A stretch of 63,491 nt of DNA, the filler included. It is 9 parts of 9 records of this genome, joined end to end, with 100 filler letters (N's around TTAATTAATTAA, not from the genome) between each part and the next. Parts side by side here need not be neighbours in the genome. Positions count along the whole stretch, not along the records: positions 39,484 to 44,720 come from SRR31156797_138260; 8 more parts are not named here. One strand, written 5' to 3'. Under the pieces are notes generated by a model. The model ran no database searches and was not told the origin of the DNA. It saw nothing but the letters and a program-made list of their open reading frames with translations. Below, piece by piece: positions 1-63,491 of this stretch. Position 1 is the first letter of the stretch. Each line of letters begins with the position of its first letter. The translations under genes were made by a program, and so were the position numbers.

Positions 1-358
1 ACATTTTTTTGGCCCTCTTGAGCATGATCTCATTTTCCATCCATTCGTCGTCGGAGAGCATACCAGCAGGGGTCTGGATAAAGGCATTGGCATAGAGGAT
101 GAAGTTTTTTCCCGTGGCAAAGTTGAGCTTTGGGTTTTCCGGCTGTTCCGCCAGAACCATTTCATACATTTTCATGGCCAGGGGCAGGGCGTCTGCCACC
201 AGCTGGGGATCGTCGTCGCCGGTAAACACCGTGCCTGATGAGTCGGATGAGAGCAGATCTCCCGCCTTTTTCATCACCACATCTTCGATGGACACACAGG
301 ACCCCAGGGTCAGAAATATTATTGAAAAGATTATAAAGGAAGATACGCGGTTTTTCAT
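1..358 (-). CDS. TRAP transporter T-component (TatT-like) lipoprotein, 3'-truncated at the window edge
   Basis: Not in the ORF track. Hand translation from ATG 358: MKNRVSSFIIFSIIFLTLGSCVSIED...FTGDDDPQLVADALPLAMKMYE...LYANAFIQTPAGML. Has a lipobox (LGSC) and the DDDPxLVADALP / YANAFIQTPA motifs recalled for TatT. Confidence 0.75.
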   Translation of the reverse strand, partial: MKNRVSSFIIFSIIFLTLGSCVSIEDVVMKKAGDLLSSDSSGTVFTGDDDPQLVADALPLAMKMYEMVLAEQPENPKLNFATGKNFILYANAFIQTPAGMLSDDEWMENEIMLKRAKKM

Positions 359-447
359 TCAACCATTATAGGAGATCCGCGGGATTTGTGAATGTATTTT
401 TTTTAATTTCTGGTTAAAAAAACGAGCAGCCGGAACCGCGTCGGGGA

Positions 448-855
448 TTATTCCTCGACGACATCCTTCTGTTTTTCCATAACCGTGGCAAGCTGCTTTT
501 CAGAAAGGATTTTCGGCCATGCCGGCAGGATATCAGCCCCGGGCTGACTGTATTTCTCAAGGATGGCGGAGAACATATCTTCCGCGATCTTGTATTCGCC
601 CTGTTTGTAGTAGATATTCCCGATTTCGAACTCGGCTTCTACAATCCTCTGGCTGTCATCGGGGTAGCGTTCAATGAAGGTGCGGTAGTAGAGAAGCGCT
701 GCTTCCCAGTTTTTCGAGTTGGTGGCTTCCTGGCCCTTCTGGAAGTATTCAATAGGGGCGAGATCTTCAGGAATGGATTCCGGAATAGTGTGGCACCCGC
801 CGATAACGAAGGCGAGCAGTATGATGAACAAGGCTGTTAGGAATTTGGATTTCAT
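448..855 (-). CDS. TPR-containing lipoprotein (BamD/YfiO-like repeat)
   Basis: Likely start MKSKFLTALF at 855; lipobox IGGC; TPR-like helices (YFQKGQEA, AEFEIGNIYYKQGEY). Confidence 0.7.
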   Translation of the reverse strand: MKSKFLTALFIILLAFVIGGCHTIPESIPEDLAPIEYFQKGQEATNSKNWEAALLYYRTFIERYPDDSQRIVEAEFEIGNIYYKQGEYKIAEDMFSAILEKYSQPGADILPAWPKILSEKQLATVMEKQKDVVEE

Positions 856-877
856 GAATCTCTCTTTATCTGCAGGA

Positions 878-1201
878 TTAATTGGAATACAGCTCATCCT
901 TGATGGGAAGGCTTTTTTTCAGTTCCCTGATGTATTCCTTGGGGTCACCCATGGGGGCGTAGGCATCACAGTAATCCAGACTGCGCCGTGCGACAGTGAA
1001 GTACTTGTAGATTTTCTCTTCTCCCAGTTTCTTTCGCCATTTTCCGGCATCACAACGAACCCTCAGGTAGTACTGTCCCTCATTTCCCGAGGTCGTCCGA
1101 ACCAGCTTGCAGTGCTCGCAATTTGCGCAGTATACCTTTGTCCCGGCTTTTTCCGGTACTTCGGCTGTGTCAATGGTTTCAGCGAACGCTGTATCTCCCA
1201 T
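878..1201 (-). CDS. Cys-rich hypothetical protein
   Basis: 107 aa with CANCEHC plus two further Cys; co-oriented with its neighbours; purine-rich SD (AGGGGGA) upstream. Confidence 0.65.
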   Translation of the reverse strand: MGDTAFAETIDTAEVPEKAGTKVYCANCEHCKLVRTTSGNEGQYYLRVRCDAGKWRKKLGEEKIYKYFTVARRSLDYCDAYAPMGDPKEYIRELKKSLPIKDELYSN

Positions 1202-1321
1202 AATGTCCCCCTATTTTAGATACTCTGATAGTATCATAATCGACTTTTTGCCGTCAATAGTTAAGGGGATCAGGGGATATTCCCGGGATATTTAACCTGT
1301 TTTTGCTCATTGATGTACGAT

Positions 1322-2038
1322 TTACTGATTGTTGGGGTGACCGAGCTGATGTTCGTACTCCCTTTCCATCTCATCAGGATGCTTCAGGGTTTTTCTTATC
1401 CAGAGGTACTCCAGTTCCCGTCTCTCTTCCGGAGAGATGCGCCAGTCGATATTTGATTCCATAAGACGTTTTTTCAGTTCGTACAGACAGATTCCGGCGG
1501 AAACGGAGATATTAAAGGATTCGGAGAAACCGTACATGGGGATCGTTACCGCCTCATCGGCCAATTTTGCGGCGGTTTCACTCAATCCGCAGACTTCCTG
1601 ACCGAAAATGACAGCAATCTTTCCCTTTGAGAGATCCAGTTCGCCAATGGGACAGGCATCTTCCCTGGGGAGGGTTGCCACAAGCCTGTACCCCGCATCT
1701 TTCAAGGCTCCCAGACTCTCTTCAACCGGCCTGCGGGTGTCTCTGTTGATTGTGGTCCAGCTTGAGGCTCCAAGAGCAACGTTTTTATTGATCCGGGCGG
1801 AGTTCAGCTGGCCGACCACATGAAGATTCTGAATCCCCAGAGCATCACTGGTTCGGACCACGGCGCTCATATTCTGGGTATAATAAACATTTTCCATGAC
1901 CACCGATATGTATCTGGTCCTCTGTTCCGCAATCCTCTGGATTTTTTCCCAGCGATCCGGAGTCAGATGATCCTTCAGCTTTTCAATGATTTCCACCAGC
2001 TGTTCGGGGGTCCTTTCAGGGATCTTACTGCCACTCAT
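1322..2038 (-). CDS. trmH: SPOUT RNA methyltransferase, TrmH family (tRNA Gm18)
   Basis: Motifs NMSAVVRTSDALG, IFGQEVCGLS and IPMYGFSESFNISVSAGI. Confidence 0.8.
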   Translation of the reverse strand: MSGSKIPERTPEQLVEIIEKLKDHLTPDRWEKIQRIAEQRTRYISVVMENVYYTQNMSAVVRTSDALGIQNLHVVGQLNSARINKNVALGASSWTTINRDTRRPVEESLGALKDAGYRLVATLPREDACPIGELDLSKGKIAVIFGQEVCGLSETAAKLADEAVTIPMYGFSESFNISVSAGICLYELKKRLMESNIDWRISPEERRELEYLWIRKTLKHPDEMEREYEHQLGHPNNQ

Positions 2039-2116
2039 GTCAGGAAGAGGTTAAAGGAAAAATCAGGCTTCGGCAAGGGGCTTTGTTCGGGCTCTTTTCG
2101 TACCGGATTTCAGTAT

Positions 2117-2920
2117 TTAGAACTCTCCTTTCACCCATTTCCCTATGTCTCTGAAGCCTGTAGAACTGTAGAGTTTACCGGCATCGGCGTCGTGATAGAA
2201 GAGGACGGCAGATTTCCCTGCTGCTGCCAGCCTGCTGCAGAGGGCATTCAAACAGGTCCGGGCATAACCTTTCCGGCGGGCCTCGGCGGCGGTAGCAACG
2301 CCCAGGATGATGCCGTTTATTGAATTTTCCGTTGATATTGTGGCTGATGAGACGATTCGCCCCTCCTTCCGTACATAGACGGTCCTGCCGGTACCGCTTT
2401 TTATCTCTTGTCCGAAGGTTTCCCGCAGTTCATCGGTGATTCCGAACTCTTCGATTCCTTTCTGAAACATAAAAAGCTCTTCGATATTTTCAATTCCTGC
2501 CTGTTCGACCTTCACCTCTTCAGATTTGCAGCCGGTTTGGGGGGTAAAATCCTGCGGTTTAAGCTCCGCCAGATCCATGACGGTTACTTCCAGGAAGGGA
2601 AGGTGCTTTTTCAGCAGGGAGACTGTCTTTTCCGATCCGGAAACCGAATGGGCCCGGGGATCGGCCTTGATGACCTTCGCTAATCGAGAGGCATCCTCTT
2701 CACTGTGGGTCTCTGCGGTGTAGTAGCGGTAGAACCGCAGGAGGGTGGAGGTTATGGCATCATTCTTTTTTATAGTCCAGAGATCCATAAACTCTTCTTT
2801 CAACGAGAAGTTTTCCAGATCCCCGATGAGAAAACAGTTCAGCCCGGGATTTTTCCGACAGTGAAGAAGAACCTCTTCCCTGTGACTGTCATCACATTGG
2901 AGCATTGTTTGAGTATTCAT
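2117..2920 (-). CDS. GNAT family N-acetyltransferase
   Basis: C-terminal GVATAAEARRKGYA acetyl-CoA motif and AGKLYSSTGF. Confidence 0.8.
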   Translation of the reverse strand: MNTQTMLQCDDSHREEVLLHCRKNPGLNCFLIGDLENFSLKEEFMDLWTIKKNDAITSTLLRFYRYYTAETHSEEDASRLAKVIKADPRAHSVSGSEKTVSLLKKHLPFLEVTVMDLAELKPQDFTPQTGCKSEEVKVEQAGIENIEELFMFQKGIEEFGITDELRETFGQEIKSGTGRTVYVRKEGRIVSSATISTENSINGIILGVATAAEARRKGYARTCLNALCSRLAAAGKSAVLFYHDADAGKLYSSTGFRDIGKWVKGEF

Positions 2921-2997
2921 GACAGCAGTATATCATGGCATGAGCAGTGGACTGATACCTTGTTGCAAAAATCTCCGTCTTCCAATAGTGTAAGCCC

Positions 2998-3942
2998 ATG
3001 AAGAATGAATACGATGTCATCTGTGTCGGACATACGGTTATAGATGTGATGGCCCTCAATCTGGGGGATATCGATTTCTCCCTGGGGGATCGGGTTGAGG
3101 CGGAGGACCTTGTTGTCCGCCCCGGGGGCGATGCCCTGAACCAATCCCTCCTGCTCGGTTCTGCCGGGTTGAAAACGGGACTTTTTACTGTCGCCGGGGA
3201 TGAGTTCCTCTATCAAAAGGTCAGGGAGAGTCTTGAGAGGTACAGTGTTGAAAGGCTTGACGATACCGCCGCACACGGGGCGCGAACCCCCGTTTCCGTT
3301 GTCCTTCTTGATAAGAAAGGAGAGCGGAAATTCATCAGTCACAGGCCGGAGTATGAGAAGGAGATTCCCATTCCTTATTCTCTCCTCGAAAACACAAAAT
3401 TCTTAAGCTATGCCAGTTTTCACGGCTGTAAACCTCTGGATCGGGTGGCCCTCTCACTTTTTAAGGCAGCCCGGGAAAGGGGAGTGAAGATCTGTGCCGA
3501 TATGACCGGAGGCGGCCGGTATACCGAACAGGTTGTAGAAGCCTGTTTTCCGTATATCGACTATTTTATGCCCAGCCTGAAAGAGGCCCAGATCCTGACC
3601 GGCAGGACCTCCTGGTCCGGAATTGCCGAATCCCTTCATGGAGCGGGCTGCGGTACCGTGGTGTTGAAACTGGGTGCAGAGGGGTGCTATATCTCCGGCA
3701 GCGGGGTGGAACGGCATCTGAAGGCCTACGGGGATATTGAAATTATGGATACAACGGGGGCCGGTGATGCCTTTGTTGCCGGATTCCTCGTTGCCCTCTG
3801 CAGGGGAGACCGGCTGGAAGCGGCGGCGCTCTTTGCTCAGGCTGCCGCCGCCGTCACCATTGGCCGGATAGGGGCCAGCGGGATTGATAATGTTCTGGAT
3901 GAAATCAACGTTTTCAGGAGAGAGAATAAATGGCACTTGTAA
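2998..3942 (+). CDS. PfkB/ribokinase family carbohydrate kinase
   Basis: PGGDALN and DTTGAGDAFVAGF signatures. Confidence 0.9.
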   Translation: MKNEYDVICVGHTVIDVMALNLGDIDFSLGDRVEAEDLVVRPGGDALNQSLLLGSAGLKTGLFTVAGDEFLYQKVRESLERYSVERLDDTAAHGARTPVSVVLLDKKGERKFISHRPEYEKEIPIPYSLLENTKFLSYASFHGCKPLDRVALSLFKAARERGVKICADMTGGGRYTEQVVEACFPYIDYFMPSLKEAQILTGRTSWSGIAESLHGAGCGTVVLKLGAEGCYISGSGVERHLKAYGDIEIMDTTGAGDAFVAGFLVALCRGDRLEAAALFAQAAAAVTIGRIGASGIDNVLDEINVFRRENKWHL

Positions 3943-4775
3943 ATCTGACCGAAGTATTAAATAAAGCAAAGGATGGTGGATACGCCGTTCCGGCTATCAC
4001 GTTCTACACCCTCGAGGATCTGAGGGCCATCATGAGAGCCTGCGTCGAATTGAAATCCCCGATCATTCTGATGAACGGCCCCCGAACTTTCCAGTTTACG
4101 GGGATGAAACATGCGGCCTTTATGGGCCTTGAGGCTGCGGTTGCCGCGCCGATCCCCGTTGTTCTCCATCTGGATCATGCGGTGGAGGAGAAAATGGTTC
4201 TGGAGGCCATCCACCACGGATTCACCTCGGTCATGTTCGACGGCTCCCACCTTCCCTTTGAAGAGAATGTGGAGAGGACGAGTTTTGTCGTCAGGGCCGC
4301 CGGTCATTTGGGCGTTTCGGTGGAAGGTGAAATCGGCCGGCTCTCCATGGGAGAGGAAGGGGAATTTGTGGAACAGGTCCTCACAGAACCCGATACTGCA
4401 GCCACTTTTGAAAAGGAGACCGGAGTGGATGCGGTGGCCGTGGCCGTGGGAACCGCCCATGGGATGCAGTCAAGGGATGCCAGACTCAACTTTGAACTGA
4501 TGGATATCCTGAGCCGCAGGTTAACCAGGCCTATCGTTCTCCATGGTTCTTCCGGGGTGAGTGATGCCGACCTGGTGAAGGCTGTTTCCCGGGGGATCTG
4601 CAAGGTCAATATTGCCACCCGGGTGAAGTTCGCCTTTATCAACCGGCTGAGGGAATTCTTCGACTCCGGAGAGGCTCCGAAGGATCACCTCCAGATCTTC
4701 GAATACGGGATGAACGCCCAGGTGGAAGAGGTCAAATCGGTTATCCGTGTACTGGGATCCGAAGGCAGGGCCTAA
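3930..4775 (+). CDS. Class II fructose/tagatose-bisphosphate aldolase
   Basis: VLHLDH, SVMFDGS, VEGEIG, VGTAHG, VLHGSSG and KVNIAT motifs; overlaps the kinase gene. Confidence 0.9.
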   Translation: MALVNLTEVLNKAKDGGYAVPAITFYTLEDLRAIMRACVELKSPIILMNGPRTFQFTGMKHAAFMGLEAAVAAPIPVVLHLDHAVEEKMVLEAIHHGFTSVMFDGSHLPFEENVERTSFVVRAAGHLGVSVEGEIGRLSMGEEGEFVEQVLTEPDTAATFEKETGVDAVAVAVGTAHGMQSRDARLNFELMDILSRRLTRPIVLHGSSGVSDADLVKAVSRGICKVNIATRVKFAFINRLREFFDSGEAPKDHLQIFEYGMNAQVEEVKSVIRVLGSEGRA

Positions 4776-4830
4776 ATTGAATTGCCTTATCCTTATTGAA
4801 GAAAATCTCTACTTTCTGTAAGGTTGATAC

Positions 4831-6168
4831 ATGGATGGATTAATCCGCTTTGCGGCTACCCGGGGAGGCTTCTTCTCCTACTTTATCATCCTCATCCTCG
4901 CCGGGACCATTCTCCTCCTGATTCCCGGGGTCTACGGAGCGGGTTCTCTCCTTCCGGTGGATGCCCTCTTTACAGCCGTCTCCGCCGTCTGTGTCACCGG
5001 GCTGATTACCGTAAACACCGCTGATTTTTCCCTGGTCGGACAGCTTGTTATTCTCCTTCTCATACAATGCGGCGGTCTGGGAATCCTTACCTTTGCTGTC
5101 GTTTATCTGGGCCCGGGCAGACGAAAGCTCTCTCTTCGGGAACGCCAGTTTATCAAGGAAATCTCGGTGGAATCGATTGAATATCACCCCAGGAAGATTA
5201 TCCGTTCCGTTCTGACGGTGACCCTGGGGATTGAAGCTGTCGGAGCTCTCCTCCTTCTCCCTTCCTTCATCCGTTCCGGAACACCTCGACCGGTGTTTGC
5301 GGCGATCTTTCACGGCATATCGGCCTTCTGCAACGCCGGATTTTCAACTTTCCCAGACAGTCTGGAATCCTTTCAGACCAATACCGGGCTGCAGATTGTC
5401 ATCATGTTTCTTATTATTCTCGGGGGGTTGGGATTTGCTGTTATCCTCGATATCCGTCTGCGCGCTTCAAGGCGGAAGAGGCGGCTGGCCCTCCATTCTC
5501 ATATTGTATTGACCATGACAATCGTCCTGATTCTGGTCGGTACCATTCTCTATCTCCTAACCGAGGCTGAAGGGGCCTACTCCTCCCTTGGATCGGCACA
5601 GCGGATACTGGCTGCGTTTTTCCAGTCCGTGACCAACCGGACGGCGGGATTCAATACCATACCCCAGGGGGATTACTCACTGGTTGCAAAACTCTTTACT
5701 CTCCCCTTTATGTTTATCGGCGGAGCCAGCGGATCGATTGCCGGTGGTGTAAAGGTCTCTACGATGGCTGTAGCCCTGGCGGCCCTCTTTACCGGATTTG
5801 AAGAGGAGGGGGGGGTGGTTATCCGGGGGCGGAAGATTCCCGCCCGAACGGTTCACAAGGCCTATATCTTTCTGGCCAAGGCATTTTTCATTCTTTTTAT
5901 TGCCTTTTTTCTGCTGATTCTGTTTGAACGGAATGGAGTCGCCCGGGAGGTCCCTCTCATCGACCTGCTTTTTGAAACGGTGTCCGCCTTTGGGACCGTC
6001 GGTCTCTCCACGGGGATTACCGCAGGATTTTCGGCGGCCGGCAAAATTATTCTCGCCGCCACGATGTTTGCCGGAAGGATCGGGCTTTTTGCCGTTGCCC
6101 TTCCTATAGCCTCGGCCTACAGGCTGAAGCACATTGATTTTCCCGAAGAGGAGGTAATGATCGGATGA
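4831..6168 (+). CDS. ktrB: Trk/Ktr potassium uptake membrane subunit (TrkH/KtrB)
   Basis: Four pore loops: SAVCVTGL, SAFCNAGFS, RTAGFN and SAFGTVGLS. Confidence 0.9.
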   Translation: MDGLIRFAATRGGFFSYFIILILAGTILLLIPGVYGAGSLLPVDALFTAVSAVCVTGLITVNTADFSLVGQLVILLLIQCGGLGILTFAVVYLGPGRRKLSLRERQFIKEISVESIEYHPRKIIRSVLTVTLGIEAVGALLLLPSFIRSGTPRPVFAAIFHGISAFCNAGFSTFPDSLESFQTNTGLQIVIMFLIILGGLGFAVILDIRLRASRRKRRLALHSHIVLTMTIVLILVGTILYLLTEAEGAYSSLGSAQRILAAFFQSVTNRTAGFNTIPQGDYSLVAKLFTLPFMFIGGASGSIAGGVKVSTMAVALAALFTGFEEEGGVVIRGRKIPARTVHKAYIFLAKAFFILFIAFFLLILFERNGVAREVPLIDLLFETVSAFGTVGLSTGITAGFSAAGKIILAATMFAGRIGLFAVALPIASAYRLKHIDFPEEEVMIG

Positions 6169-6893
6169 AAAAACAGTTCGCGATCATAGGTGTGGATAAA
6201 TTTGGAAAGAGGATGATAGATGAGCTCAGTTCTCTTGATTGTGAAATCCTCATCATCGACAAGGACCCCACGGTGGTCGAACAATTAAAAGACCGGGTCG
6301 ACGAGGCCTACATTGCCGATGTCTTCTCGCATGAGACGATTGAAAAACTCATCCCGCCGGATATCGATGCCGCTATTGTGGACCTGGGAGACAGCCAGGA
6401 GGTTTCGATCCTGGTGACCAACTATCTGAAAAAGATCGGGGTCCGGAAGATCGTTGCCCGGGCGGGAACTGATGAACATGGTGAAATCCTGAAGATCGTC
6501 GGAGCAACCGATGTTATCTTTCCCAGCAGAGAGGCCGCCCGTCGTCTGACCCCCCTTCTCGCCGCTCCTCTGATGGTCAACTACCTCCCCTTGAGTCCAG
6601 AATTTATTCTGGCTGAGGTCGAAGTGGCTGAACGATACGTCGGACAGACCCTCTACAATGCGGACTTGAAAGAGGATGGAATTATGAACGTAATCGCCGT
6701 CCGCGGCAGGGATAGTATGGATTATCATTTTTCCACCCCCGAATATGTGCTTCAGGAGGGAGATTACATTTTGGTAGCCGGGGATCAGAGTGATATCATT
6801 GAGTTCTCCAATGAGGATGTGATCTCCGGTTATGAAAAAAAGAAGGGCCGGGGAATTTTCAAAATTCTCGGCTGGAAGCCCACCCGTCCGTGA
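6165..6893 (+). CDS. ktrA: Trk/Ktr RCK regulatory subunit (TrkA/KtrA)
   Basis: N-terminal Rossmann motif IIGVDKFG and a TrkA_C-like C-terminus; coupled to ktrB by ATGA overlap. Confidence 0.85.
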   Translation: MKKQFAIIGVDKFGKRMIDELSSLDCEILIIDKDPTVVEQLKDRVDEAYIADVFSHETIEKLIPPDIDAAIVDLGDSQEVSILVTNYLKKIGVRKIVARAGTDEHGEILKIVGATDVIFPSREAARRLTPLLAAPLMVNYLPLSPEFILAEVEVAERYVGQTLYNADLKEDGIMNVIAVRGRDSMDYHFSTPEYVLQEGDYILVAGDQSDIIEFSNEDVISGYEKKKGRGIFKILGWKPTRP

Positions 6894-6899
6894 TATAGT

Positions 6900-8394
6900 A
6901 TGGATAGCATGAAACGACCTGTATTCCTTACTTTTTTGAGTGTACTCCTTTTTTCCTCCGCAGCTTTTTCTCTTTTTGCCGATGAATCGGAAATACCGGC
7001 GGATATCCCTCTGGATGTGTTCGAGGTGAATACAACCGGAACATTTCCTTTGAACAATCAGCTGCGAATTCTTGTGGATTCCGAAAATCTCACTTACGAA
7101 GCTGCCGCCGATGCTCTCCTCTCCGGAGCGTTTCTTCCGGTCGGAGACGGACTTCTCAACCTCGGGTTTACAAAGGATACGGTCTGGTTGGGATTGGGCC
7201 TGGAGAACGGCGGAGCCTCCGGGGATTGGTTTCTCGAATTCGCTTTTGCCCTTCTCGATGTCATCGAACTCTACCGCCTGCAGGAGGACGGAATACCCGT
7301 CCTGATTGGCCGGAGCGGCAGGAAGGTTCCCTATACCAGCCGGGCTGTTCGCCACCGGCACTTTTTCCTTCCTGTAGAGCTTCCCCGGGGAGAGCCTGTT
7401 TATTTTCTTATGAAGATCCGTTCCGACGACGCCATGATCATCCCTTTGAAGCTGACGACCCGTACATTGATGGGAGAGCGAGCCCGGCCGGAGTATTTCC
7501 TTTTCGGTTTGTTTTACGGCATTGCTGCGGCCATGCTGCTCTATAACCTTTTTCTCTTTCTTATCATCCGGGACCGGAGCTATCTGTTTTATATCCTTTA
7601 TCTTGTATCTTTTGTCCTCTTTCAAATGGATATGAACGGTATCGGGACGGAGTTTCTCTGGTTCAATGCTGTGGATTGGTCTATCCGCAGTGATCCCTTC
7701 TTTCTTTTTATGGCCCTGACTTTTGGGACCCAATTCACCATCAGCTTTCTTGATATGAAGAAGGTTTCCCGCACTTTTTTCCTGCTGCTCAAGGCTGTCG
7801 GGATCATCTCGGCTCTTATGGCTGTCCTCTCACTTTTTATTGATGTTCAGGTTTCCGTTGTGGCGGGGCAGCTACTTCCGCTAATCACCGTTCTGCTTGT
7901 CATTCCCGCCGGGGTTACGGCCTATAGACGGGGGGCCCGGTATGCGCGTTACTATTTTATCGGCTGGTCTTTTCTTCTCCTGGGAGTCGTTTTTTCCACC
8001 CTTCGTGCCCTGGGGATTCTCCCCCAGCATCAAATCACCGAGCATGGGATTCAGCTTGGAGGAGCCATGGAGATGATTCTTCTCTCCCTGGCTCTGGCGG
8101 ATCGAATCTCCTTTCTTAAAAGCGAGAAGCTGAGGGTGGAACATGAAAAGCTTTCGGTTATTCAGGCCTCCGAATCCCGGGCGGCGGTTGTTGCGGAAAT
8201 TGCGGAGGAGCTCAAAGAACCTCTGAATGAAGTGGTTGATCTGACAGGACAGATTCTCGGTTCCGAGGATCCGGAGGAGGTCAGGGATAATGCCCAGCAG
8301 ATCCTCTGTGAGTCGGAGAATCTGCTTGAGCTGATCACAAGCCTCCATGACTATACCAGGATGGAGACAGGTCGGCTGGAGCTCGAGTCGGTCA
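6900..8394 (+). CDS. 7TM-DISM sensor protein with a degenerate HisKA-like segment (3'-truncated)
   Basis: Signal peptide, DISMED2-like LNLGFTKDTVWL region, 7TM region (LYNLFLFLIIRDRSYLFY...LSLALADRI), then ELKEPLN...LHDYTRMETGRLELE. Confidence 0.8.
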
Positions 8395-8494
8395 NNNNNN
8401 NNNNNNNNNNNNNNNNNNNNNNNNNNNNNNNNNNNNNNTTAATTAATTAANNNNNNNNNNNNNNNNNNNNNNNNNNNNNNNNNNNNNNNNNNNN
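8395..8494. other. Artificial contig spacer
   Basis: 44 N + TTAATTAATTAA (stops in all frames) + 44 N. Confidence 0.99.
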
Positions 8495-9817
8495 GTTCAG
8501 CAATACCAGATCAACCATCTCGGCATTCCCGGCCTGCAGTTCCAGCAGGGTTACAAGCGCGTCTATCCGCACGGCCGGACCGCTTCGCATCTGCTTGGCC
8601 TGACCGACGTCGACGGCCGCGGCATTGCCGGTGTCGAGCGTTCCTTCGACGATCGTCTGCGAACGGGCGGCAAGGCGCTGAAGCTTTCCATTGACGTGCG
8701 TGTGCAATCGATCCTGCGCGAGGAATTGGTCGGCGCCGTCACCGAATTCCAGGCGCTGGGTGCCGCCGGTCTGGTGCTCGATGTCGATACCGGCGAAGCC
8801 GTCGCCATGGTGTCGTTGCCCGATTTTGATCCGAACGCCGCCGATACCCTGCGCGGCGAGGCCGGGTTCAACCGGGTCGCCAAGGGCGTCTACGAGATGG
8901 GTTCGACCTTCAAGCTGTTCACGGCGGCAATGGCGCTGGATGCCGGCACGGTGACGCTTGAAAGCGGCTATGATGCCAGCAAACCGATCCGCGTCGCCCG
9001 CTTCACGATCAGCGACTATCACGCAAAGAACCGGTGGCTGTCGGTTCCCGAGATCATTGTCCATTCGTCCAACATCGGCGCGGCGAAGATGGCGCTGGAT
9101 GTCGGCACCGACGCGCAGCGACGCTATCTTGCAAGCTTCGGTCTTCTGTCGGCGCCCGGTATCGAACTGCCGGAAATCGGCCGGCCGTTGATGCCGGCGC
9201 GGTGGCGCGAAATCAATACCATGACGATTTCCTTCGGCCACGGCATCGCGGTCAGCCCGCTGCAATTGGCGACGGCAGTGGGTACGCTGGTCAACGGCGG
9301 AGTGCGTTATGCGCCGACCCTGTTGCGCCGCCAGTCCGGCGATGCCATCGCCGGCGAACGCGTGTTGGCCCCGGAAACGTCGAAACAGATTCGCGGTTTG
9401 ATGGAACTGGTGGTGCGCCACGGCACCGGCAAGAACGGCGGCGTCGCCGGATATCGCGTCGGCGGCAAGACCGGAACGGCTGAAAAGCAGGTCGGCGGAC
9501 GTTATCAGCGAAAAGCGCTGATTTCCTCGTTTGTCGGCGCCTTTCCCATGGAAAATCCGCGTTATGTCGTGCTTGCCCTTTTGGACGAACCGCACGGCAA
9601 CAAGCGCACCTTCAATTATGCAACCGGTGGCTGGGTGGCGGCGCCGGTCGTTTCGCACACCATTTCGCGGATGGCGCCGCTGATGGGCATCGCGCCGTTG
9701 CCGGCCGAGCGCAATGGAAAGCCAGTGAAAACGGACATTCCGGCGCGCGGAAAGCTTTTGGTCGCATTGCGGGCGGCGATTGCCGACGCGCGGGAGGCCC
9801 GGGGTGCATCTCATTGA
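8495..9817 (+). CDS. ftsI: Penicillin-binding protein 3 (5'-truncated)
   Basis: Open from 8495 (KRVYPHGRTASHLLG); SxxK (STFK), SxN (SSN) and KTG motifs. Confidence 0.95.
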   Translation, partial: VQQYQINHLGIPGLQFQQGYKRVYPHGRTASHLLGLTDVDGRGIAGVERSFDDRLRTGGKALKLSIDVRVQSILREELVGAVTEFQALGAAGLVLDVDTGEAVAMVSLPDFDPNAADTLRGEAGFNRVAKGVYEMGSTFKLFTAAMALDAGTVTLESGYDASKPIRVARFTISDYHAKNRWLSVPEIIVHSSNIGAAKMALDVGTDAQRRYLASFGLLSAPGIELPEIGRPLMPARWREINTMTISFGHGIAVSPLQLATAVGTLVNGGVRYAPTLLRRQSGDAIAGERVLAPETSKQIRGLMELVVRHGTGKNGGVAGYRVGGKTGTAEKQVGGRYQRKALISSFVGAFPMENPRYVVLALLDEPHGNKRTFNYATGGWVAAPVVSHTISRMAPLMGIAPLPAERNGKPVKTDIPARGKLLVALRAAIADAREARGASH

Positions 9818-11273
9818 TTTGTTGAGCGGGGATAAAGTGGACGTTGCGGGATTGACCGAACTGGGCCAAACGGAGATCACCGGGCTGACCTGTGACTCGC
9901 GCAGGGTCAAGCCCGGTTTCCTGTTCGCCGCTTTCCCGGGCGAACATTCGGACGGCCGCGAGTTCATCCCGGAGGCCGTCGGACGGGGCGCTTCGGCCGT
10001 TCTGGCGCCGCCGGGAACGCGGCTGCATCCGCCGACACAGGCAACCCGGCTTCTGACCGTGGACAACCCGCGCCGCATCTTTTCCCTGATGGCGGCGCGG
10101 TTCTACGAATTGCAGCCGCGCACTGTGGCCGCCGTTACCGGCACAAACGGCAAGACCTCGGTGGTCACTTTTCTTCGGCAGATCTGGACCCAATTGGGCC
10201 GCCGTGCCGCCAGCATGGGCACGCTGGGCGTCACCGCCCCCGATCTTGAACGGTCCGGAAATCTGACAACGCCCGACAGCGTCGAACTGCACCGGCAGTT
10301 GCGCGAACTGTCGGATGCCGGTGTCGACCGCCTGGCCATGGAAGCCTCCAGCCACGGCCTTTCCCAATACCGCTTGGACGGGGTGCATATAGCCGCCGCC
10401 GCCTTCACCAACCTGAGCCGCGACCACTTGGACTACCACGGTTCGATGGAAGCCTATGGGGCGGCCAAGCTGCGGCTGGTGATCGATCTGACCGCCGCCG
10501 ATGGGGCCGTCGTCGTCAATGCCGATGATCCGATGTCCGAGGCGTTTTCGGTGGCGGCACGCGGACGCGGCTTGCGCGTCATCACCTTTGGCCGCCAGGG
10601 GCAGAACATCCGGCTGCTGAATGCCGAGCCATCGGCAGTCGGACAGACGCTTCATCTCGAGTGTTTCGGGACGACCACGACCGTCGAGTTACCCCTGGTC
10701 GGGTCCTTCCAGGCCAGCAACGTCTTGTGCGCCTTTGGCCTGGCCGTCGCCTGCGGCGAAAAGCCGAAACGGGCCGCCGAGACGCTGGGCTCGCTGAAGG
10801 GTGTCCGCGGCCGCATGGAATTGTGCGCGCGACTTGCCAACGGCGCTACCGTCTTCGTCGATTACGCCCATACGCCGGATGCGCTCGGCGCCGTCCTACA
10901 GGCCTTCCGGCCGCATACGAAGGGCAAGCTGGTTGTGGTTTTCGGCTGTGGCGGTGATCGCGATACCGGCAAACGCCCGCAAATGGGCGAAATCGCCGAT
11001 AATCTGGCCGACAGGGCTTTTGTCACCGACGACAATCCGCGCAGCGAGGATGCCGGTAATATCCGCCAACAGATCCTGGCCGCCTGCCCGCATGGGAAGG
11101 AAATCGGTGATCGGGCCGAGGCCATAAAGTCGGCGGTGGCCGGCTTGTCGTCGGGCGATATTCTGGTCGTTGCAGGCAAGGGCCATGAAAGCGGCCAGAT
11201 CGTCGGCACGGAAATTCTTCCCTTCGATGATGCCGACGTCGTCCGCCGGGCCGTGGCGGAGGTGTCGTCGTGA
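9804..11273 (+). CDS. murE: UDP-MurNAc-tripeptide synthetase (meso-DAP)
   Basis: VTGTNGKTS, MEASSHGL, DYAHTPDAL and the DDNPR DAP motif; GTG start at 9804. Confidence 0.95.
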   Translation: MHLIDLLSGDKVDVAGLTELGQTEITGLTCDSRRVKPGFLFAAFPGEHSDGREFIPEAVGRGASAVLAPPGTRLHPPTQATRLLTVDNPRRIFSLMAARFYELQPRTVAAVTGTNGKTSVVTFLRQIWTQLGRRAASMGTLGVTAPDLERSGNLTTPDSVELHRQLRELSDAGVDRLAMEASSHGLSQYRLDGVHIAAAAFTNLSRDHLDYHGSMEAYGAAKLRLVIDLTAADGAVVVNADDPMSEAFSVAARGRGLRVITFGRQGQNIRLLNAEPSAVGQTLHLECFGTTTTVELPLVGSFQASNVLCAFGLAVACGEKPKRAAETLGSLKGVRGRMELCARLANGATVFVDYAHTPDALGAVLQAFRPHTKGKLVVVFGCGGDRDTGKRPQMGEIADNLADRAFVTDDNPRSEDAGNIRQQILAACPHGKEIGDRAEAIKSAVAGLSSGDILVVAGKGHESGQIVGTEILPFDDADVVRRAVAEVSS

Positions 11274-12721
11274 TCGACGCCGGCAAAAATCCGATCCTAT
11301 GGCGGGCCGACGAAGCGGCGAGCGCGACCGAAGGGAAGACCCGCGGCAAATGGAAGGCGACGGGCGTTTCCATCGACAGTCGGACGGTTCAGCCGGGTGA
11401 TCTTTTCGTTGCCATCGAAGGTCCGAATTTCGATGGTCACCAATTCGTCGACGATGCCCTGGACAAGGGCGCCGTTGCGGCAATCGTCGCATCGCGGCAG
11501 ATGGGCGACCGGTCCGATAAAAGGCTTTTGGTTGTCGACGACTGTTTGAAGGCATTGCAGAAATTAGGGGGGGCGGCCAGGGGCCGGACTCGCGCCCGCA
11601 TCATTGCGGTCACCGGAAGTGTCGGAAAAACCGGCACAAAGGAAGCGCTTAGGATGGCCCTTGGCCGCCGATTTTCCGTTCATGCCACCGTCGGCAGCCT
11701 GAACAACCACTGGGGGCTTCCGCTCACCCTGGCACGGCTTCCCGCGGAAACCGATTTTGCCGTGCTTGAGCTTGGCATGAACCATCCGGGTGAGATTTCC
11801 GCGTTGACGAAAATGGCCCGGCCGCACGTTGCCGTCATCACCACGGTCGGCCTGGCTCACAAGGAATTCTTCCAATCGGTTGAGCAAATCGCCGACGCCA
11901 AGGCCGAGATTTTCGACGGCGTCGAACCCGGCGGCGCTGCCGTGCTCGACCGCGACCATCCCCTGTACGACCGTTTGGTTGCGGCGGCCGAGCGGGCCGG
12001 GGTCGAACGGATTATTACATTCGGCTCGGCGAAGGATGCCGCCGTCCGGTTGGTTACCGCGGTCCCGGGACCGGATGCATCCGATGTGACGGCGCTCATC
12101 AATGGCCGCTCCCACGTTTTCAGGGTTGGCACCCCGGGACGGCATTGGATCAGCAATTCGCTGGCGGTATTGGCGGCGGTCTCGGCGGCCGGCGGCGATG
12201 TCGTCTCGGCGGTCCAGGCGATGGCCGATCTGCGGCCCCCGGCCGGACGCGGGCAAAGGCACCGCATTCAAATGGCCGGTGGCACATTCCAGTTGATCGA
12301 TGAAAGCTACAACGCCAACCCGGTTGCCATGCGTGCCGCCTTCGAGGTTCTCGGTCGGGCTCTGCCGTGCAACGGCGGTCGCCGCATTGCCGTCCTCGGC
12401 GACATGCTGGAACTGGGCGACGAATCCGGCGATCTGCATGCCGAGCTTGCAGGTCCGCTCAAGGAACAGGGGATCGACAAGGTCTTCACCGCCGGCACCG
12501 ACATGCTCCGCCTGTGGGACGCCTTGCCGCGAACCATGCGGGGCGGCCATGCCGCCGATTCCAAATCGTTGGCGCCGATGGTCGTATCGGTCCTCGGCCC
12601 CGGCGACGTCGTTATGGTCAAGGGATCGGCCGGCAGCAAGACTGGCCTGATCGTCGAGGCCCTGAAGGCTCTTGGATCGAACGGTGGCGACGCACCGAAA
12701 CAAGCGGTCAACGGGCAATAG
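11270..12721 (+). CDS. murF: UDP-MurNAc-tripeptide D-Ala-D-Ala ligase
   Basis: [30 protein letters not shown] and LGDMLELG. Confidence 0.95.
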
Positions 12722-12729
12722 GGGGCATC

Positions 12730-13818
12730 ATGCTGTATCACCTCCTGTTTCCGCTGGCCGATCAACTGCCGATCTTCAACGTCGTCCGCTACCTGACCTT
12801 CCGCACGGGTGCCGCCGTCATGACGGCGCTGATCGTCGGCTTCCTGCTCGGTCCGATGCTGATCCGCCGCCTGCGTGAACTGCAGAACGGCGGCCAGCCG
12901 ATCCGCGACGATGGCCCGGAAAGCCATCTGATCACCAAAAAGGGAACCCCGACCATGGGCGGGTTCCTGATTCTGCTGGCGATCACGGTTTCGACGCTTC
13001 TGTGGGCCGACCTGAACAACGGTTTCGTCTGGGTCGTGCTGTTCGTCACCATCGGCTTCGGGGCGGTCGGTTTCGCCGACGATATCCTGAAGGTGACGCG
13101 GCGCGAAAGCCGCGGTTTGTCGGGGAAAGTGAAGTTCCTGCTGCAAACCGTCATTGCCGTCGCGGCGACGTTGTGGATCATGCATCTATTGCCGGCCCCG
13201 CTCGATACGACACTGGCCGTGCCGTTTTTCAAGTCGTTCCTGATCAATCTCGGCTGGGCGTTCATGGCCTTCTCGGTTTTTGTCATGGTCGGGGCGTCGA
13301 ACGCGGTCAACCTGACCGACGGCCTGGACGGTCTGGCGATCGTCCCGGTGATGATCGCCATCGCCGTGTTCGCAGTGATTTCCTATCTGGTCGGCCACAG
13401 CGTCTTTTCCGGGTATCTACAGGTCCACTATGTTCCCGGCAGCGGCGAATTGGCCGTCTTCTGTGGCGCGCTGGTCGGCGGCGGGCTCGGTTTTCTTTGG
13501 TTCAACGCACCGCCGGCGGCCGTGTTCATGGGCGATACCGGGTCGTTGTCGCTGGGCGGGGCGCTTGGCGCCGTCAGCATCATCACCAAGCACGAACTGG
13601 TTCTGGCCATCGTTGGCGGCCTGTTCGTCCTGGAGACCGCTTCGGTGATCGTGCAGGTCCTGTCGTTCAAGTTGACCGGCAAGCGTGTCTTCCGCATGGC
13701 GCCGCTTCACCATCACTTCGAAAAGAAGGGCTGGGCCGAATCAACCATCGTGATTCGCTTCTGGATCATCGCGACGATCCTGGCGCTGATCGGTCTTTCG
13801 ACCCTGAAGCTGAGGTGA
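12730..13818 (+). CDS. mraY: Phospho-MurNAc-pentapeptide transferase
   Basis: [30 protein letters not shown] and MAPLHHHFE; true start MLYHLL at 12730. Confidence 0.97.
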
Positions 13819-13825
13819 CGGCGGG

Positions 13826-15220
13826 ATGATCCGGGTCACGCAATACAGGGATCGTTCCGTCGCCGTCGTCGGTTTGGGCCGTTCCGGTCTGGCCACGGCG
13901 CAAAGCCTACGCGCCGGTGGCGCCGAGGTTTGGGCCTGGGACGATAACGAAGCGGCGCGCGGCCATGCGCGGGATCTGGGTTTGGCGATCGCCGAACCGG
14001 AGCCAGATCGGTTGCGCCAGAGTGCCGCTCTCGTCCTCAGCCCGGGCATTCCGCTGACCCATCCGGTTCCGCATCCGATCGTCGGCATGGCGAAACAGGC
14101 CGGCTGCCCGATCATCGGCGATATCGAACTGCTGTACGAAGCCGATTCTCAGGCCACGTTTGTCGGGATCACCGGCACCAACGGCAAGTCGACGACCACG
14201 GCGCTTCTCGGCCACATTCTGGAAACGGTTGGGAAACCGGTGCGCACGGGCGGCAATATCGGCCTGCCGGTACTGGGTTTCGACGCGGTAGAGGACGGCG
14301 GCGCTTATGTGCTGGAACTGTCGTCCTATCAGTTGGATCTGCTTGACCAGGCGGTTTTCGACATCGCCGTTCTTATCAACATCGCGCCCGATCATCTCGA
14401 CCGGCACGGCGGCATGGGCGGTTATGTGCGGTCCAAGCAACGCATATTCGCCGACGGCGACGTCAATTCGATTGCCGTGGTCGGTATCGACGATACCCAT
14501 TCGGCCCGCATCTTCGAAGATATCAAGGCCGCGTCACGGCGTCGCGCCATCGCTATTTCCGGCCTGTCGCCGGTTGCCGGCGGCGTTTCGGCCGCCGGTG
14601 GCCTGTTGATCGACGATCTCGACGGTCACGGGGCGCAAATCCTGGATCTGCGCCGCATCAAGACGCTGCCCGGCGACCACAACTGGCAAAATACGGCGGC
14701 CGCCTATGCCGCCGCCCGGGCCCTTGGCCTTGCGGCCGGCGACATTGCCGCCGCCATCGCCACCTACCCCGGCCTCGAACACCGCCAGGAAATCGTCGCC
14801 TCGGTCAACGGCGTTACCTTCGTCAACGACAGCAAGGCGACCAACGCCGATGCCACGGCCCGCGCGCTGGCCTGTTACGACACCGTTTATTGGATCGCCG
14901 GCGGTCGCGCCAAGGAAGGCGGCATCGCCGATCTGGCCCCGTATCTCCCGCACGTTCGCCGGGCCTTCCTGATCGGCGAGGCGGCAGGTGCTTTTGCCGA
15001 AACGCTGGGCACCGACGTCGCGTTTCAACAGTGCGGAACCCTCGACGTCGCCGTTGCCGAAGCTTTCGACGCGGCGATGGCCGATGGCATCGACGGTGCC
15101 GTCGTCCTGCTGTCGCCGGCCTGTGCGTCCTTCGATCAGTTCCGGGATTTCGAAGCCCGCGGAGATGCGTTCAAGGCACGGATCGCCGATATCGCCGAGA
15201 AGCGGGGGGCGTCGGCATGA
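13826..15220 (+). CDS. murD: UDP-MurNAc-L-Ala D-Glu ligase
   Basis: ITGTNGKSTTT, ELSSYQL, NDSKATN and LLSPACASFDQF. Confidence 0.97.
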   Translation: MIRVTQYRDRSVAVVGLGRSGLATAQSLRAGGAEVWAWDDNEAARGHARDLGLAIAEPEPDRLRQSAALVLSPGIPLTHPVPHPIVGMAKQAGCPIIGDIELLYEADSQATFVGITGTNGKSTTTALLGHILETVGKPVRTGGNIGLPVLGFDAVEDGGAYVLELSSYQLDLLDQAVFDIAVLINIAPDHLDRHGGMGGYVRSKQRIFADGDVNSIAVVGIDDTHSARIFEDIKAASRRRAIAISGLSPVAGGVSAAGGLLIDDLDGHGAQILDLRRIKTLPGDHNWQNTAAAYAAARALGLAAGDIAAAIATYPGLEHRQEIVASVNGVTFVNDSKATNADATARALACYDTVYWIAGGRAKEGGIADLAPYLPHVRRAFLIGEAAGAFAETLGTDVAFQQCGTLDVAVAEAFDAAMADGIDGAVVLLSPACASFDQFRDFEARGDAFKARIADIAEKRGASA

Positions 15221-16338
15221 ACATCGGACGCACCGATACGAGCATCCTGGGACGCTGGTGGTGGACCGTCGACCGCTGGACCCTGGCCGCCCTGGTGATG
15301 ATTGTTTCCCTCGGTGCCGTCCTGACCCTGGCCGCGTCGCCGCCGGCGGCCGAACGCATCGGGCTCGACACCTTCCACTTCGCGCGCCGGCAGTTCGTTT
15401 TCCTGCCGATGGCCCTGTGCGTCATGATGGTGGCATCGTTGCTTTCGATCCGCGGCGTCCGCCGGCTTTCCGCCATCGTCTTCGTGGCGGCGGCGGTTCT
15501 GATGATCGCGGTGCTGCTGTTTGGCACCGAAATCAAGGGCGCGACGCGTTGGCTCCAAGTCGGGCCGATCGCGCTGCAGCCGTCCGAATTCATGAAACCG
15601 GCCTTTGCCGTTCTGTCGGCCTGGATGTTCGCCGAAAACCGACTCGACGACCGTTTCCCCGGGTATCTCGTCGCCACCGGCTTGTACCTGTTTGTCGCCG
15701 CCCTGTTGGTGATGCAGCCCGACGTCGGCACCACCATCCTGATTTCGGCGATCTGGGCGGTGCAGTTCTTCGTTGCCGGCCTACCGCTGGCCTGGGTCGG
15801 AATGATCGGCGCCGGGTTCCTGGGCGCCGCAGTTGCCGCTTATTTCACGTTTTCCCACGTCCAGACCCGGGTCGACCGCTTTCTCGATCCCGCCGCCGGT
15901 GAGGGATACCAGGTGACGCAGGGGCTTGAGGCGTTCCGAAACGGCGGTTTTTTCGGGCGCGGCCCGGGCGAGGGCGAAATCAAGGCCGTACTTCCCGACG
16001 CCCATACCGACTTCGTTTTTTCCGTCGCCGGCGAGGAATTCGGCCTATGGCTGTGCCTGCTGGTTGTCGGGCTGTTCGCTTTTGTCGTGTTGCGCGGGTT
16101 TGCGCGGGTGCTGCGCGAAGAGAACCTGTTCGTCGTGCTGGCCGTGGCCGGGCTTCTGGTCCTATTCGGCCTGCAGGCGATCATCAACATGGGGTCGGCC
16201 CTGCACTTGATGCCACCGAAGGGGATGACGCTGCCGTTTATTTCCTACGGCGGGTCTTCGGCCCTGGCTCTGGCCATGGCCATGGGAATGGTTCTGGCCC
16301 TGACCCGAAACCGCCTGCAGCGCGGAGGTGCCGAATGA
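15217..16338 (+). CDS. ftsW: SEDS peptidoglycan glycosyltransferase FtsW
   Basis: KGATRW, QPSEFMKP, LPDAHTDF and PKGMTLPFISYGGS; alphaproteobacterial-type WWWTVDRW N-terminus. Confidence 0.95.
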   Translation: MNIGRTDTSILGRWWWTVDRWTLAALVMIVSLGAVLTLAASPPAAERIGLDTFHFARRQFVFLPMALCVMMVASLLSIRGVRRLSAIVFVAAAVLMIAVLLFGTEIKGATRWLQVGPIALQPSEFMKPAFAVLSAWMFAENRLDDRFPGYLVATGLYLFVAALLVMQPDVGTTILISAIWAVQFFVAGLPLAWVGMIGAGFLGAAVAAYFTFSHVQTRVDRFLDPAAGEGYQVTQGLEAFRNGGFFGRGPGEGEIKAVLPDAHTDFVFSVAGEEFGLWLCLLVVGLFAFVVLRGFARVLREENLFVVLAVAGLLVLFGLQAIINMGSALHLMPPKGMTLPFISYGGSSALALAMAMGMVLALTRNRLQRGGAE

Positions 16339-17474
16339 CCGGCGCTTATTCCTCCTTGGTCGTGCTGGCGGCCGGCGGTACCGGCGGCCACGTCTTCCCG
16401 GCCCAGGCGCTGGCGGCCGAACTTGCCGAGCGCGGCAACCGGGTCGTGCTGATGACCGACGAACGCGGCAGCGCCCATGGCGAAAGCAGCGGCATTTCCG
16501 AGGTTATGCGCATTCGCGCCGGCGGCTTGGCCGGCAAGGGGCTGGGCGCGCGCCTTTGCAGCGGGTTTGAACTGGCGTTCGGGACATTTCAGGCCCGGCG
16601 CCTGCTGGCCCGCCTGCGTCCGGCGGCGGTTGTCGGTTTCGGCGGCTATGCTTCGGTGCCGACCATGATGGCGGCCCGTTTTGCCGGATTCAACACAGCC
16701 ATTCACGAACAAAATGCTGTTTTAGGCCGTGCCAACCGGTTGCTGGCGCCGAAAGTGTCGCGGATCGCAACGGCATTCGAGGATTCACAGGGACTGCCGA
16801 CCAATGGCGTGGCGAAGATCGTGCATACCGGTATGCCGGTCCGCCCGGCGATTGCCGAGAAGCAAAACAGCGGCTATCCGGCCATCGATGCCGATGGCCC
16901 GATCAACCTTCTGGTTTTGGGCGGCAGCCAAGGCGCCCACGTCTTTACCGAAGTCGTGCCGGCCGCCTTGAAGGCGCTGCCGGAGAATCTGAAAGGCCGA
17001 CTGAGGGTATCCCAGCAGTGCCGGCCCGAAGACCTGGATGAAACCCGGCAGGCGTATTTGGACAGCGGTATCGGAGTCGATCTGGCGACCTTCTTCGCGG
17101 ACGTTCCCGAACGCTTGATGGCGGCGCATCTCCTGATTTCTCGGTCCGGCGCTTCGACCGTGGCCGAGGTTCTGGCGATCGGACGGCCGACGATTTTGGT
17201 GCCTTACCCGCATGCCATCGATGATCATCAGTCGTTCAATGCCCATGCCGTCGCCGAAGCCGGTGCCGGCTGGCTGATGCCGCAGGAATCCTTCTCGGCC
17301 CGGGCTCTGAGCGCAAGGCTTGAATCCCTGTTCGGGCTTCCGGCCACCCTGCAAAAGGCAGCGGCCGCGGCCCGCTTGGTCGGCCGTTCCGACGCGGCGG
17401 CGCGATTGGCCGACATGGTTTGCGAACTGCTGCCGTCCAACGGCGAACCGGTAGACGGAAGGAAAGCGGCATGA
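16335..17474 (+). CDS. murG: Lipid II GlcNAc transferase
   Basis: AGGTGGHVFPA, HEQNA, GGSQGA and SRSGASTVAE. Confidence 0.97.
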   Translation: MTGAYSSLVVLAAGGTGGHVFPAQALAAELAERGNRVVLMTDERGSAHGESSGISEVMRIRAGGLAGKGLGARLCSGFELAFGTFQARRLLARLRPAAVVGFGGYASVPTMMAARFAGFNTAIHEQNAVLGRANRLLAPKVSRIATAFEDSQGLPTNGVAKIVHTGMPVRPAIAEKQNSGYPAIDADGPINLLVLGGSQGAHVFTEVVPAALKALPENLKGRLRVSQQCRPEDLDETRQAYLDSGIGVDLATFFADVPERLMAAHLLISRSGASTVAEVLAIGRPTILVPYPHAIDDHQSFNAHAVAEAGAGWLMPQESFSARALSARLESLFGLPATLQKAAAAARLVGRSDAAARLADMVCELLPSNGEPVDGRKAA

Positions 17475-17542
17475 TGGCCCTTCCGCTCGATATCGGTCCC
17501 ATGCACTTTGTCGGCATCGGCGGCATCGGCATGAGCGGCATT
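17471..17542 (+). CDS. murC: UDP-MurNAc-L-Ala ligase, N-terminal fragment
   Basis: MMALPLDIGPMHFVGIGGIGMSGI directly after murG. Confidence 0.9.
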
Positions 17543-17642
17543 NNNNNNNNNNNNNNNNNNNNNNNNNNNNNNNNNNNNNNNNNNNNTTAATTAATTAANN
17601 NNNNNNNNNNNNNNNNNNNNNNNNNNNNNNNNNNNNNNNNNN
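17543..17642. other. Artificial contig spacer
   Basis: N-TTAATTAATTAA-N linker. Confidence 0.99.
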
Positions 17643-17672
17643 CGCAGATGGGTGACTTTTCGTTCAAACACT

Positions 17673-19244
17673 TTAAATGAATCTCATTCTGATCCTGCTG
17701 CACAGATGATCTATAATCCCCACGGTGATAATGATGATAATCATCATGGTGCATACTTCCCGGAACAGATATCCGTTAAGTTTGTCAAAGATGAGAAAAC
17801 CGATGCCGCCGGCCCCCACAAAGCCAAGAATGGCAGCGCTTCTGACATTGGATTCAAACCTGAGCAGGGTGTAGGAGACAAAAACCGACATGACCTGGGG
17901 CATAACCGAAAATGCGATGGTCTGGGCAGCAGAAGCACCCGTGCTGGTCAGGGCCTCTACCTGGCCGGACTCAATGGCCTCGATCTGCTCGGAAAAGACC
18001 TTGCCCAGCACACCGAAGGTGTGTATCCACAGGGCCAGGATGCCGGCGTAGGGTCCTAGGCCGATCACCGCCACAAAGATCAGGGCCATGACAAATTCGT
18101 TGAATCCCCTGGAGGCGTCCAGCATCCGCCGGACCAAAAAGGAGATGGCATTCCGGGTGGATCTGGACTTGATGTCTTCCCCGGGCAGGATGATTTTCAA
18201 GGTGTTTTTGGCTGCAAAAAAAGAGACCGGGATGGCGCAGACCAGCGCCAGCAGCGTTCCCCAGATGGCAATGGCAATGGTTTCCAGCAGGGCCACCATA
18301 TACCCCTTGATCTTTTCGGGAGCGGTTTCAGGGGGAAAATATCCCCCTTGTTTTTCTTTTAAGGCATCTTTTTTTGCTGCCCGCTTCAGCCTCCGGACCT
18401 CTTTGGCGTCCATGGATGCCAGAATCTCTTTTTCATTTTTCCGGCGCTCCTTTTCCATTTCCTGAAAATCCGGGCGCTGGTCAAAGGGCAGGCTCCTGTA
18501 CTTGTTGGACATATACTCCTGGGCGCGTCCCTTGGCTTCGATCTGGGGAGCCCTGTCGATCTGGTCTTGTATATAATTTTGGTCGACCTGGCTTAAATCC
18601 CGTCCAAAAAGATACTCTTTGGCATGACCCCGGTTCTCCCAGACTTTTGATGGGCTGATACCGCACCAGACCCAGGTCACGGTTAGGATGACCAGACAGA
18701 CGGCCAGAAGATTAAACCGTCGGTAGCCGGAGAGGACCGTGGGCGGCCGGATCACTTTGCGGAAAGCAAAGGACTCGTCCAGCCCGGTCTCATCCAATAA
18801 GTTGCGGAAAATAAGGGGTAGGATACAAAGCATGAGGGTGCCCACAAGGCACAAAATCAGTCCGAATCCCAGGTTTTCGATGGGATGAAACTGAACGAGC
18901 CGCGCTCCATCCTGAAGTGCAATCATTTCGGCCCAGGATCCTTGCCGGTTCAAAGACAAGGTCCCAGAGTCCGAGAACACAAAGCCGGAGATGAGTACCG
19001 CAAGAGCAGTCAGGCCAGCCAAGCCCGGGTAAAGCAGATCTGCAGGCCTGGGCCGGGTGCGCATCAGGGTAAAACCTGCGGCGGAAGCACCGGCAAAAGG
19101 AAAAATCAACAAAATCCAGTACCCGAGCATGGCCAGGTTTAAACCTGCGTAGTGAAAGGGACCTTTCTCCAGCCAAGGCAGGATAAATCCTGCGATGAGC
19201 ATTAATCCCGCAGCAAGGGTCAGAGGCTTGAATCCCTTTTCCAT
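17673..19244 (-). CDS. phnE: Phosphonate ABC permease with a long N-terminal extension
   Basis: The C-terminal ~220 aa carry PhnE motifs (LLETIAIAIWGT, GKVFSEQIEAI, RFESNVRSAAILGFVGAGGIG); 523 aa in total. Confidence 0.88.
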   Translation of the reverse strand: MEKGFKPLTLAAGLMLIAGFILPWLEKGPFHYAGLNLAMLGYWILLIFPFAGASAAGFTLMRTRPRPADLLYPGLAGLTALAVLISGFVFSDSGTLSLNRQGSWAEMIALQDGARLVQFHPIENLGFGLILCLVGTLMLCILPLIFRNLLDETGLDESFAFRKVIRPPTVLSGYRRFNLLAVCLVILTVTWVWCGISPSKVWENRGHAKEYLFGRDLSQVDQNYIQDQIDRAPQIEAKGRAQEYMSNKYRSLPFDQRPDFQEMEKERRKNEKEILASMDAKEVRRLKRAAKKDALKEKQGGYFPPETAPEKIKGYMVALLETIAIAIWGTLLALVCAIPVSFFAAKNTLKIILPGEDIKSRSTRNAISFLVRRMLDASRGFNEFVMALIFVAVIGLGPYAGILALWIHTFGVLGKVFSEQIEAIESGQVEALTSTGASAAQTIAFSVMPQVMSVFVSYTLLRFESNVRSAAILGFVGAGGIGFLIFDKLNGYLFREVCTMMIIIIITVGIIDHLCSRIRMRFI

Positions 19245-19247
19245 GGT

Positions 19248-20135
19248 TTAATTTCCTTTTTTCTCCTGGAGTTTGGCTTTGAGACGCTTCATGTACCGGA
19301 CCACGTCATAGGTGCTATCGCTTACCGGGGCATAGCCGCCGTTCTGAAGCTTGTCAATGCCTGCCTTGTCAAAGTTAAAGGACATCAATGCGCCTGTGAA
19401 TGCGGCCTTGAGGCTGGAAGGCAAATCTTTTCTGCCGGCCATGGGGGCGCCGGGAATCAGCTCGGAGGTCCAGATAATGTTGAAGTCGTCCTTTGAGGCC
19501 GCACCCTTTTCAATCATCCGGTTCAGGTCGATGTTATTGGTGGAGGCCACTTGGATTTTTTCGTTTTTCACAGCCAGGATAGAGGCGCCGTGGGAGCCGG
19601 AAAAGGAAACTTGTGTGAAAAGCTTTTCCGGATTGGTTTTCAGATCACGGTAGAAAAGCACGCTGGGTACCAGGCACCCCGAGGTGGAGTTGGGATCGGT
19701 AAAGGAGAAGGTGTGGGTTTTGTCAATGGCCTGGTCCAACGTAGTGATCCCGGAACCCTTCTTGGTGATGATGATGCCGTAGTAGCCCTTGGCGCCGGTC
19801 TTATCCAGCTCCAGGGCCAGGGCCTGGGCACCGGCCCGGGCAGAAGCTTCCACATAGGATTTGGGGCCAAAGTAAGCAAAGTCGATGTGCTTGTGGGCCA
19901 TGGCGGTGATGATGCCGGCATAATCCGAGGCGGAAAAAGCCTCTACCTTGATGCCCAGATTTTTCTCCAGGTGCTTCATGAGGGGGACGAACCGGACCTG
20001 AATGTCGGCCCCGCCCTCGGTGGGGATAAGGCCGACCCGGATTTTGTTCGGCCAGTTCTGGGCGGCATTGACACTGGCGCCCGCTGTCATGGTCAGGCAG
20101 AATAGAGCAATCAAGAGTTTCTTCATGAATTTCAT
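19248..20135 (-). CDS. phnD: Phosphonate ABC substrate-binding protein
   Basis: Signal peptide; SDYAGII, FGPKSYV, DPNSTSG and SGSHGAS. Confidence 0.92.
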   Translation of the reverse strand: MKFMKKLLIALFCLTMTAGASVNAAQNWPNKIRVGLIPTEGGADIQVRFVPLMKHLEKNLGIKVEAFSASDYAGIITAMAHKHIDFAYFGPKSYVEASARAGAQALALELDKTGAKGYYGIIITKKGSGITTLDQAIDKTHTFSFTDPNSTSGCLVPSVLFYRDLKTNPEKLFTQVSFSGSHGASILAVKNEKIQVASTNNIDLNRMIEKGAASKDDFNIIWTSELIPGAPMAGRKDLPSSLKAAFTGALMSFNFDKAGIDKLQNGGYAPVSDSTYDVVRYMKRLKAKLQEKKGN

Positions 20136-20188
20136 TTTTTTCTCCTTAAAAAAGTAATGGGTGATGGAACAAAAATTATTTGTCAGGG

Positions 20189-21025
20189 TTATGCGGCAAA
20201 GGTTTTTTCCCGGGCCGCATTCGGGGAGGAGCTGATGTCTGCCGAACAGACGGCCGATTCAAATTCAGCCCCGTAAATGGTTTTGGCAACCTTCTGGGTG
20301 AACTGGTCCACGGGACCGTCAAAGACCAGCCGGCCGTCCTGGATGCCGATGATCCGGTCGGCGTACTGCTGGGCCAGGTCCATCTGGTGAAGATTGATGA
20401 GGACGGGGATGGCCCGGGACTCACATATTTTTTTGAGAATGCCCATGACCCGTTGGGAACTTGCCGGGTCCAGGCTGGCCACAGGTTCGTCCGCCAGGAC
20501 AACCCGGGGCTCCTGGGCCAGGGTCCTGGCAATGGCCACCCGCTGCTGTTGGCCGCCGGAGAGACTGTCTGCACGTTTGGGCGCCAGATGGGAGATCCCC
20601 ACTTGGGTAAGGGCTTCAAAGGCTTTTTGTTTTTCTGTATCCTTGAAGGTTTTAAATATCGAGGCCATTGACCATAAACGGTTTGAACACAGGCTCAGGC
20701 GGCCTGCCAGGACATTTTCAAACACCGTGAGCCTGGGCACCAGGTTAAACTGCTGGAAGACCATGCCCACATCGGATCGGAGTTTGAGAAGATTCCTGCC
20801 CCGGCACCGGGTAATGTCCTCCCCGTGGATGCGGATCTCTCCGTTTGTCCTGGGGATCAGGCGGTTCAAACAGCGCAGCAGGGTGGATTTTCCCGCCCCG
20901 GAGGGCCCTAAGATGGCCACCAATTCCCCCTGGTCCACGGAAAAAGAGACATCATCTACGGCAGTGATATCCCCGTTGAAGATCTTGGTCAGGTGGTTGA
21001 CGGTGAGAACGGATTGGGAACTCAT
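20189..21025 (-). CDS. phnC: Phosphonate ABC ATPase
   Basis: GPSGAGKSTLLR, FQQFNLV, LSGGQQQRVAIAR and DEPVASLDP. Confidence 0.93.
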   Translation of the reverse strand: MSSQSVLTVNHLTKIFNGDITAVDDVSFSVDQGELVAILGPSGAGKSTLLRCLNRLIPRTNGEIRIHGEDITRCRGRNLLKLRSDVGMVFQQFNLVPRLTVFENVLAGRLSLCSNRLWSMASIFKTFKDTEKQKAFEALTQVGISHLAPKRADSLSGGQQQRVAIARTLAQEPRVVLADEPVASLDPASSQRVMGILKKICESRAIPVLINLHQMDLAQQYADRIIGIQDGRLVFDGPVDQFTQKVAKTIYGAEFESAVCSADISSSPNAAREKTFAA

Positions 21026-21034
21026 GAAATCTCC

Positions 21035-22246
21035 TTATACGGCTCTGGACATGGACGGTGCTTCAATACTGAACACCTGACGTCCGTTGACAAAAGCCTG
21101 GGTGATGTGGGCCCAGGCATGCTCCTGGTTTACGATGAGGATATCTGCAGGGGCGCCTGGGAAAAATTGTCCCGGACCTGTTTCCGGGTTGATGTAGCGA
21201 CCGGGCCCTGAGGTGACGGCTGAAAGCCCTGCTTCCAGGTTTTTGATTCTATGGCCTGCCTTAAAGGCCGCCTGGAACAGGGATTCGGGGTAATAGTCCG
21301 ACACCAGTCCCGTGAGCATTCCGGTTTCAAGGACCTGGGATGCCTTGAGATTTCCGCTGGTCGAAGCATCCCTGATCAGGTTGGGAGAACCCATGAAAAC
21401 AGCCATCCCGGCGTTTGATGCCTGTTCGGCGGCAGCCATGGAAACTGGGAATTCACTGGCCTTGACTCCCATGGATCGGACCAGGTCCACCTTTTCCGGT
21501 GTGTCGTCGTCGTGGCTGAGCATGGGGATGCCCCGGGCGGTGACGGCGTCTGCCAGGGTCGTCACCATGTCCCATGCGTCCCGGCTTCCGGTCTGTTTTT
21601 CCCTGGCCCGGTTTTCGATCTCCTCCCTAGTGAGGTCGTACTCGTCCAGGTGGAAGGTCATATAGTCGGTAAGGGATTTGAACTGACCCTGGCCCGGGGT
21701 GTGGTCCATGATGGAGACAATGTCCACGAGACCTTCGTCCAAAAGTTCGAGGATTATTTCAAAACTCTGCTTTGACCCCACCTCGTAGCGGATGTGGGTA
21801 TTGTGCCGGACCAGGGACTGGGGGGAGTTGGTAAAGGCCTTGATTTTTTTCACGCAGCCTGCGGCGGTTCCAGGGGAACGCAGGCCCAGTTCGTTGTCGG
21901 CAAAACTTAAGGCATGAAAAAAACTGGTAATGCCGCAGGCGGCCAGGTGCCGGTCCAGGTTGAGCAGGGCAAATTCTACGTCGAAAAAGACTCCCTTGCG
22001 CTTTTCAATGGAGCGCTCCAGGCTGTCCGAGTGAAGGTCCACAAGCCCCGGCATGATCAGGCTGCCCCTGGTGTTGATGGTACGCAAGTCACGGGGCGCT
22101 GTTTTCCCTTTCCGGGCGGCATGCATGTCTGATTCGTTGCTGTCTGGGACGACCTCAACAACGCAGCCGTTGCGTACAAGGACGGCGCCCTGGGAAATTA
22201 AGCGGTGGCCGTCAAATACCGGTCCGCCTGTGATGAGAAAATTCAT
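21035..22246 (-). CDS. phnM: Alpha-D-ribose 1-methylphosphonate 5-triphosphate diphosphatase
   Basis: PGLVDLHSD, MDHTPGQGQF, SHDD, EFPV and SDYYP. Confidence 0.93.
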   Translation of the reverse strand: MNFLITGGPVFDGHRLISQGAVLVRNGCVVEVVPDSNESDMHAARKGKTAPRDLRTINTRGSLIMPGLVDLHSDSLERSIEKRKGVFFDVEFALLNLDRHLAACGITSFFHALSFADNELGLRSPGTAAGCVKKIKAFTNSPQSLVRHNTHIRYEVGSKQSFEIILELLDEGLVDIVSIMDHTPGQGQFKSLTDYMTFHLDEYDLTREEIENRAREKQTGSRDAWDMVTTLADAVTARGIPMLSHDDDTPEKVDLVRSMGVKASEFPVSMAAAEQASNAGMAVFMGSPNLIRDASTSGNLKASQVLETGMLTGLVSDYYPESLFQAAFKAGHRIKNLEAGLSAVTSGPGRYINPETGPGQFFPGAPADILIVNQEHAWAHITQAFVNGRQVFSIEAPSMSRAV

Positions 22247-22977
22247 GCCTGTACCTCCTGTTTTTCTGCCTGGGGGCTTATGGTTGCTGGGGTCATATTG
22301 ATGGCCAGGCCTTTTATTTTTTCCCGGTCGGATTTGTCGTGGAAGACCCCAATGACGCAGGTCCCCGAATTCACACTTTCGGTTATCAGGTCGATGACGG
22401 TTTGCTTGTTTTTAGGGTCCAAAGAAGCAGTGGGTTCATCCAGAAGCATCACAGGATAGGGGGCGATGAATCCCCGGGCAATGTTGATGCGTTGCTGTTC
22501 ACCGCCGGAAAAGGTCGTGGCCGACAGCGCCCAGAGGTTTTCTGGGATGCTCAGTCGCGCCAGCATCTCTTTGCCCCGAATTCTTGCCTTTGATTCGGCT
22601 ATACCCCGGGCCACCAGGGGTTCAATCACCGTATCCAGGGCCGAAACCCTGGGTACCACCCTGAGGAACTGGCTGACATAGCCGACGGTATGCCGTCGGA
22701 TTTCGTAAACCAGGCCCGGCGGGGCCGAGGCCATGTCCACGGTCTTACCCTTGTGCCGGATCAGGATTTTGCCCCTGGGGGTGCTGTACCCCGCATAGAT
22801 CATGCGCAGCAGGGTGCTTTTGCCCACGCCCGAGGGGCCGGTGAGGATGCTGGCACAGGCGGGGTAAAACTTCATGGAAAAATTGTCCAGTACCGATAGG
22901 CGCGTGCCGCCCTGGTGGTGGAATATAAAGTCTTTGTGGATGTTGATCAGGGTGAGTATTGCGTCCATATTTTTCAT
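22243..22977 (-). CDS. phnL: C-P lyase ATP-binding subunit PhnL
   Basis: GPSGVGKST, GYVSQFLRVVPRV and TFSGGEQQRINIARG. Confidence 0.93.
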   Translation of the reverse strand: MKNMDAILTLINIHKDFIFHHQGGTRLSVLDNFSMKFYPACASILTGPSGVGKSTLLRMIYAGYSTPRGKILIRHKGKTVDMASAPPGLVYEIRRHTVGYVSQFLRVVPRVSALDTVIEPLVARGIAESKARIRGKEMLARLSIPENLWALSATTFSGGEQQRINIARGFIAPYPVMLLDEPTASLDPKNKQTVIDLITESVNSGTCVIGVFHDKSDREKIKGLAINMTPATISPQAEKQEVQA

Positions 22978-22988
22978 TGCAGGTGCCT

Positions 22989-23774
22989 TTAAGGTTTAAG
23001 GATTGATGAGACCAGCAGTTGGGTATAGGGCTGCCTGGGATCATCCAGAATCTGGTCACTTAAACCCGATTCCACGATCCGGCCCTTTTTCATGACGTAG
23101 AGCCTGTGACTGAGCAGTCTGGCCACGGCAAGGTCATGGGTGACCAGAATCATGGAGAGCTTCAGCCCTGCCACAAGTTTTCTGAGCACATCAATGAGCC
23201 GCGCCTGGACCGAAACATCCAGCCCGGATGTGGGTTCATCCATGAGCATGATTTTCGGGTCCGAGACCAGGTTGGCGGCAATCTGAAGCCGCTGCTGCAT
23301 GCCGCCGGAAAAGGTGGTGGGCAGATCGTTGATGCGTTCCGGGTCGATCTCCACCCGTTCCAGCCAGTCCTGGGCGATTTTGCGGATTTGTGTGTAGTTG
23401 CGCATGCCGTTGGCCATGAGGCGTTCTCCGATGTTTCCGCCTGCCGAAATGTTCATGCGCAGACCATCCCTGGGATTCTGGGTGACAAAACCGGTCTGGG
23501 TTCGGGCAATTTTGCGCAGCAGGATTTCATCGGCCTGGATCAAATCAAGAAAACCAAAGGATGAGTTGAAAAAGACCGAGCCGTTGGTTGGCGTTTCGGT
23601 GCCTGAAATGCATTTTAGCAGGGTGGATTTACCGGAGCCTGACTCGCCCACAATGCCGATGACCTCCCCTTGGGCCAGTTCAAAACTGATATTATTGCAC
23701 CCGATTGTCCTGCCGTAGAACTTGGACAAATTTTGGACACGCAATAAGGGCAAATTCGGGGCGCTTGTGATCAT
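22989..23774 (-). CDS. phnK: C-P lyase ATP-binding subunit PhnK
   Basis: GESGSGKST, SAGGNIGERLM and FSGGMQQRLQIA; ATGA overlap with the phnJ stop. Confidence 0.93.
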   Translation of the reverse strand: MITSAPNLPLLRVQNLSKFYGRTIGCNNISFELAQGEVIGIVGESGSGKSTLLKCISGTETPTNGSVFFNSSFGFLDLIQADEILLRKIARTQTGFVTQNPRDGLRMNISAGGNIGERLMANGMRNYTQIRKIAQDWLERVEIDPERINDLPTTFSGGMQQRLQIAANLVSDPKIMLMDEPTSGLDVSVQARLIDVLRKLVAGLKLSMILVTHDLAVARLLSHRLYVMKKGRIVESGLSDQILDDPRQPYTQLLVSSILKP

Positions 23775-24595
23775 GATGCCTCCTTGCGCTTTTGGCAATA
23801 CTCCGTATCAGAGCAGACAAAGAGCCGGGTTCCTTTGTCATCGGTGAGGATTTCATCCAGAAACGAGTTTCTGGCGTTGCAGATGGCGCAGGCCTTGTTC
23901 CATTTTTCCTGCTCAAAGGGAAAATCGTCAAAATCCAGGCTGACCACATCGGTATAAGGGGGAACGGCATAGATCCGCTTTTCCCGGCCCGCACCAAAAA
24001 GGTGAATGGCGGGGGACTGGTGGAGCTTGGGGTTGTCGAATTTGGGGTTGGGGGATGGGCTCATGATATATCTGTGGTTCACCAGAACAGGATAGTCAAA
24101 GGAGAGCGCAATGCGGCCGTGCTTGGCAATATCCTCATAGAGTTTGACATACATGGTGCCGTATTCCGAAAAGGCGTGCATTTTGGCCGCTTCGGGCCGC
24201 CGGGGTTCGATAAATTGCAGGGGATCGGGGATGGGGACCTGGTAAACCATGATTTGGCCTTGGGTCAAAGGCGTTTCTGGTATCCTGTGCCGGGTCTGGA
24301 TGATGGAGGCCTTGATGGTCTGCTCGGTGATGGCGATGCCGGCGGTTTTTCTGAAAAAATCCTTGATACTCACGGCATTGACCGTATCGTCCGAGCCCTG
24401 GTCGATGACTTTGAGTGTATCGGCCTTTCCCAAAAGGGAGGCTGTCAGCTGGATACCGCCTGTGCCCCATCCGTATGGCAGGGGCATCTCCCGACCGCCA
24501 AAGGGCACCTGAAATCCGGGGATGGCCATGGCTTTGAGAACGGCCCTGCGGATCATTTTCTTAGTCTGTTCGTCCAAATATGCAAAGTTATACAC
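23771..24595 (-). CDS. phnJ: C-P lyase catalytic radical SAM subunit
   Basis: YNFAYLDEQTK and REMPLPYGWGTGG (glycyl radical region); CAIC...VCSDTEYC cluster ligands. Confidence 0.96.
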   Translation of the reverse strand: MYNFAYLDEQTKKMIRRAVLKAMAIPGFQVPFGGREMPLPYGWGTGGIQLTASLLGKADTLKVIDQGSDDTVNAVSIKDFFRKTAGIAITEQTIKASIIQTRHRIPETPLTQGQIMVYQVPIPDPLQFIEPRRPEAAKMHAFSEYGTMYVKLYEDIAKHGRIALSFDYPVLVNHRYIMSPSPNPKFDNPKLHQSPAIHLFGAGREKRIYAVPPYTDVVSLDFDDFPFEQEKWNKACAICNARNSFLDEILTDDKGTRLFVCSDTEYCQKRKEAS

Positions 24596-25715
24596 GACAG
24601 GTATCCTTTTGTTTTACTTTCGATTTTCTTTTTTTGTTCTGGTTCCGGATAAACACCAGTTCGGACTGGAAATCCACATAATGGGGCAGCTTAAGGTGCT
24701 GGACGAATCCGGAGGATTCAACATTGTCGCTGTGGGCAAGGATGAATTCTTGATCCTGGGCCGGATATCTTATTCGGGCATCCTCCTGTCCGGCCTTTGT
24801 CAGGGATCGGTCCAGCAACGCCATGGACATGGCCTTGCGCTCATTTTGACCAAAGACAATACCATACCCGTTTTCCAGCCCGGCTTTCCTGTCGTTGTCA
24901 CCGTTGGTACGGTTGACCATAAAGCATTCGGTGAGTTTGACTTCACCGATTTCGATTTCAAACCCCAGTTCCGGCGGGGTGTAGACCAGCGTGGCCCAGC
25001 CCACCCTTAATTCGCCCAGGAACGGGTGCCGGTCCATGCCGAATCCCCGCTGCAGGGAGTAGGCCGAGGCCAGCAGAAATCCTTCATCCCCCCGGGCCAT
25101 ATTCTGGAGTCTGACCTCCCGCCCGGCGGGCAATTTTAGGGGGTGCCGGGTCAAATCCGGCACGGGCGCTTCGATTAGATCTTTCTGGATTTCTGGTATA
25201 AGATCCTGTTTGACCAGCAAATTCCGGACCCAGGGAATGAATTTATCGTGGATAGGGCCGGTTTCGGGATGGCTGGGTTCAGGTATGGGGGGCGGCTGTT
25301 CCGATTGGCTTTCCTGTCCCTCAAATTCAATGAGCCGGTGGGTATAATCGTAGGTTGGCCCCAGAATCTGTCCACCGGGAATGTCCTTGAATATGCCTGA
25401 AATCCGGCGGGAAAGGCGCATTTTATCGGTGGCGGCGGGTTTTGAATTGCCGAACCTGGGCAGTGTGGTTCTAAAAGCCCTGACCAGAAAAATCGCCTCT
25501 ATCAGATCCCCCTGGGCCTGGCGAATCGCAGTGGCTGCGGCCAGGGGGTCGTATAGTGATCCTTCTGCCATGACCCGGTCCACGGCCAGGCCCATTTGGT
25601 TCATAATCTGTTCCACCTGAATTCTTGCAAGGGCCTGATCCCCCCGGCGGGCTTTGGCCACCAGGCGTCTGGCGTGTTTGACTGCATTTTCCCCGCCTTT
25701 GACCGCTACATACAT
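24588..25715 (-). CDS. phnI: C-P lyase subunit PhnI
   Basis: MYVAVKGGE, GGQILGPTYDYTHRL and HLKLPHYVDFQSEL. Confidence 0.96.
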   Translation of the reverse strand: MYVAVKGGENAVKHARRLVAKARRGDQALARIQVEQIMNQMGLAVDRVMAEGSLYDPLAAATAIRQAQGDLIEAIFLVRAFRTTLPRFGNSKPAATDKMRLSRRISGIFKDIPGGQILGPTYDYTHRLIEFEGQESQSEQPPPIPEPSHPETGPIHDKFIPWVRNLLVKQDLIPEIQKDLIEAPVPDLTRHPLKLPAGREVRLQNMARGDEGFLLASAYSLQRGFGMDRHPFLGELRVGWATLVYTPPELGFEIEIGEVKLTECFMVNRTNGDNDRKAGLENGYGIVFGQNERKAMSMALLDRSLTKAGQEDARIRYPAQDQEFILAHSDNVESSGFVQHLKLPHYVDFQSELVFIRNQNKKRKSKVKQKDTCRV

Positions 25716-26293
25716 CAGATCACCTCCAGGGTTGTGGTTCTGGGGATGGCCGTGAACTGACGGTCGCAGACAAAAATCATGTCGATCCCCAACGGATAGC
25801 CTGACCCTATCTCCTTGCGTTTGACAAAGAAATTTTCCTTTATGCCTTTGAGATTTATGAAGCGTTCTTTCCGGATGCCGGGACCGGCCAGGCGGATACG
25901 CCCCCGGTCGTCCATGCCCCGGGTGTGGATAATCAGGGTGGTGGAAAGGTCCGGAGATTCTATGGTGCCGGGATTGAATTGTTCCAAGGCGTCAAATGTA
26001 TCATAATCCGTCACCAGGGCAAATCCGGCTTGGGCGCTGGTATGGATATACGGGGCCCCGGTATGGAACCTAAGCCATTGCACGGCGGCGTTTTGGCTTT
26101 CAAGGTCCGTCCATAAGGGGGTCTCAAAATCCATGAGGGTAAGCAGGATCGCACCAGAAGCGTGGTGGAGCGGTGTCTGGGGAGAAAGATTTACATCCAG
26201 CGCCATAATTTTACCCGGCGAGGCCATGGCACCAAGGAGTTTTCGAAAGACCTTCTGGCTGTCAAAGGTCTGGGATACAAAGCCTGATTTCAT
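25715..26293 (-). CDS. phnH: C-P lyase subunit PhnH
   Basis: SQKVFRKLLGAMASPG, WLRFHTGAP, GPGI and IPRTT. Confidence 0.93.
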   Translation of the reverse strand: MKSGFVSQTFDSQKVFRKLLGAMASPGKIMALDVNLSPQTPLHHASGAILLTLMDFETPLWTDLESQNAAVQWLRFHTGAPYIHTSAQAGFALVTDYDTFDALEQFNPGTIESPDLSTTLIIHTRGMDDRGRIRLAGPGIRKERFINLKGIKENFFVKRKEIGSGYPLGIDMIFVCDRQFTAIPRTTTLEVI

Positions 26294-26294
26294 C

Positions 26295-26616
26295 CTATTC
26301 CCCCCGTTTCATGGTAAAAAATTCCACCTTTGAGGACTGGGCCTGCCGGGCCTCTTTTTCCCGGTGACCTTGCTGCATCCGGCGCAGTGCCGGAACCAGG
26401 GATCCCCTGAGGTCCGGCCCGGGATCGGGCAGCTGGAGCATGGCATCAAACAATGCGGCCAGCTCAGCGTGGCGCAGATCCGAGCCCATGACCATGGCAT
26501 ACCCCATGACCCCGTCCAGTTTGAGAATGCACCGGGATACGGTCACTTCGCCCAGGTTGAACCTTGGACCTGCCCCGTCCTGGCGGGCCTGCATCATGAT
26601 CATTCCGGTTTCCGGC
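26295..26616 (-). CDS. phnG: C-P lyase subunit PhnG (5'-truncated)
   Basis: FNLGEVTVSRC and KVEFFTMKRGE. Confidence 0.92.
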
Positions 26617-26716
26617 NNNNNNNNNNNNNNNNNNNNNNNNNNNNNNNNNNNNNNNNNNNNTTAATTAATTAANNNNNNNNNNNNNNNNNNNNNNNNNNNN
26701 NNNNNNNNNNNNNNNN
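26617..26716. other. Artificial contig spacer
   Basis: N-TTAATTAATTAA-N linker. Confidence 0.99.
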
Positions 26717-26718
26717 TT

Positions 26719-27726
26719 TCATGGACCTGCTTGCTGCTGGATGATATTATATTCCCGGGATATCGTCGCATTGAAATACAAAAACCCCTGTTTATCGTGG
26801 GTTATCCTCGGAGCGGTACAACTTATCTCCATCGTCTCATCAACAATGACGCCAACCAGTTCTCGTCCCTAAAACTCTGGGAGATTCTTTTTGCCCCATC
26901 CATATTGCAGAAAAAGATTTTTTTGTTTCTGGGTAAATGCGACCGCATGATCGGAAAACCCCTTTACCGGTTATTGGTCGCACTTGAGGACCGCGCATTT
27001 GCAGGTTCACGCCCCATGCACCGGCTCAGCCTTTTTGAAGCTGAAGAGGATGAGATCATTTTGATTCACATTTTCTCCTCAATATTTTTAAAATACATGT
27101 TTCCGTTTGAGGAAATGGACAGGTTCGCGCATTTTGATACGGGTGTGCCGGAAAAGCAGCGAGAGGCCGTCATGCGCTTCTACAAGAAATGCGTGCAACG
27201 TCACCTCTATGTATTTGGCCCGGACAAACGGTTTTTATCCAAGAACCCGGCTTCCAGCTCAAAAATCAACGCTATCTATGATACGTTTCCAAATGCAAAA
27301 GTTGCCTGTGTGGTGCGCCACCCGTTTGAATCCGTACCTTCGACCATCAGTTGGATATCATACGGATTTGTGCAGTTTAATGATATAGATCCGTCTCTGG
27401 GCCCCGGTATGATCATGGAGCTCACCTCCCACTGGTGTACCTATCCGCTGGAGGAACTTGACAGGCGGCCCGAAAATGCGCGGATGATCAATGTGTACGA
27501 CAACCTGACGGGCGATCCGGACGCATTTATTTCAGGGCTTTACGAACGCTTCGGATACGACATGTCCGATGAGTACAAGGCGCTCCTGGAGGAACAGACG
27601 CGAAATGCGATAAAGTATAAAAGCAAACATTCCTATTCCCTTGAGCAGTATGGTCTGACCCGGGAAGGGGTTGCGGCGAAGTTTAAACCGGTTTTTGATC
27701 GTTTTGGATTTGATGTTGTTGGATAA
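26719..27726 (+). CDS. PAPS-dependent sulfotransferase family protein (5'-truncated)
   Basis: 5'-PSB loop PLFIVGYPRSGTTYLH, SKNP, RHP...S and C-terminal HSYSLEQYGL. Confidence 0.85.
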   Translation, partial: SWTCLLLDDIIFPGYRRIEIQKPLFIVGYPRSGTTYLHRLINNDANQFSSLKLWEILFAPSILQKKIFLFLGKCDRMIGKPLYRLLVALEDRAFAGSRPMHRLSLFEAEEDEIILIHIFSSIFLKYMFPFEEMDRFAHFDTGVPEKQREAVMRFYKKCVQRHLYVFGPDKRFLSKNPASSSKINAIYDTFPNAKVACVVRHPFESVPSTISWISYGFVQFNDIDPSLGPGMIMELTSHWCTYPLEELDRRPENARMINVYDNLTGDPDAFISGLYERFGYDMSDEYKALLEEQTRNAIKYKSKHSYSLEQYGLTREGVAAKFKPVFDRFGFDVVG

Positions 27727-27843
27727 AAATGGGATCCGACCGACGGACGCTATCGTCGCGATCCTTTTGAAAACCAAAGCGTGAATTTTCACACGAATCC
27801 GGGCGTCGCCCCAACTTTGAAATCACGGCGCCTAACGCATAAT

Positions 27844-28944
27844 TCAATATAACCAGACCAGAACCAAAGCGGATAAAACAACGCTGACAATACGTACGCT
27901 TTGATTGATGATTATAACCTGCATGCCGAGGGCGGGGGTGTAAATTCCCATGTACTGAGGCATCTGGTGGCGTAGGGCCCGGATTGGCGTCGCCGCCACA
28001 TTTCCGATCATTAAAGCCAAAACCGCATCCTTGACCGCAAGGCTGCCCGCCTGCATCAGGGCGCCGGCCGCGGCGAATCCACTGGTGAACTCGGCGACAA
28101 GAGAAAAAACAACCAGGCTCATAGCTTCAACCGGCACAACCGAGGTAGATATCCAACCGGCCATGGCCGTCCGCAACCACCCGAAAAATCCTGATTCAGC
28201 CAACAATACAACCGCGAAATACACCGGAACTATGACAATAACCAAGCGTTTAAGCCTTTGTTTGAATTTCGGCCATGTTTCCGCCCAGACTTCCTTAAGC
28301 GGTCTTTTTTCAGGCGCCTTGTCGGGCTCGCAAACATCACAGGACGTCATGATCAAACGGCTTACAAGGTTGACTCCTATAAACCTCAACAGGGCCGCGA
28401 AAAACATCATGGCCATGTAGAGCAGCCCTGCTTTTCCGGTTAAAGAGAGAGCGATAAACAGCGTCGTCGGCATGTGCAACACGTAAACAGGCAGGGAATT
28501 GCACAGCAGGTTGGCTAAAATCAGCCCCTTCTTGTCCAGCTTGCCTTCCTGCCAGCTTGTGAATATCAGGGTGTTGGCAAAAACCCCTGAAATGAAAGCG
28601 GTTGTAAAAGCCGCGCCCGCCGGACCGGGCAGCCTGGACCAATTAATGAGCGGCTTTACCAGGCTCCCCAGGCGCGCCGTCCAGCCCAGGCTCTCGATAA
28701 TCTGTCCTATTAACAACCCTAATGAAATAAAGGCGATAGTCCTTAGGATCGGACGTCCGATTTTGGACCAGATGTTGGCGGGGCGGAAGAAATCGGCCGG
28801 GTCGACATGGGAAGACGCCAGGTAGATCAAACCGGTTATTAAAATAATGGATACAAATATCCAGAGGCCGGGTCCGGTCTTTCTTTTATGTCTCTTTTTA
28901 GGTGGTTCGTTGCCGTTATCCAATTTTTCTATCCGATAGATCAA
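27844..28944 (-). CDS. Nucleoside-recognition (Gate) domain membrane protein
   Basis: Multi-TM protein (AFTTAFISGVFAN...RALRHQMPQYMGIY); last gene of the cbiK-ABC-cbiL operon. Confidence 0.7.
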   Translation of the reverse strand: MIYRIEKLDNGNEPPKKRHKRKTGPGLWIFVSIILITGLIYLASSHVDPADFFRPANIWSKIGRPILRTIAFISLGLLIGQIIESLGWTARLGSLVKPLINWSRLPGPAGAAFTTAFISGVFANTLIFTSWQEGKLDKKGLILANLLCNSLPVYVLHMPTTLFIALSLTGKAGLLYMAMMFFAALLRFIGVNLVSRLIMTSCDVCEPDKAPEKRPLKEVWAETWPKFKQRLKRLVIVIVPVYFAVVLLAESGFFGWLRTAMAGWISTSVVPVEAMSLVVFSLVAEFTSGFAAAGALMQAGSLAVKDAVLALMIGNVAATPIRALRHQMPQYMGIYTPALGMQVIIINQSVRIVSVVLSALVLVWLY

Positions 28945-28955
28945 TTCGTTGAAAA

Positions 28956-29690
28956 CTACACTAGGCCGCTCCGCTTAACTATCATCAACGAAAGATATGG
29001 CGGAACGTCATCTCGTTCAACCCTGGCGCCCCATTCAATGGTCTCATCCTTGTGGCCGCAACGGGATACCAATACCGCTTTTTTTTCCAAACCGTGTTTT
29101 TCAAGCGCCCTGGCAATATCCTCATAATTTCTATAGGCTTTCATTATAACCAGGTTTTCGGAACTCGCGGCCAACTCTTCGATCCGCTCCCTTTCACTAA
29201 TACCGGGAATTATTAAAAGGGGCTCCCGACCCATGGCCAGGGGCACGTTAAGGCGCGCCGCCGCGGCCTGGTAGGACGTGACTCCCGGTATGGCGACCAC
29301 ATTGACGTTATTGTCGATTTCATAGACGGTTTTCATCAGATAACAGAAAGTGCTATAGGTCATCGGATCGCCGATTGTAATGAAGGCTGCGTCCCGGCCA
29401 GAATTCAATGCATCCAGAACCATGACCGCGTTTTCGCGCCAGGCCGTGTTCAAGTCCGTGGATTTTTCAGTCATGGGAAAAGGCAGCATGATTATTTCAG
29501 TTGTCTCATCCAAGTGTTCCCTGACAACGTCGAGAGCGTGACTGTAATTGTTTTTCGGTGAACTGGCTGCAAACACAACCGGCGCGCTTTTTATTATTTC
29601 CAAAGCTTTTATTGTTACCAGTTTTGGGTCGCCTGGGCCAACCCCGACTCCATACAGCGTGCCTTGATGTGATGCGGTTTGATTGGTCAT
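28956..29690 (-). CDS. cbiL: Precorrin-2/cobalt-factor II C20-methyltransferase
   Basis: GTLYGVGVGPGDP, AFITIGDPMTYSTF, IPGVTSY and PYLSLMIV. Confidence 0.92.
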   Translation of the reverse strand: MTNQTASHQGTLYGVGVGPGDPKLVTIKALEIIKSAPVVFAASSPKNNYSHALDVVREHLDETTEIIMLPFPMTEKSTDLNTAWRENAVMVLDALNSGRDAAFITIGDPMTYSTFCYLMKTVYEIDNNVNVVAIPGVTSYQAAAARLNVPLAMGREPLLIIPGISERERIEELAASSENLVIMKAYRNYEDIARALEKHGLEKKAVLVSRCGHKDETIEWGARVERDDVPPYLSLMIVKRSGLV

Positions 29691-29695
29691 TGTGA

Positions 29696-30634
29696 TTATT
29701 CCTCTATGGTTTTACTGAATTTATCAGGATACAGAACTTTAGCAATTTCATTTATGCCCTTCAAAAGCCTCATGGTTGGACGTGATACAAGTCTTTCATC
29801 CACAATGTATATCCTGTCTTCCCGGACGGCTTTTATGGCTCCAAAACCCGACTCCCGCCTGATCTGCTCTACGCTGACCTTGTTCATTACTCCTTTTTGA
29901 GCCAGGTAAACGTCTATTTCCGAAGCATGGGACAAAATTCGTTCTTTGCCGTAGGCGGCAATGTTCGTGTTGTGAACGGGCTTTGCATCCGCGGCGATAT
30001 TTATACCGCCCGCGGATTCAAGAGCGAATATCGGGACCGCTGTCGGGGAAAACGTCTTCATTTTGCTGTGAATGGATTCAAAGTAGACTTTTTTCTTTTC
30101 TTTTATGACCGATGTCAAAGACAGGATCGAATTCAATTCCCTGGTAAATGTCTCAATCATCTGCTCAGCCTGCTTTTCCCTTCCGGTCAGCATTCCCAAA
30201 CGGCGCCAATACTCAAACATGTCGTCGACCGTTGAAGGTTGAAGGCTGACAACCATAATGCCGGCATCCTGCAGCCTCGCCGCCAGGCGGCGATACCCGT
30301 TGAAAATCATGGGGCGGATCAAAACCAGGTCCGGCCGGGCGGCAATAAACTTTTCCGGGTCGTCCCGATAACTGAAGGTCTGCTTTGTCAGGGCGTTTTC
30401 GGGAAAGTCCTCGCTGGTGGATACGCCCACAATCCGCTCATCCAAGCCAAGGGAATAAAGATTCTCCGTGTGCGCGGCATAAAGGGAAATGATGCGTTCA
30501 TAAACCCGGCCCGTTTTTATCATCCGCCCTGAATCGTCATGGAAGCCTTTTGTCTGACCAAAAGCGGGCGCAGCAAAAAGGATGGAGGCCGCAAATATCA
30601 GGATAATGCTGAATGTCCTCAGGCTTCTAAACAT
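29696..30634 (-). CDS. Fe/B12-type ABC substrate-binding protein
   Basis: Signal peptide from ATG 30634; RIISLYAAHTENL and EKFIAARPDLVL. Confidence 0.85.
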   Translation of the reverse strand: MFRSLRTFSIILIFAASILFAAPAFGQTKGFHDDSGRMIKTGRVYERIISLYAAHTENLYSLGLDERIVGVSTSEDFPENALTKQTFSYRDDPEKFIAARPDLVLIRPMIFNGYRRLAARLQDAGIMVVSLQPSTVDDMFEYWRRLGMLTGREKQAEQMIETFTRELNSILSLTSVIKEKKKVYFESIHSKMKTFSPTAVPIFALESAGGINIAADAKPVHNTNIAAYGKERILSHASEIDVYLAQKGVMNKVSVEQIRRESGFGAIKAVREDRIYIVDERLVSRPTMRLLKGINEIAKVLYPDKFSKTIEE

Positions 30635-31424
30635 GTCCCGGTTCTTTCCTGTACACAATGCGCCTGGATTGGGAAAAATCGTCATAATAGATTTTTGCTT
30701 CGACACCGAACACCTGGCTGACGATTTCCGGGATCAACGTCGCTTCCACCGTTCCAACGGCATGAATCAATCCATCTTTTAAAAAAACAAGTTCATCGCA
30801 ATAGGCCGCCGCCAGGTTCAAATCATGCATTATGGCTGCAACGGTCCGGCCCGATGCAACTTTGGCGGACGCAACCTGTAAAATGTGCAGGGCGTGCTGA
30901 ATGTCGAGGTTCGAAGTTGGTTCATCCAAAAGCATTACCGGCGTGTCCTGGGCCAGGGCGCGGGCCAAAACCACGCGCTGTTTTTCTCCTCCGGAAAGGT
31001 CGGTCACATATTTATTTTCAAACTCGCTCACACCGATTTCCTTCATGGAATTATAAACTATTTCCAGGTCGATTTCAGAAGGCCGGGCAAAACGGGTCAT
31101 GTGAGGGTGGCGCCCCATTAAAACGATTTCGCCGACTGTAAATGGAAAATTAATGGTGAACTCCTGGGGCACGACCGCGATGCTCCGGGCCAGTTCCCTT
31201 GAAGAATAATCTCCTAGTTTCTTTTCCCTGAAAAAGACTTCTCCCTTTGTCGGTTTTTTATAACCAGCCAGTAAATCCATGAGTGTGGTTTTGCCGGAAC
31301 CGTTCGGTCCGACAATTCCGTAAAACCGTCCCTGGTTTATCGTGAATGAAATATCATTCAATACGGGGTTGTTCCCGTACGCAAAACACAGCCCTTTGGC
31401 GGAAAAAACGGTTTTTTCAGCCAT
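30627..31424 (-). CDS. Fe/B12-type ABC ATPase
   Basis: GPNGSGKTT, LSGGEKQRV and HDLNLAAAYCD. Confidence 0.9.
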   Translation of the reverse strand: MAEKTVFSAKGLCFAYGNNPVLNDISFTINQGRFYGIVGPNGSGKTTLMDLLAGYKKPTKGEVFFREKKLGDYSSRELARSIAVVPQEFTINFPFTVGEIVLMGRHPHMTRFARPSEIDLEIVYNSMKEIGVSEFENKYVTDLSGGEKQRVVLARALAQDTPVMLLDEPTSNLDIQHALHILQVASAKVASGRTVAAIMHDLNLAAAYCDELVFLKDGLIHAVGTVEATLIPEIVSQVFGVEAKIYYDDFSQSRRIVYRKEPGHV

Positions 31425-32463
31425 GGGACCGCCTCAATTGCTTTTTCCGGAATATATAGCAGAAGACAGGTCCCCCGATTATGGCGGTCAGTACACCGAT
31501 CGGGACTTCATTGGGTAATATCGCCCTGGTCGTTGTATCCGCGGCCAAGAGCAGGATGGCGCCGGCCAGAACTGAAACCGGTATTAAAGCCCTGTTGTCC
31601 GGCCCGACAAAAAAACGCATCAGGTGCGGGATGATCAAACCGACAAAACCTATTATGCCCGAAACAGACACGCAAACCGCCGTAACCAGGGAAGCCGTGA
31701 TAAGAAGAATCAGCCTGACCCGGTTGGAATTTACACCCAGGGATTCCGCTGATTTGCCGCCCAAACTCATTATGTTCAAATCCCTGGCGAAAAAGATGCT
31801 TACAATCAACCCGATGGATACAAAGGACAGGGTCAGAAATACATCCGTCCAGGTTCTTGATACAAAACTGCCCATAAGCCAGAAAATTATGATCGATACC
31901 TGTTCGTCGGCAACGTATTTCAGAAAACTTATGCCGGCGGATAGAATGGCCGCAACAATTACGCCGGAAAGTATCAGGTTGTGACTGTGTATCTGTCCGT
32001 TTATGTTGGATAGCATGATCACCACAGCCAATGTGGACGCTGCGCCGATAAAAGCACTGACCGGAACCGTAAACGCACCTAGAAAAAAAAGATCTGTTAT
32101 CAGGGCCAGCGAGGCCCCGAAGGCCGCTCCGGCCGAAACTCCCAAAGTATAAGGATCGGCCAGGGGGTTGAGTAAAATCCCCTGATAAATGACTCCCGCC
32201 AGGGCCAAACCGGCGCCGACAATGGCGGATGTCAGGATGCGCGGCAGCCGGACTTCTATAACCACGTATGGATAGGTTTCGTTAATGCCCGAAAGCCATT
32301 CCGGTTGTCCGAAAACTCTCCCGGCTAAAATGCGAAGCGTTTCAAGCGGAGATATGCTGATGTACCCGAGGCCCGTGGCCAGGATTGTCAAGGCGATCAA
32401 TAGAGTGAGTAAAAACAGGGTTTGGGCTCCCGGAGAGAGCCCAACCCTCTTATTATCGGCCAT
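31417..32463 (-). CDS. FecCD/BtuC family ABC permease
   Basis: RLPRIL, NPLADPYTLGVSAGA and GIIGFVGLIIPH. Confidence 0.92.
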   Translation of the reverse strand: MADNKRVGLSPGAQTLFLLTLLIALTILATGLGYISISPLETLRILAGRVFGQPEWLSGINETYPYVVIEVRLPRILTSAIVGAGLALAGVIYQGILLNPLADPYTLGVSAGAAFGASLALITDLFFLGAFTVPVSAFIGAASTLAVVIMLSNINGQIHSHNLILSGVIVAAILSAGISFLKYVADEQVSIIIFWLMGSFVSRTWTDVFLTLSFVSIGLIVSIFFARDLNIMSLGGKSAESLGVNSNRVRLILLITASLVTAVCVSVSGIIGFVGLIIPHLMRFFVGPDNRALIPVSVLAGAILLLAADTTTRAILPNEVPIGVLTAIIGGPVFCYIFRKKQLRRSHG

Positions 32464-32516
32464 ACGTTTCTTTCGCCGGCATTATAATAAAAAATGCCGG
32501 CGCTTTCCGTGTATTT

Positions 32517-32935
32517 TTACTTGAAATGGCCCATGGCGCCTTTAAGATGCTCAATCCATAAATCGACTATGTTGTCAAATTCAGCCGTTCCTTTTAGCAC
32601 GGGCTTGCATTTGATGCCGGCTTTAGTCAGTATGGATTTCCAGGAATCATCTTCATCGCCTGCCATGTCGTTTCTGGCATGGTCGCCTGCTACGCTCATA
32701 AAAGGCATCAACCAGGCCTTTTTAATATTGTTTTTCTTTAAATCAGCCATTATGTCGTCAAGAGAAGGCGCGCCTTCCACCGTGCCGACAAATACATTCG
32801 GGTCCTTTTTCCAGAAATAATACTGCATGGCCGGGTACATGCTGTTACCGGGATGGTGTGTTCCATGTCCCATCAGGATTACGGCTTCATCTTTCTTGCG
32901 TTCCTTGGGAATATTGGCCAGCATCGCGTCAGCGG
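32517..32935 (-). CDS. cbiK: Sirohydrochlorin cobaltochelatase (5'-truncated)
   Basis: ILMGHGT, GTVEGAP and PFMSVAGDHARNDM. Confidence 0.92.
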
Positions 32936-33035
32936 NNNNNNNNNNNNNNNNNNNNNNNNNNNNNNNNNNNNNNNNNNNNTTAATTAATTAANNNNNNNNN
33001 NNNNNNNNNNNNNNNNNNNNNNNNNNNNNNNNNNN
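32936..33035. other. Artificial contig spacer
   Basis: N-TTAATTAATTAA-N linker. Confidence 0.99.
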
Positions 33036-33241
33036 TTGCTTGTTCTTGCGCCCGTCTTCCGTGTTACCTCAACGGCCACAGACTCAGAGTCTGCAACAGT
33101 TGAGGCGCCTTAAAGACAAACACAAGCACCATAGACAAGGGAGAACCGTTTGGCCAGTTTTGCCAGCACTTTTCCCTGGTTATCATTTCTCTTGCCATAG
33201 GGGTGTCGGAGAGGCTCGGGAAAGACCATCAAGGGGTGGCG

Positions 33242-33733
33242 TTATTGCCCCGATTCGTTGGCGATGGCCTTTCGTATCTTGTTTGTATTGTGAATACTGA
33301 TGAACAGGGTCAGAAAGAGAAGACAAAAGGCGAGTCCGGTTGAGAGGACCAGAGGCAACCTCCAGCCGCCCGCATCCGGTTGGACCGCTTTTTTTTTATC
33401 GGCTTTAACGGCAAAGCCCTTTGCAGGCGGTATCCCGTCTTTTACCGACACGTGTCCGGGACCGCCATCAAGTACGATTTGGTAGGGCTCGTCAGGGATG
33501 GACACCCTAAGCTCGCTCTCTTGCGGCAATCTTTTTTCGTACAAGGTATCACCACCGTTCACGGCCTCCAAGCGAACCAGGGCACCGACGGCAGACGCCC
33601 CGGTATCAAACCCGCCGACAATGGTTATCGTATCGTCACCATTGTCCATTACCTGCAGGATCAATTGGTGGGCATGCGCCTGTGTCAGAAAGAACAAGGA
33701 GATAACGAAACCCAGCAAAATGTTACTGCCCAT
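33242..33733 (-). CDS. Exported hypothetical protein with a C-terminal membrane anchor
   Basis: Signal peptide ending AHA-H, a beta-rich domain with DGGPGH, and a C-terminal TM helix; overlaps the PepSY gene. Confidence 0.65.
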   Translation of the reverse strand: MGSNILLGFVISLFFLTQAHAHQLILQVMDNGDDTITIVGGFDTGASAVGALVRLEAVNGGDTLYEKRLPQESELRVSIPDEPYQIVLDGGPGHVSVKDGIPPAKGFAVKADKKKAVQPDAGGWRLPLVLSTGLAFCLLFLTLFISIHNTNKIRKAIANESGQ

Positions 33734-35309
33734 CGGCCAACCTCATTTTGTTTCCCGGCGCCCAAAACCGAGTCGCTTCATCCCTGTTTTTGGGCAGTAT
33801 ATGGACAATCAGTAAAAGTAGAATTCCAAATAAAAACAACCCTGCATCCACCGATAAAATGTTCACCAGATCCTGTTGGATCATCGCAATAGGACCGAGA
33901 CCGGTTCCCGCAAAATGGAGAATCGGCGTACTGGCAAAAAATACGCCGCCCAAAGCCAGCAATTCTTTTGACGCGGTATACGAATTGATCCGGTAGAATG
34001 ACCAGGCGAGCGTTGCCAGCCAACCATTGAAAAAGGCCCCTTGCTGCCAGATGAGCCTGTCACTCAGATCAAAAGGCAACAGCCATTGCAGAATGAACAA
34101 TATGCCGGTTGCCGGAATTACACCGATAAAAACGCTAACGGACAGCTTTGCCATCCAATGGTAAAAAGGGGCTTTGCCCCTGAAGGGCGCTGCTCGTTTT
34201 TCAAGCCACAGCAGTACTCCGAAACCGATGCCCAGACCACATGCCAGCATGATCAAAAAGACCAAAAACCGCGTAAGCAAACCGACACCGAAAAGAAGAT
34301 GAATGAAGTATACGCTCTCGGTTAACAAGACACTCCACGGTCTGTCTTGAACCCTGGTCTGTTTCATCAAGCTGCCGTCATGGGCATTTAAGACAATCGC
34401 CGGTCTGTTGGTAACACCGTTTAAAAAGGGTTTGAAGGGATTGTAGCCCTCGATTTGAATCCTGGCCGTTTTATCCTGCCAGTTGATCAAGGTCAGTCGT
34501 TGCAGATGAAGGCGGGGATTGAAGTGTTGCGCCTTTTTGATCAAGTCGCGGATCGGCAACATGGATGCGGCTTCATTCGCCTTTTCAACGGGCTTGTCCT
34601 CCGGGAAAAGCACCGGGCCGATCAGCGGGCCGATGTCGGACTTTTCGCCCATTGTCGTGACATACACCAGGGGGCCGGTGCCGTCGAAACTCAGTCCCAT
34701 GACCGATGCACATAAAACGATCCATGTAAAAAGGGGAAAGCTCCAGGTGAATATCGTCCTGTGCCATGTGGAAAAAACGCCCCTGGGCGTTTTACCCGAG
34801 CGTTTGAACGGAAGGTGATAAAGGAGCAGCAGGCCGCCGACGACCAAAAACATGACCGCGACAGCCATGAAGCCGAAGATGACAAGGCCCGTTTTCTTCA
34901 ACGGGCGTCCGTAGTGCATGCCATTGATAAACATGGCAAGGTTGGTGCGGTTGCCCTCGTCTGTTATCCGCTGTCGGGTGATGGGATTGAAGATCACTTT
35001 TGCCGTAAATTGATGGGATATTCTCAAGGCAGGATCTTTTCTAAAGCCGGGAAGATCGATGATGATACGGTCTTTGGGAAAGTCCGGATCGGAGAGTACC
35101 GTGGCCACCATGGGCGCGTAGTCAATTTGGGTGATATCGGCCATCGGAAAATGCCGCGAAGGTTTTTCCCACGTTTCGATATACGGTTTGAAAATGGCGA
35201 ACAGGCCAAAATAGATGGAAATATACAACAGCAGCGAAAAGGTGATGCCAAGCGGGATATGGCCGCGAAACAATCTCTGCTTGAACAGTTTTGATCGATT
35301 TGGTTGCAT
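33723..35309 (-). CDS. PepSY-associated TM helix domain protein (FptC-like)
   Basis: HIPLGI, MHYG, WHR and IHLLFG His-containing TM pattern typical of PepSY_TM proteins. Confidence 0.8.
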   Translation of the reverse strand: MQPNRSKLFKQRLFRGHIPLGITFSLLLYISIYFGLFAIFKPYIETWEKPSRHFPMADITQIDYAPMVATVLSDPDFPKDRIIIDLPGFRKDPALRISHQFTAKVIFNPITRQRITDEGNRTNLAMFINGMHYGRPLKKTGLVIFGFMAVAVMFLVVGGLLLLYHLPFKRSGKTPRGVFSTWHRTIFTWSFPLFTWIVLCASVMGLSFDGTGPLVYVTTMGEKSDIGPLIGPVLFPEDKPVEKANEAASMLPIRDLIKKAQHFNPRLHLQRLTLINWQDKTARIQIEGYNPFKPFLNGVTNRPAIVLNAHDGSLMKQTRVQDRPWSVLLTESVYFIHLLFGVGLLTRFLVFLIMLACGLGIGFGVLLWLEKRAAPFRGKAPFYHWMAKLSVSVFIGVIPATGILFILQWLLPFDLSDRLIWQQGAFFNGWLATLAWSFYRINSYTASKELLALGGVFFASTPILHFAGTGLGPIAMIQQDLVNILSVDAGLFLFGILLLLIVHILPKNRDEATRFWAPGNKMRLADGQ

Positions 35310-35633
35310 TTATCGAGACCCAAGGAGAAACACCAGAATTCCCAGACAAGAAATAACCGAGGGAATCAAAGCGCGAAGCAATGCATACAGTTTTGTGGGC
35401 GATAAGGTGATCCACAGCGCCATGCAGGACCAGACAAAAGGGGTAAATAAAAAAGGAACGATGGCAGCGTGGTCCACTTTGGAAGGGATCAGGAAGACAA
35501 TCAAGGTCATCCCGGAATAGGCAGCCAGCAGGCCGCCGAACACCGCGCAGAGCCATCTGAAGGTTCCGATTTTCAATCCGTTTGGTTCCGGTGTTGAAAG
35601 CGTTTTGTATAAAGTGGAGAATGTCAAAGCCAC
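35310..35633 (-). CDS. Small membrane protein (FptB-like position)
   Basis: 107 aa, about 3 TM, AVFGG motif; lies between the receptor and PepSY genes. Confidence 0.6.
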   Translation of the reverse strand: MALTFSTLYKTLSTPEPNGLKIGTFRWLCAVFGGLLAAYSGMTLIVFLIPSKVDHAAIVPFLFTPFVWSCMALWITLSPTKLYALLRALIPSVISCLGILVFLLGSR

Positions 35634-35651
35634 TTGATGACCTTTCTATTT

Positions 35652-37829
35652 TCAGAATGTGCCCGCAATGCCCACCCCGAAATTGAGCGGCTCCAGCATG
35701 TTGGCCACGATGCCGCCGACCGACCGGTCGTCATAAAGATAGGTGGGTGACCGCTCGTCGAAGATGTTGTTCACGAATACGTACGGTTGCAGGTAATCGC
35801 GGAAAGCGTAGCGGATCCGGGCATTGGCGACGGTATAGTCATCAACCTCGTAGGCGGGCTCGTTCTCATCGGTGGAATAATACCCGTCCGTGTGCCGCAC
35901 CTCGCCGGTCAACCTGAGTTCGGGTATGATGTCCCAATCCATTCCGAGGCTAAACATGTACCCCGGGGCGCGTGAGAATTCATTGCCCTCATAGGTGTCG
36001 CCGCCGACGCTGGAAAACTCGCCGATTTCGGTGTGGAGCAGCCCTGCCGCGGCTTTTAACCGCAGATCGTAGCGAATGAGATAGTCCAGGGCGATTTCGA
36101 GACCATAGCTGTCCGCATGGTCGGCATTCACCACGTAGCTGCCGTATTGTATGCCATTGAGATAATCCGGCAAAAGCCGCTGCGAATCCTCGTAGTCGCT
36201 GTAGAACAGATTGCCATTAATAGTCAGACTGTTGTCTAACAGCCGGGTCCGAACGAAGAGTTCATAGTTCCAAACGGTTTCCGGCTCGAAGTTGATATAA
36301 GTGCCACTCGTGAAGCTGAGATTGACACCACCGGGATTATAGCCTCTGTTGACCAGCGCGCCGATCGTAAGGACGTCGGGTCGAAGGTCGTAAGCGAGCG
36401 AAATCTTCGGCAACCACGCATCGAAGGTTTCGTCATAATCGAGGGGAACACCGGCATAGGGCGAGGTGCCGCTGCGCTGGATATGGTCTTGCTGGTAGCG
36501 CAGCCCCAGCGTCAACGCCCAACGCTCCGCTAACCGGTAGGTCATCTCGGCATAGAGACCGAGGTTGTCTTTGTCATCGTCAAAGTCGGAGGTTCCCCTG
36601 ATGTAAAGTTTGTCCTCAGAGGTCGTATGTGCCAGGTAGAGCCCGCCGACACCATTGAAGGTCGCGTTGCTATCGCCGTAGGCCAGACGCAAATCATTGG
36701 ACAGATTTTGTTGGTCGATCTCGGCCGAGCCATTCTCCTTCGGCTCCATCACGCGGTCGACGTGCATGTCCGAATACTGCATTTGGTTCAACAGCCCCAA
36801 ACCGTTTTCGAAGTCATAATTGATGTCGAAGATGCCGGTGTCGGTATTCTGTTCCCAACTCGGCATCGAGGCCGTCACATTCTCGAGGTCTTCATAGGGT
36901 TCAGAAGCACTTTCAAAGGTCGGGCGGTTGTTGTAAGTATGCATATACGTAAGCTTTGTCGACAATCCGGAAAGCCCGTTCGGCTCCCACAGCAGTTTGG
37001 CGCGGCCGTTGAAAAAAGCGAAATCCTGGTCGGTCTCACCTTGGGCAAAGTTTTCATTGGTATACTCGATAAAGGTGTCGCGACGCCAGTAGTCGACGGC
37101 CAGTCGTGCGGCGAGCTGATCTTTGACGATGGGACCGGAGGCGGCAAGGGAGCCCCGTATTTTATTGTAATTGCCGATCTCTGCCTGATAAGCGCCCTCG
37201 GGTGTAAAGGTCGGGTCCTTCGTGTTGACGATGATCGCGCCGGCAATGGCATTGGCGCCCTGCGATGTCGTCTGGGGGCCGCGGAAGACCTCGACGCTCT
37301 CAACATCCCAGATTGACGTGGCACCGAAAACGAATTCATAATAATTCAGATAGTGGCCATCAAGGTTGATGGTGGCACGCGGCACAGTACCACCGAAGAA
37401 AGCGGTGGACCCGAAATTGGGACCTTGTGTGTCCTGCCCCCGGATGATGGGCGCGCCGACCGTATCGGTGTACAAAACGTTGGGCACATCCTTGATCACA
37501 TCGGAAACGGAAGCGGCGCCTTTTTTATCATCGAGATCCTCGGAAGACATTACGGAAACCGAGGCAGCCGTTTCACTAAGACTGCGCTCGACCTTTTCCC
37601 CCGTAACCACTATGGTCGGAAGAACCGCTTTCTCGCTTTCCTCTGCCACTGCTTCATTTGAGGCGTCACCGGCCGCATTAACCATGGCTGGCAAATAAAG
37701 CAGGCCGAAAACGATAAGCGTCCCCAGCAACACCCTGCGGATGGTTCCTAGTCTCCTGCATCGTTGGTAAGAAAATGAAACGTTCAAGCGCGATAATCTC
37801 CCGTGGTCCAAAATAACCCCCCTTTTCAT
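35652..37829 (-). CDS. TonB-dependent siderophore-type receptor
   Basis: TIVVTGEKVERSL TonB-box/plug, VEVFRGPQTT, NNIFDE and C-terminal F. Confidence 0.92.
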   Translation of the reverse strand: MKRGVILDHGRLSRLNVSFSYQRCRRLGTIRRVLLGTLIVFGLLYLPAMVNAAGDASNEAVAEESEKAVLPTIVVTGEKVERSLSETAASVSVMSSEDLDDKKGAASVSDVIKDVPNVLYTDTVGAPIIRGQDTQGPNFGSTAFFGGTVPRATINLDGHYLNYYEFVFGATSIWDVESVEVFRGPQTTSQGANAIAGAIIVNTKDPTFTPEGAYQAEIGNYNKIRGSLAASGPIVKDQLAARLAVDYWRRDTFIEYTNENFAQGETDQDFAFFNGRAKLLWEPNGLSGLSTKLTYMHTYNNRPTFESASEPYEDLENVTASMPSWEQNTDTGIFDINYDFENGLGLLNQMQYSDMHVDRVMEPKENGSAEIDQQNLSNDLRLAYGDSNATFNGVGGLYLAHTTSEDKLYIRGTSDFDDDKDNLGLYAEMTYRLAERWALTLGLRYQQDHIQRSGTSPYAGVPLDYDETFDAWLPKISLAYDLRPDVLTIGALVNRGYNPGGVNLSFTSGTYINFEPETVWNYELFVRTRLLDNSLTINGNLFYSDYEDSQRLLPDYLNGIQYGSYVVNADHADSYGLEIALDYLIRYDLRLKAAAGLLHTEIGEFSSVGGDTYEGNEFSRAPGYMFSLGMDWDIIPELRLTGEVRHTDGYYSTDENEPAYEVDDYTVANARIRYAFRDYLQPYVFVNNIFDERSPTYLYDDRSVGGIVANMLEPLNFGVGIAGTF

Positions 37830-37938
37830 TCCAACATCTCCACTATAAAATATTCGATTTCCAACCTTGCGACGTTTTTACGATGTGTTCGCAGTAGAAT
37901 ATCGAGCAATAAGAAAACTAGGGGTCCCTAACATGCGT

Positions 37939-38964
37939 TTAGCGTATCGTGCTAACGGTAGGTTGTTTTTTTTTAGCGGAATCCTTAATTTTGGATGAAT
38001 GAACAACAGGTGCAGGTGCGCTGATGCGCTTTTTTCGGTATTGGCCGGGGAAATATCCAGTATGCTGCTTGAATGCTTTGCTGAAATGGCTAAGGCTGGA
38101 GTAACCGACGGTGTAGGCCGTCTCGGTGACATTCAGATCTCCACTGCGCAAGAGGCGCTCGGCGGTCTCGAGGCGTTTTTGCCTCAGGAAATTGAACGGC
38201 GTCATTCCGTACACCTCTCGAAAGCATCGGTGCAGCCTGCTCCGGCACATGCCGACCCGGCTGACCACTTCCGAAAAGTTTGGGGGATTCTCCAGGTTTC
38301 GGGTCATCAATTCCCCGGCGTATCTTGCCTTGTCAACATCTACACCCTTTAACTCGGACCGTCCGTTAAACGGGGACGCCCCGTCGCTCAGTTGATCCAA
38401 TTTATAGGCGACAAGTTCCAGCACCTTGCTTTCCATAAAAAAATCTCGGGTCAATCCATGATAGGGGCAATCCAGTATCTGTAAAAGGGTATTGCGCATG
38501 GCGGGGGTCAAGGTATCGAAAATGCGGCGGGGGTGGCGAACCACCTGGTGAAGCACCGGGGATGAACGTTCAAGGTCTTTTTCAAGAAGTACTTGAAAGG
38601 TTTGGGGATCCATCATGATATTGGCTCGGATCACCCGTTCGGTACCCACGATTTCCCACATTTTATGGCTATCGAAGTGAAAAAGCGCACTTTGGCCCGA
38701 CCGAATGGCGTCAGGATCCTTGAATCCCGCAATATGGTTGCTTATATCACCGGAAAGGCAGAAACCAAAACCCAAGACGGAGGGAAAGGCGATGTACTCA
38801 ATCCGAGTTGGTACATTGAGCTTGAAGTTGGAGACAGACACCTGAATGCCTGTTTGCAGGGTCATCGTTTTTACCCCACCGCGGCCGATGTCGTCGGGAA
38901 GGGAAGTCTGCCTCTCTTTTTCGGTGCGGACTGAGTGTTGCGGAGTGATCTGCAATTTTTGCAC
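37939..38964 (-). CDS. AraC family regulator (PchR/YbtA-like)
   Basis: FMESKVLEL, FREVYGMTP and AYTVGYSSLSHFSKAFK. Confidence 0.9.
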   Translation of the reverse strand: MQKLQITPQHSVRTEKERQTSLPDDIGRGGVKTMTLQTGIQVSVSNFKLNVPTRIEYIAFPSVLGFGFCLSGDISNHIAGFKDPDAIRSGQSALFHFDSHKMWEIVGTERVIRANIMMDPQTFQVLLEKDLERSSPVLHQVVRHPRRIFDTLTPAMRNTLLQILDCPYHGLTRDFFMESKVLELVAYKLDQLSDGASPFNGRSELKGVDVDKARYAGELMTRNLENPPNFSEVVSRVGMCRSRLHRCFREVYGMTPFNFLRQKRLETAERLLRSGDLNVTETAYTVGYSSLSHFSKAFKQHTGYFPGQYRKKRISAPAPVVHSSKIKDSAKKKQPTVSTIR

Positions 38965-39383
38965 GATTCCAACCTATGTATACGGAGAAACCCGTCCTGA
39001 TTTTCAATGCACCCGTTTGCCTCAATAAAATGGTGGACAGCGTCGTATTTTATTGGCAGTTAGATATATCAAACATAAAAAGAAATTACGAGAACAAAAA
39101 TAGAGTTCTTCTAAAATTTGGAAGGCCGCTAAAGCGGATGCTAAAAAATTTTAAATGACTTGCTAAAAATGGATATTAAAGATATACAGCAACGAGTACG
39201 AGGCTTCTAAATAATATAGATTCGTCTTACGATTTTCGAGTAATAGAATTTTTATCTGCGAAGAAAGTGAAGGTGCACCCCGATTCTTGTGTAGAGGGTG
39301 GCGCCTTTTTCGTTTTCTGAATCTTGCATGAAAAAAACGTCCCCCAAACCTTAAAGGAGTAAAAAATGTTACACGCATTTTTA

Positions 39384-39483
39384 NNNNNNNNNNNNNNNNN
39401 NNNNNNNNNNNNNNNNNNNNNNNNNNNTTAATTAATTAANNNNNNNNNNNNNNNNNNNNNNNNNNNNNNNNNNNNNNNNNNNN
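39384..39483. other. Artificial contig spacer
   Basis: N-TTAATTAATTAA-N linker. Confidence 0.99.
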
Positions 39484-39869
39484 ATGGATAGAATGCTCAT
39501 CGCTGAGTTGGTACCATCGAACAAGGCCAACAGTCTGGCGGCCTATGCGTCTGTCGCACTGGAGAGATGGCTCCCGCTCCCTCGTCCTTTGGTCTTCTGA
39601 TCCCGCCTTTGGCGAATTGAATCACTTGCTTCAACCGCACGCGATGCTAACGATGCGGATGCCCCATCCCAAGCATTAAAGCCCTCCCCTTCTTGGCGCG
39701 ATTGCAGCAGAACACGGAAGATGCGGTTATACGTGAGTCCCAGAGGTGTAGTCAATAGTGTAGCCCCACGCACCTCGGGCCAGCTCCTTAGGCTTGTACG
39801 GACGGCGTACGGCTTCTCTCTCCGTCTTCCCCAGCCACGTATTTTCGCGTGCCATTCGCTTATTCCTGC

Positions 39870-39898
39870 TTGACAGAAGCATTGAAACCGATAAGTAT
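39870..39898 (+). promoter_or_regulatory. Putative sigma70-type promoter for the HU gene
   Basis: TTGACA at 39870-39875 and a weak -10 (TAAGTA/AAGTAT) 16-17 bp downstream; AAGGAG SD before ATG 39981. Confidence 0.45.
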
Positions 39899-39980
39899 GT
39901 CCCGCTTCCAGCACTAATGGGACGGATTTCGGAGCGTATTCCGACTCCCCCTTTTCTGTGGACGCAAGGAGATCATCTGT

Positions 39981-40313
39981 ATGGCAAAGAAGAAAACAGC
40001 GAAAGCCCCAGCCAAAGCTATGACCAAAAGCGAAATCGTCTCCGGCATCGCCGATGAAGTCGGACTGACCAAGAAGCAGATTAACGAGGTGTTCGAAGCA
40101 ATGGCCGGCCAGATCAAGAAGAGCCTCGGCCGGCGCGGTCCCGGCGCCTATACCATCCCAGGCCTGATGAAGTTGACGGTTGTTCGCAAACCCGCCACCA
40201 AGGCCCGTAAGGGTATCAATCCCTTCACCGGTGAAGAGACTACATTCAAGGCCAAACCGGCTCGCAACGTCGTGAAGACCCGGCCGCTCAAGAACCTCAA
40301 AGACATGGTCTGA
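39981..40313 (+). CDS. HU family DNA-binding protein
   Basis: MTKSEIV...GLTKKQ...RKGINPFTGE...KAKPAR; Lys/Ala-rich N-terminal extension. Confidence 0.92.
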   Translation: MAKKKTAKAPAKAMTKSEIVSGIADEVGLTKKQINEVFEAMAGQIKKSLGRRGPGAYTIPGLMKLTVVRKPATKARKGINPFTGEETTFKAKPARNVVKTRPLKNLKDMV

Positions 40314-40336
40314 TCGTCACCGTCCAGATGAGCATC

Positions 40337-40375
40337 ACAGGCCCACGTTGTCAGTCAGCACGTGGGCCTGTTTTT
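40337..40375 (+). terminator. Rho-independent terminator after the HU gene
   Basis: Perfect 12-bp stem ACAGGCCCACGT / ACGTGGGCCTGT, 11-nt loop, followed by a T run. Confidence 0.75.
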
Positions 40376-40725
40376 GACTTGAGATTGTCGACATTGCGAA
40401 CGTCCTGTTTCATCGCCTCCCGCCTAGCCTCATACCTCTCCCTGCTGATCCGAATCGCGTAGTCACGCAACTGCGTCCCAAACGTATTCTCAATCATCAG
40501 AATAGTCTCAAAGGCCTCCACATAGACATGGCTGAACAGCCGCTGGAATCGCCACCGCACGCCCTGCCGTGTCATGCGAAAGATCTTGTGGATCTTCTCG
40601 CCGTACGTACCCTTGAGAACCATGTAACTGGGGCTTGCAGCTTTCAACTCAACCCATAAGTCCTTCGACTCTATCAGTGCCTTCAGATTCTCCAAGAACG
40701 TCTTGTCTTTCTCCGTCAACTTCAT
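40351..40725 (-). CDS. Hypothetical protein, possible HTH DNA-binding protein
   Basis: 124 aa; IHKIFRMTRQGVRWRFQRL resembles an HTH recognition helix; last gene of the minus-strand operon. Confidence 0.6.
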   Translation of the reverse strand: MKLTEKDKTFLENLKALIESKDLWVELKAASPSYMVLKGTYGEKIHKIFRMTRQGVRWRFQRLFSHVYVEAFETILMIENTFGTQLRDYAIRISRERYEARREAMKQDVRNVDNLKSKTGPRAD

Positions 40726-41434
40726 GCTTCTTCACCATGATATCTCCCCCTTCGTGCCACACGTCCACGACCCCCGCATGGGCCAGGAATACAACCGCCA
40801 TGAACCTCCAGATCAGGTCCGTCCTCGGGCGTTCCCTGAGCGGTGGTATTTCAGCGAGGCTCACGGGACAATCGCGAATATGGACCTGTATGTGGTCCTC
40901 ATAAGCCTTGAGATCAAACCCATCGCCTGTCTCTATGGCCATGCTCTCATCAATGCCTGTAGTCAGGGCGTTCAATGCACCAACGAGGCCAGGCACGCTG
41001 CCAAGATCCGCATAGCCCAGGAGTAACTCACCGGACTGGCTCTCTGCCAACATCTGCCTGACCCGCTCCCGCTGCTCCTTCTTTCGTTTCCGTGACTCAG
41101 CCATCTTCAGCCGAAAGTAGTCTGGGTCAAACACGAGTCCATTGAAGAGGAACTTGGATGTGATGTCACTACCACAGTTGCTGCACTGGTACCGTCTCAC
41201 TCGCAACACGGGAACACCACCGCATTCTGAGCACCGCTGAAAAGCGACAGTCGGATCGAATTCCGTGCGACAGGAGATACACTGGCACATCCCCTCCGAC
41301 GTCATCGCCAACGAGCCACTGCAATTGGGGCAACGATGGCCAGTCAGCATCACACTGTAGAAGAACCTGCGGGCCCTCTCCAGGAAGGCCTCCACAGCCT
41401 CGGCCATCTCAAGGGCCAATAATCTGATGTTCAT
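40649..41434 (-). CDS. Multi zinc-ribbon protein with a ScpA/kleisin-like C-terminal winged helix
   Basis: Likely start MNIRLL at 41434. Four CxxC pairs (CPNC, CISC, CSEC, CSNC), a basic coiled segment, and C-terminal WRFMAVVFLAHAGVVDVWHEGGDIMV. Confidence 0.6.
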   Translation of the reverse strand: MNIRLLALEMAEAVEAFLERARRFFYSVMLTGHRCPNCSGSLAMTSEGMCQCISCRTEFDPTVAFQRCSECGGVPVLRVRRYQCSNCGSDITSKFLFNGLVFDPDYFRLKMAESRKRKKEQRERVRQMLAESQSGELLLGYADLGSVPGLVGALNALTTGIDESMAIETGDGFDLKAYEDHIQVHIRDCPVSLAEIPPLRERPRTDLIWRFMAVVFLAHAGVVDVWHEGGDIMVKKHEVDGERQDVLGESEGTDRVEGLMG

Positions 41435-41750
41435 CGCTCGGCTCTTCGGGCTCGATGGATGTTGGAGTCTGTGAATCGTCCGTTTCCAGCATCCCAGGCT
41501 CCTCTGCCTCGGACGCAATGGCCTGGCTGATGTCACCGGCCTCGGGCTCAACTGACTCTGCTGTCTTGGCCTGCGGGGCCTCTGACCCCTCATGCGGCAC
41601 CAGTTTCTGATTCCTGGGAGTGAATCTACGTCCACAGCTTTTGCATCGGCGGATCTTGCGGATTCCCATAGCCTTGGTTGTTCGCGACCCCTTACTTGTC
41701 GTATCCGTGCTACCGCAGTAGACACATTTGACAGGTCTTCCTCTTGGCAT
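41409..41750 (-). CDS. Small zinc-ribbon protein (IS1 InsA-like ribbon) with an acidic tail
   Basis: KCVYCGSTDTTSKG...RRCKSCGRRFT; GAGGTGAT SD upstream. Confidence 0.7.
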   Translation of the reverse strand: MPRGRPVKCVYCGSTDTTSKGSRTTKAMGIRKIRRCKSCGRRFTPRNQKLVPHEGSEAPQAKTAESVEPEAGDISQAIASEAEEPGMLETDDSQTPTSIEPEEPSDEHQIIGP

Positions 41751-41785
41751 TTGTAATCACCTCACGAGACCTTGAGAGGCCGGAG

Positions 41786-41801
41786 TTTATAAACCTGTCG
41801 G
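41786..41801 (-). promoter_or_regulatory. Archaeal-type BRE/TATA promoter candidate for the zinc-ribbon operon
   Basis: The minus strand reads CCGACAGG-TTTATAAA about 35 bp upstream of ATG 41750, followed by a GAGGTGAT SD. Confidence 0.5.
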
Positions 41802-41821
41802 TTTAGGGCCCGGGGGACAGT

Positions 41822-42010
41822 AGTTTTCGAGTGGAACTTCTGGAGCGACCTGAGCCGCGTGACGACCGTGCCAAGTCTACAGGTCAATGGCAGGCCCCTT
41901 GGTCGCGTATGAGATAAGATGCGAGCGTGTTCCACTGGAAGCCTGCTGCTCAGTGGCTCCATGAGAAGTGGTCCCGTGGCACACGAGTTTTCTAGTGGAA
42001 CCACTGGAAC
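41822..42010. repeat. ORB-like boxes, consensus GTTCCA(C/G)TNG, 4 copies
   Basis: 41822-41837 (-) GTTCCACTCGAAAACT; 41929-41941 (+) GTTCCACTGGAAG; 41986-42001 (-) GTTCCACTAGAAAACT; 41998-42010 (-) GTTCCAGTGGTTC. Confidence 0.65.
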
Positions 42011-42200
42011 GATATGGTTTCCGTCGGTCAAAACGTGCGCCATAGGGGGTACGGAGTTTACACGTCGCTACGTCAGATCATGGAGAGTCACCTGCAATCG
42101 TGCGAGCCGCTCAGTTGATCCCATCCTGCCGTAAACTCTCCCCCACGCATAAACTCCGGGTAGTAGGGGTTGGAGTTTACACGTCATCGAATGCTGATTC

Positions 42201-42250
42201 ATTATCTATTCTATCTTCTATTCTTTTCAATATAGAAGTATATTATATAG
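42201..42250. other. AT-rich tract, candidate DNA unwinding element
   Basis: 41 of 50 bases are A/T in an otherwise GC-balanced contig; flanked by inward-facing GGAGTTTA boxes. Confidence 0.6.
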
Positions 42251-42258
42251 CAAAGCGA

Positions 42259-42278
42259 TTGTCACTGACCAGTGACAA
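42259..42278. promoter_or_regulatory. Perfect inverted repeat, candidate dimeric protein binding site
   Basis: TTGTCACTG-AC-CAGTGACAA. Confidence 0.55.
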
Positions 42279-42400
42279 CAAAGAGCTATGAGATGGCACA
42301 CAACTGGCTGGCGCCTTCACGCTTAAACTCCGACCCCTACCCCTCATAAGATCAGATGCCAGAATAGTGTATAGAAGAAGCTGACGCGTAAACTCCAAGG

Positions 42401-43510
42401 TCACTCAAAGCGAAGCTTGCACGACTGCTCGGCAATCGCCTTATCGAATGTCAGAACGATCCGATTCGTATACGTGCGATCAATCTTGGCAGCCACCAAT
42501 GCCACGAGACCAACACTTTGGAGATATCCCAGGTTGGTATAGAAATACATATAGCTGAATGGTTTGATCTGATGATCGCGGCTATGGCGGCAGTACCGAT
42601 CATAGATATCCTTGACCAGATCTGATTGGCTCGTAGCTGCGGCCCACAGAATGATCAGATTCGCATCAGTCAGATCATTAACCTGGTCAATGACGATGTC
42701 TCTTCTCGCCGCTTCAAAGCATTCCGCAACACTGTCGTCCGGCTCAATCGTCTTATAGAACAAGGTCTTGATAGCCACGCGAGCATCCGAGTTGGTCCGC
42801 TGAGCCGTGAGGGCTGAGATCTGCGCGATGTGACTTTCGTCCCAGCCATTCAATCCCCTGCTGGCTCTGCCGAGCAGGATCTCGCCTAGCTGCTGGGCGT
42901 CGTAGTTTCGAAAGTACAACCGAAGCGGCTGTAGACTGCTGGACGTGGCCGCATCAAGTTGCTTCACCACATGCGGCGTGTTCGAGAGCATGATGACCAT
43001 ATAGGGTTGCTCGCTGCGACTGAGGAAATACAGAATCTCCCGGTTCTTGTCCTTGGGGCTCATCAGGTCCACCTCGTCCATGATCAGCACAGTCCGTTTC
43101 TGAAACTTCATCATAAACCGCTGATAGAGATCCCCCAGACTGGAGCCACCGATCTTCTCCTCGTCCAGCAAACGAGCGAAAATCTTGAAGCTCGTGTTAT
43201 GATGCCGGCAGTTCACATAAAGCACATCGAGTTCTGTCTTCTGAGAGACCATCCGCTGTAGGTACTTCAACATCAATGTCTTCCCCGAACCTCGGCTGCC
43301 GACAATGGCCATATGGGTTGGGATCCCGCTCATCTCGAACCGAAGCATGTGCTTGACGATCTGCTTGACTTCGGTCCGCTCGACCGGCTTTTCTGGTATG
43401 TAGTTGTAGTCGAAAACTGCAAAATCCTTCACTCGGCTTGAGGTTTGACCAAGATCTTCTCTCTTGTTGTCCAGGTAGGACGCGATATCCATGTGACGCA
43501 TCAACTCCAT
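42401..43510 (-). CDS. Orc1/Cdc6 family AAA+ replication initiator
   Basis: FDYNYIPEK, Walker A GSRGSGKT, LYVNC, Walker B LIMDEVD, ILYFLSR, FRNYDAQQLGEILLGRA, SDARVAI, and a wHTH-sized C-terminus. The start could be 43510, 43501 or 43492. Confidence 0.85.
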   Translation of the reverse strand: MELMRHMDIASYLDNKREDLGQTSSRVKDFAVFDYNYIPEKPVERTEVKQIVKHMLRFEMSGIPTHMAIVGSRGSGKTLMLKYLQRMVSQKTELDVLYVNCRHHNTSFKIFARLLDEEKIGGSSLGDLYQRFMMKFQKRTVLIMDEVDLMSPKDKNREILYFLSRSEQPYMVIMLSNTPHVVKQLDAATSSSLQPLRLYFRNYDAQQLGEILLGRASRGLNGWDESHIAQISALTAQRTNSDARVAIKTLFYKTIEPDDSVAECFEAARRDIVIDQVNDLTDANLIILWAAATSQSDLVKDIYDRYCRHSRDHQIKPFSYMYFYTNLGYLQSVGLVALVAAKIDRTYTNRIVLTFDKAIAEQSCKLRFE

Positions 43511-43531
43511 CCCCAGTATCAACTGAGCAAA

Positions 43532-43546
43532 TACTTAAACCTTTCG
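43532..43546 (-). promoter_or_regulatory. Archaeal-type BRE/TATA promoter candidate for the orc1/cdc6 gene
   Basis: The minus strand reads CGAAAGG-TTTAAGTA, ending about 22 bp before ATG 43510. Confidence 0.55.
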
Positions 43547-43647
43547 CGCCTCTCGGCAGTAGCAACCCAACAGGTGTCATCCGACTCACTGCTGAGCCGC
43601 CCATAAAAGCGCAACATATAAATAGTAGCGGCGCCATTAGGTCCCGT

Positions 43648-44720
43648 ATGAGACTCAAAGACTGGTGGCGTAACTGGCATCCGGAGGAATTGCTCGAAAG
43701 CTATCTACCGGATTTCATCCTGGCCTTCGCGTTCTTTACTTCAGTGGTCTATGCCGTTCTCGGCAAACGGTTTCAAAAACAACGGCCGGCAATTGCGATG
43801 TCGACGGCGATTGGCTTTGCTCTTTCCTTCGGCCTCGTATGGTGGGAGCAGGCAAATGACTTCTCCATTAAGAACCTCGGGCCAATCGCTGTCGGCTTTG
43901 CCCTTCTGCTGTTGGCCTTCGTCATGTACCAGTCCATTCACCAGATAGGTGGCTCTTGGGCTGGAGCAGGAATTACCATCGGACTAGCGATCATCATCGC
44001 CCAGTTGGTGGGAATGCCCATTCCCGTCGCCACCGAAATCATTCAGACAATCATCGTCGTTGCTTTGATCTTCGGATTGCTCGCCTTCATGTCGCACCGG
44101 CATCATCTGACTCCCCGAGTCCGTCCCTCCAAAACAGAATTACCAGATATCAAACACACCATGGCCAACCTCTATCGCCAGCGTCACCTCTCCAAAGGGC
44201 TTGACCATGGCCTGCAGAAACTCCGTAAGAAAGCCAAGACGCTCCAGGAACGTCCAGAAGAAGGCGGCAATATCCTTCGCCAGATCAAACGCATGCTACC
44301 GGCTCAGGGCTATCTGACCGAACGCATGGCCCAGCTTCGGGCCAAGGCCCATCAGGTTCGTAGTGGCCACATTGCCCGCCTCGAAGAAACACGTCAGGCA
44401 TTTGCCAAGCTGCCAACTCCGGCCAAGAAGAAGGCTGCCGCAGAACTCGCGGCCCGATACAACCAGATGGTCGGAATTGAGACCCGCCTCGAACGGCTTG
44501 ACCATGCGGCCGCCGAAAACGAAAAGCGCATCCGCGAACTGACTGCGAAGGCACAGGAATACACGGCCAAGTACGATTACCAGCAGCTTTGCCACACCCT
44601 AAAGGCCGCAGAGAAACTCCAGCATCACAACTCCAAGCTCATCAAGACTATCGAGCAGACAGAACACAAGCTCTCCGCAGTCGCGAAGGAAGTAGCAAAG
44701 GAGGTGAAGCAAGTTGAAAA
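43648..44720 (+). CDS. Membrane protein (about 5 TM) with a long C-terminal coiled coil (3'-truncated)
   Basis: Start MRLKDWW at 43648; hydrophobic N-half and heptad-rich C-half; TATAAATA at 43617-43624 and no obvious SD. Confidence 0.7.
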
Positions 44721-44820
44721 NNNNNNNNNNNNNNNNNNNNNNNNNNNNNNNNNNNNNNNNNNNNTTAATTAATTAANNNNNNNNNNNNNNNNNNNNNNNN
44801 NNNNNNNNNNNNNNNNNNNN
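44721..44820. other. Artificial contig spacer
   Basis: N-TTAATTAATTAA-N linker. Confidence 0.99.
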
Positions 44821-44822
44821 AG

Positions 44823-45380
44823 GAGGCACCCGCAACGGCTGATCCGGAGGTGGCACCCGCAACGGCTGATCCGGAAACCACCGCAACCAATACCCGGGAA
44901 AATGAAATTGCCATTGCCAAAGAGGCCCTGGAAAATATCCTGGCCCTGATTCCCATGGAAGGGATAACCGTTAAGGGCAGACTGGAAGACGGCTCGGTGA
45001 ACCTCAACATAGAAGGGGACAAAACGGGTCTTCTGATCGGTCGTAAAGGCAAAACCCTTGACGCTCTCCAGTTTATCGTCAATAAAATCGTCAATAAATC
45101 TCTGGAAAAAAGATCCCGTGTAATCATAGACTCTGAAAACTATCGACTGAGACGGCAGGAGTTCCTGGTCCAGATGGCGCTGAAAATGGGTGACAAGGCC
45201 AAAAAGATCAAGCGGCCTGTGACCACCAATCTCCTCAATCCCCACGACAGAAGGATTGTTCACCTGGCCCTCAGGGACGATGATGAGCTGGGCACCAAAG
45301 GAAAAGGAGAAGGGATTCTGAAAAAGGTGGTCATTATTCCCAGGAAATACGGTTCCTCACGGGCATCCAGAGCCCAATAA
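44823..45380 (+). CDS. jag: RNA-binding protein Jag/EloR (KH + R3H), 5'-truncated
   Basis: LLIGRKGKTLDALQ, DSENYR and DRRIVHLAL; upstream of mnmE. Confidence 0.92.
   Translation, partial: EAPATADPEVAPATADPETTATNTRENEIAIAKEALENILALIPMEGITVKGRLEDGSVNLNIEGDKTGLLIGRKGKTLDALQFIVNKIVNKSLEKRSRVIIDSENYRLRRQEFLVQMALKMGDKAKKIKRPVTTNLLNPHDRRIVHLALRDDDELGTKGKGEGILKKVVIIPRKYGSSRASRAQ
44825..44875 (+). repeat. Coding tandem repeat, 27-bp period
   Basis: GGCACCCGCAACGGCTGATCCGGA at 44825 and 44852, encoding APATADPE. Confidence 0.85.
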
Positions 45381-45464
45381 CCATTTTTGATTTTACATTT
45401 TTCCACATCGGCCTCAAAACGTAAGGGCTCCCTGAAACCGAACCCCACATGAGGCTTGGTTCTT

Positions 45465-46850
45465 ATGCCCTCAACAGAAGATACCATCGCGGCCATCGCC
45501 ACCCCCATTGGTCAAGCAGGGATCGGGATCATCAGGATCAGCGGGCCTGGATCCCTTGAAATCGCAAAAACCGTTTTCACGCCGAAAACCGCTCAGCCTC
45601 TTTTCAAAAGCCATCGCCTGTACATGGGATATATTTGCGATCCCGAATCAAAGCATATCATTGACGAAGTCCTCGTCTCTTTCATGGCCGCGCCCAACAG
45701 CTACACCCGTGAAGACGTTTTCGAAATCAACTCGCACAGCGGATATACCCTGCTGTCCGGAATAATGGCGATTCTCATGAGCCTGGGTGCGCGGATGGCT
45801 GAACCGGGAGAATTTACGAAACGTGCCTTCTTGAACGGAAGGATTGATCTTTCGCAGGCAGAGGCCGTGGTTGATCTGATGAATGCGCAATCCGAACGGG
45901 GGTTGCTTCTGGCCGCCCGGCAGATCCGGGGGTCCATCAAAACAGACACCGAGGCCCTGCGGGAAAAAACCATTCATATTCTCGCAAACGCGGAAGCCGC
46001 CATCGATTTCCCCGAAGACGACGTGGAACATCTTTTCAGGGAGGAGGGAGCCGAATCCATAGAAAAAGACCTGGTTCAACCCATCCACATCCTGATTAAG
46101 GCACACGCAGACCGCATATGGGTTGACGGCATCAACACCGCCATCGTGGGCCGCGTCAACGCCGGCAAATCAAGCCTGTTGAACCGCCTCCTGGATGAAC
46201 CAAGGGCCATCGTAACCGACATCCCCGGAACCACCCGGGACGTCATTGAATCCACGCTCAACATTTCCGGCATTCCCCTTCACATCATGGATACCGCAGG
46301 CCTCAGAGAGGTCAAAGACGAGGCGGAGAGACAGGGCATCCATCTCACCCGGCAAAAAATCGCCGAAGCGGATCTTCTGCTGATCGTCATCGACGGGAGT
46401 CGACCCCTCAATTCGGACGATATGGAGATTCTGGCACAATGCGAAAAGAAGAAAGGACTGGTGGTCATCAACAAAATTGATCTGCCCCTGGCCGCAGGTC
46501 ACTGGGAAAAGGCTGATTTCCCGAATCGCTTTCCCACGGTGAAAATCTCGGCGCTGACCGGCCAGGGTCTTGACCAACTGAAGGAAGCCATAAAGGATTC
46601 CATCCTTTCAGACAACTCACTTGCGGCCACAACCTCCCATGCAGTCCCGAACCTGAGACATCGGGAAGCCCTGAAGGCGGCAAAAAAATGTTTTGAAAAC
46701 GCGAGCATAAAGGCAAAAACCGATGCACCCATGGAAATCGTTGCATTTGAACTCAGAACCGGTCTGGAGCACTTAGGGGAAATCACGGGGCAAACCGTCG
46801 GGGATGAAGTTCTGGACAGTATTTTCAGCCAGTTCTGCCTAGGAAAGTAA
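45465..46850 (+). CDS. mnmE: tRNA modification GTPase
   Basis: DTIAAIATP, GEFTKRAFLNGRIDL, GRVNAGKSSL, GTTRD, DTAG, NKID and FCLGK. Confidence 0.97.
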   Translation: MPSTEDTIAAIATPIGQAGIGIIRISGPGSLEIAKTVFTPKTAQPLFKSHRLYMGYICDPESKHIIDEVLVSFMAAPNSYTREDVFEINSHSGYTLLSGIMAILMSLGARMAEPGEFTKRAFLNGRIDLSQAEAVVDLMNAQSERGLLLAARQIRGSIKTDTEALREKTIHILANAEAAIDFPEDDVEHLFREEGAESIEKDLVQPIHILIKAHADRIWVDGINTAIVGRVNAGKSSLLNRLLDEPRAIVTDIPGTTRDVIESTLNISGIPLHIMDTAGLREVKDEAERQGIHLTRQKIAEADLLLIVIDGSRPLNSDDMEILAQCEKKKGLVVINKIDLPLAAGHWEKADFPNRFPTVKISALTGQGLDQLKEAIKDSILSDNSLAATTSHAVPNLRHREALKAAKKCFENASIKAKTDAPMEIVAFELRTGLEHLGEITGQTVGDEVLDSIFSQFCLGK

Positions 46851-46880
46851 CCCGAAAACTGTTGTGATCAAGAGCCGGTT

Positions 46881-48173
46881 TCAATCCTTAAAATAATCTC
46901 TCACCTGCTTGATGGCACAGAATTTCCCGCACATGGTGCACACATCATCCTCTTCAGGTGGATTCTGTTCACGATAGGCCCTGGCTTTCTGAGGGTCAAT
47001 GGCCAGTTTCATCTGGGTTTCCCAGTCCAGATTGCGCCTTGCCACGGCCATTTGCCGATCCCGTTCGATGGCCTGTTTGTTCCCTTTTGCAATGTCCGCT
47101 GCATGGGCGGCGATTTTGGTCACCACCACGCCTTCACGCACATCCGAAACACTCGGCAGGCAGAGATGTTCGGCAGGTGTCACATAGCAGAGGAAATCGG
47201 CACCGGCGGCACCGGCAAGGGCGCCCCCAATGGCGCAGGCCACATGATCATATCCCGCTGCAATATCCGTCACCAATGGTCCCAGCACATAAAACGGGGC
47301 ATGATCGCACATCTTCTTTTGAAGAATAATATTGGTTTCAACCTGGTCCAGCGGCACATGGCCCGGGCCCTCGATCATCACCTGAACATCCCTTTCCCAG
47401 GCCCGTCGGGTCAAATCGCCAAGGGTCATCAGTTCGTGTATCTGGGCTCTGTCCGTTGCATCAGCCAGACAACCCGGCCTCAGGCCATCCCCAAGGCTGA
47501 GGGTGACGTCATACTTTGCCGCTATCTCCAGAAGCCGGTCATATTCCTCGTAAAGGGGATTCTCCTTTCCATGGTGCAGCATCCATGTGGTGAGAAATGA
47601 TCCCCCCCGGCTGACGATATTGGTTATTCGCCCCTGCTTTTTCAACATGTCAAGGGCGGCCAGGGTCAATCCGCAATGAACCGTTATGAAATCCACACCG
47701 TCTTGTGCCTGTTTTTCAATCACCTCAAAAATCTTGTCACTATCGAGCTTGATGAGAGCACCTTTTTCCTCCACTGTCTCAACGATTGCCTGATAGATGG
47801 GAACGGTCCCGATGGCGACCGTTGATTCAGCCAGGATGCTTTTTCTGGATCCATCAATATCCTTTCCCGTGGAAAGATCCATCACCGTATCCGCTCCGGC
47901 CTCAATGGACACGCGAAGCTTTTCCAGTTCCTCTTCAAGAATGGCCTTGTCAGAGGAAGTACCGATGTTGGAATTGACTTTTACCTGCAATCCCTCGCCC
48001 ACACCACAGGGGACCAGGCCCTGATGACGCCTGTTAGCGGGAATGACCACCCTTCCCGAAGCCATCTGCGCCATAAGCCAATCCACATTCACCTGTTCAT
48101 ATTCTGCGACCTTTTCCATTTCCGGGGTAACCACACCGGATCTTGCATCTTTTAACTGAGTCATTTCAAACAC
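46881..48173 (-). CDS. thiC: ThiC-family radical SAM enzyme (HMP-P synthase; BzaA/B/F paralog not excluded)
   Basis: KVNSNIGTS, DTVMDLST, VSRGGS, LSLGDGLRPG, EGPGH and CTMCGKFC. Confidence 0.8.
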   Translation of the reverse strand: MFEMTQLKDARSGVVTPEMEKVAEYEQVNVDWLMAQMASGRVVIPANRRHQGLVPCGVGEGLQVKVNSNIGTSSDKAILEEELEKLRVSIEAGADTVMDLSTGKDIDGSRKSILAESTVAIGTVPIYQAIVETVEEKGALIKLDSDKIFEVIEKQAQDGVDFITVHCGLTLAALDMLKKQGRITNIVSRGGSFLTTWMLHHGKENPLYEEYDRLLEIAAKYDVTLSLGDGLRPGCLADATDRAQIHELMTLGDLTRRAWERDVQVMIEGPGHVPLDQVETNIILQKKMCDHAPFYVLGPLVTDIAAGYDHVACAIGGALAGAAGADFLCYVTPAEHLCLPSVSDVREGVVVTKIAAHAADIAKGNKQAIERDRQMAVARRNLDWETQMKLAIDPQKARAYREQNPPEEDDVCTMCGKFCAIKQVRDYFKD

Positions 48174-48414
48174 TTCCTTACATAGTCTTTATTTTGACAA
48201 ACACGAAACCGTTTTTAATTCCGTAATTTGTTAGTATCTCATAAAAAAGTAAATTATTGCAACCTTTGCGGCACAAAAAAATGCCATTTTCATGTTCTCC
48301 ACGACCGCCGCCCACATCAACCGAACCTTGCCTTTCGGATGTCCGCACATTATACTGAAAAGTATTTCCCACTGCCGTCAATTCACCTAACTTCCAACGG
48401 AGGTTTCATTTTTA

Positions 48415-49062
48415 ATGGCAACGACCACGATCATTCTGGCCTGTATCCTGATGCCTGTCCTGCTCTACTATGAAAACAAAGAAATCCCGAAAGGCATCCT
48501 GCCCGTTAAAACCGCCATTTCCCTGCTCTTCGTCGTGGCCGCTCTCATACAGCCGCGACCGGTTCCGTCTTATTTTGCCTGGATGCTGCCCGGTTTGATA
48601 TTCTGCCTGGGCGGGGATGTTTTTCTGGCGCTGCCGCAGAAAAAGATGTTCTTCCCGGGACTGGTGTCATTCCTCGTGGGTCATGTCTTTTACGTGATCT
48701 GCTTTTTTCACACGGCACCCCCCACAACATCGGTCTTATGGGGTGCCTTACCGGTCTCAATTGCCGGTTTGTGGATTTTCTTTCGGCTTAAGCCCCATCT
48801 GGGCCACATGATGATTCCGGTAATGGTCTACATTTTCGTCATCACCATCATGGTCTGCGGCGCTTTCTCCCTTCTTCTGGAACCCGGGCTCTCTTTCACC
48901 GGCTGCATGTTGGCTTTTACAGGCGCCCTGAGCTTTTACATATCAGACCTTTTCGTGGCCAGGGACAGATTTATCGAGAAAGGGGCCGTCAACCGTATCC
49001 TGGGCCTCCCCCTTTATTTTGGAGGTCAATTCCTTCTCGCCTTTTCCATCGGGTATCTATAA
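48415..49062 (+). CDS. YhhN/TMEM86 lysoplasmalogenase family membrane protein
   Basis: GGDVFL, GLVSFLVGHVFY and FYISDLFVARDRF. Confidence 0.85.
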   Translation: MATTTIILACILMPVLLYYENKEIPKGILPVKTAISLLFVVAALIQPRPVPSYFAWMLPGLIFCLGGDVFLALPQKKMFFPGLVSFLVGHVFYVICFFHTAPPTTSVLWGALPVSIAGLWIFFRLKPHLGHMMIPVMVYIFVITIMVCGAFSLLLEPGLSFTGCMLAFTGALSFYISDLFVARDRFIEKGAVNRILGLPLYFGGQFLLAFSIGYL

Positions 49063-49181
49063 ATGATCACTTTTTCAGTTAAAGAATTCTGGTGATACAA
49101 CCGATGATCATTATGTGAGTGACTTTACCTGAAATCATATGTTGAACCTCTTTCCGCCCTGGAAAGAAAAGGATCGTATCA

Positions 49182-50285
49182 ATGGAAATCATAACCACAC
49201 ATAAGAATGTTGACTTTGACGCACTGGCTTCCGTTTTTGCCGCAACCAAAATTTACAGTGGGGCATTGGCCGTTCTACCCAAAAGCTTGAATCCGAATGT
49301 GAAAGCCTTTCTTTCTCTCCACAAGGATCTTTTTCCCTTCAAAACACCCAACGAAGTCGACATGGGCGAAGTGTCCAGACTGGTTGTGGTGGATGCACCC
49401 CGTTGGTCCCGCCTGGAAGGTCTGAGCAAATTGAGGGAAAAAACAGATCTGGATATTCATATCTGGGATCATCATAAAGCCTCAGGTGAGTTCCGTGCGT
49501 CGAAAACCCGTATCGAGGAAGTGGGCGCGGCCGTCACGCTTCTGGCACTTCAACTAAAGGGGGATCAAAGCCCCATTACCCCCATTCAAACAACCCTCTT
49601 TCTAGCGGGGATCTATGAAGACACCGGAAGCATGAGCTTTTCCTCCACCACCGCCAAGGATGCAAAGGCCGTTGCTTTTCTGCTGGAGATGGGTGGGGAC
49701 CTTGCCATGGTCAAGAATTTTCTTCGTCCGGCTTATGGGCCGAAGCAAAAAGATCTCCTTTATGAAATGCTTAAAAGTGCAGAAAGAGAAAAACTGGATG
49801 ACTATAACGTCAGCATCGGCATGACGGAAATCAAAGGTCACGTTCCGGGACTTTCACTGGTTGTTGATATGTATCGGGATATCGTAAACGTTGATGTGGC
49901 AATCGGCATCTTTCTCGAAAAAGCAAGGGACCGCTGTCTGGTAATCGGCCGCAGCACCCCGGATACGGTGGATATCGGGGCCGTCATGCAGGTTATGGGC
50001 GGCGGCGGGCATCCCAACGCCGGATCAGCCCTTTTGCGATCCGTGGGCCTTGACGATGCGGCTGCATGGGTCTCCGAGTTATTGAAAGGGAATCACAGCA
50101 CCTCGGTAAAAATCAGCGATCTCATGTCTTATCCCGTTTTTTCCGTATCTCCTGCCACGACCATGAATGAGGTGGCCCTTCTCCTGCGCAAAAAGGGTTG
50201 CACCGGCTTTCCCGTTACGGAAGGGCGCAAGGTGGTCGGGATTATTTCCAGAAGAGATTTTCGAAAAGTCCGAAAAGAATCCCAG
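49182..50285 (+). CDS. DHH/DHHA1 + CBS domain protein (N-terminal architecture of CBS-type tRNA nucleotidyltransferases), 3'-truncated
   Basis: THKNVDFDALAS, WDHH, GIYEDTG, GGGGHPNAGSA, then a CBS domain. Confidence 0.8.
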
Positions 50286-50385
50286 NNNNNNNNNNNNNNN
50301 NNNNNNNNNNNNNNNNNNNNNNNNNNNNNTTAATTAATTAANNNNNNNNNNNNNNNNNNNNNNNNNNNNNNNNNNNNNNNNNNNN
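50286..50385. other. Artificial contig spacer
   Basis: N-TTAATTAATTAA-N linker. Confidence 0.99.
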
Positions 50386-52046
50386 CGTCTTCGAAAAGAA
50401 CCGACGACGGCACCTTCGAACATACCTGTTACGCTCGCATCCGCGTGCCCGAGCAACGCCCGAATACGGGAATCCTCGACCCCGCCAGCGACCAGGGCAT
50501 CCTTGAAATTGTGGCGGAACGAGTGGAAAGAGACCTTCTTGGTCTTCGCGCCGATCGCCCGAAGGTAACGGCTAAAGTGTTTCGAGAAGTTATGGGAAAA
50601 GTAGCCGTCCTTGCCAGGCTTCACTTCGGGAAACAGCCTGCCTTTCGGCTGTGAATTTTTCATTTTCTCGACATGTGCCAAGAAACCCATCCTCTCCAGG
50701 TCAGGATGAACAGGAATAAGACGGCGACTTGATGCCGTCTTCAGCTGTTTGGTCTCGCCCTCACCCCTGGCAACATCGAAGACATAGACGTCGTCCTGTT
50801 CCCGTACGTCCTTGACGAGAAGTTGCACGATTTCACCTAAACGCATCCCTGAGAACAAACCGATCAACGGAACCCAGAACTTCCCGTCCTTTTCCATCTG
50901 ATTTCCGGGCTTGGTCCTGACCGTTATCGAGGAATGACCCGTATACTGGGGAGATTGGAAGATCACAGAAAGCTGCTCCTCCGAAAATGGCAAACGTGCG
51001 TCCTTCGGATCGGCCGATTTTCCGATCACTTTGATTTTGGCCCCCGGCGCTTTTTCGAGATACCCCTCGTCAACGCACCAATTCAGGAAACTTTTTAGGT
51101 TCAGAAAGTACTTGGTCGCCGTTTTCGGTGCCAAGCGCGGTAGGTCGCCAGCCATCGCAACAATCTGGCGCAAAGTTTTCCCTTCGAATTTCTTGGCCTT
51201 GGAGTGGTTTGTCGGCAGGTCCAACATCAGGTCCCGGAATTCTCTTACATCCTCGGTTTGGATGGCCGCTATGAGTTTGGCCGGGCCGAACAGATCGATA
51301 AACCAATCCAGCACACGCCGGTTTTCGCCGTAGGTCTTGGAGACCCAAACATGTTTGCCCTTTTGATCGCAGTACCGATCCGCAAGTTTTATCAATGACA
51401 GGTCGTGCGTCTCTGGCGTATCTCCGGGCTGGCCGGGCATGGGCGGAAGTCCGGGGCTGGAAAGTCCCTCGAACAGAGGATCCTTAGGGACCGTATCTTC
51501 GTAGCGGCCTTCCAGCATCGCCACAAAAATGCGGCATTTCTCGATCTGTGCCCGCAATACTCCGGCACAAATATAGTCAAAGGATTCGGTGTCCATCTTC
51601 CCTTCATCACCCGTTTCCGCAGACTCGATGCTACGAGCTGTGGAGATTTCAAGAATTTGGAAAGCTCTGTCCGCCAGACGACCACGAAGCAAAGAGGTAT
51701 GTTCTTTGGCCCCTTCGACCTCAAATTCTCGGGAGATGTCCAGGTCTTGCGGAATGAGTTCCGCAATTTCCTCGGCTTTCGACCACTCATCAAGGAAGTA
51801 CTGACGGATGCGCTCGTCTAATTTCTTACGGGAGACACCTGACATTGTATTCAGCCCGCCGATAAACTGTTCAAACCGGTTTGTGAGCTCACGACAGCGT
51901 ACCCGAGCGACGGCCAGATCACGAGTCCGAAGCGAAACCTTGATCTCACGGCGGTTGATCAGGCGCCGAATTCCTCGAGGTAAGGCGCGCCGAAAATAGT
52001 AGACGTTTCCGCGTCGCTGCAGATGAGGAACTCCCCGTCCCTTCAT
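50386..52046 (-). mobile_element. Tyrosine recombinase/integrase (DUF6538-type N-terminus) marking a genomic island at tRNA-Ser; 3'-truncated
   Basis: HLQRRGNVYYFRR...EIKVSLRTRD N-terminus; GMRLGE, FHSFRH and LLGH motifs; starts about 100 bp downstream of the tRNA 3' end. Confidence 0.9.
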
Positions 52047-52060
52047 TTCCGCGTCCCTGT

Positions 52061-52081
52061 TGTACCAGATCAATGTACCAG
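52061..52081. repeat. Short direct repeat TGTACCAG x2, candidate integrase arm sites
   Basis: Copies at 52061-52068 and 52074-52081, between the tRNA and the integrase start. Confidence 0.45.
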
Positions 52082-52146
52082 TCGCGGAAGAACGCCATTT
52101 TGCGCCGGGAAAAATCGTTTAAATTTCAGAGGGTTACTAAGAAAGA

Positions 52147-52236
52147 TGGCGGAGGGAGTGGGATTCGAACCCACGATACCCTTTCAGGTATACACACTTT
52201 CCAGGCGTGCGCCTTCAACCGCTCGGCCACCCCTCC
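52147..52236 (-). tRNA. tRNA-Ser(GGA)
   Basis: GGAGGGGTGGCCGAGCGG...CACGC-CT-GGA-AA-GTGTG, long variable arm, GTTCGAATC, encoded CCA; 90 nt. Confidence 0.96.
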
Positions 52237-52432
52237 ATGGGGGCGCAAAACTAGCCGACGGACGGGCCTCCTGCAACGGTTTTGAGCGCAAATCGGCGCA
52301 CCACGGCAAAGCCGGCGGTCGCGGCCGCACCGATGCCGCCCGGAGTTGCGCAAACCCCCAAGAAAAGCGCACAATGGAAGCGTCGGAACGGGCGATTCCG
52401 GCCATAGACGTTCAGGATAAGGAGCCCATCCC

Positions 52433-53131
52433 ATGTCGATCGATTCCCAAGGCGTGGTCAGAGCCTTCGTCAAGGCGGCCGAAGCCGGCGTTGAGCGCGA
52501 GATCGAGAAGGTCCACCTTCCGACCGTCATCGTGTCGCGCACCATCGGCAGTTGGGGAGACAAAATTGCCGCCGCCGTCGCCAAAAAACTCGGGGTCGAG
52601 ATCTACGGATCGGAAATCCTCGATTCGGTGGCGAAACAGGCCAAGGTCGACAAAAAGCTGTTGTCCAGCCTCAACGAAGTCGCCGGACAGCCGAGTGACG
52701 CCTGGCTGTATGCCACCTTCTTCGGCAAGAACGTATCCCGCGACGACTATCTGAACCACCTGGTCGCCACCGTGCGCGGCGTTCAGCGCATGGGCGGCGT
52801 CATATTGGGGCGCGGTTCGTACATCATCCTCGAAAACAAACCGGTGCTCCGGATTAGGATCACCGGCTCGGTCGAGGCCTGCGCCAAAAGGATTGCCGAA
52901 GAGGACGACAGCGCCATCGAGGCCGCCACCCGCAAGGTCCGCGAAAGCAACAAGAAGCGCGGCAAATTCGTCTGGGACATGTTTCACCGCCGCCTCAACG
53001 ATCCGACCAACTTCGATCTCGTCATCAACACCGACAAGTTCACGTCGATCGATCCGGCCGTCGACATCATCATGGCGGCCCTGCGGGCGACCGGTCTCGA
53101 CAAACCGGCAAAAAAAGCCGCCGCCGAATAG
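52433..53131 (+). CDS. Cytidylate kinase-like family protein
   Basis: VIVSRTIGSWGDKIA, GVILGRGS and DPTNFDLVINTD. Confidence 0.8.
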   Translation: MSIDSQGVVRAFVKAAEAGVEREIEKVHLPTVIVSRTIGSWGDKIAAAVAKKLGVEIYGSEILDSVAKQAKVDKKLLSSLNEVAGQPSDAWLYATFFGKNVSRDDYLNHLVATVRGVQRMGGVILGRGSYIILENKPVLRIRITGSVEACAKRIAEEDDSAIEAATRKVRESNKKRGKFVWDMFHRRLNDPTNFDLVINTDKFTSIDPAVDIIMAALRATGLDKPAKKAAAE

Positions 53132-53154
53132 CCGCGTTTGCGTCTTTGCCGTAT

Positions 53155-54063
53155 TCAGAAACTGTCGATGAAGGCGGCGCCCTCGACGCCGTGATAAAAT
53201 CCGTTGGCAAACGGAAGGTCGGGCACCAGTTCGCCGATCCTGATATCCGCCGCTTCCGCGTCCATTCGTCCGTCGAGAACGTCGCGGAAGATGCGGGTTA
53301 TCGCCACCATGTCGACCGACTGCGGCGACAGGCGGAAACGCGACAGGCCCATCTGTTGCAGGCTTTCCAACTCGGCGATCAGGTTGCCGCAGGCGCCGGA
53401 CAGGGTCTGCAAACCGTTGGCGGCCAGGAACAAGTCCCCGTCCAGCGTCTCGACCGCCAGGCCGTCGCCATCCTCGACGCAGACAAAGCCGCAGTTGTCC
53501 TTGGCCAGGCCGCGGGCCCGGGCGGCGTAGCAGCGGGCCGACAGGGCCAGCGGAAATCGCCCGAAAACCTGAACCTCGAGCTCGACCGGTGTTTTCGCCG
53601 CCAGCACCTTGAGGGAGTCGGCCGGTAGCTCGGCCGGCAGGCAGACCCGGGTGGCGCCGCGCGCCGCGAATGCCGCCAGTGTGCCTTCGTTATAGACGTT
53701 GACGTAGGGCCCGATCGCATGCGGCCGCCCGGCCAGAAGGGCGCAGGCCGAAACGTCGTTGGCCTCGATAAGAAAATCCGGCTCATCGGCCATCGCCTTG
53801 ACGGCGGCCAGGTCGTCGTCGCTCATGATCAGGGCCAGCGTCGAGAGCACCACCTCCTTGCCGCCGGCAACCAAGCGGTCGCGGACCGCATCGAAGACCT
53901 TGGAATTGGCCCCGATGCGTTTCTCGCAGACGACCTCGCCCAAATGCACGCAGCCGACATCGGCCTCGTCGGCGATGCGGAAATAGAAATCGCGCCAGGC
54001 CTCGGCGCCCCAGTGGAACAGCACCGGGCCGAGGGTCAGAACGGGTTTTTTGCCGGTGGCCAT
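53155..54063 (-). CDS. ubiV: O2-independent ubiquinone biosynthesis protein, U32 family
   Basis: LTLGPVLFHW, LGEVVCEKR, LALSARCY...NCGFVC and FANGFYHG; start MATGKKP. Confidence 0.92.
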   Translation of the reverse strand: MATGKKPVLTLGPVLFHWGAEAWRDFYFRIADEADVGCVHLGEVVCEKRIGANSKVFDAVRDRLVAGGKEVVLSTLALIMSDDDLAAVKAMADEPDFLIEANDVSACALLAGRPHAIGPYVNVYNEGTLAAFAARGATRVCLPAELPADSLKVLAAKTPVELEVQVFGRFPLALSARCYAARARGLAKDNCGFVCVEDGDGLAVETLDGDLFLAANGLQTLSGACGNLIAELESLQQMGLSRFRLSPQSVDMVAITRIFRDVLDGRMDAEAADIRIGELVPDLPFANGFYHGVEGAAFIDSF

Positions 54064-54067
54064 CGGC

Positions 54068-55057
54068 CTACTGCCAGTTCCGGCGATAGGCGCCGGAAGT
54101 CTGCTTACCGCCCTCGGCAATGGCGGTCAGTTCGGCAACCGGCACCGGTTCGCCGGCGGCGACGGCATCGGCGGCGCGCCTAAAAGCGGCGACCACCTGA
54201 CCGACATAGGCGCGGCCGCGCTGCCGGCCCTCGATCTTGAGCGCGGTGACGCCGGCGTCGGCCAGTTCGGGTAGCAGGTGAAGGGCGTTCAGCGACGACG
54301 GCTCCTCGAACAGGTACTGGGTTTTGCCGGCGACCCGGTAGCGGCCTTTGCAGGTCGTCGGATAGGCCGCCGGTTCCTCACCGTCGACCACATTGACCGT
54401 GAAATCGCCGAGCTTCGTGGCCATGGCGTCGCCGCGCTCGACATAGCGCACATGCTGAGCCGGTGAACAGACGCCTTCGCGGTTCGGTGATGACGGCGTC
54501 GCGTAGGACGAGAACATGCAACGGCCTTCGGCCATGACGCAAAGACCGCCGAAGACGAAGACCTCGGTCTCGACCGCGATTTTGGCATTCAGGCGGGCGA
54601 TTTCGCCGACCGTCAGGACGCGCGGCAGGACGACCCGCCTGACCCCGAAGCTTTCGCAATAAAAGCGTATCGATTCCGGGTTCGAGGCCGACGCCTGCAC
54701 CGACAGATGGCGGCGCAGGTCCGGGTGGTTGCGCATGGCGTAATCGGCCAGGCCGACATCGGCCAGGATGACGGCATCGGCGCCCAACCGGGCGGCATCG
54801 TCGACGGCCCGGTGCCAGGGATCCTGGTTGCCGGCGCGCGGGAACGTGTTGATGGCGACCAGGATCTTCGACCCCCGGTCATGGGCGTAGGCGATGCCGT
54901 CTTGCAGTTCGTCGCGGCTGAAATTGAGGCCGGGGAAATTGCGCGCGTTGGTTTCGTCGCGAAAACCCAGATAGACGGAATCGCCGCCGGCATCGACGGC
55001 GGCGCGCAGGCTGGCCGGGGTGCCGGCCGGGCAGACCAGTTCGAGCCTTCGTTTCAT
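54068..55057 (-). CDS. ubiU: O2-independent ubiquinone biosynthesis protein, U32 family
   Basis: ELVCPAG, TNARNFPGLNF, GGLCVMAEGRC, GVCSP, CKGR and KIEGRQRG. Confidence 0.94.
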   Translation of the reverse strand: MKRRLELVCPAGTPASLRAAVDAGGDSVYLGFRDETNARNFPGLNFSRDELQDGIAYAHDRGSKILVAINTFPRAGNQDPWHRAVDDAARLGADAVILADVGLADYAMRNHPDLRRHLSVQASASNPESIRFYCESFGVRRVVLPRVLTVGEIARLNAKIAVETEVFVFGGLCVMAEGRCMFSSYATPSSPNREGVCSPAQHVRYVERGDAMATKLGDFTVNVVDGEEPAAYPTTCKGRYRVAGKTQYLFEEPSSLNALHLLPELADAGVTALKIEGRQRGRAYVGQVVAAFRRAADAVAAGEPVPVAELTAIAEGGKQTSGAYRRNWQ

Positions 55058-55752
55058 GCCTTCGCCGTCTTGCCCGGCGTCGTCCGGCGGCGCCGGGCGC
55101 TTCGCTGTTGCGGTTCGGCGGCGCCGATCTTTTCTTCGAGATCGCGCAAGTTGGCGGCTTGCGCCTCGGTCCGGCGCAGGGCCGGCGCCAGGATGGCGTC
55201 GCGCAGCGTCTCCAGGTCGCGGGCGGCGCGCGAAAACAACAAACCGGCGGTGTCGACCGCAACCCGGGCCGGAGCGGACAGCGGCCCCAGAGGCGACAGC
55301 AGGTCGCCGATCAGATCGATCTCGGCATCGTCGATGGCGTTGCGAAGCGCCACCACGGCCTCGGTATCGCCTTCGAAAACCAGGTCGCGCGAGAAGAACA
55401 GGCTATCGCCGTCGATGCGGCCCTCGAGCAGATCGATCAGCTTCAACAGCGGCCCGCGGATGATCGCCGTCGTTTCGGTTTCTTCCGCCCGGTCGCGGCG
55501 CACGGCGCGCAAAGACGGATGTCCCGCGTCGGCTTCGAGCCAAAAAACGAAGGGCAGTTCGATCGCATCGATCAGGAACGAGGGCGCGCCCAAACCGCTC
55601 AGACGGTCGAACAGGTTCGGGTGGCGGCGCAGCACCGTTCGTAGCGCCAGGTTCAGCCCCGGCTGCAGGGCGATCGGCGGCAGCGGGCGGGCGGCAAGTC
55701 CGGCCAGCAAAACCGGCGAGAAGGGCGGGGTCAGTGGGCGTTTCGGGGGCAT
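55054..55752 (-). CDS. ubiT: SCP2-domain ubiquinone biosynthesis accessory factor
   Basis: DGDSLFFSRDLVFEGDTEAVVALRNAID; directly upstream of ubiU. Confidence 0.9.
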   Translation of the reverse strand: MPPKRPLTPPFSPVLLAGLAARPLPPIALQPGLNLALRTVLRRHPNLFDRLSGLGAPSFLIDAIELPFVFWLEADAGHPSLRAVRRDRAEETETTAIIRGPLLKLIDLLEGRIDGDSLFFSRDLVFEGDTEAVVALRNAIDDAEIDLIGDLLSPLGPLSAPARVAVDTAGLLFSRAARDLETLRDAILAPALRRTEAQAANLRDLEEKIGAAEPQQRSARRRRTTPGKTAKA

Positions 55753-55873
55753 GGTTCGATCCAGGTTAAAAGGCTTTGCCCGACCATCCTGCTATAACCC
55801 ATTGCGCATATGGCCGCAACGGCGGCGCCAACTTTGCTTGGCCTCGGGACGCCCGGTGCGGCTATCATGGGCC

Positions 55874-56485
55874 ATGCGCATTTCCAAGCAAATCGGACTG
55901 GTGCTTCTTGTCATCGCCCTGCTCGGCGCCGTTGCGGAAACCATGGCGCACGCCCAGCCCGGCGTCAAAGGGGTTTTCCTGTCCGCCTACGACGTGCTCT
56001 ATGCCCTGTGGCCCGGAAAGCTGATCGTCGCCAAGATCCATATCGAGCGCGAACTCGGCGCGACCGCCTGGGACCCGTTTGCGGTTGGGTTCCTGGCCCT
56101 GCCCCTGTGGCTGATTTTCGGACTGCCGGGCGGCATTCTGTTGTGGCTGGGTGTGCGGCGTCCGGGAGGCAAAAGGAGCGCCAAGGCCGACGAGTTGGAG
56201 GAATCGCTTTTTCTGTTCGATTCCCTGGCCGAGCGGGCCCGCGAGGAAGGCTATGTGGACGACGACGACGACGACGATCCCCGCTTCGAGCCGCAATTCG
56301 CCACCGCCTTCGACGCCCGTCCGCCGGCGCCGGACCTGCTCGACGGCGCCGACGAGGCCGAGGACGGCCAGGACAAGCCAAGCGAGCCCGGCACGCCGGA
56401 AAACCCGATCGTCCTGACGTCCGATTCGGCCGTTGAAGCGGACGAAATCGAAGCGCCAGATAAAGAGATTCCTAAAAAGGAATAA
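55874..56485 (+). CDS. Hypothetical membrane protein with an acidic low-complexity tail
   Basis: Start MRISKQIG at 55874; 2 TM segments and a D/E/P-rich C-terminus. Confidence 0.6.
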   Translation: MRISKQIGLVLLVIALLGAVAETMAHAQPGVKGVFLSAYDVLYALWPGKLIVAKIHIERELGATAWDPFAVGFLALPLWLIFGLPGGILLWLGVRRPGGKRSAKADELEESLFLFDSLAERAREEGYVDDDDDDDPRFEPQFATAFDARPPAPDLLDGADEAEDGQDKPSEPGTPENPIVLTSDSAVEADEIEAPDKEIPKKE

Positions 56486-56500
56486 CGGGGTGGCTAACGC

Positions 56501-58045
<1,545 letters not shown>

Positions 58046-58145
58046 NNNNNNNNNNNNNNNNNNNNNNNNNNNNNNNNNNNNNNNNNNNNTTAATTAATTA
58101 ANNNNNNNNNNNNNNNNNNNNNNNNNNNNNNNNNNNNNNNNNNNN
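58046..58145. other. Artificial contig spacer
   Basis: N-TTAATTAATTAA-N linker. Confidence 0.99.
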
Positions 58146-58672
58146 CTGGGTTCAAAAGGTTTGAACCGGATATCCGATTCTGTCTCGGCGGCCACCGCCT
58201 TGAGCACCGGCACGGCCGGGGAACCGGCCGGCGCAAAAGGAAGCGTTTTTCCACTGAAATCTGAAAGTTCCCTGCAAGCCGGGTCGGTGGAGAGGAGATA
58301 AAATTTTTTCCAGCCGGTGATGGTCAATATCTCCACCGGCGCCCCGGCTGCATGCGCCTGGGCAAACCCCTCGGTGTGTCCCAGCCACAAATCTCCCTTG
58401 CCGGCAAGCAGCAACCCCCGCAGATCATCAAGCCCTTTCCACATTCTTACCCGCAGGTTGCAATGGTCGAGAATGCGTCCGTTGCGCACCGCGTACCAAA
58501 AAGCAAATTGTGGCGTGGTGGCAAGCCCGGTAGTGTAAAAAGTCAGGGTGGGCAGATCCGATCGGTCTCCGAAAATAAGCTCGTTCTCCTGCCCGGTCTT
58601 AAACGCAACATATCCGCCAATGGCCGTAAGGGTTGCCAGGACCGCAAGTACCGGTGCCAGTGTTTTTTTCAT
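58146..58672 (-). CDS. ABC substrate-binding protein (NMT1/TauA-like), 3'-truncated
   Basis: N-terminal TM/signal; LRGLLLAGKGDL and LSDFSGKTL...GSP. Confidence 0.65.
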
Positions 58673-58676
58673 GGTG

Positions 58677-60755
58677 TCAAAACTCTAGTTTCAAGGTGGC
58701 GCTTATATTCCTCCCCGGTTCGTTCAGGTCAACGCCCCGCGACGTGGAGAGGTGATTGCGATATTCTGTATCGAACAGATTTTGGCATGCGAGCACAATA
58801 TCGTTGACAGTGTTGCCCCATTTGAAACGGTAGCCGATCTGGGCGTCGAAGGTGGCCCATCCGGGGGTTTCCGTTTCATCAGGACTGACCTCGTCCTGCT
58901 CGGCCGCCCACAGCATGTCGATGCTGCCCCTGAAACCAAGCGCCGGCTGATAAGCGACCCCCACCAGGCCGTTCAAAGGCGCAATAAAAGGTAGATTCTC
59001 GTCGTTGGTTTCATTGGTTCCCCGTGTGTATGCCACATAGCCGTATGCGGAAACACTTTGGGTAAAATTGTAGGTCGCTTCCAACTCCCCGCCATAAATC
59101 CTTGCCTCTTCGATATTTTCCATCTGATACAGTCCGGAACTCACCAGTTGCTCGGTAATCAGGTCATCCACATTGTTCAGATAAGCGGCGGCCGAAGCGG
59201 AAAGCCTATGACTCGTGTAGTGTACTCCGTATTCAAAAAACAGAGAACGCTCGGGGTCCAAGTCCGGGTTGCCGTAGGTTTCTCCCCCGGTAAAGGCAAT
59301 GTACTTGTACCTGTCCATAAGATCGGGCGTACGATAACTGGACGCCCCGATAAAAGTCATCGACCAGTCAGAAGCGAGATTCCAGGTCAGTCCTGCATGG
59401 GCTCCCCAACTGGTGTCATCCTGTTCTTCGGCGTCCCTTTTCAGTGTGGGGATAATCGCCGGATTGGGAGGAACGATCCAGTCGTACAGCTCGTCGCTTT
59501 CCGCATGGATATAATCCACACGACCGCCGATGTTCAGGACGAATCGATCGTTCAGATGCCAGTCGTTTTCGGCAACGAGGCCGGCCGAGAGTTGTTCGGC
59601 ATCGGCAAGCGGTGTGTCAATGCCGGTCATTCCACTGGACAGGTTCTTGGTTCGCTCCGATTCAATACCCCAATTCCAAACATCGATGCCCACCGTAAGC
59701 AAGTGAGCCCCCAAGTCGAACCGGTTCAACCATTTACCACCAATGGTTTCGTGATCCGCCTCCGGACGAATGGTATCCATGGGCATGCCTTCTGGAAACT
59801 CCATCAGCACCCTTCGTTCGATAGACTGGTAATAGATGTTAAGGTCAGACTCGGCCAGCGCCGAACCTGCGGGAGAGAACCGATGGGTGCCCTGAACCAG
59901 GGTACGCATGGTATCCGGGTAGGTAATATCCGGCCCTTCAGGCAGGGCGAGCCCTCTACCCGGGATTCCGACGTCTTCGGCCTCGAGCCTCTGGATTTGA
60001 ACGCCACTGACATTGGACTCGTTCCACCGGAAACCGGATTTCAGATTGAAGCTGGCGTCATTCCACTGGCTGTTGTGGATTTCGTCTCCGTCGCCGTCCT
60101 CATAACTGTCGTAATCCCGTCCCCCGGCGGAGGCATACACCCAACCGCTTTGACTATTGTACGAAATGTTACCATACCCTCGATAGCCCTCGGGATTGGA
60201 GCCGCCGCCGGCCATCAGCGTTCCATGAAACTCTGATTCTTCGGACAGTGCCCCGTTTTTTGTAATGATATTGACGACACCACCGATGGATCCCGAACCG
60301 TACAGCGCGCTGATGGGTCCCTTCAACACTTCGACACGTTCGATCTCCATGGGATCGATGAGACCGAACTGGGCGTTGATATCCGTGGCCGTGTTCACAC
60401 GGCATCCGTCGATTAGAAAAACCACGCGGTTTCTTCCCAACCCGCGGATGTTCATGGCCGATCCCCAGGCTGAATCCGATGATTTGTCCACGCCCGGAAT
60501 ATATTTTCCCAAAGCGTTGGTGACACTCACCGGCTGCTCTTGGAAAATTTTCTCTTTCTCTAAAAGCCCAACACCGCCAGGTGTCTCGGATACAAGACTG
60601 TCGGTTCCTCTTGCTGATACGACAATGTTTCCCACGGTCAGCACCTCGTCTCCATTCTGCCCGTCAGGTGTTTCGGCGAGAGCCGTTCCTGCCAACGCCG
60701 GCATTAAAAGGATGCAGCCCATTGCAATCACGCATTGAATCTCTCTCCACTTCAT
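58677..60755 (-). CDS. TonB-dependent receptor (heme/metal-complex type)
   Basis: Start MKWREI after a GGAGG SD; IVVSARG, ERVEVLKGPISALYGSG, GNPDLDPE, EPGRN and C-terminal F. Confidence 0.92.
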   Translation of the reverse strand: MKWREIQCVIAMGCILLMPALAGTALAETPDGQNGDEVLTVGNIVVSARGTDSLVSETPGGVGLLEKEKIFQEQPVSVTNALGKYIPGVDKSSDSAWGSAMNIRGLGRNRVVFLIDGCRVNTATDINAQFGLIDPMEIERVEVLKGPISALYGSGSIGGVVNIITKNGALSEESEFHGTLMAGGGSNPEGYRGYGNISYNSQSGWVYASAGGRDYDSYEDGDGDEIHNSQWNDASFNLKSGFRWNESNVSGVQIQRLEAEDVGIPGRGLALPEGPDITYPDTMRTLVQGTHRFSPAGSALAESDLNIYYQSIERRVLMEFPEGMPMDTIRPEADHETIGGKWLNRFDLGAHLLTVGIDVWNWGIESERTKNLSSGMTGIDTPLADAEQLSAGLVAENDWHLNDRFVLNIGGRVDYIHAESDELYDWIVPPNPAIIPTLKRDAEEQDDTSWGAHAGLTWNLASDWSMTFIGASSYRTPDLMDRYKYIAFTGGETYGNPDLDPERSLFFEYGVHYTSHRLSASAAAYLNNVDDLITEQLVSSGLYQMENIEEARIYGGELEATYNFTQSVSAYGYVAYTRGTNETNDENLPFIAPLNGLVGVAYQPALGFRGSIDMLWAAEQDEVSPDETETPGWATFDAQIGYRFKWGNTVNDIVLACQNLFDTEYRNHLSTSRGVDLNEPGRNISATLKLEF

Positions 60756-60822
60756 CACAAGTTTTCCTCCAGCTGTTGCGTTAGAAAGAACATCAACGTT
60801 GCCCATAAAATGCTTTTGGTGG

Positions 60823-61680
60823 TTAGGCCAACAAACTGTATTTGTCCCATCCAAGCCAGTTCAAACGACCGATTTCCAGAGTCATCTCCTGGAAAAGGGA
60901 GACCCCCTGCCGCACCGGTATTAAGAGTCCGCTATGGCTGATAAATGTTTGGAACGTCTCGCTAAGGAGAAAGCGCAGCACGTCTTCGGCATCTTCCGGA
61001 GCGTTTTTTTTGATGAAGGCCAAAAGCGGCAGCGTGACGGCGCCCTCAACGGGCCAGACCCGTACAGCGTTCCCCTCCCGAAATGTCTGTGAAAATGCGG
61101 GGAGGGCCAGCCCGATTTTAAATTCGCCCTTGTCCACGGAATTGTTGATTTCCAGGGGCAGCAAAGAGGCGTTGACCCTTGCGGCAGCTTCTTTTCCGCG
61201 GTTTCCGAAAAGGGTTGTCATATAGCTGGCGAACGTTGCCGGTGCAGGAGTGTTCGCCGGTGGAATGACCATGGCCTCGGCCAATTCGTCCCGGCAAAGA
61301 TCGGACCAGCCGGCAACCTTTTGTGATACCGATTTGTGGCAAATCATCAGGAAGGGGACCACGGCAATCACCTTGCAGAAGGGGTCGACCTCCCGGTATC
61401 CAATTTCGGCCAACTCCGGCCGAATCGGCGTCAACGCTTCAGACAGGTGTCTAAAAACGGATTTCCCGCCAAGGCTTCGTGCCCTCGTCAAAGCGGCCGG
61501 GTAAGCTGTAACGGTTAAATCCGCCGTTTCGTTTTTCATACCGAACGCAGACCTGAAAAAACGATCCATCTCCTCATGATTGTTTGGAGGAAGTATTATT
61601 GCGTTCGGGAATGCCTCGGCTACATCGGAGACGACTTTTCTGAGAATGTTGGGCGGCAGTGCCAGATGCAGGGTCGTCAT
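60823..61680 (-). CDS. SBP-like protein (type II fold) without a signal peptide
   Basis: AVVPFL, GWSDL and VWPVEGAVTLP; no hydrophobic N-terminus. Confidence 0.65.
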   Translation of the reverse strand: MTTLHLALPPNILRKVVSDVAEAFPNAIILPPNNHEEMDRFFRSAFGMKNETADLTVTAYPAALTRARSLGGKSVFRHLSEALTPIRPELAEIGYREVDPFCKVIAVVPFLMICHKSVSQKVAGWSDLCRDELAEAMVIPPANTPAPATFASYMTTLFGNRGKEAAARVNASLLPLEINNSVDKGEFKIGLALPAFSQTFREGNAVRVWPVEGAVTLPLLAFIKKNAPEDAEDVLRFLLSETFQTFISHSGLLIPVRQGVSLFQEMTLEIGRLNWLGWDKYSLLA

Positions 61681-62507
61681 CGGTTCGGCTCCTCCAGGTC
61701 GATTGTGCGGCCTGTGCGCAGCATCTCCCGGGTCCTGGTCAACAGGTTGTCAAATTTTTGCAGCTTTTGAAGATTGCGGTAATCGTCAGGCGATGTGATT
61801 TGCAGTTGATCCATGCCACCATTTTTCATGACCAGACGCCTCGACGCCCTGAGCGTCAGGACCGGATCGTGTGTGGAAATAACGACCAATTTGCTGTTAG
61901 ACGAAAGGACGTCCATGGCAGCAAGTTTATCGATGCCGGCATTCTCGATTTCATCGATCAACACCACCGGTGCATCGGAAATGTATGCGATATCCGCGAT
62001 CATGAGAGCCCGGGCCTGTCCCCCGCTGAGCACCTGCAAACGCGAATCGTTTCTGACGGGTTCTCCGCACAGGGTGTTGGCAACGGCAATCACCTTGTCT
62101 GAAAGCGCGGAGATGCTTTTGCCCCGGCTTTGGGCATGGAGGGTGAGAAATTCTGCAACGCTGCAATCCATGATAAAACCGGTTTTCTGCGTCAATTGGG
62201 CGATAAGCCCTTCCCGTTGGTTAAATGCTGATGGTGATCTGGCGTCCATCGTGATGCGTCGTCGACTCACCGTGTCGCCACGAGCCATCTGTTCGATATC
62301 GGACAGGAGTTGGCTTTTTCCTGAACCGGTGGGACCCACCACGGCCAGTGACTCGCCGTTGCGTATAGTGATGGTTGCAATGGTTTCGGGACTTTTATCC
62401 TTGCATCGGCCTCTTCGTATCGTAATATGGTTGACGGTTGGGCTAGCGTTTCGCACTGATGCATGCGTCTCATCGGTTCCCGGCGGCAAAAGAACTCTCC
62501 TTTGCAT
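61677..62507 (-). CDS. ABC-type ATPase
   Basis: GPTGSGKS, LSGGQARALMIAD, LIDEIENAGID and THDP. Confidence 0.85.
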   Translation of the reverse strand: MQRRVLLPPGTDETHASVRNASPTVNHITIRRGRCKDKSPETIATITIRNGESLAVVGPTGSGKSQLLSDIEQMARGDTVSRRRITMDARSPSAFNQREGLIAQLTQKTGFIMDCSVAEFLTLHAQSRGKSISALSDKVIAVANTLCGEPVRNDSRLQVLSGGQARALMIADIAYISDAPVVLIDEIENAGIDKLAAMDVLSSNSKLVVISTHDPVLTLRASRRLVMKNGGMDQLQITSPDDYRNLQKLQKFDNLLTRTREMLRTGRTIDLEEPNR

Positions 62508-62509
62508 GA

Positions 62510-63196
62510 CTATGGTTTGATTTTTTCCACATTGCCTGTCTGGTAGGCATTCCCAATTCGCATTTCGCCCGTACAATAAGAGCAGACGGATGCAGGCATG
62601 GAATAGCGCAACGTGCGCTCGCAGATGGCATCCGTTTCCGGCCAGGCATCAATAACCCGTTTGAGCAAGACGGCGCCGGAACCGGTAAGGCCGTTTATCC
62701 GAATGATGTCGGCCGTAGGGTTGACCAGGCTGATTTTATAGGAAAACACCTCTTTCTCTGCCTGGGAAACCATCTCGCTTTTGGTTACCACGACCGCATC
62801 GGCCAGACTTAAAGCGGGCCCCATTTTACCTGGAGCGTCCATACCGCCCAGATTGTCGATGACCGTTAGCGCAGGCACCTCATGAATGTGGGGAGCGCAG
62901 CGGTAGCAAAGTCCTGCTGTTTCGATGAATAAAACATCGGCGGCCATCCGCAGCCCCCACGAAAAGACCTCCTCCAGGTTGGAGACGTAATAGTGGTCCG
63001 GGCATACGTAGTCACTTAACCCCTTAATGGCCGGGATGCTGAGCTTCTCAACATAGATCCGATCGTCCAGGGTGGATAAGGCATCGAATTTTGCAGCCGC
63101 AACCTGCTGCCCGGTTTCCTTAATAAGCCTTGCCACATGCGTAATAACAGCAGTCTTTCCGGCACTGGGTGCGCCTGCAACTGTAATCATTTTCAT
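62510..63196 (-). CDS. G3E family P-loop GTPase (HypB/UreG/CobW-like)
   Basis: VAGAPSAGKT, CPDH, IETAGLCYRC, VTKSE and C-terminal CSYC. Confidence 0.85.
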   Translation of the reverse strand: MKMITVAGAPSAGKTAVITHVARLIKETGQQVAAAKFDALSTLDDRIYVEKLSIPAIKGLSDYVCPDHYYVSNLEEVFSWGLRMAADVLFIETAGLCYRCAPHIHEVPALTVIDNLGGMDAPGKMGPALSLADAVVVTKSEMVSQAEKEVFSYKISLVNPTADIIRINGLTGSGAVLLKRVIDAWPETDAICERTLRYSMPASVCSYCTGEMRIGNAYQTGNVEKIKP

Positions 63197-63279
63197 AGTA
63201 TGACCTGTATCGTCCGATTTGATCTTCGGTATCTCGTCACGGCTGTGGCTCTTTTTTCACAAAGGCGTGAAGACTGGGT

Positions 63280-63294
63280 TCATAATGAATATCA
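63280..63294. promoter_or_regulatory. Fur-box-like site upstream of the GTPase-TonB operon
   Basis: TCATAATGAATATCA matches 12 of 14 positions of the 7-1-7 consensus TGATAATnATTATCA. Confidence 0.55.
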
Positions 63295-63402
63295 AATACA
63301 TGGGAGCTAAAAGGTACCCACCCCAACTTGCGAAGAGATAAAAAAATAACCGTTCACAGGGGTGAAATGACCAAAACAGTTGGCAGGAAGTTCTTTTTCC
63401 TC

Positions 63403-63416
63403 TTGACAATTGTCAA
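63403..63416. promoter_or_regulatory. Perfect palindrome TTGAC-AATT-GTCAA (CRP/FNR-like spacing)
   Basis: 14-bp palindrome with the TTGAN-N4-NTCAA geometry of FNR-type boxes. Confidence 0.4.
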
Positions 63417-63491
63417 CCCTATCAGTGCCGGGAACGAAGCGGATGCGGCACCCTGTGAATGCATAAAAAAAGGCGCCTTCCATCGGTTGTA

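Follow-up and report, generated by a model that had tools for sequence, protein, structure and literature searches.

A candidate Orc1/Cdc6 replication module of archaeal plasmid type in mobile-element-like contexts of Planctomycetota

The window, i.e., the whole stretch of 63,491 nucleotides that was analysed, consists of nine contigs joined by N-linkers, with GC contents from 0.49 to 0.64. Since linkers of the form N44-TTAATTAATTAA-N44 (39384-39483 and 44721-44820) flank positions 39484-44720, the cassette described here occupies one separate 5,237-bp contig with a GC content of 0.537. TonB receptor/AraC genes and Jag/MnmE genes on either side belong to other contigs and have no physical link to the cassette, so the argument that an earlier, sequence-only reading had drawn from the other genes of the window fails. 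The features listed by that reading were each found in the sequence, as follows:

39981..40313, plus strand: DNA-binding protein of the HU/IHF family whose N-terminal tail is rich in Lys (Pfam Bac_DNA_binding, E = 5.9e-19)
40338..40375: hairpin (11-bp stem, 11-nt loop) with a T-run behind it, where the HU and ORF124 genes converge
40351..40725, minus strand: ORF124, operon gene 3, small conserved protein containing MTRQGVRWRFQ as a motif
40649..41434, minus strand: ZnLong, operon gene 2, 261 aa
41409..41750, minus strand: operon gene 1, small zinc-ribbon protein with the pattern GRPxKCxYCGS...RRCKSCGRRFTP and an acidic tail
41751-42400: gene-free region of 650 bp, directly after the orc stop codon
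41806..42012: second repeat family, mini-ORB-like cores in and between direct repeats
42053..42396: origin-like core with five boxes (G-string plus GGAGTTTAyrCGT), an arrangement that recurs in related loci
42053-42065, plus strand: box 1
42145-42157, minus strand: box 2
42172-42184, plus strand: box 3
42186..42276: AT-rich candidate unwinding tract, inside a 134-nt spacer
42319-42331, minus strand: box 4
42384-42396, minus strand: box 5
42401..43510, minus strand: orc, Orc1/Cdc6-family AAA+ protein, candidate initiator (AAA+ core, lid, C-terminal winged helix)
43496..43508, minus strand: one-mismatch box (GGAGTTGATGCGT), overlapping the orc start codon and first codons
43648..44720, plus strand: membrane and coiled-coil protein with N-terminal hydrophobic helices, divergent from orc

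The orc reading frame encodes 369 aa from an ATG codon or 373 aa from a TTG codon at 43522 and contains the motifs NYIPEK, GSRGSGKT, YVNC, DEVD, FRNYDAQQLGEILLGRA, and SDARVAI. TIGR02928 matched the protein over nearly its full length (E = 9.7e-36), with a score of 123.4 bits that lies under the curated cut-off of 181.3 bits; the Pfam ORC-CDC6-like match was weak (23.6 bits vs. a cut-off of 27). The family profile had 21 matches in PDB, every one of them an ORC/Cdc6 protein, and the best, Sulfolobus Orc1-1 (2qby_A, E = 1.4e-33), covered positions 33-357 of 365 and took in the winged helix. Walker A, Walker B, the sensor-1 N, and the sensor-2 DAR were invariant in 36 sequences. In the AlphaFold model (pLDDT 88.6, pTM 0.83), residues 282-368 are predicted to form a C-terminal winged helix, with three helices before a beta-hairpin wing and one last helix after it. 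Two helices sit between strands 2 and 3 of the model, which we take to be the position of the initiator-specific insert. A generic ATPase is ruled out by the TIGR02928 and PDB profile matches, by the match to the Cdc6 protein of plasmid pPO1 (29% identity over 350 aa, E = 7e-44), and by the model. As had been proposed from the motifs, orc encodes a full-length homologue of Orc1/Cdc6, with a predicted winged helix.

Among sequenced replicons, the archaeal plasmid pPO1 is the closest; its authors take the plasmid's Cdc6 as the theta-type initiator. In our tree, the sister clade of the cassette Orc family contained the pPO1 Cdc6 and two Cdc6 proteins from Thermoprotei MAGs. The nearest named outgroups, one archaeal plasmid and one archaeal MAG, agree with the archaeal ancestry claimed earlier; the direction of transfer is what we infer.

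The five boxes of the core are exact matches to GGAGTTTAHRCGY within 42053-42396. With up to one mismatch, this sequence occurred six times in the 63.5-kb window vs. 0.54 expected, and six matches were reached in none of 100 shuffles. The AT-rich tract lies in the 134-nt spacer between the convergent boxes at 42172 and 42319, and GC drops there to 0.233 (42200-42259) against 0.537 for the contig. The tract includes TTCAATATAGAA, which is conserved, at 42226-42237 and a palindrome, GTCACTGACCAGTGAC, at 42261-42276; TTCaATATtGAAA and TGTTGTCACTG-N5-AGTGGTAAT are conserved columns in an alignment of 16 loci (A2). The second repeat family comprises two 43-nt direct repeats (41806-41848 and 41970-42012, 79% alike) and three archaeal mini-ORB-like cores at 41826-41837 (minus strand), 41929-41940 (plus strand, exact GTTCCACTGGAA), and 41990-42001 (minus strand). 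Matches to GTTCCACTGGAA with up to two mismatches numbered 14 in the window vs. 5.78 expected, a count reached in one of 100 shuffles, and five of them fell within 41826-42009. Table 2 of PMC4153887 gives CTTCCAGTGGAAACGAAAGGGGT as the archaeal consensus ORB, along with the sequence GTTCCACTGGAAACAG-AGGGGT. The one-mismatch box GGAGTTGATGCGT at the orc start is a possible autoregulatory site; boxes 14-33 nt ahead of the start of the Orc match were found in 10 of 94 related loci, including L012, L014, L064, L067, L085, L102, L109, L113, and L115.

These related loci comprised 14 genome loci and 80 untitled metagenome contigs (823,382 bp in all); near-duplicates were common (e.g., L001/L038 and L005/L084), so counts over the 94 loci overstate independence. 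Box matches were concentrated beside orc: 37 of 42 lay within 800 bp of it in the 14 genome loci plus the window, as did 173 of 183 in the 94 loci, where this zone makes up 118,748 of 823,382 bp. A convergent box pair was present in 66/94 loci with a median spacer of 140 nt, and the lowest-GC 40-nt window in the spacer had a median GC of 0.17 vs. a locus median of 0.55. The canonical mini-ORB core TTCCASTGGAA was likewise enriched beside orc: with up to one mismatch, it occurred 33 times in the 823 kb of related loci, and 26 of these sites were no more than 1200 bp from orc. Non-coding motifs kept their order in the 16-locus alignment and, among related loci, down to ~55% Orc identity. The repeats noticed next to orc are, as the synteny comparison confirmed, conserved there.

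The small zinc-ribbon protein (Pfam Zn_ribbon_NrdR, E = 6e-7, 29.7 bits vs. a cut-off of 27.2) had homologues in 49/94 loci, and ZnLong in 42/94. ZnLong begins with an N-terminal helix, continues with two CxxC...CxxC zinc ribbons and a long helix, and ends in a C-terminal domain made of helices and a hairpin. Its eight Cys were invariant in 21 sequences (alignment A3), its AlphaFold model had a pLDDT of 71.9 and a pTM of 0.37, and its profile gave nothing significant against PDB. ORF124, possibly an HTH protein, gave zero matches in Pfam, NCBIfam, PADLOC, and PHROGs; its homologues (35/94 loci) always adjoined a ZnLong homologue. The membrane coiled-coil gene is cut by the contig end (~50 codons are missing) and its product had no family match in searches including Pfam and PADLOC; homologues with 50-80% identity were located upstream of orc on the opposite strand in 53/94 loci.

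The HU gene is an occasional neighbour of the cassette: a homologue (82-88% identical) occurred in only four of the 94 loci (L001, L038, L096, and L114), in the last two directly after the ORF124 homologue, as in this contig. In L096 and L114, HU was 83-88% identical where Orc was only 55-56%, which points to mosaic modules. The signals ascribed to HU in the earlier reading, TTGACA (39870-39875), AAGGAG (39966-39971), and the hairpin with T-run, likely a terminator, are in the sequence; however, the consensus scan, which allows loops of up to 8 nt, did not list them, and they therefore carry little weight. The adjacency holds for this contig and rarely elsewhere.

In a Pirellulales MAG, a 75-kb contig shared ~80% DNA identity with the cassette contig over 4.3 kb. 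Planctomycetota was the title of 11 of the 14 genome loci, and in records of this phylum, relatives occurred on contigs as long as 721 kb. All five host MAGs checked contained DnaA above the cut-off, and sigma-70 genes shared contigs with orc in G004:C23 and G005:C29 (in controls, the sigma-70 search matched 10/10 bacterial and 0/4 archaeal genomes). The relatives reside in bacteria with a DnaA of their own, in agreement with the suggestion of an Orc-based system inside bacterial genomes.

The distribution was patchy: an orc match was found in only 7 of 401 sampled Planctomycetota genomes, with three diverged copies in G003 and two in G004. The G004 pair represents a diverged element of ~28-30 kb with Replic_Relax, HerA/TraG-like, ThiF, DUF6573, and Fic genes. 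Tyrosine integrases adjoined the cassette in L005 and lay at a distance of 6 kb, with AbiEi/AbiEii, in L007. Such a patchy, multi-copy distribution with integrase, relaxase-like, HerA-like, and toxin-antitoxin genes as neighbours is as expected of a mobile element. Of the genes and sites that had been proposed as a check, integrases were recovered in these two relatives; no MCM, primase, or helicase gene was detected in the cassette or its vicinity, and no att repeats at the ends of the G004 element. No terminal overlap indicating a circular form was detected in the 94 contigs. A 62,677-bp contig of the probable source run contains the cassette stretch, so no free small replicon was seen. The cassette does not qualify as the self-contained replicon first supposed.

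We consider it rather probable that the locus is the replication module, of archaeal plasmid type, of an integrative and possibly conjugative or mobilisable element family in Planctomycetota. Orc would bind the boxes just beyond its own stop codon through the winged helix and the helical insert of the ATPase domain. ATP-bound Orc would melt the spacer of ~140 bp, which lies between two facing boxes and includes two other conserved motifs besides the very AT-rich tract. MCM is encoded by neither the cassette nor the hosts, so the loaded helicase would have to be bacterial, perhaps recruited via the three co-conserved zinc-ribbon/HTH proteins. The element would replicate when excised or newly transferred, and the host chromosome would stay on DnaA.

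A contender that is unlikely but merits attention makes the Orc1-like protein a sequence-specific regulator or maintenance factor, likened to the archaeal Orc1-2 damage-response regulator, with the boxes as operators, the AT-rich tract as the operon promoter, and no replication at this site. All four sigma-70-like matches of the contig lie in the tract (42176-42271), three of them facing the operon, so the tract could be a promoter; the box over the orc start codon, the missing helicase and primase genes, and the lack of an episomal form among the 94 contigs and in the 62.7-kb source contig fit as well. Archaeal Orc1-2 paralogues act as regulators and not initiators (PMC9738581). However, the boxes track orc and not the operon: they persist with no operon within reach in L006, L007, and L012, and in L009, L010, and L013, where operon and boxes are on the other side of orc, they remain beside orc with a Fic gene between them and the operon. 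The non-coding layout is that of an archaeal origin, and the family profile matches the initiators Orc1-1 (E = 1e-33) and Orc1-3 (E = 5e-28) far better than the Aeropyrum ORC2 type (E = 1e-12). Regulation and initiation are also not mutually exclusive.

In L001, a 4.4-kb cassette lies between a glucan-synthase-like giant gene and a subtilase, ordinary-looking genes of chromosomal appearance, with no integrase within 10 kb. Together with the position of the window copy inside a 62.7-kb contig and the negative att search at the G004 element, this would suit a secondary chromosomal origin that has been domesticated, or what is left of an integrated element in decay, no longer moving or replicating by itself. 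We regard this as improbable, since the intact genes (8/8 strong Orc matches without internal stops, five MAGs) with invariant catalytic residues, the rarity of orc, the diverged copies per genome, and the mosaic modules indicate ongoing mobility and selection. An NTPase-based conflict or defence system, with the Orc/Cdc6-like protein as sensor or effector and zinc-ribbon partners, would agree with the AbiE and Fic genes in the same islands and with the sub-threshold Pfam match, but is very improbable: PADLOC gave only weak P-loop matches for Orc (best E = 8e-5) and nothing for the other five cassette proteins, the cassette showed no effector domain such as a nuclease, and a conserved non-coding architecture is not expected of such a system. 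Hardly credible is an archaeal contig, contaminant or chimera, carrying an ordinary archaeal origin and an acquired HU gene. The window is a mixed-GC concatenation, MnmE on the next contig shares only 31-34% identity with that of Planctomycetota MAGs, and both mini-ORB cores and membership in the Orc1 family are hallmarks of archaea; against this stand the Pirellulales match, the long Planctomycetota contigs, the sigma-70 genes on shared contigs, and DnaA in the relatives' MAGs.

If the replication module that we favour is correct, some mobile elements of bacteria would be copied by machinery thought typical of archaea. We know of no Orc1-type protein that loads DnaB. With archaeal origins, the region next to orc shares the convergent box pair, the spacer of ~140 nt, the tract of ~17% GC, and the mini-ORB cores.

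The window was composed of nine concatenated contigs (5.2–9.0 kb each, GC content 0.49–0.64) joined by eight N44-TTAATTAATTAA-N44 linkers. The locus of interest lies on one of them, a contig of 5,237 bp with a GC content of 0.537. Linkers and locus features are located as follows.

8395-8494, 17543-17642, 26617-26716, 32936-33035, 39384-39483, 44721-44820, 50286-50385, 58046-58145: N44-TTAATTAATTAA-N44 linkers
39484-44720: locus contig
39981-40313: HU gene
40351-40725, minus strand: ORF124, gene of the three-gene operon
40649-41434, minus strand: ZnLong, gene of the same operon
41409-41750, minus strand: small zinc ribbon gene of the same operon
41806-42012: second repeat family, comprising a 43-nt direct repeat in two copies plus an inverted partner
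42172-42184, plus strand, and 42319-42331, minus strand: convergent box pair with a 134-nt spacer between
42261-42276: palindrome GTCACTGACCAGTGAC, inside the spacer of the convergent pair
42401-43510, minus strand: AAA+ ORF (orc), 369 aa
43648 to contig end: membrane/coiled-coil gene, divergent from orc

The elements described in the sequence-only reading were all found here: the AAA+ protein with its quoted Orc1/Cdc6 motifs, the operon of three small proteins, the divergent membrane gene, the HU gene, and a gene-free region of about 650 bp with two repeat families, an AT-rich tract and a palindrome. TonB-receptor and AraC genes to the left and Jag and MnmE genes to the right are uninformative on the locus because they lie on other contigs. 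The entire 5,237 bp was found without differences within one assembled contig of 62,677 bp (sequencing run X1, a possible source); the locus was therefore no small free plasmid in that assembly. Only short related fragments turned up in three runs of marine-sediment metagenomes (two studies), which is not enough to assign a habitat. Over the first 500 nt of the contig (39484-39985), a single weak tblastx match was obtained among the related loci, and Rfam and tRNA scans of the locus contig gave no match.

Two contigs of the window, 8495-17542 and 50386-58045, had a GC content of 0.64 and 0.62, respectively, and the remaining contigs 0.49–0.55. These outlying values suggest a mixed bin. The MnmE encoded on the adjoining contig (45456-46850) had 31–34% identity to MnmE of the five MAGs with the closest Orc relatives, so the record is a mixed bin or comes from another lineage. 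The locus contig itself had ~80% DNA identity to one of the same five MAGs. This discrepancy would be explained either by a mixed bin or by an element that crossed lineages.

Orc matched the NCBIfam family TIGR02928 (orc1/cdc6 family) with E=9.7e-36, residues 35–342 aligning with positions 6–350 of the 366-position model. The score of 123.4 bits was under the curated cut-off of 181.3. Among Pfam families only generic AAA families were matched; ORC-CDC6-like scored 23.6 bits against a cut-off of 27, and Cdc6_C gave no match at E<=0.01. Judging by these below-cut-off scores, Orc is a divergent subfamily of the Orc1/Cdc6 family. A family profile (A1) built from 36 members was searched against PDB and matched 21 distinct sequences, all 21 being ORC/Cdc6 proteins. 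The best match was Sulfolobus Orc1-1 (2qby, E=1.4e-33), with profile positions 33–357 of 365 aligned to residues 16–371 of 386; since the alignment reaches residue 371, it includes the winged helix. It was followed by Orc1-3 (5.4e-28), Aeropyrum ORC1 (1e-23) and Pyrobaculum Cdc6 (5.6e-16), and Aeropyrum ORC2 was matched much more weakly (1e-12). Walker A, Walker B, sensor 1 and the sensor-2 DAR were invariant in the 36 sequences, as were the individual residues G71, G74, G76, K77, D145, E146, N177, D242 and R244, which align with the motifs of 2qby_A. The AlphaFold model of Orc was confident (pLDDT 88.6, pTM 0.83) and showed a core of five strands, with a pair of helices lying between the second and the third, followed by a helical lid. 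These two helices (107–114 and 125–135, between the strands 95–100 and 140–145) lie in a stretch that aligns with the corresponding region of Orc1-1, and their position may be that of the initiator-specific helical insert. The C-terminus (282–368, pLDDT ~80–92) was modeled as helices 282–293, 299–312 and 320–332, a beta-hairpin wing at 336–353 and a final helix 357–368. On the profile, motif and model evidence, Orc is a divergent but complete member of the Orc1/Cdc6 family, and the assignment made in the sequence-only reading thus held in the HMM and PDB searches, winged helix included.

Directly past orc, 650 bp contained no plausible gene. Five exact copies of GGAGTTTAHRCGY, hereafter boxes, are located at 42053-42396 (two plus-strand, three minus-strand); when one mismatch was allowed, six matches were present in the whole window versus 0.54 expected. 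A one-mismatch box overlaps the start codon of orc. The GC minimum in the 134-nt spacer of the convergent pair was 0.233. The second repeat family contained the cores GTTCCACTCGAA, GTTCCACTGGAA and GTTCCACTAGAA, three mini-ORB-like cores at 41826-42001 that are identical to the dyad core in the origin recognition box (ORB) of archaea. Table 2 of PMC4153887 gives the archaeal ORB consensus as CTTCCAGTGGAAACGAAAGGGGT and the Methanomassiliicoccales ORB as GTTCCACTGGAAACAG-AGGGGT. The boxes found throughout the family differ from the ORB/mini-ORB consensus (TTCCAGTGGAAAC ... GGGG), though they have a G-rich 5' flank.

The repeats were conserved in homologous loci. The pattern AGTTWANNVGT was matched 42 times in the window and the 14 genome loci taken together, and 37 of these matches were located no more than 800 bp outside orc, with at least one in every locus. 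With 80 metagenome loci added (the best 80 of 256 confirmed), the set comprised 94 loci, a number that overstates the independent cases because near-duplicates occur across collections (e.g., L001/L038, L005/L084 and L095/L097). Here 173 of 183 matches fell in the 800-bp zone beside orc, which accounts for 118,748 of the 823,382 bp. Loci lacking a strict AGTTWANNVGT carried near variants such as GCGGAGTTAACACGCT or GGAGTGTACGCGT. An alignment of 16 loci revealed a common order past the stop codon, with invariant columns in each element: box, box, TGTTGTCACTG-N5-AGTGGTAAT, TTCaATATtGAAA with an A-rich run, and an inverted box. According to a relaxed box pattern, a convergent pair 60–260 nt apart was present in 66/94 loci (median spacer 140 nt), and the lowest-GC 40-nt window of the spacer had a median GC of 0.17 versus 0.55 as the median of the loci. 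Of the 28 loci without such a pair, about 15 end less than 320 nt past the stop codon. A logo of 247 boxes added the G-rich 5' flank to the motif. Three loci (L009, L010, and L013) had the operon and boxes upstream of orc; the boxes still adjoined orc, and a Fic gene lay between them and the operon. The mini-ORB core with up to one mismatch was matched 33 times in the 94 loci, 26 of these matches, from 17 loci, being no more than 1200 bp away from orc. The claim that boxes and initiator gene belong together was therefore borne out in the related loci: the architecture is conserved and linked to orc.

Four loci (L080/L081 and L071/L072) had no boxes directly past the orc stop codon and carried an unrelated coding-looking insert of at least ~2 kb between orc and the operon, probably an insertion into the origin-like region.

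A word-indexed search returned at least 593 relatives of Orc, the best 120 of which had 56–91% identity. All five organism-named sequences among these 120 came from MAGs of Planctomycetota or Phycisphaerae, their contigs reaching 721 kb in length. The contigs of a one-genome-per-species collection yielded 14 loci, titled as Planctomycetota lineages (11), 'uncultured bacterium' (2) and Actinomycetes MAG (1). Along 4.3 kb, the window contig had ~80% DNA identity to L001, a Pirellulales contig of 75 kb. Sigma-70 region 2, which in the control matched 10/10 bacterial and 0/4 archaeal genomes, was encoded on the same contig as orc in two host MAGs (G004:C23, 13 kb away, and G005:C29). DnaA was above the cut-off in 5/5 host MAGs examined, and MCM gave no convincing match in these five (best 33 bits, partial, as in all 10 bacterial controls). 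Because of sigma-70 and DnaA, and with no convincing MCM, the carriers are bacteria with a normal initiator, in which the Orc1-like gene is accessory. The suggestion that an Orc1-type gene resides in bacterial genomes is thereby upheld by contig titles, sigma-70 genes on the same contigs and DnaA. Distribution was sparse: of 401 genomes sampled from the phylum, only 7 gave a match at E<=1e-20, and there were three copies in G003 and two in G004.

The locus titled Actinomycetes MAG (L006, a 145,964-bp contig) had orc and two boxes 308 bp from the contig end and was nested within the Planctomycetota clade in the tree described below, which would indicate cross-phylum transfer or mis-binning.

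Searches of 72,556 plasmid records gave 308 matches to Orc, all with less than 60% identity and nearly all with haloarchaeal names. The best was a protein of Picrophilus oshimae plasmid pPO1 (7.6 kb), aligned end to end with 29% identity over 350 aa (E=7e-44). A profile search of 1.84 billion cluster representatives found 173 proteins at E<=1e-30 and 2,009 at E<=1e-10; ten intermediate matches were looked up, and the two named clusters among them were both 'Cdc6/Cdc18 family protein [Thermoprotei archaeon]'. We constructed a maximum-likelihood tree of 60 rows, comprising the window, 11 genome loci, pPO1, pRMAS01, two distant Planctomycetota matches, P0280 and 43 full-length representatives picked among the 150 matches listed. 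All titled Planctomycetota loci, together with the 'Actinomycetes' and 'uncultured bacterium' loci, formed one clade (support 98/94 and 99/93). The two Thermoprotei proteins and pPO1 fell in its sister group (100/96), which joined this clade at 99/94. The tree was rooted at the midpoint only, and most rows had no name; it fits an archaeal-plasmid connection, with the direction of transfer not proved. The archaeal ancestry put forward from the sequence is compatible with this sister grouping.

A second, distant Orc1/Cdc6-like lineage was present in Planctomycetota (L032, G175:C222, and L033, G199:C212; family-profile E=1e-28 and 5e-24, respectively). It grouped with the protein of Methanothermobacter plasmid pRMAS01, apart from the main family.

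Gene neighborhoods were compared by tblastn across the 94 loci, many of them on short contigs. The membrane gene was found in 53 loci (50–80% identity), the small zinc ribbon in 49, ZnLong in 42, ORF124 in 35, a HerA/DUF87-like ATPase in 20, a HATPase_c_3 protein in 16 and HU in 4. Two loci (L096 and L114) had HU directly after ORF124, as in the window, with HU 83–88%, ORF124 70–78% and Orc only 55–56% identical to the window's. The difference between HU and Orc in these two loci suggests module shuffling, and the unit of orc and boxes appears to have been exchanged between element backbones. The ZnLong profile had no significant match in PDB (best E=0.002, a kinesin coiled coil); its medium-confidence model (pLDDT 71.9) showed two zinc ribbons and a C-terminal helix-hairpin domain.

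In one host MAG (G004), two copies of an element shared 70–82% DNA identity over ~28–30 kb. They encoded HATPase_c_3, DUF6573, ThiF, a HerA/TraG-P-loop ATPase, Replic_Relax (38.2 bits), further AAA proteins and Fic. The HerA/DUF87/TraG-P-loop ATPase matches were weak, at or below the cut-offs except for DUF87, and no mating-pore genes were identified in the element contexts. In L005, a tyrosine integrase gene directly follows the operon and precedes HATPase_c_3 and DUF2958; the integrase occurs likewise in the near-duplicate L084. L007 carried AbiEi/AbiEii and a tyrosine integrase 6 kb from orc, and L062 carried DUF488, DUF2958 and a pair made up of AAA_5 and a CobT-like gene. Taken together, the gene set of the related loci looks like that of an integrative, possibly transferable island. 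By contrast, L001 had a 4.4-kb cassette between a glucan-synthase-like giant gene and a subtilase gene. As to the integrase and att sites that the sequence-only reading had proposed to look for on the parent contig, tyrosine integrases lie near the cassettes of L005 and L007, none was present on the window contig or within 10 kb in L001, and no direct repeat of at least 13 nt was detected where homology between the two G004 copies ends.

Other forms of the element were considered as well. An autonomous plasmid was not supported: none of the 94 contigs had a terminal overlap of 20–200 nt, and the locus lies inside the 62,677-bp contig. A prophage was likewise not supported, with no tblastn match in 50,697 phage records and no relative in IMG/VR; in PHROGs, the only matches were a clamp-loader-like AAA+ one of Orc and one of HU to a DNA-binding family, and the HerA-like ATPase had a single weak 'terminase' match, in the P-loop only. 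PADLOC detected no defense system.

Several further observations concern single loci. A tRNA-Glu gene (L013, 12066-12140) lies ~325 bp past the end of homology with the L009 element and is a possible site of integration. A second HU (G001:C83:186-515, 88% identical to that of the window) was present at the start of a small contig in the Pirellulales MAG whose cassette is the closest, and the other HU copy of this MAG, near the cassette, had 82% identity. Two loci of one MAG (L003 and L004) were distinct orc and box copies at contig ends with 88% DNA identity over 1.26 kb; contig breaks at these positions are consistent with a repeated element.

The conserved layout can be read as an origin of replication. 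The Orc1-like protein would bind the convergent boxes, melt the AT-rich spacer and recruit a helicase, so that the unit could replicate autonomously. The helicase to be loaded would have to be of the host DnaB type, since no convincing MCM was found. Candidates for an adaptor or a regulator of copy number are the zinc-ribbon/HTH proteins conserved alongside, and the one-mismatch box on the orc start codon would allow autorepression. The main rival explanation is that Orc and its boxes are purely regulatory. All four sigma-70-like sites of the contig fall in the AT tract, and archaea have regulator-type Orc1 paralogues, as described in PMC9738581; on the side of an origin are the paired boxes around a low-GC spacer and the motif order kept past the stop codon. 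On balance, we regard it as rather probable, from comparative data, that the locus is an archaeal plasmid-type Orc1/Cdc6 and origin module resident in bacterial mobile elements. A fuller version of this origin reading is put forward more tentatively, as a serious possibility: mobile elements of Planctomycetota may replicate from an archaeal-type, Orc1/Cdc6-fired origin in DnaA-positive, MCM-negative cells, with Orc1 loading a DnaB-type helicase, perhaps via the zinc-ribbon/HTH proteins. As to the earlier idea of a self-contained replicon, the pairing of orc with an origin-like region was conserved, but no circular contig was present among the 94 and no MCM partner was found.

Initiation of replication ranks among the clearest divides, with DnaA or Rep proteins loading DnaB in Bacteria and Orc1/Cdc6 loading MCM in Archaea and Eukarya. 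In the present loci, an intact, conserved Orc1/Cdc6 gene and an origin-like element with a fixed motif order are found on dozens of bacterial contigs, in mobile-element-like regions. This raises the testable question of whether an Orc1-type initiator works with a bacterial replisome and what adapts Orc1 to it. If the DnaB-loading reading is true, the cassette would be a natural hybrid of initiation systems that are supposed to be incompatible, and it would record inter-domain plasmid traffic. It would also represent a candidate replicon for genetic tools in Planctomycetota and a marker of plasmid exchange between domains. Some members are already entered in databases as 'orc1/cdc6 family replication initiation protein'. 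No description of an Orc1/Cdc6 origin module in Bacteria was found in the full-text literature, the search covering neither supplements nor subscription journals, so that an earlier description may exist. Papers found to name Orc1, Cdc6 and Planctomycetes together are theoretical essays, and a 2026 preprint uses TIGR02928 only as an archaeal marker.

Among known systems, bacterial iteron plasmids and DnaA-oriC would be similar in working: an initiator gene, repeated sites, an AT-rich unwinding element and recruitment of the host replisome. They differ in that RepA-type proteins and DnaA have no homology to Orc beyond the AAA+ or winged-helix fold class, and the host MAGs encode DnaA separately. 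In a 2026 preprint on plasmid initiators (10.1101/2024.09.03.610885), Orc1/Cdc6 figures only as distantly related to the RepA WH1 domain. On megaplasmids and integrated elements of haloarchaea, an accessory orc is paired with its own adjacent origin on a mobile or secondary replicon, a principle described in PMC3528665 and PMC3936714; the cassette is alike in its pairing of orc with a candidate origin and in the multiple diverged copies per genome. However, the sequence similarity is only 24–28%, and the host domain and accessory genes are different.

The closest plasmid comparison is pPO1 of Picrophilus oshimae. Its host is archaeal, whereas the hosts of the cassette are bacteria with DnaA and without MCM; it is a small plasmid, whereas the cassette was found only within larger contigs and never as a free small circle; its box sequence is unlike, and its table of six ORFs (Table 4) does not include the zinc-ribbon/HTH genes or the membrane gene. 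A COG0433 HerA/FtsK-type ATPase is encoded on pPO1, and a HerA-like gene lies near the cassette in 20/94 loci; a relation between the two ATPases was rejected (E=0.004, P-loop only). The Cdc6 of pPO1 is equal to Orc in length and architecture, and an AT-rich, repeat-bearing intergenic region adjoins its gene, as in pTA1 of Thermoplasma (PMC3177234). The authors of that paper found no single-stranded intermediates and proposed theta replication with Cdc6 as initiator.

Compared to Sulfolobus oriC1 and Orc1-1, the boxes of the family (GGAGTTTAyrCGT) have a sequence other than the ORB consensus, Orc scores under the TIGR02928 cut-off, an MCM partner is missing, and in most loci the element lies downstream of orc rather than upstream. 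The likeness lies in the profile alignment with Orc1-1 from the N-terminus to the winged helix (E=1.4e-33), in inverted repeats with a G-string that flank an AT-rich tract beside orc, and in the three mini-ORB core sites (TTCCASTGGAA) of this locus. The layout of archaeal ORB origins, with inverted boxes around an AT-rich tract beside orc, is present in the window and in 66 of the 94 loci.

Follow-up and report, generated by a model that had tools for sequence, protein, structure and literature searches.

Three gene starts of a replication module in bacterial mobile elements are preceded by archaeal-looking boxes whose positions are kept in homologs. We favour, with about even confidence, the reading that these boxes serve as core promoters in a conserved module of archaeal descent for replication and maintenance (membrane gene, orc1, origin and zr113-zr261-p124), read by bacterial RNA polymerase together with a special factor. 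Compared with its rivals, this reading makes the boxes element-specific promoters from which, to judge from the sequence, transcription would start about 22 nt downstream. The features are collected in Table 1, in positions of the window, the whole 63,491-nt stretch of DNA that was analysed.

Table 1. Promoter, origin and gene features of the module and the adjoining HU gene
Feature	Positions	Strand	Description
HU promoter, TTGACA-N17-AAGTAT	39870..39898	+	TTGACA at 39870-39875; sigma-70-like; contrast case
HU/IHF-like DNA-binding protein	39981..40313	+	110 aa; Lys/Ala-rich N-terminal tail; Pfam Bac_DNA_binding 5.9e-19
p124	40351..40725	-	Conserved small protein, last gene of zinc-ribbon operon; conserved in 13 loci
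zr261	40649..41434	-	Two zinc ribbons, long helix, C-terminal winged-helix-like domain; invariant Cys pairs (alignment A1)
zr113	41409..41750	-	Small basic zinc-ribbon protein, first gene of operon; Pfam Zn_ribbon_NrdR 6e-7
SD-like GAGGTGAT	41756..41763	-	5 nt before ATG 41750 (zr113)
GGTCTCGT	41764..41771	-	Operator-like element; abuts SD of zr113; common to membrane-gene start region
Zinc-ribbon operon box TTTATAAA	41793-41786	-	BRE-like CCGACAGG at 41801-41794; 22 nt from box to GAGGTGAT; read directly
ORB-like core cluster	41824..42010		GTTCCACTCGAAAAC 41838-41824 (-); GTTCCACTGGAAGC 41929-41942 (+); GTTCCACTAGAAAAC 42002-41988 (-); GTTCCAGTGGTT 42010-41999 (-)
GGTCnCGTATGAGA motif, third copy	41901..41914	+	Repeat family D3; within origin region, away from gene starts
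Five iterons GGAGTTTAYRCGT	42053-42065 (+), 42145-42157 (-), 42172-42184 (+), 42319-42331 (-), 42384-42396 (-)		Repeat search
AT-rich stretch	42197..42256		78% A+T, contig 46%; candidate DNA-unwinding element
Orc1/Cdc6-family AAA+ protein	42401..43492	-	363 aa from conserved start; TIGR02928, PDB and plasmid matches
Iteron-like sites	43496..43523	-	GTTGATAC 43523-43516; GGAGTTGATGCGT 43508-43496; between box and orc1 start; candidate autoregulatory operators
orc1 box TTTAAGTA	43539-43532	-	BRE-like CGAAAGG at 43546-43540; 21 nt from box to ATG 43510; read directly
Membrane-gene box TATAAATA	43617-43624	+	BRE-like CGCAACA starts 43610; 23 nt to ATG 43648; no SD
GGTCCCGT-ATGAGAC	43640..43654	+	Near-palindrome across membrane-gene start codon; operator-like
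Membrane protein	43648..44720	+	N-terminal hydrophobic region, long coiled-coil tail; open at contig end

Three boxes and their conservation in homologs

The sequence-only reading had described three BRE/TATA-like motifs, followed by an SD at the zinc-ribbon operon and by none at the membrane gene, and direct inspection recovers all of them. At orc1 its motif upstream of ATG 43510 stands, but that codon is not the conserved start, which is ATG 43492 (M-D-I-A); the six upstream codons are out of frame, stop-containing or devoid of a start codon in several homologs. Positions 43508-43496 are instead a conserved, non-coding iteron-like DNA element. When a scoring matrix built from orc1 promoters was run over the window, the orc1 box, itself of the training set, scored 22.9 bits; the zinc-ribbon box (15.8 bits) was the top non-training match in 63 kb, and the membrane-gene box (9.5 bits) ranked 12th among 27 matches of at least 8 bits. 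Inside the window by itself, only the orc1 and zinc-ribbon boxes stand out from chance. What decides the matter is conservation in homologs.

A TTTAWAWA box (at least 7/8) lies 34-54 nt before the orc1 start in 96 of 117 distinct upstream regions (against 4.4 on average, and never more than 11, in 200 shuffles), with peaks at 39 nt (34 sequences) and 40 nt (29) before the ATG; the 21 remaining upstreams have a 6/8 box in the same interval (20) or a 4/8 box (1). Among zr113 homologs, 32 of 35 upstreams carry a box of at least 7/8 located 22-24 nt before GAGGTGA, a motif present in all 35 distinct sequences (GAGGTGAT in 32, GAGGTGAC in two and GAGGTGAA in one), while a box of at least 6/8 is found near 21-23 nt before the ATG in 22 of 24 membrane-gene homologs. 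The motifs thus keep their positions at orc1, the zinc-ribbon operon and the membrane gene, a point on which the earlier reading had staked its claim. A CGAAA-like element precedes the TTTAWAWA box by 1-2 nt; in the orc1 set (n = 116) C-7 occurs in 91 sequences, G-6 in 79, A-5 in 91, A-4 in 86 and A-3 in 100.

The spacing extends beyond orc1: of 21 further ORF families located after a matrix match, 8 have a modal box-to-ATG gap of 21-24 nt (random positions, 5.3%). All eight families stem from related elements, and part of the spacing could be inherited rather than selected. Since GAAANNTTTAWAWA is not enriched over a reversed control in five host genomes, and matches of at least 12 bits in genome G004 are concentrated in its two element copies (4 and 3, against 0 and 1 in the flanks), the boxes are module-specific and not a general host motif.

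The initiator, its origin and their bacterial carriers

The orc1 product matches TIGR02928 over residues 31-338 (9.3e-36; 123 bits, under the curated cut-off of 181) and PDB Orc1/Cdc6 chains (best 2qby_A, 4.7e-17; others weaker); by sequence comparison it is a divergent relative of Orc1/Cdc6 initiators. In the operon, zr113 is a zinc ribbon only, with a conserved core of about 50 aa found in 17 loci. The zr261 model (pLDDT 69) weakly matches the ScpA C-terminal winged helix (E 0.012), and Atlas offers ScpA as a lead only (0.76-0.79). No Pfam or NCBIfam family was found for p124, whose model (pLDDT 85) lacks a clear fold match, and no Pfam family for the membrane protein, the homologs of which lie divergent from orc1 in many loci.

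Iteron matches in the 63-kb window number six, all inside the module, and those at 42172 (+) and 42319 (-) bracket the AT-rich stretch in inverted orientation. As expected of an origin adjoining its initiator, inverted repeated (predicted) sites surround an AT-rich element, and the layout is that of archaeal orc1/cdc6-adjacent origins, where the initiator gene lies beside intergenic inverted repeats, here flanking a stretch of 78% A+T. Likewise shared with archaeal ORB origins (consensus CTTCCAGTGGAAACGAAAGGGGT; PMC4153887 Table 2) are cores such as GTTCCACTGGAAGC, within 1-3 mismatches of the published core GTTCCAGTGGAAAC, and repeats at the initiator's own promoter. The ORB-like core at 41838-41824 is kept upstream of the zr113 promoter in four loci (L071, L028, L020, L046). 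However, GGAGTTTAYRCGT, the most prominent repeat, differs from the ORB consensus, the strand that carries the G-string is opposite to that of the core, an MCM was not seen, and the module sits in a bacterial integrative element.

This divergent initiator and its iteron and ORB-like origin occur in patchily distributed integrative elements, on contigs of up to 910 kb that are mostly from Planctomycetota. Of the 401 genomes sampled from the phylum, 5 have the element. Each of the five hosts searched has DnaA and 14-36 sigma-70-family genes. Tyrosine integrases are present in L003, L007 and L061, with defence genes nearby. In one genome the element occurs twice, as diverged copies that span at least 40 kb and are 67-82% identical over about 40 kb. 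Patchy distribution, integrases, variable cargo and more than one copy per genome place the module in integrative mobile elements.

A search of PLSDB (72,556 plasmid records) returned 354 records with a relative, and the 15 that were listed all bear archaeal names, at identities of at most about 29%. The best plasmid match, the Cdc6-like protein of pPO1 (Picrophilus oshimae, NC_016049.1), has the same length of 363 aa and aligns end to end at 29% identity (E 5e-44), and CAAAG-TTTTATATA stands upstream of its gene; pPO1 differs in being a 7.6-kb free archaeal plasmid that lacks the zinc-ribbon operon and membrane gene, and the identity is just 29%. Archaeal descent is indicated by the TIGR02928 and PDB Orc1/Cdc6 matches, the archaeal plasmid relatives, and the ORB-like cores and iterons. 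The recent cross-domain transfer that the sequence-only reading had offered finds no support in these data: on bacterial contigs, most of them from Planctomycetota, the Orc1 family has diverged to amino-acid identities of 43-94%, element G+C equals that of the flanks in one genome, and the closest archaeal relatives are about 29% identical. The transfer is old.

What reads the boxes

The published haloarchaeal promoter combines the BRE CGAAA with a TATA box whose centre is at -27/-28 and a WW at -10/-11 (PMC2151090, PMC4983044). The module matches this description in its 8-nt TTTAWAWA box, to which a CGAAA-like element is added 1-2 nt upstream, and in an A/T pair near -11/-10 of the membrane gene; from its box centres to the start codon or SD there are 26-27.5 nt, a comparable centre-to-start spacing if transcription starts are where we predict them. 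The searched hosts, in contrast, are bacterial and lack TBP, TFB and Rpb5. The HU gene, for its part, has a sigma-70-like promoter (Table 1) and an AAGGAG SD at 39966-39971. L001/L029 and L054 have HU homologs close to the module, and those in L029 and L054 are preceded by the same kind of promoter. The contrast drawn earlier, between archaeal-looking signals on the module and bacterial ones on its HU neighbour, is thus borne out.

The main alternative, possible but somewhat unlikely, is that each box is a -10-like melting element for the ordinary host sigma-70 holoenzyme, with a start about 7 nt after it, the archaeal look being a working relic. The conserved 15-16 nt after that start would then form a short 5' leader with regulatory hairpins, which in the zinc-ribbon operon would include an anti-SD and in the membrane gene would be a stem over the start codon. 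The searched hosts have bacterial RNA polymerase sigma factors and no TBP or TFB, and archaeal TATA boxes resemble TATAAT. Complementarity between the region just after the box and the SD or ATG is also conserved: CCTC...GAGG in the zinc-ribbon leader, where most of the 35 sequences have CCTC (or TCTC or CCTT, which permit G-U pairs) 12-15 nt ahead of the near-invariant GAGGTGAT, and GGTCTC...GAGACC across the membrane-gene start, where GGTCyCGT-ATGAGAC is self-complementary. If this reflects pairing in the RNA, the transcript would have to start directly behind the box, as it does at a bacterial -10, which counts against the reading that we favour; there are, however, no true compensatory changes, GAGG being invariant. 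The boxes share with sigma-70 promoters (TTGACA, N17, TATAAT) an A/T-rich hexamer-like core upstream of genes, but not its details. The last box base, the would-be T-7, is A in 93/116, 22/22 and 32/34 sequences of the three promoter sets (116 for orc1) and T in only 2, 0 and 1, and a TAnnnT hexamer overlaps the box in just 10/116, 2/22 and 9/34. No -35 element lies 16-18 nt upstream, and a scan for -35/-10 hexamers 16-18 nt apart gave four matches where chance predicts 3.3, all of them in the AT-rich stretch and none at a box. In these respects the boxes are not sigma-70 -10 elements. A sigma-70 promoter would moreover leave the conserved CGAAA without a role and the 21-24-nt gap in eight unrelated ORF families unexplained. 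We know of no sigma-70-family geometry that reads a box centred near -27.

That the boxes are true TBP/TFB promoters, serving archaeal expression (through a cross-domain shuttle or misbinned contigs) or read by unrecognisable TBP/TFB analogues with a polymerase of their own, is very unlikely. Motif and spacing do fit the published haloarchaeal promoter, as does the membrane gene's WW-like ATTA (-12 to -9), and an 11-kb contig of element genes only (L126/L163) was placed by binning in an archaeal MAG in which TBP is present; for a short contig of 41% G+C, however, binning by itself is not enough to identify the host. Copies of the module lie inside bacterial contigs of 100-910 kb, beside ECF sigma genes on the same contig, element and flanks agree in G+C in one genome, and the conserved core, a stretch of about 5 kb on the window's contig, is too small for a polymerase. 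The archaeal machinery that had been postulated elsewhere in the source did not turn up in its relatives. Profile searches of related bacterial genomes carrying the module (incomplete MAGs) found TBP in none of five and then none of four more, and neither TFIIB nor Rpb5 (RpoH, PF01191) in any of five, the Rpb5 control being positive in four archaeal genomes. Likewise, a Pfam scan of 125 ORFs from the flanks or the elements found no TBP/TFB-like family, and the zr261 and p124 models show no sigma-, TBP- or TFB-like fold. An unrecognised factor is possible, since the MAGs are incomplete and most element proteins belong to no known family.

It is also very unlikely that the boxes, rather than being promoters, are sites that an architectural protein such as zr113 or the linked HU/IHF-like protein binds or bends in element replication or partition. 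Three lineages do have an HU/IHF-like gene along with the module, bending sites are typically A/T-rich boxes of this sort, and the box at 41786-41793 overlaps the iteron-like word GGAGTTTA. Yet the boxes always face a gene, 21-24 nt before a start codon or SD, including in the eight families noted above; the 137-nt spacer between orc1 and the membrane gene holds no other promoter candidate; and no match to the IHF consensus is apparent by eye.

A proposed promoter code and its meaning

In the reading that we favour, the module would descend from an archaeal plasmid-type replicon, an ancestry that would account for the Orc1/Cdc6-type initiator, the ORB-like cores and inverted iterons around the AT-rich stretch, and a promoter code (CGAAA-like element, 1-2 nt, TTTAWAWA) maintained by selection in bacterial hosts. 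Judged by spacing alone, transcription would begin about 22 nt downstream of the box, which predicts a leaderless mRNA for the membrane gene, a zinc-ribbon operon mRNA beginning at the SD, and an 18-nt orc1 leader made of an iteron. Putative regulator sites would coincide with these predicted starts: the iterons at the orc1 promoter suggest autorepression by the initiator, and the GGTCyCGT motif at the other two promoters may be a regulator site. As the searched related hosts lack TBP, TFB and archaeal RNA polymerase, bacterial RNA polymerase would be the reader, by way of a specificity factor that is either element-encoded or an unusual host sigma. Phage T4 middle promoters, in which a MotA box centred near -30 replaces the -35 element, show that bacterial RNA polymerase can be brought to use a box near -30 by a factor that the element itself encodes. 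The likeness is a functional analogy only: neither sequences nor proteins are similar, and nothing resembling MotA or AsiA was found.

A bolder proposition, which we regard as decidedly unlikely, is that bacterial mobile elements of a widespread family employ a TATA/BRE code with archaeal geometry, using an element factor, a polymerase of its own or expression in two domains. If true, an element-encoded factor may make bacterial RNA polymerase start about 22 nt past a TATA box, a mode of promoter recognition that, to our knowledge, has not been described in bacteria; alternatively, the element may possess an unrecognised polymerase of its own, or be expressed in both domains. An archaeal-looking initiator, origin and promoter signals do persist in more than 100 relatives, although the related hosts that were searched lack the usual archaeal readers.

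The TATA-like boxes and their setting

The contig carrying the finding is one of nine that make up the 63.5-kb window, joined by linkers of the form N44-TTAATTAATTAA-N44 at eight spacer sites between 8395 and 58145. Since G+C ranges from 0.48 to 0.67 per 2 kb along the window, contigs that adjoin here may lie apart in a genome, or even come from different organisms. Direct reading of the sequence placed all three motif strings that the sequence-only reading had proposed as archaeal BRE/TATA promoters, each with a TATA-like 8-nt box of the form TTTAWAWA, exactly where that reading had put them. Its start codon for orc1, ATG 43510, has to be moved: the conserved start in homologs is ATG 43492 (M-D-I-A), while the longest open reading frame begins at TTG 43522. 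Several relatives have the codons from 43510 to 43492 out of frame, interrupted or without a start codon, and by comparison of the homologs this stretch is a conserved DNA element, GGAGTTGATGCGT, which is iteron-like and resembles the repeats of the origin region. In three metagenome contigs (L034:3229-4317, L035:431-1519 and L036:500-1588) an otherwise intact orc1 homolog of 77% identity shares an in-frame TAA at codon 84, which could be the mark of a pseudogene lineage or a read-through site.

Coordinates of the genes and promoter boxes on the contig that carries the module
Feature	Position	Strand	Description
Contig with the finding	39484-44720		5.2 kb
HU/IHF-like gene	39981-40313	+	
p124	40725-40351	-	operon gene
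zr261	41434-40649	-	operon gene
zr113	41750-41409	-	operon gene
Operon promoter	box 41793-41786		CCGACAGG-TTTATAAA, then 22 nt, GAGGTGAT, 5 nt, ATG
Intergenic region			between operon and orc1; 650 bp
Orc1/Cdc6-family gene (orc1)		-	
orc1 promoter	box 43539-43532		CGAAAGG-TTTAAGTA
Membrane-gene promoter	box 43617-43624		CGCAACA-TATAAATA; 23 nt to ATG 43648; no SD
Membrane and coiled-coil protein gene	43648-44720		divergent from orc1; cut off by contig end

Conservation, spacing and contrast with bacterial promoters

We compared the upstream regions of homologs and found the position of the box conserved in all three transcription units. For orc1, TTTAWAWA (at least 7 of 8 bases) lies 34-54 nt before the ATG in 96 of 117 distinct upstream regions, peaking at 39 nt (34 sequences) and 40 nt (29), whereas shuffles of the same sequences average 4.4 and never exceed 11; the 21 remaining regions hold a 6/8 box in the same interval in 20 cases and a 4/8 box in one. 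The zinc-ribbon operon has its box 22-24 nt before a near-invariant GAGGTGAT in 32 of 35 distinct upstreams, and the membrane gene in 22 of 24, mostly 23 nt before the ATG. This conservation rules out a chance origin of the boxes in each of the three sets, and the sequence-only observation is not just confirmed but gains considerably in strength. The BRE-like element directly upstream is also retained, with C-7 in 91, G-6 in 79, A-5 in 91, A-4 in 86 and A-3 in 100 of the 116 orc1 sequences; in the membrane-gene set C-7 is present in 21 of 22 sequences and A-4 and A-3 in all 22, and ATTA-like bases are kept at -12 to -9. In the haloarchaeal promoter as published, the BRE is CGAAA, the TATA box has its centre at -27/-28 and WW stands at -10/-11 (PMC2151090; PMC4983044).

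The HU gene offers a different picture. It is preceded by a sigma-70-like promoter (TTGACA, N17, AAGTAT) followed by a long leader and an AAGGAG SD, and its homologs at two related loci (L029 and L054) have the same kind of promoter, so that the contrast drawn earlier between archaeal-looking signals on the module and bacterial ones on HU holds. A scan of the contig with the sigma-70 consensus returned 4 sites, against 3.3 ± 1.7 expected, all in the AT-rich stretch of the intergenic region and none at the boxes. Bacterial -10 hexamers end in a near-invariant T; the last base of the box is A in 93 of 116 orc1, 22 of 22 membrane-gene and 32 of 34 operon sequences, and few boxes are overlapped by a TAnnnT hexamer (10 of 116, 2 of 22 and 9 of 34, respectively). 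Neither are the boxes spread through the hosts: counts of GAAANNTTTAWAWA against a reversed control in five host genomes (0/0, 31/45, 5/9, 1/0 and 1/1) reveal no enrichment, and its sole match in G004, a host genome with two copies of the element, is the operon promoter beside orc1. A matrix built from orc1 promoters, in turn, gave 117 matches at 13 bits or more across 411 kb of module loci and 35 in the reversed sequence, with 58 of the 117 falling outside the three known promoters; at 12 bits or more, the two copies in G004 hold 4 and 3 matches within them and 0 and 1 outside. Judged on these sequence comparisons, the boxes appear to be neither sigma-70 promoters nor a general host motif. 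Inspection of the alignments by eye also led us to reject an ECF type (GGAAC, N16-17, CGT), for which the distances of 25-29 nt are too long, sigma-54 (-24/-12), whose GG/GC are absent from the right places, a MerR-type spacer operator, with poor flanking hexamers, and the IHF consensus, which has no match.

Spacing downstream of the box points to transcription beginning some 22 nt past it. Among 21 ORF families other than orc1 (matrix matches of at least 14 bits followed by an ATG-initiated ORF of at least 50 aa), 8 have a modal box-to-ATG gap of 21-24 nt, compared with 5.3% for random positions; where an SD is present, it begins 22-24 nt past the box. Regulator-like sites coincide with this point. 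Two iteron-like sites separate box and start in orc1, the second beginning about 22 nt past the box. The sequence GGTCyCGT recurs at the operon and membrane-gene promoters, and its longer form, GGTCnCGT(A/G)(T/A)GAG, is found at two predicted start sites, 43640-43653 and 41771-41757, and, away from any gene, in the origin region at 41901-41914; a shared regulator may bind it.

The replication module and its carriers

The Orc1-like protein matches TIGR02928 at 9.3e-36, a score below the curated cut-off, and among solved Orc1/Cdc6 structures its best match is 2qby_A (4.7e-17). Relatives occur in 354 of 72,556 plasmid records; the 15 plasmids listed of these all bear archaeal names, at identities of about 29% or less. 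The top match, the Cdc6-like protein encoded by Picrophilus plasmid pPO1, equals the Orc1-like protein in length and shares 29% identity with it from one end to the other. The intergenic region contains five copies of GGAGTTTAYRCGT in both orientations, of which an inverted pair at 42172 (+) and 42319 (-) brackets a 60-bp stretch with 78% A+T, and a sixth, degenerate copy lies at the 5' end of orc1; all six matches in the window are within the module. Beside the repeats stand ORB-like cores such as GTTCCACTGGAAGC and GTTCCACTCGAAAAC, which differ at 1-3 positions from the archaeal ORB core as published (consensus CTTCCAGTGGAAACGAAAGGGGT; Table 2 of PMC4153887). Over the whole window the ORB-like pattern is no commoner than chance predicts (16 against 9.6 ± 3.2), and its clustering alone is notable: of the five sites with at most 2 mismatches, three fall inside one 180-bp span of the module. 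The replication module appears archaeal in type, and the archaeal character of the module as a whole is supported.

Its carriers are bacterial for the most part. Orc1-like relatives number 901 at E ≤ 0.001 in the protein collection, and the 120 listed of these are 56-91% identical, the named ones all from Planctomycetota. Scans of species-representative genomes yielded 14 loci and then, with a profile, 110 relatives, 80 of which were kept; a metagenome scan added 46 further loci. The hosts are mostly Phycisphaerae, Pirellulales, Planctomycetales, Sedimentisphaerales and Brocadiia MAGs, on contigs that reach 910 kb, though a few loci fall in bins assigned to other phyla and one in a bin that is archaeal. 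Of 401 genomes sampled from the phylum, only 5 have the module. The gene order recurs (membrane gene, orc1, intergenic region, zr113-zr261-p124), sometimes split by insertions, and the most distant group has its operon oriented divergently from orc1. Nearby genes encode tyrosine integrases, Thoeris TIR, AbiEii, Fic, HerA-like ATPases and many unknowns. In G004 the two copies (contig 23, 141.7-181.4 kb; contig 28, 20.5-58.4 kb; loci L074-L080) can be matched along roughly 40 kb, with 67-82% identity, which puts the element at 40 kb at least. Most of their genes have no family; the others are HerA/VirB4-like, Replic_Relax, AAA and ThiF, each copy having two HerA/VirB4-like ATPases and one Replic_Relax protein. 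The carrier is an integrative mobile element long resident in bacteria, and the G+C of the G004 copies equals that of their flanks, which does not support the recent cross-domain transfer that had been suggested. Relatives were not found in IMG/VR or phage records, nor was a published description of the family in the literature searched.

Just outside the region that the element copies share, on G004 contig 23 (L012:191-4085), lie thymidylate-synthase-like, Nmad2, dCTP-deaminase-like and Thoeris TIR genes, a set hinting at cargo for nucleotide modification or for defence. An N-terminal extension rich in Lys and Ala marks the HU/IHF-like protein; homologs sharing 58-88% identity occur close to the module in three lineages, and the gene may be part of the element despite its bacterial-type promoter. 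As for the remaining products, zr261 carries two zinc ribbons and ends in a winged helix that weakly resembles the C-terminus of the kleisin ScpA, p124 shows winged-helix and ScpB-like matches, both weak, and the long coiled coil of the membrane protein gives weak Rad50/SMC-like matches; these three together might make up a device that segregates the element.

What could read the boxes

One option offered by the sequence-only reading was a TBP/TFB system encoded elsewhere, for which the searches gave no support. TBP, TFIIB and Rpb5 were each absent from all five module-carrying genomes, searches in which control archaeal genomes were positive, and TBP was absent from four further bacterial hosts; the same five genomes have DnaA (5/5) and 14-36 sigma-70-family genes each. 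The only genome with TBP is the archaeal bin holding L126/L163, an 11-kb contig of element genes alone (G+C 41%), whose assignment to the archaeal MAG cannot be trusted; it has an orc1 homolog that is 49% identical, along with a HerA-like gene and similar boxes. Two operon products were considered as hidden TBP/TFB and rejected: zr261 (model pLDDT 69) has weak winged-helix/ScpA-like matches only, at a best E of 0.012, and p124 (pLDDT 85) a best match at E 0.33; the Atlas returned for zr261 its own clusters and a weak ScpA lead, and for p124 nothing. A search of all loci for a hidden polymerase by the D-x-DGD motif gave two ORFs, neither with an RNA-polymerase-like Pfam match; visual inspection also picked out L080:13193-14509 as a sigma-like ORF, for which Pfam gives no match even at E 5. 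We regard archaeal-type transcription as highly improbable.

At roughly an even chance, we favour element-specific promoters at which bacterial polymerase, guided by a special factor, would start about 22 nt downstream of the box. The argument is the distance from box to ATG or SD, from which transcripts would be leaderless or have minimal leaders, with operators lying across the start; to our knowledge no bacterial factor reads a box centred near -27, which counts against this reading. The host polymerase might instead use the boxes in a plain -10-like manner, an unlikely but serious alternative: CCTC could pair with the SD, and GGTCTC with GAGACC across the start codon, and such RNA pairing in the leaders, if real, would place the transcription start immediately past the box, where a bacterial -10 would put it. 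The leaders give no covariation signal either way, since the would-be 3' partners (GAGG and, within the coding sequence, ATGAGAC) never vary. That the boxes are binding sites without promoter function is, in our judgement, very unlikely. A further point against the element-specific reading is that inheritance could account for part of the 21-24 nt spacing.

Promoter recognition is among the sharpest molecular divides between bacteria and archaea. Here, an element in bacterial chromosomes has kept an archaeal-type initiator and an archaeal-looking origin and promoter code, spacing included, through deep divergence, in bacterial genomes that were searched and found without the proteins that read that code. 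Something new may steer bacterial RNA polymerase to the boxes; alternatively, an inherited TATA box may suffice for a bacterial enzyme, which would bear on how gene transfer between domains can succeed. The module could also provide a replicon for genetic tools in Planctomycetota.
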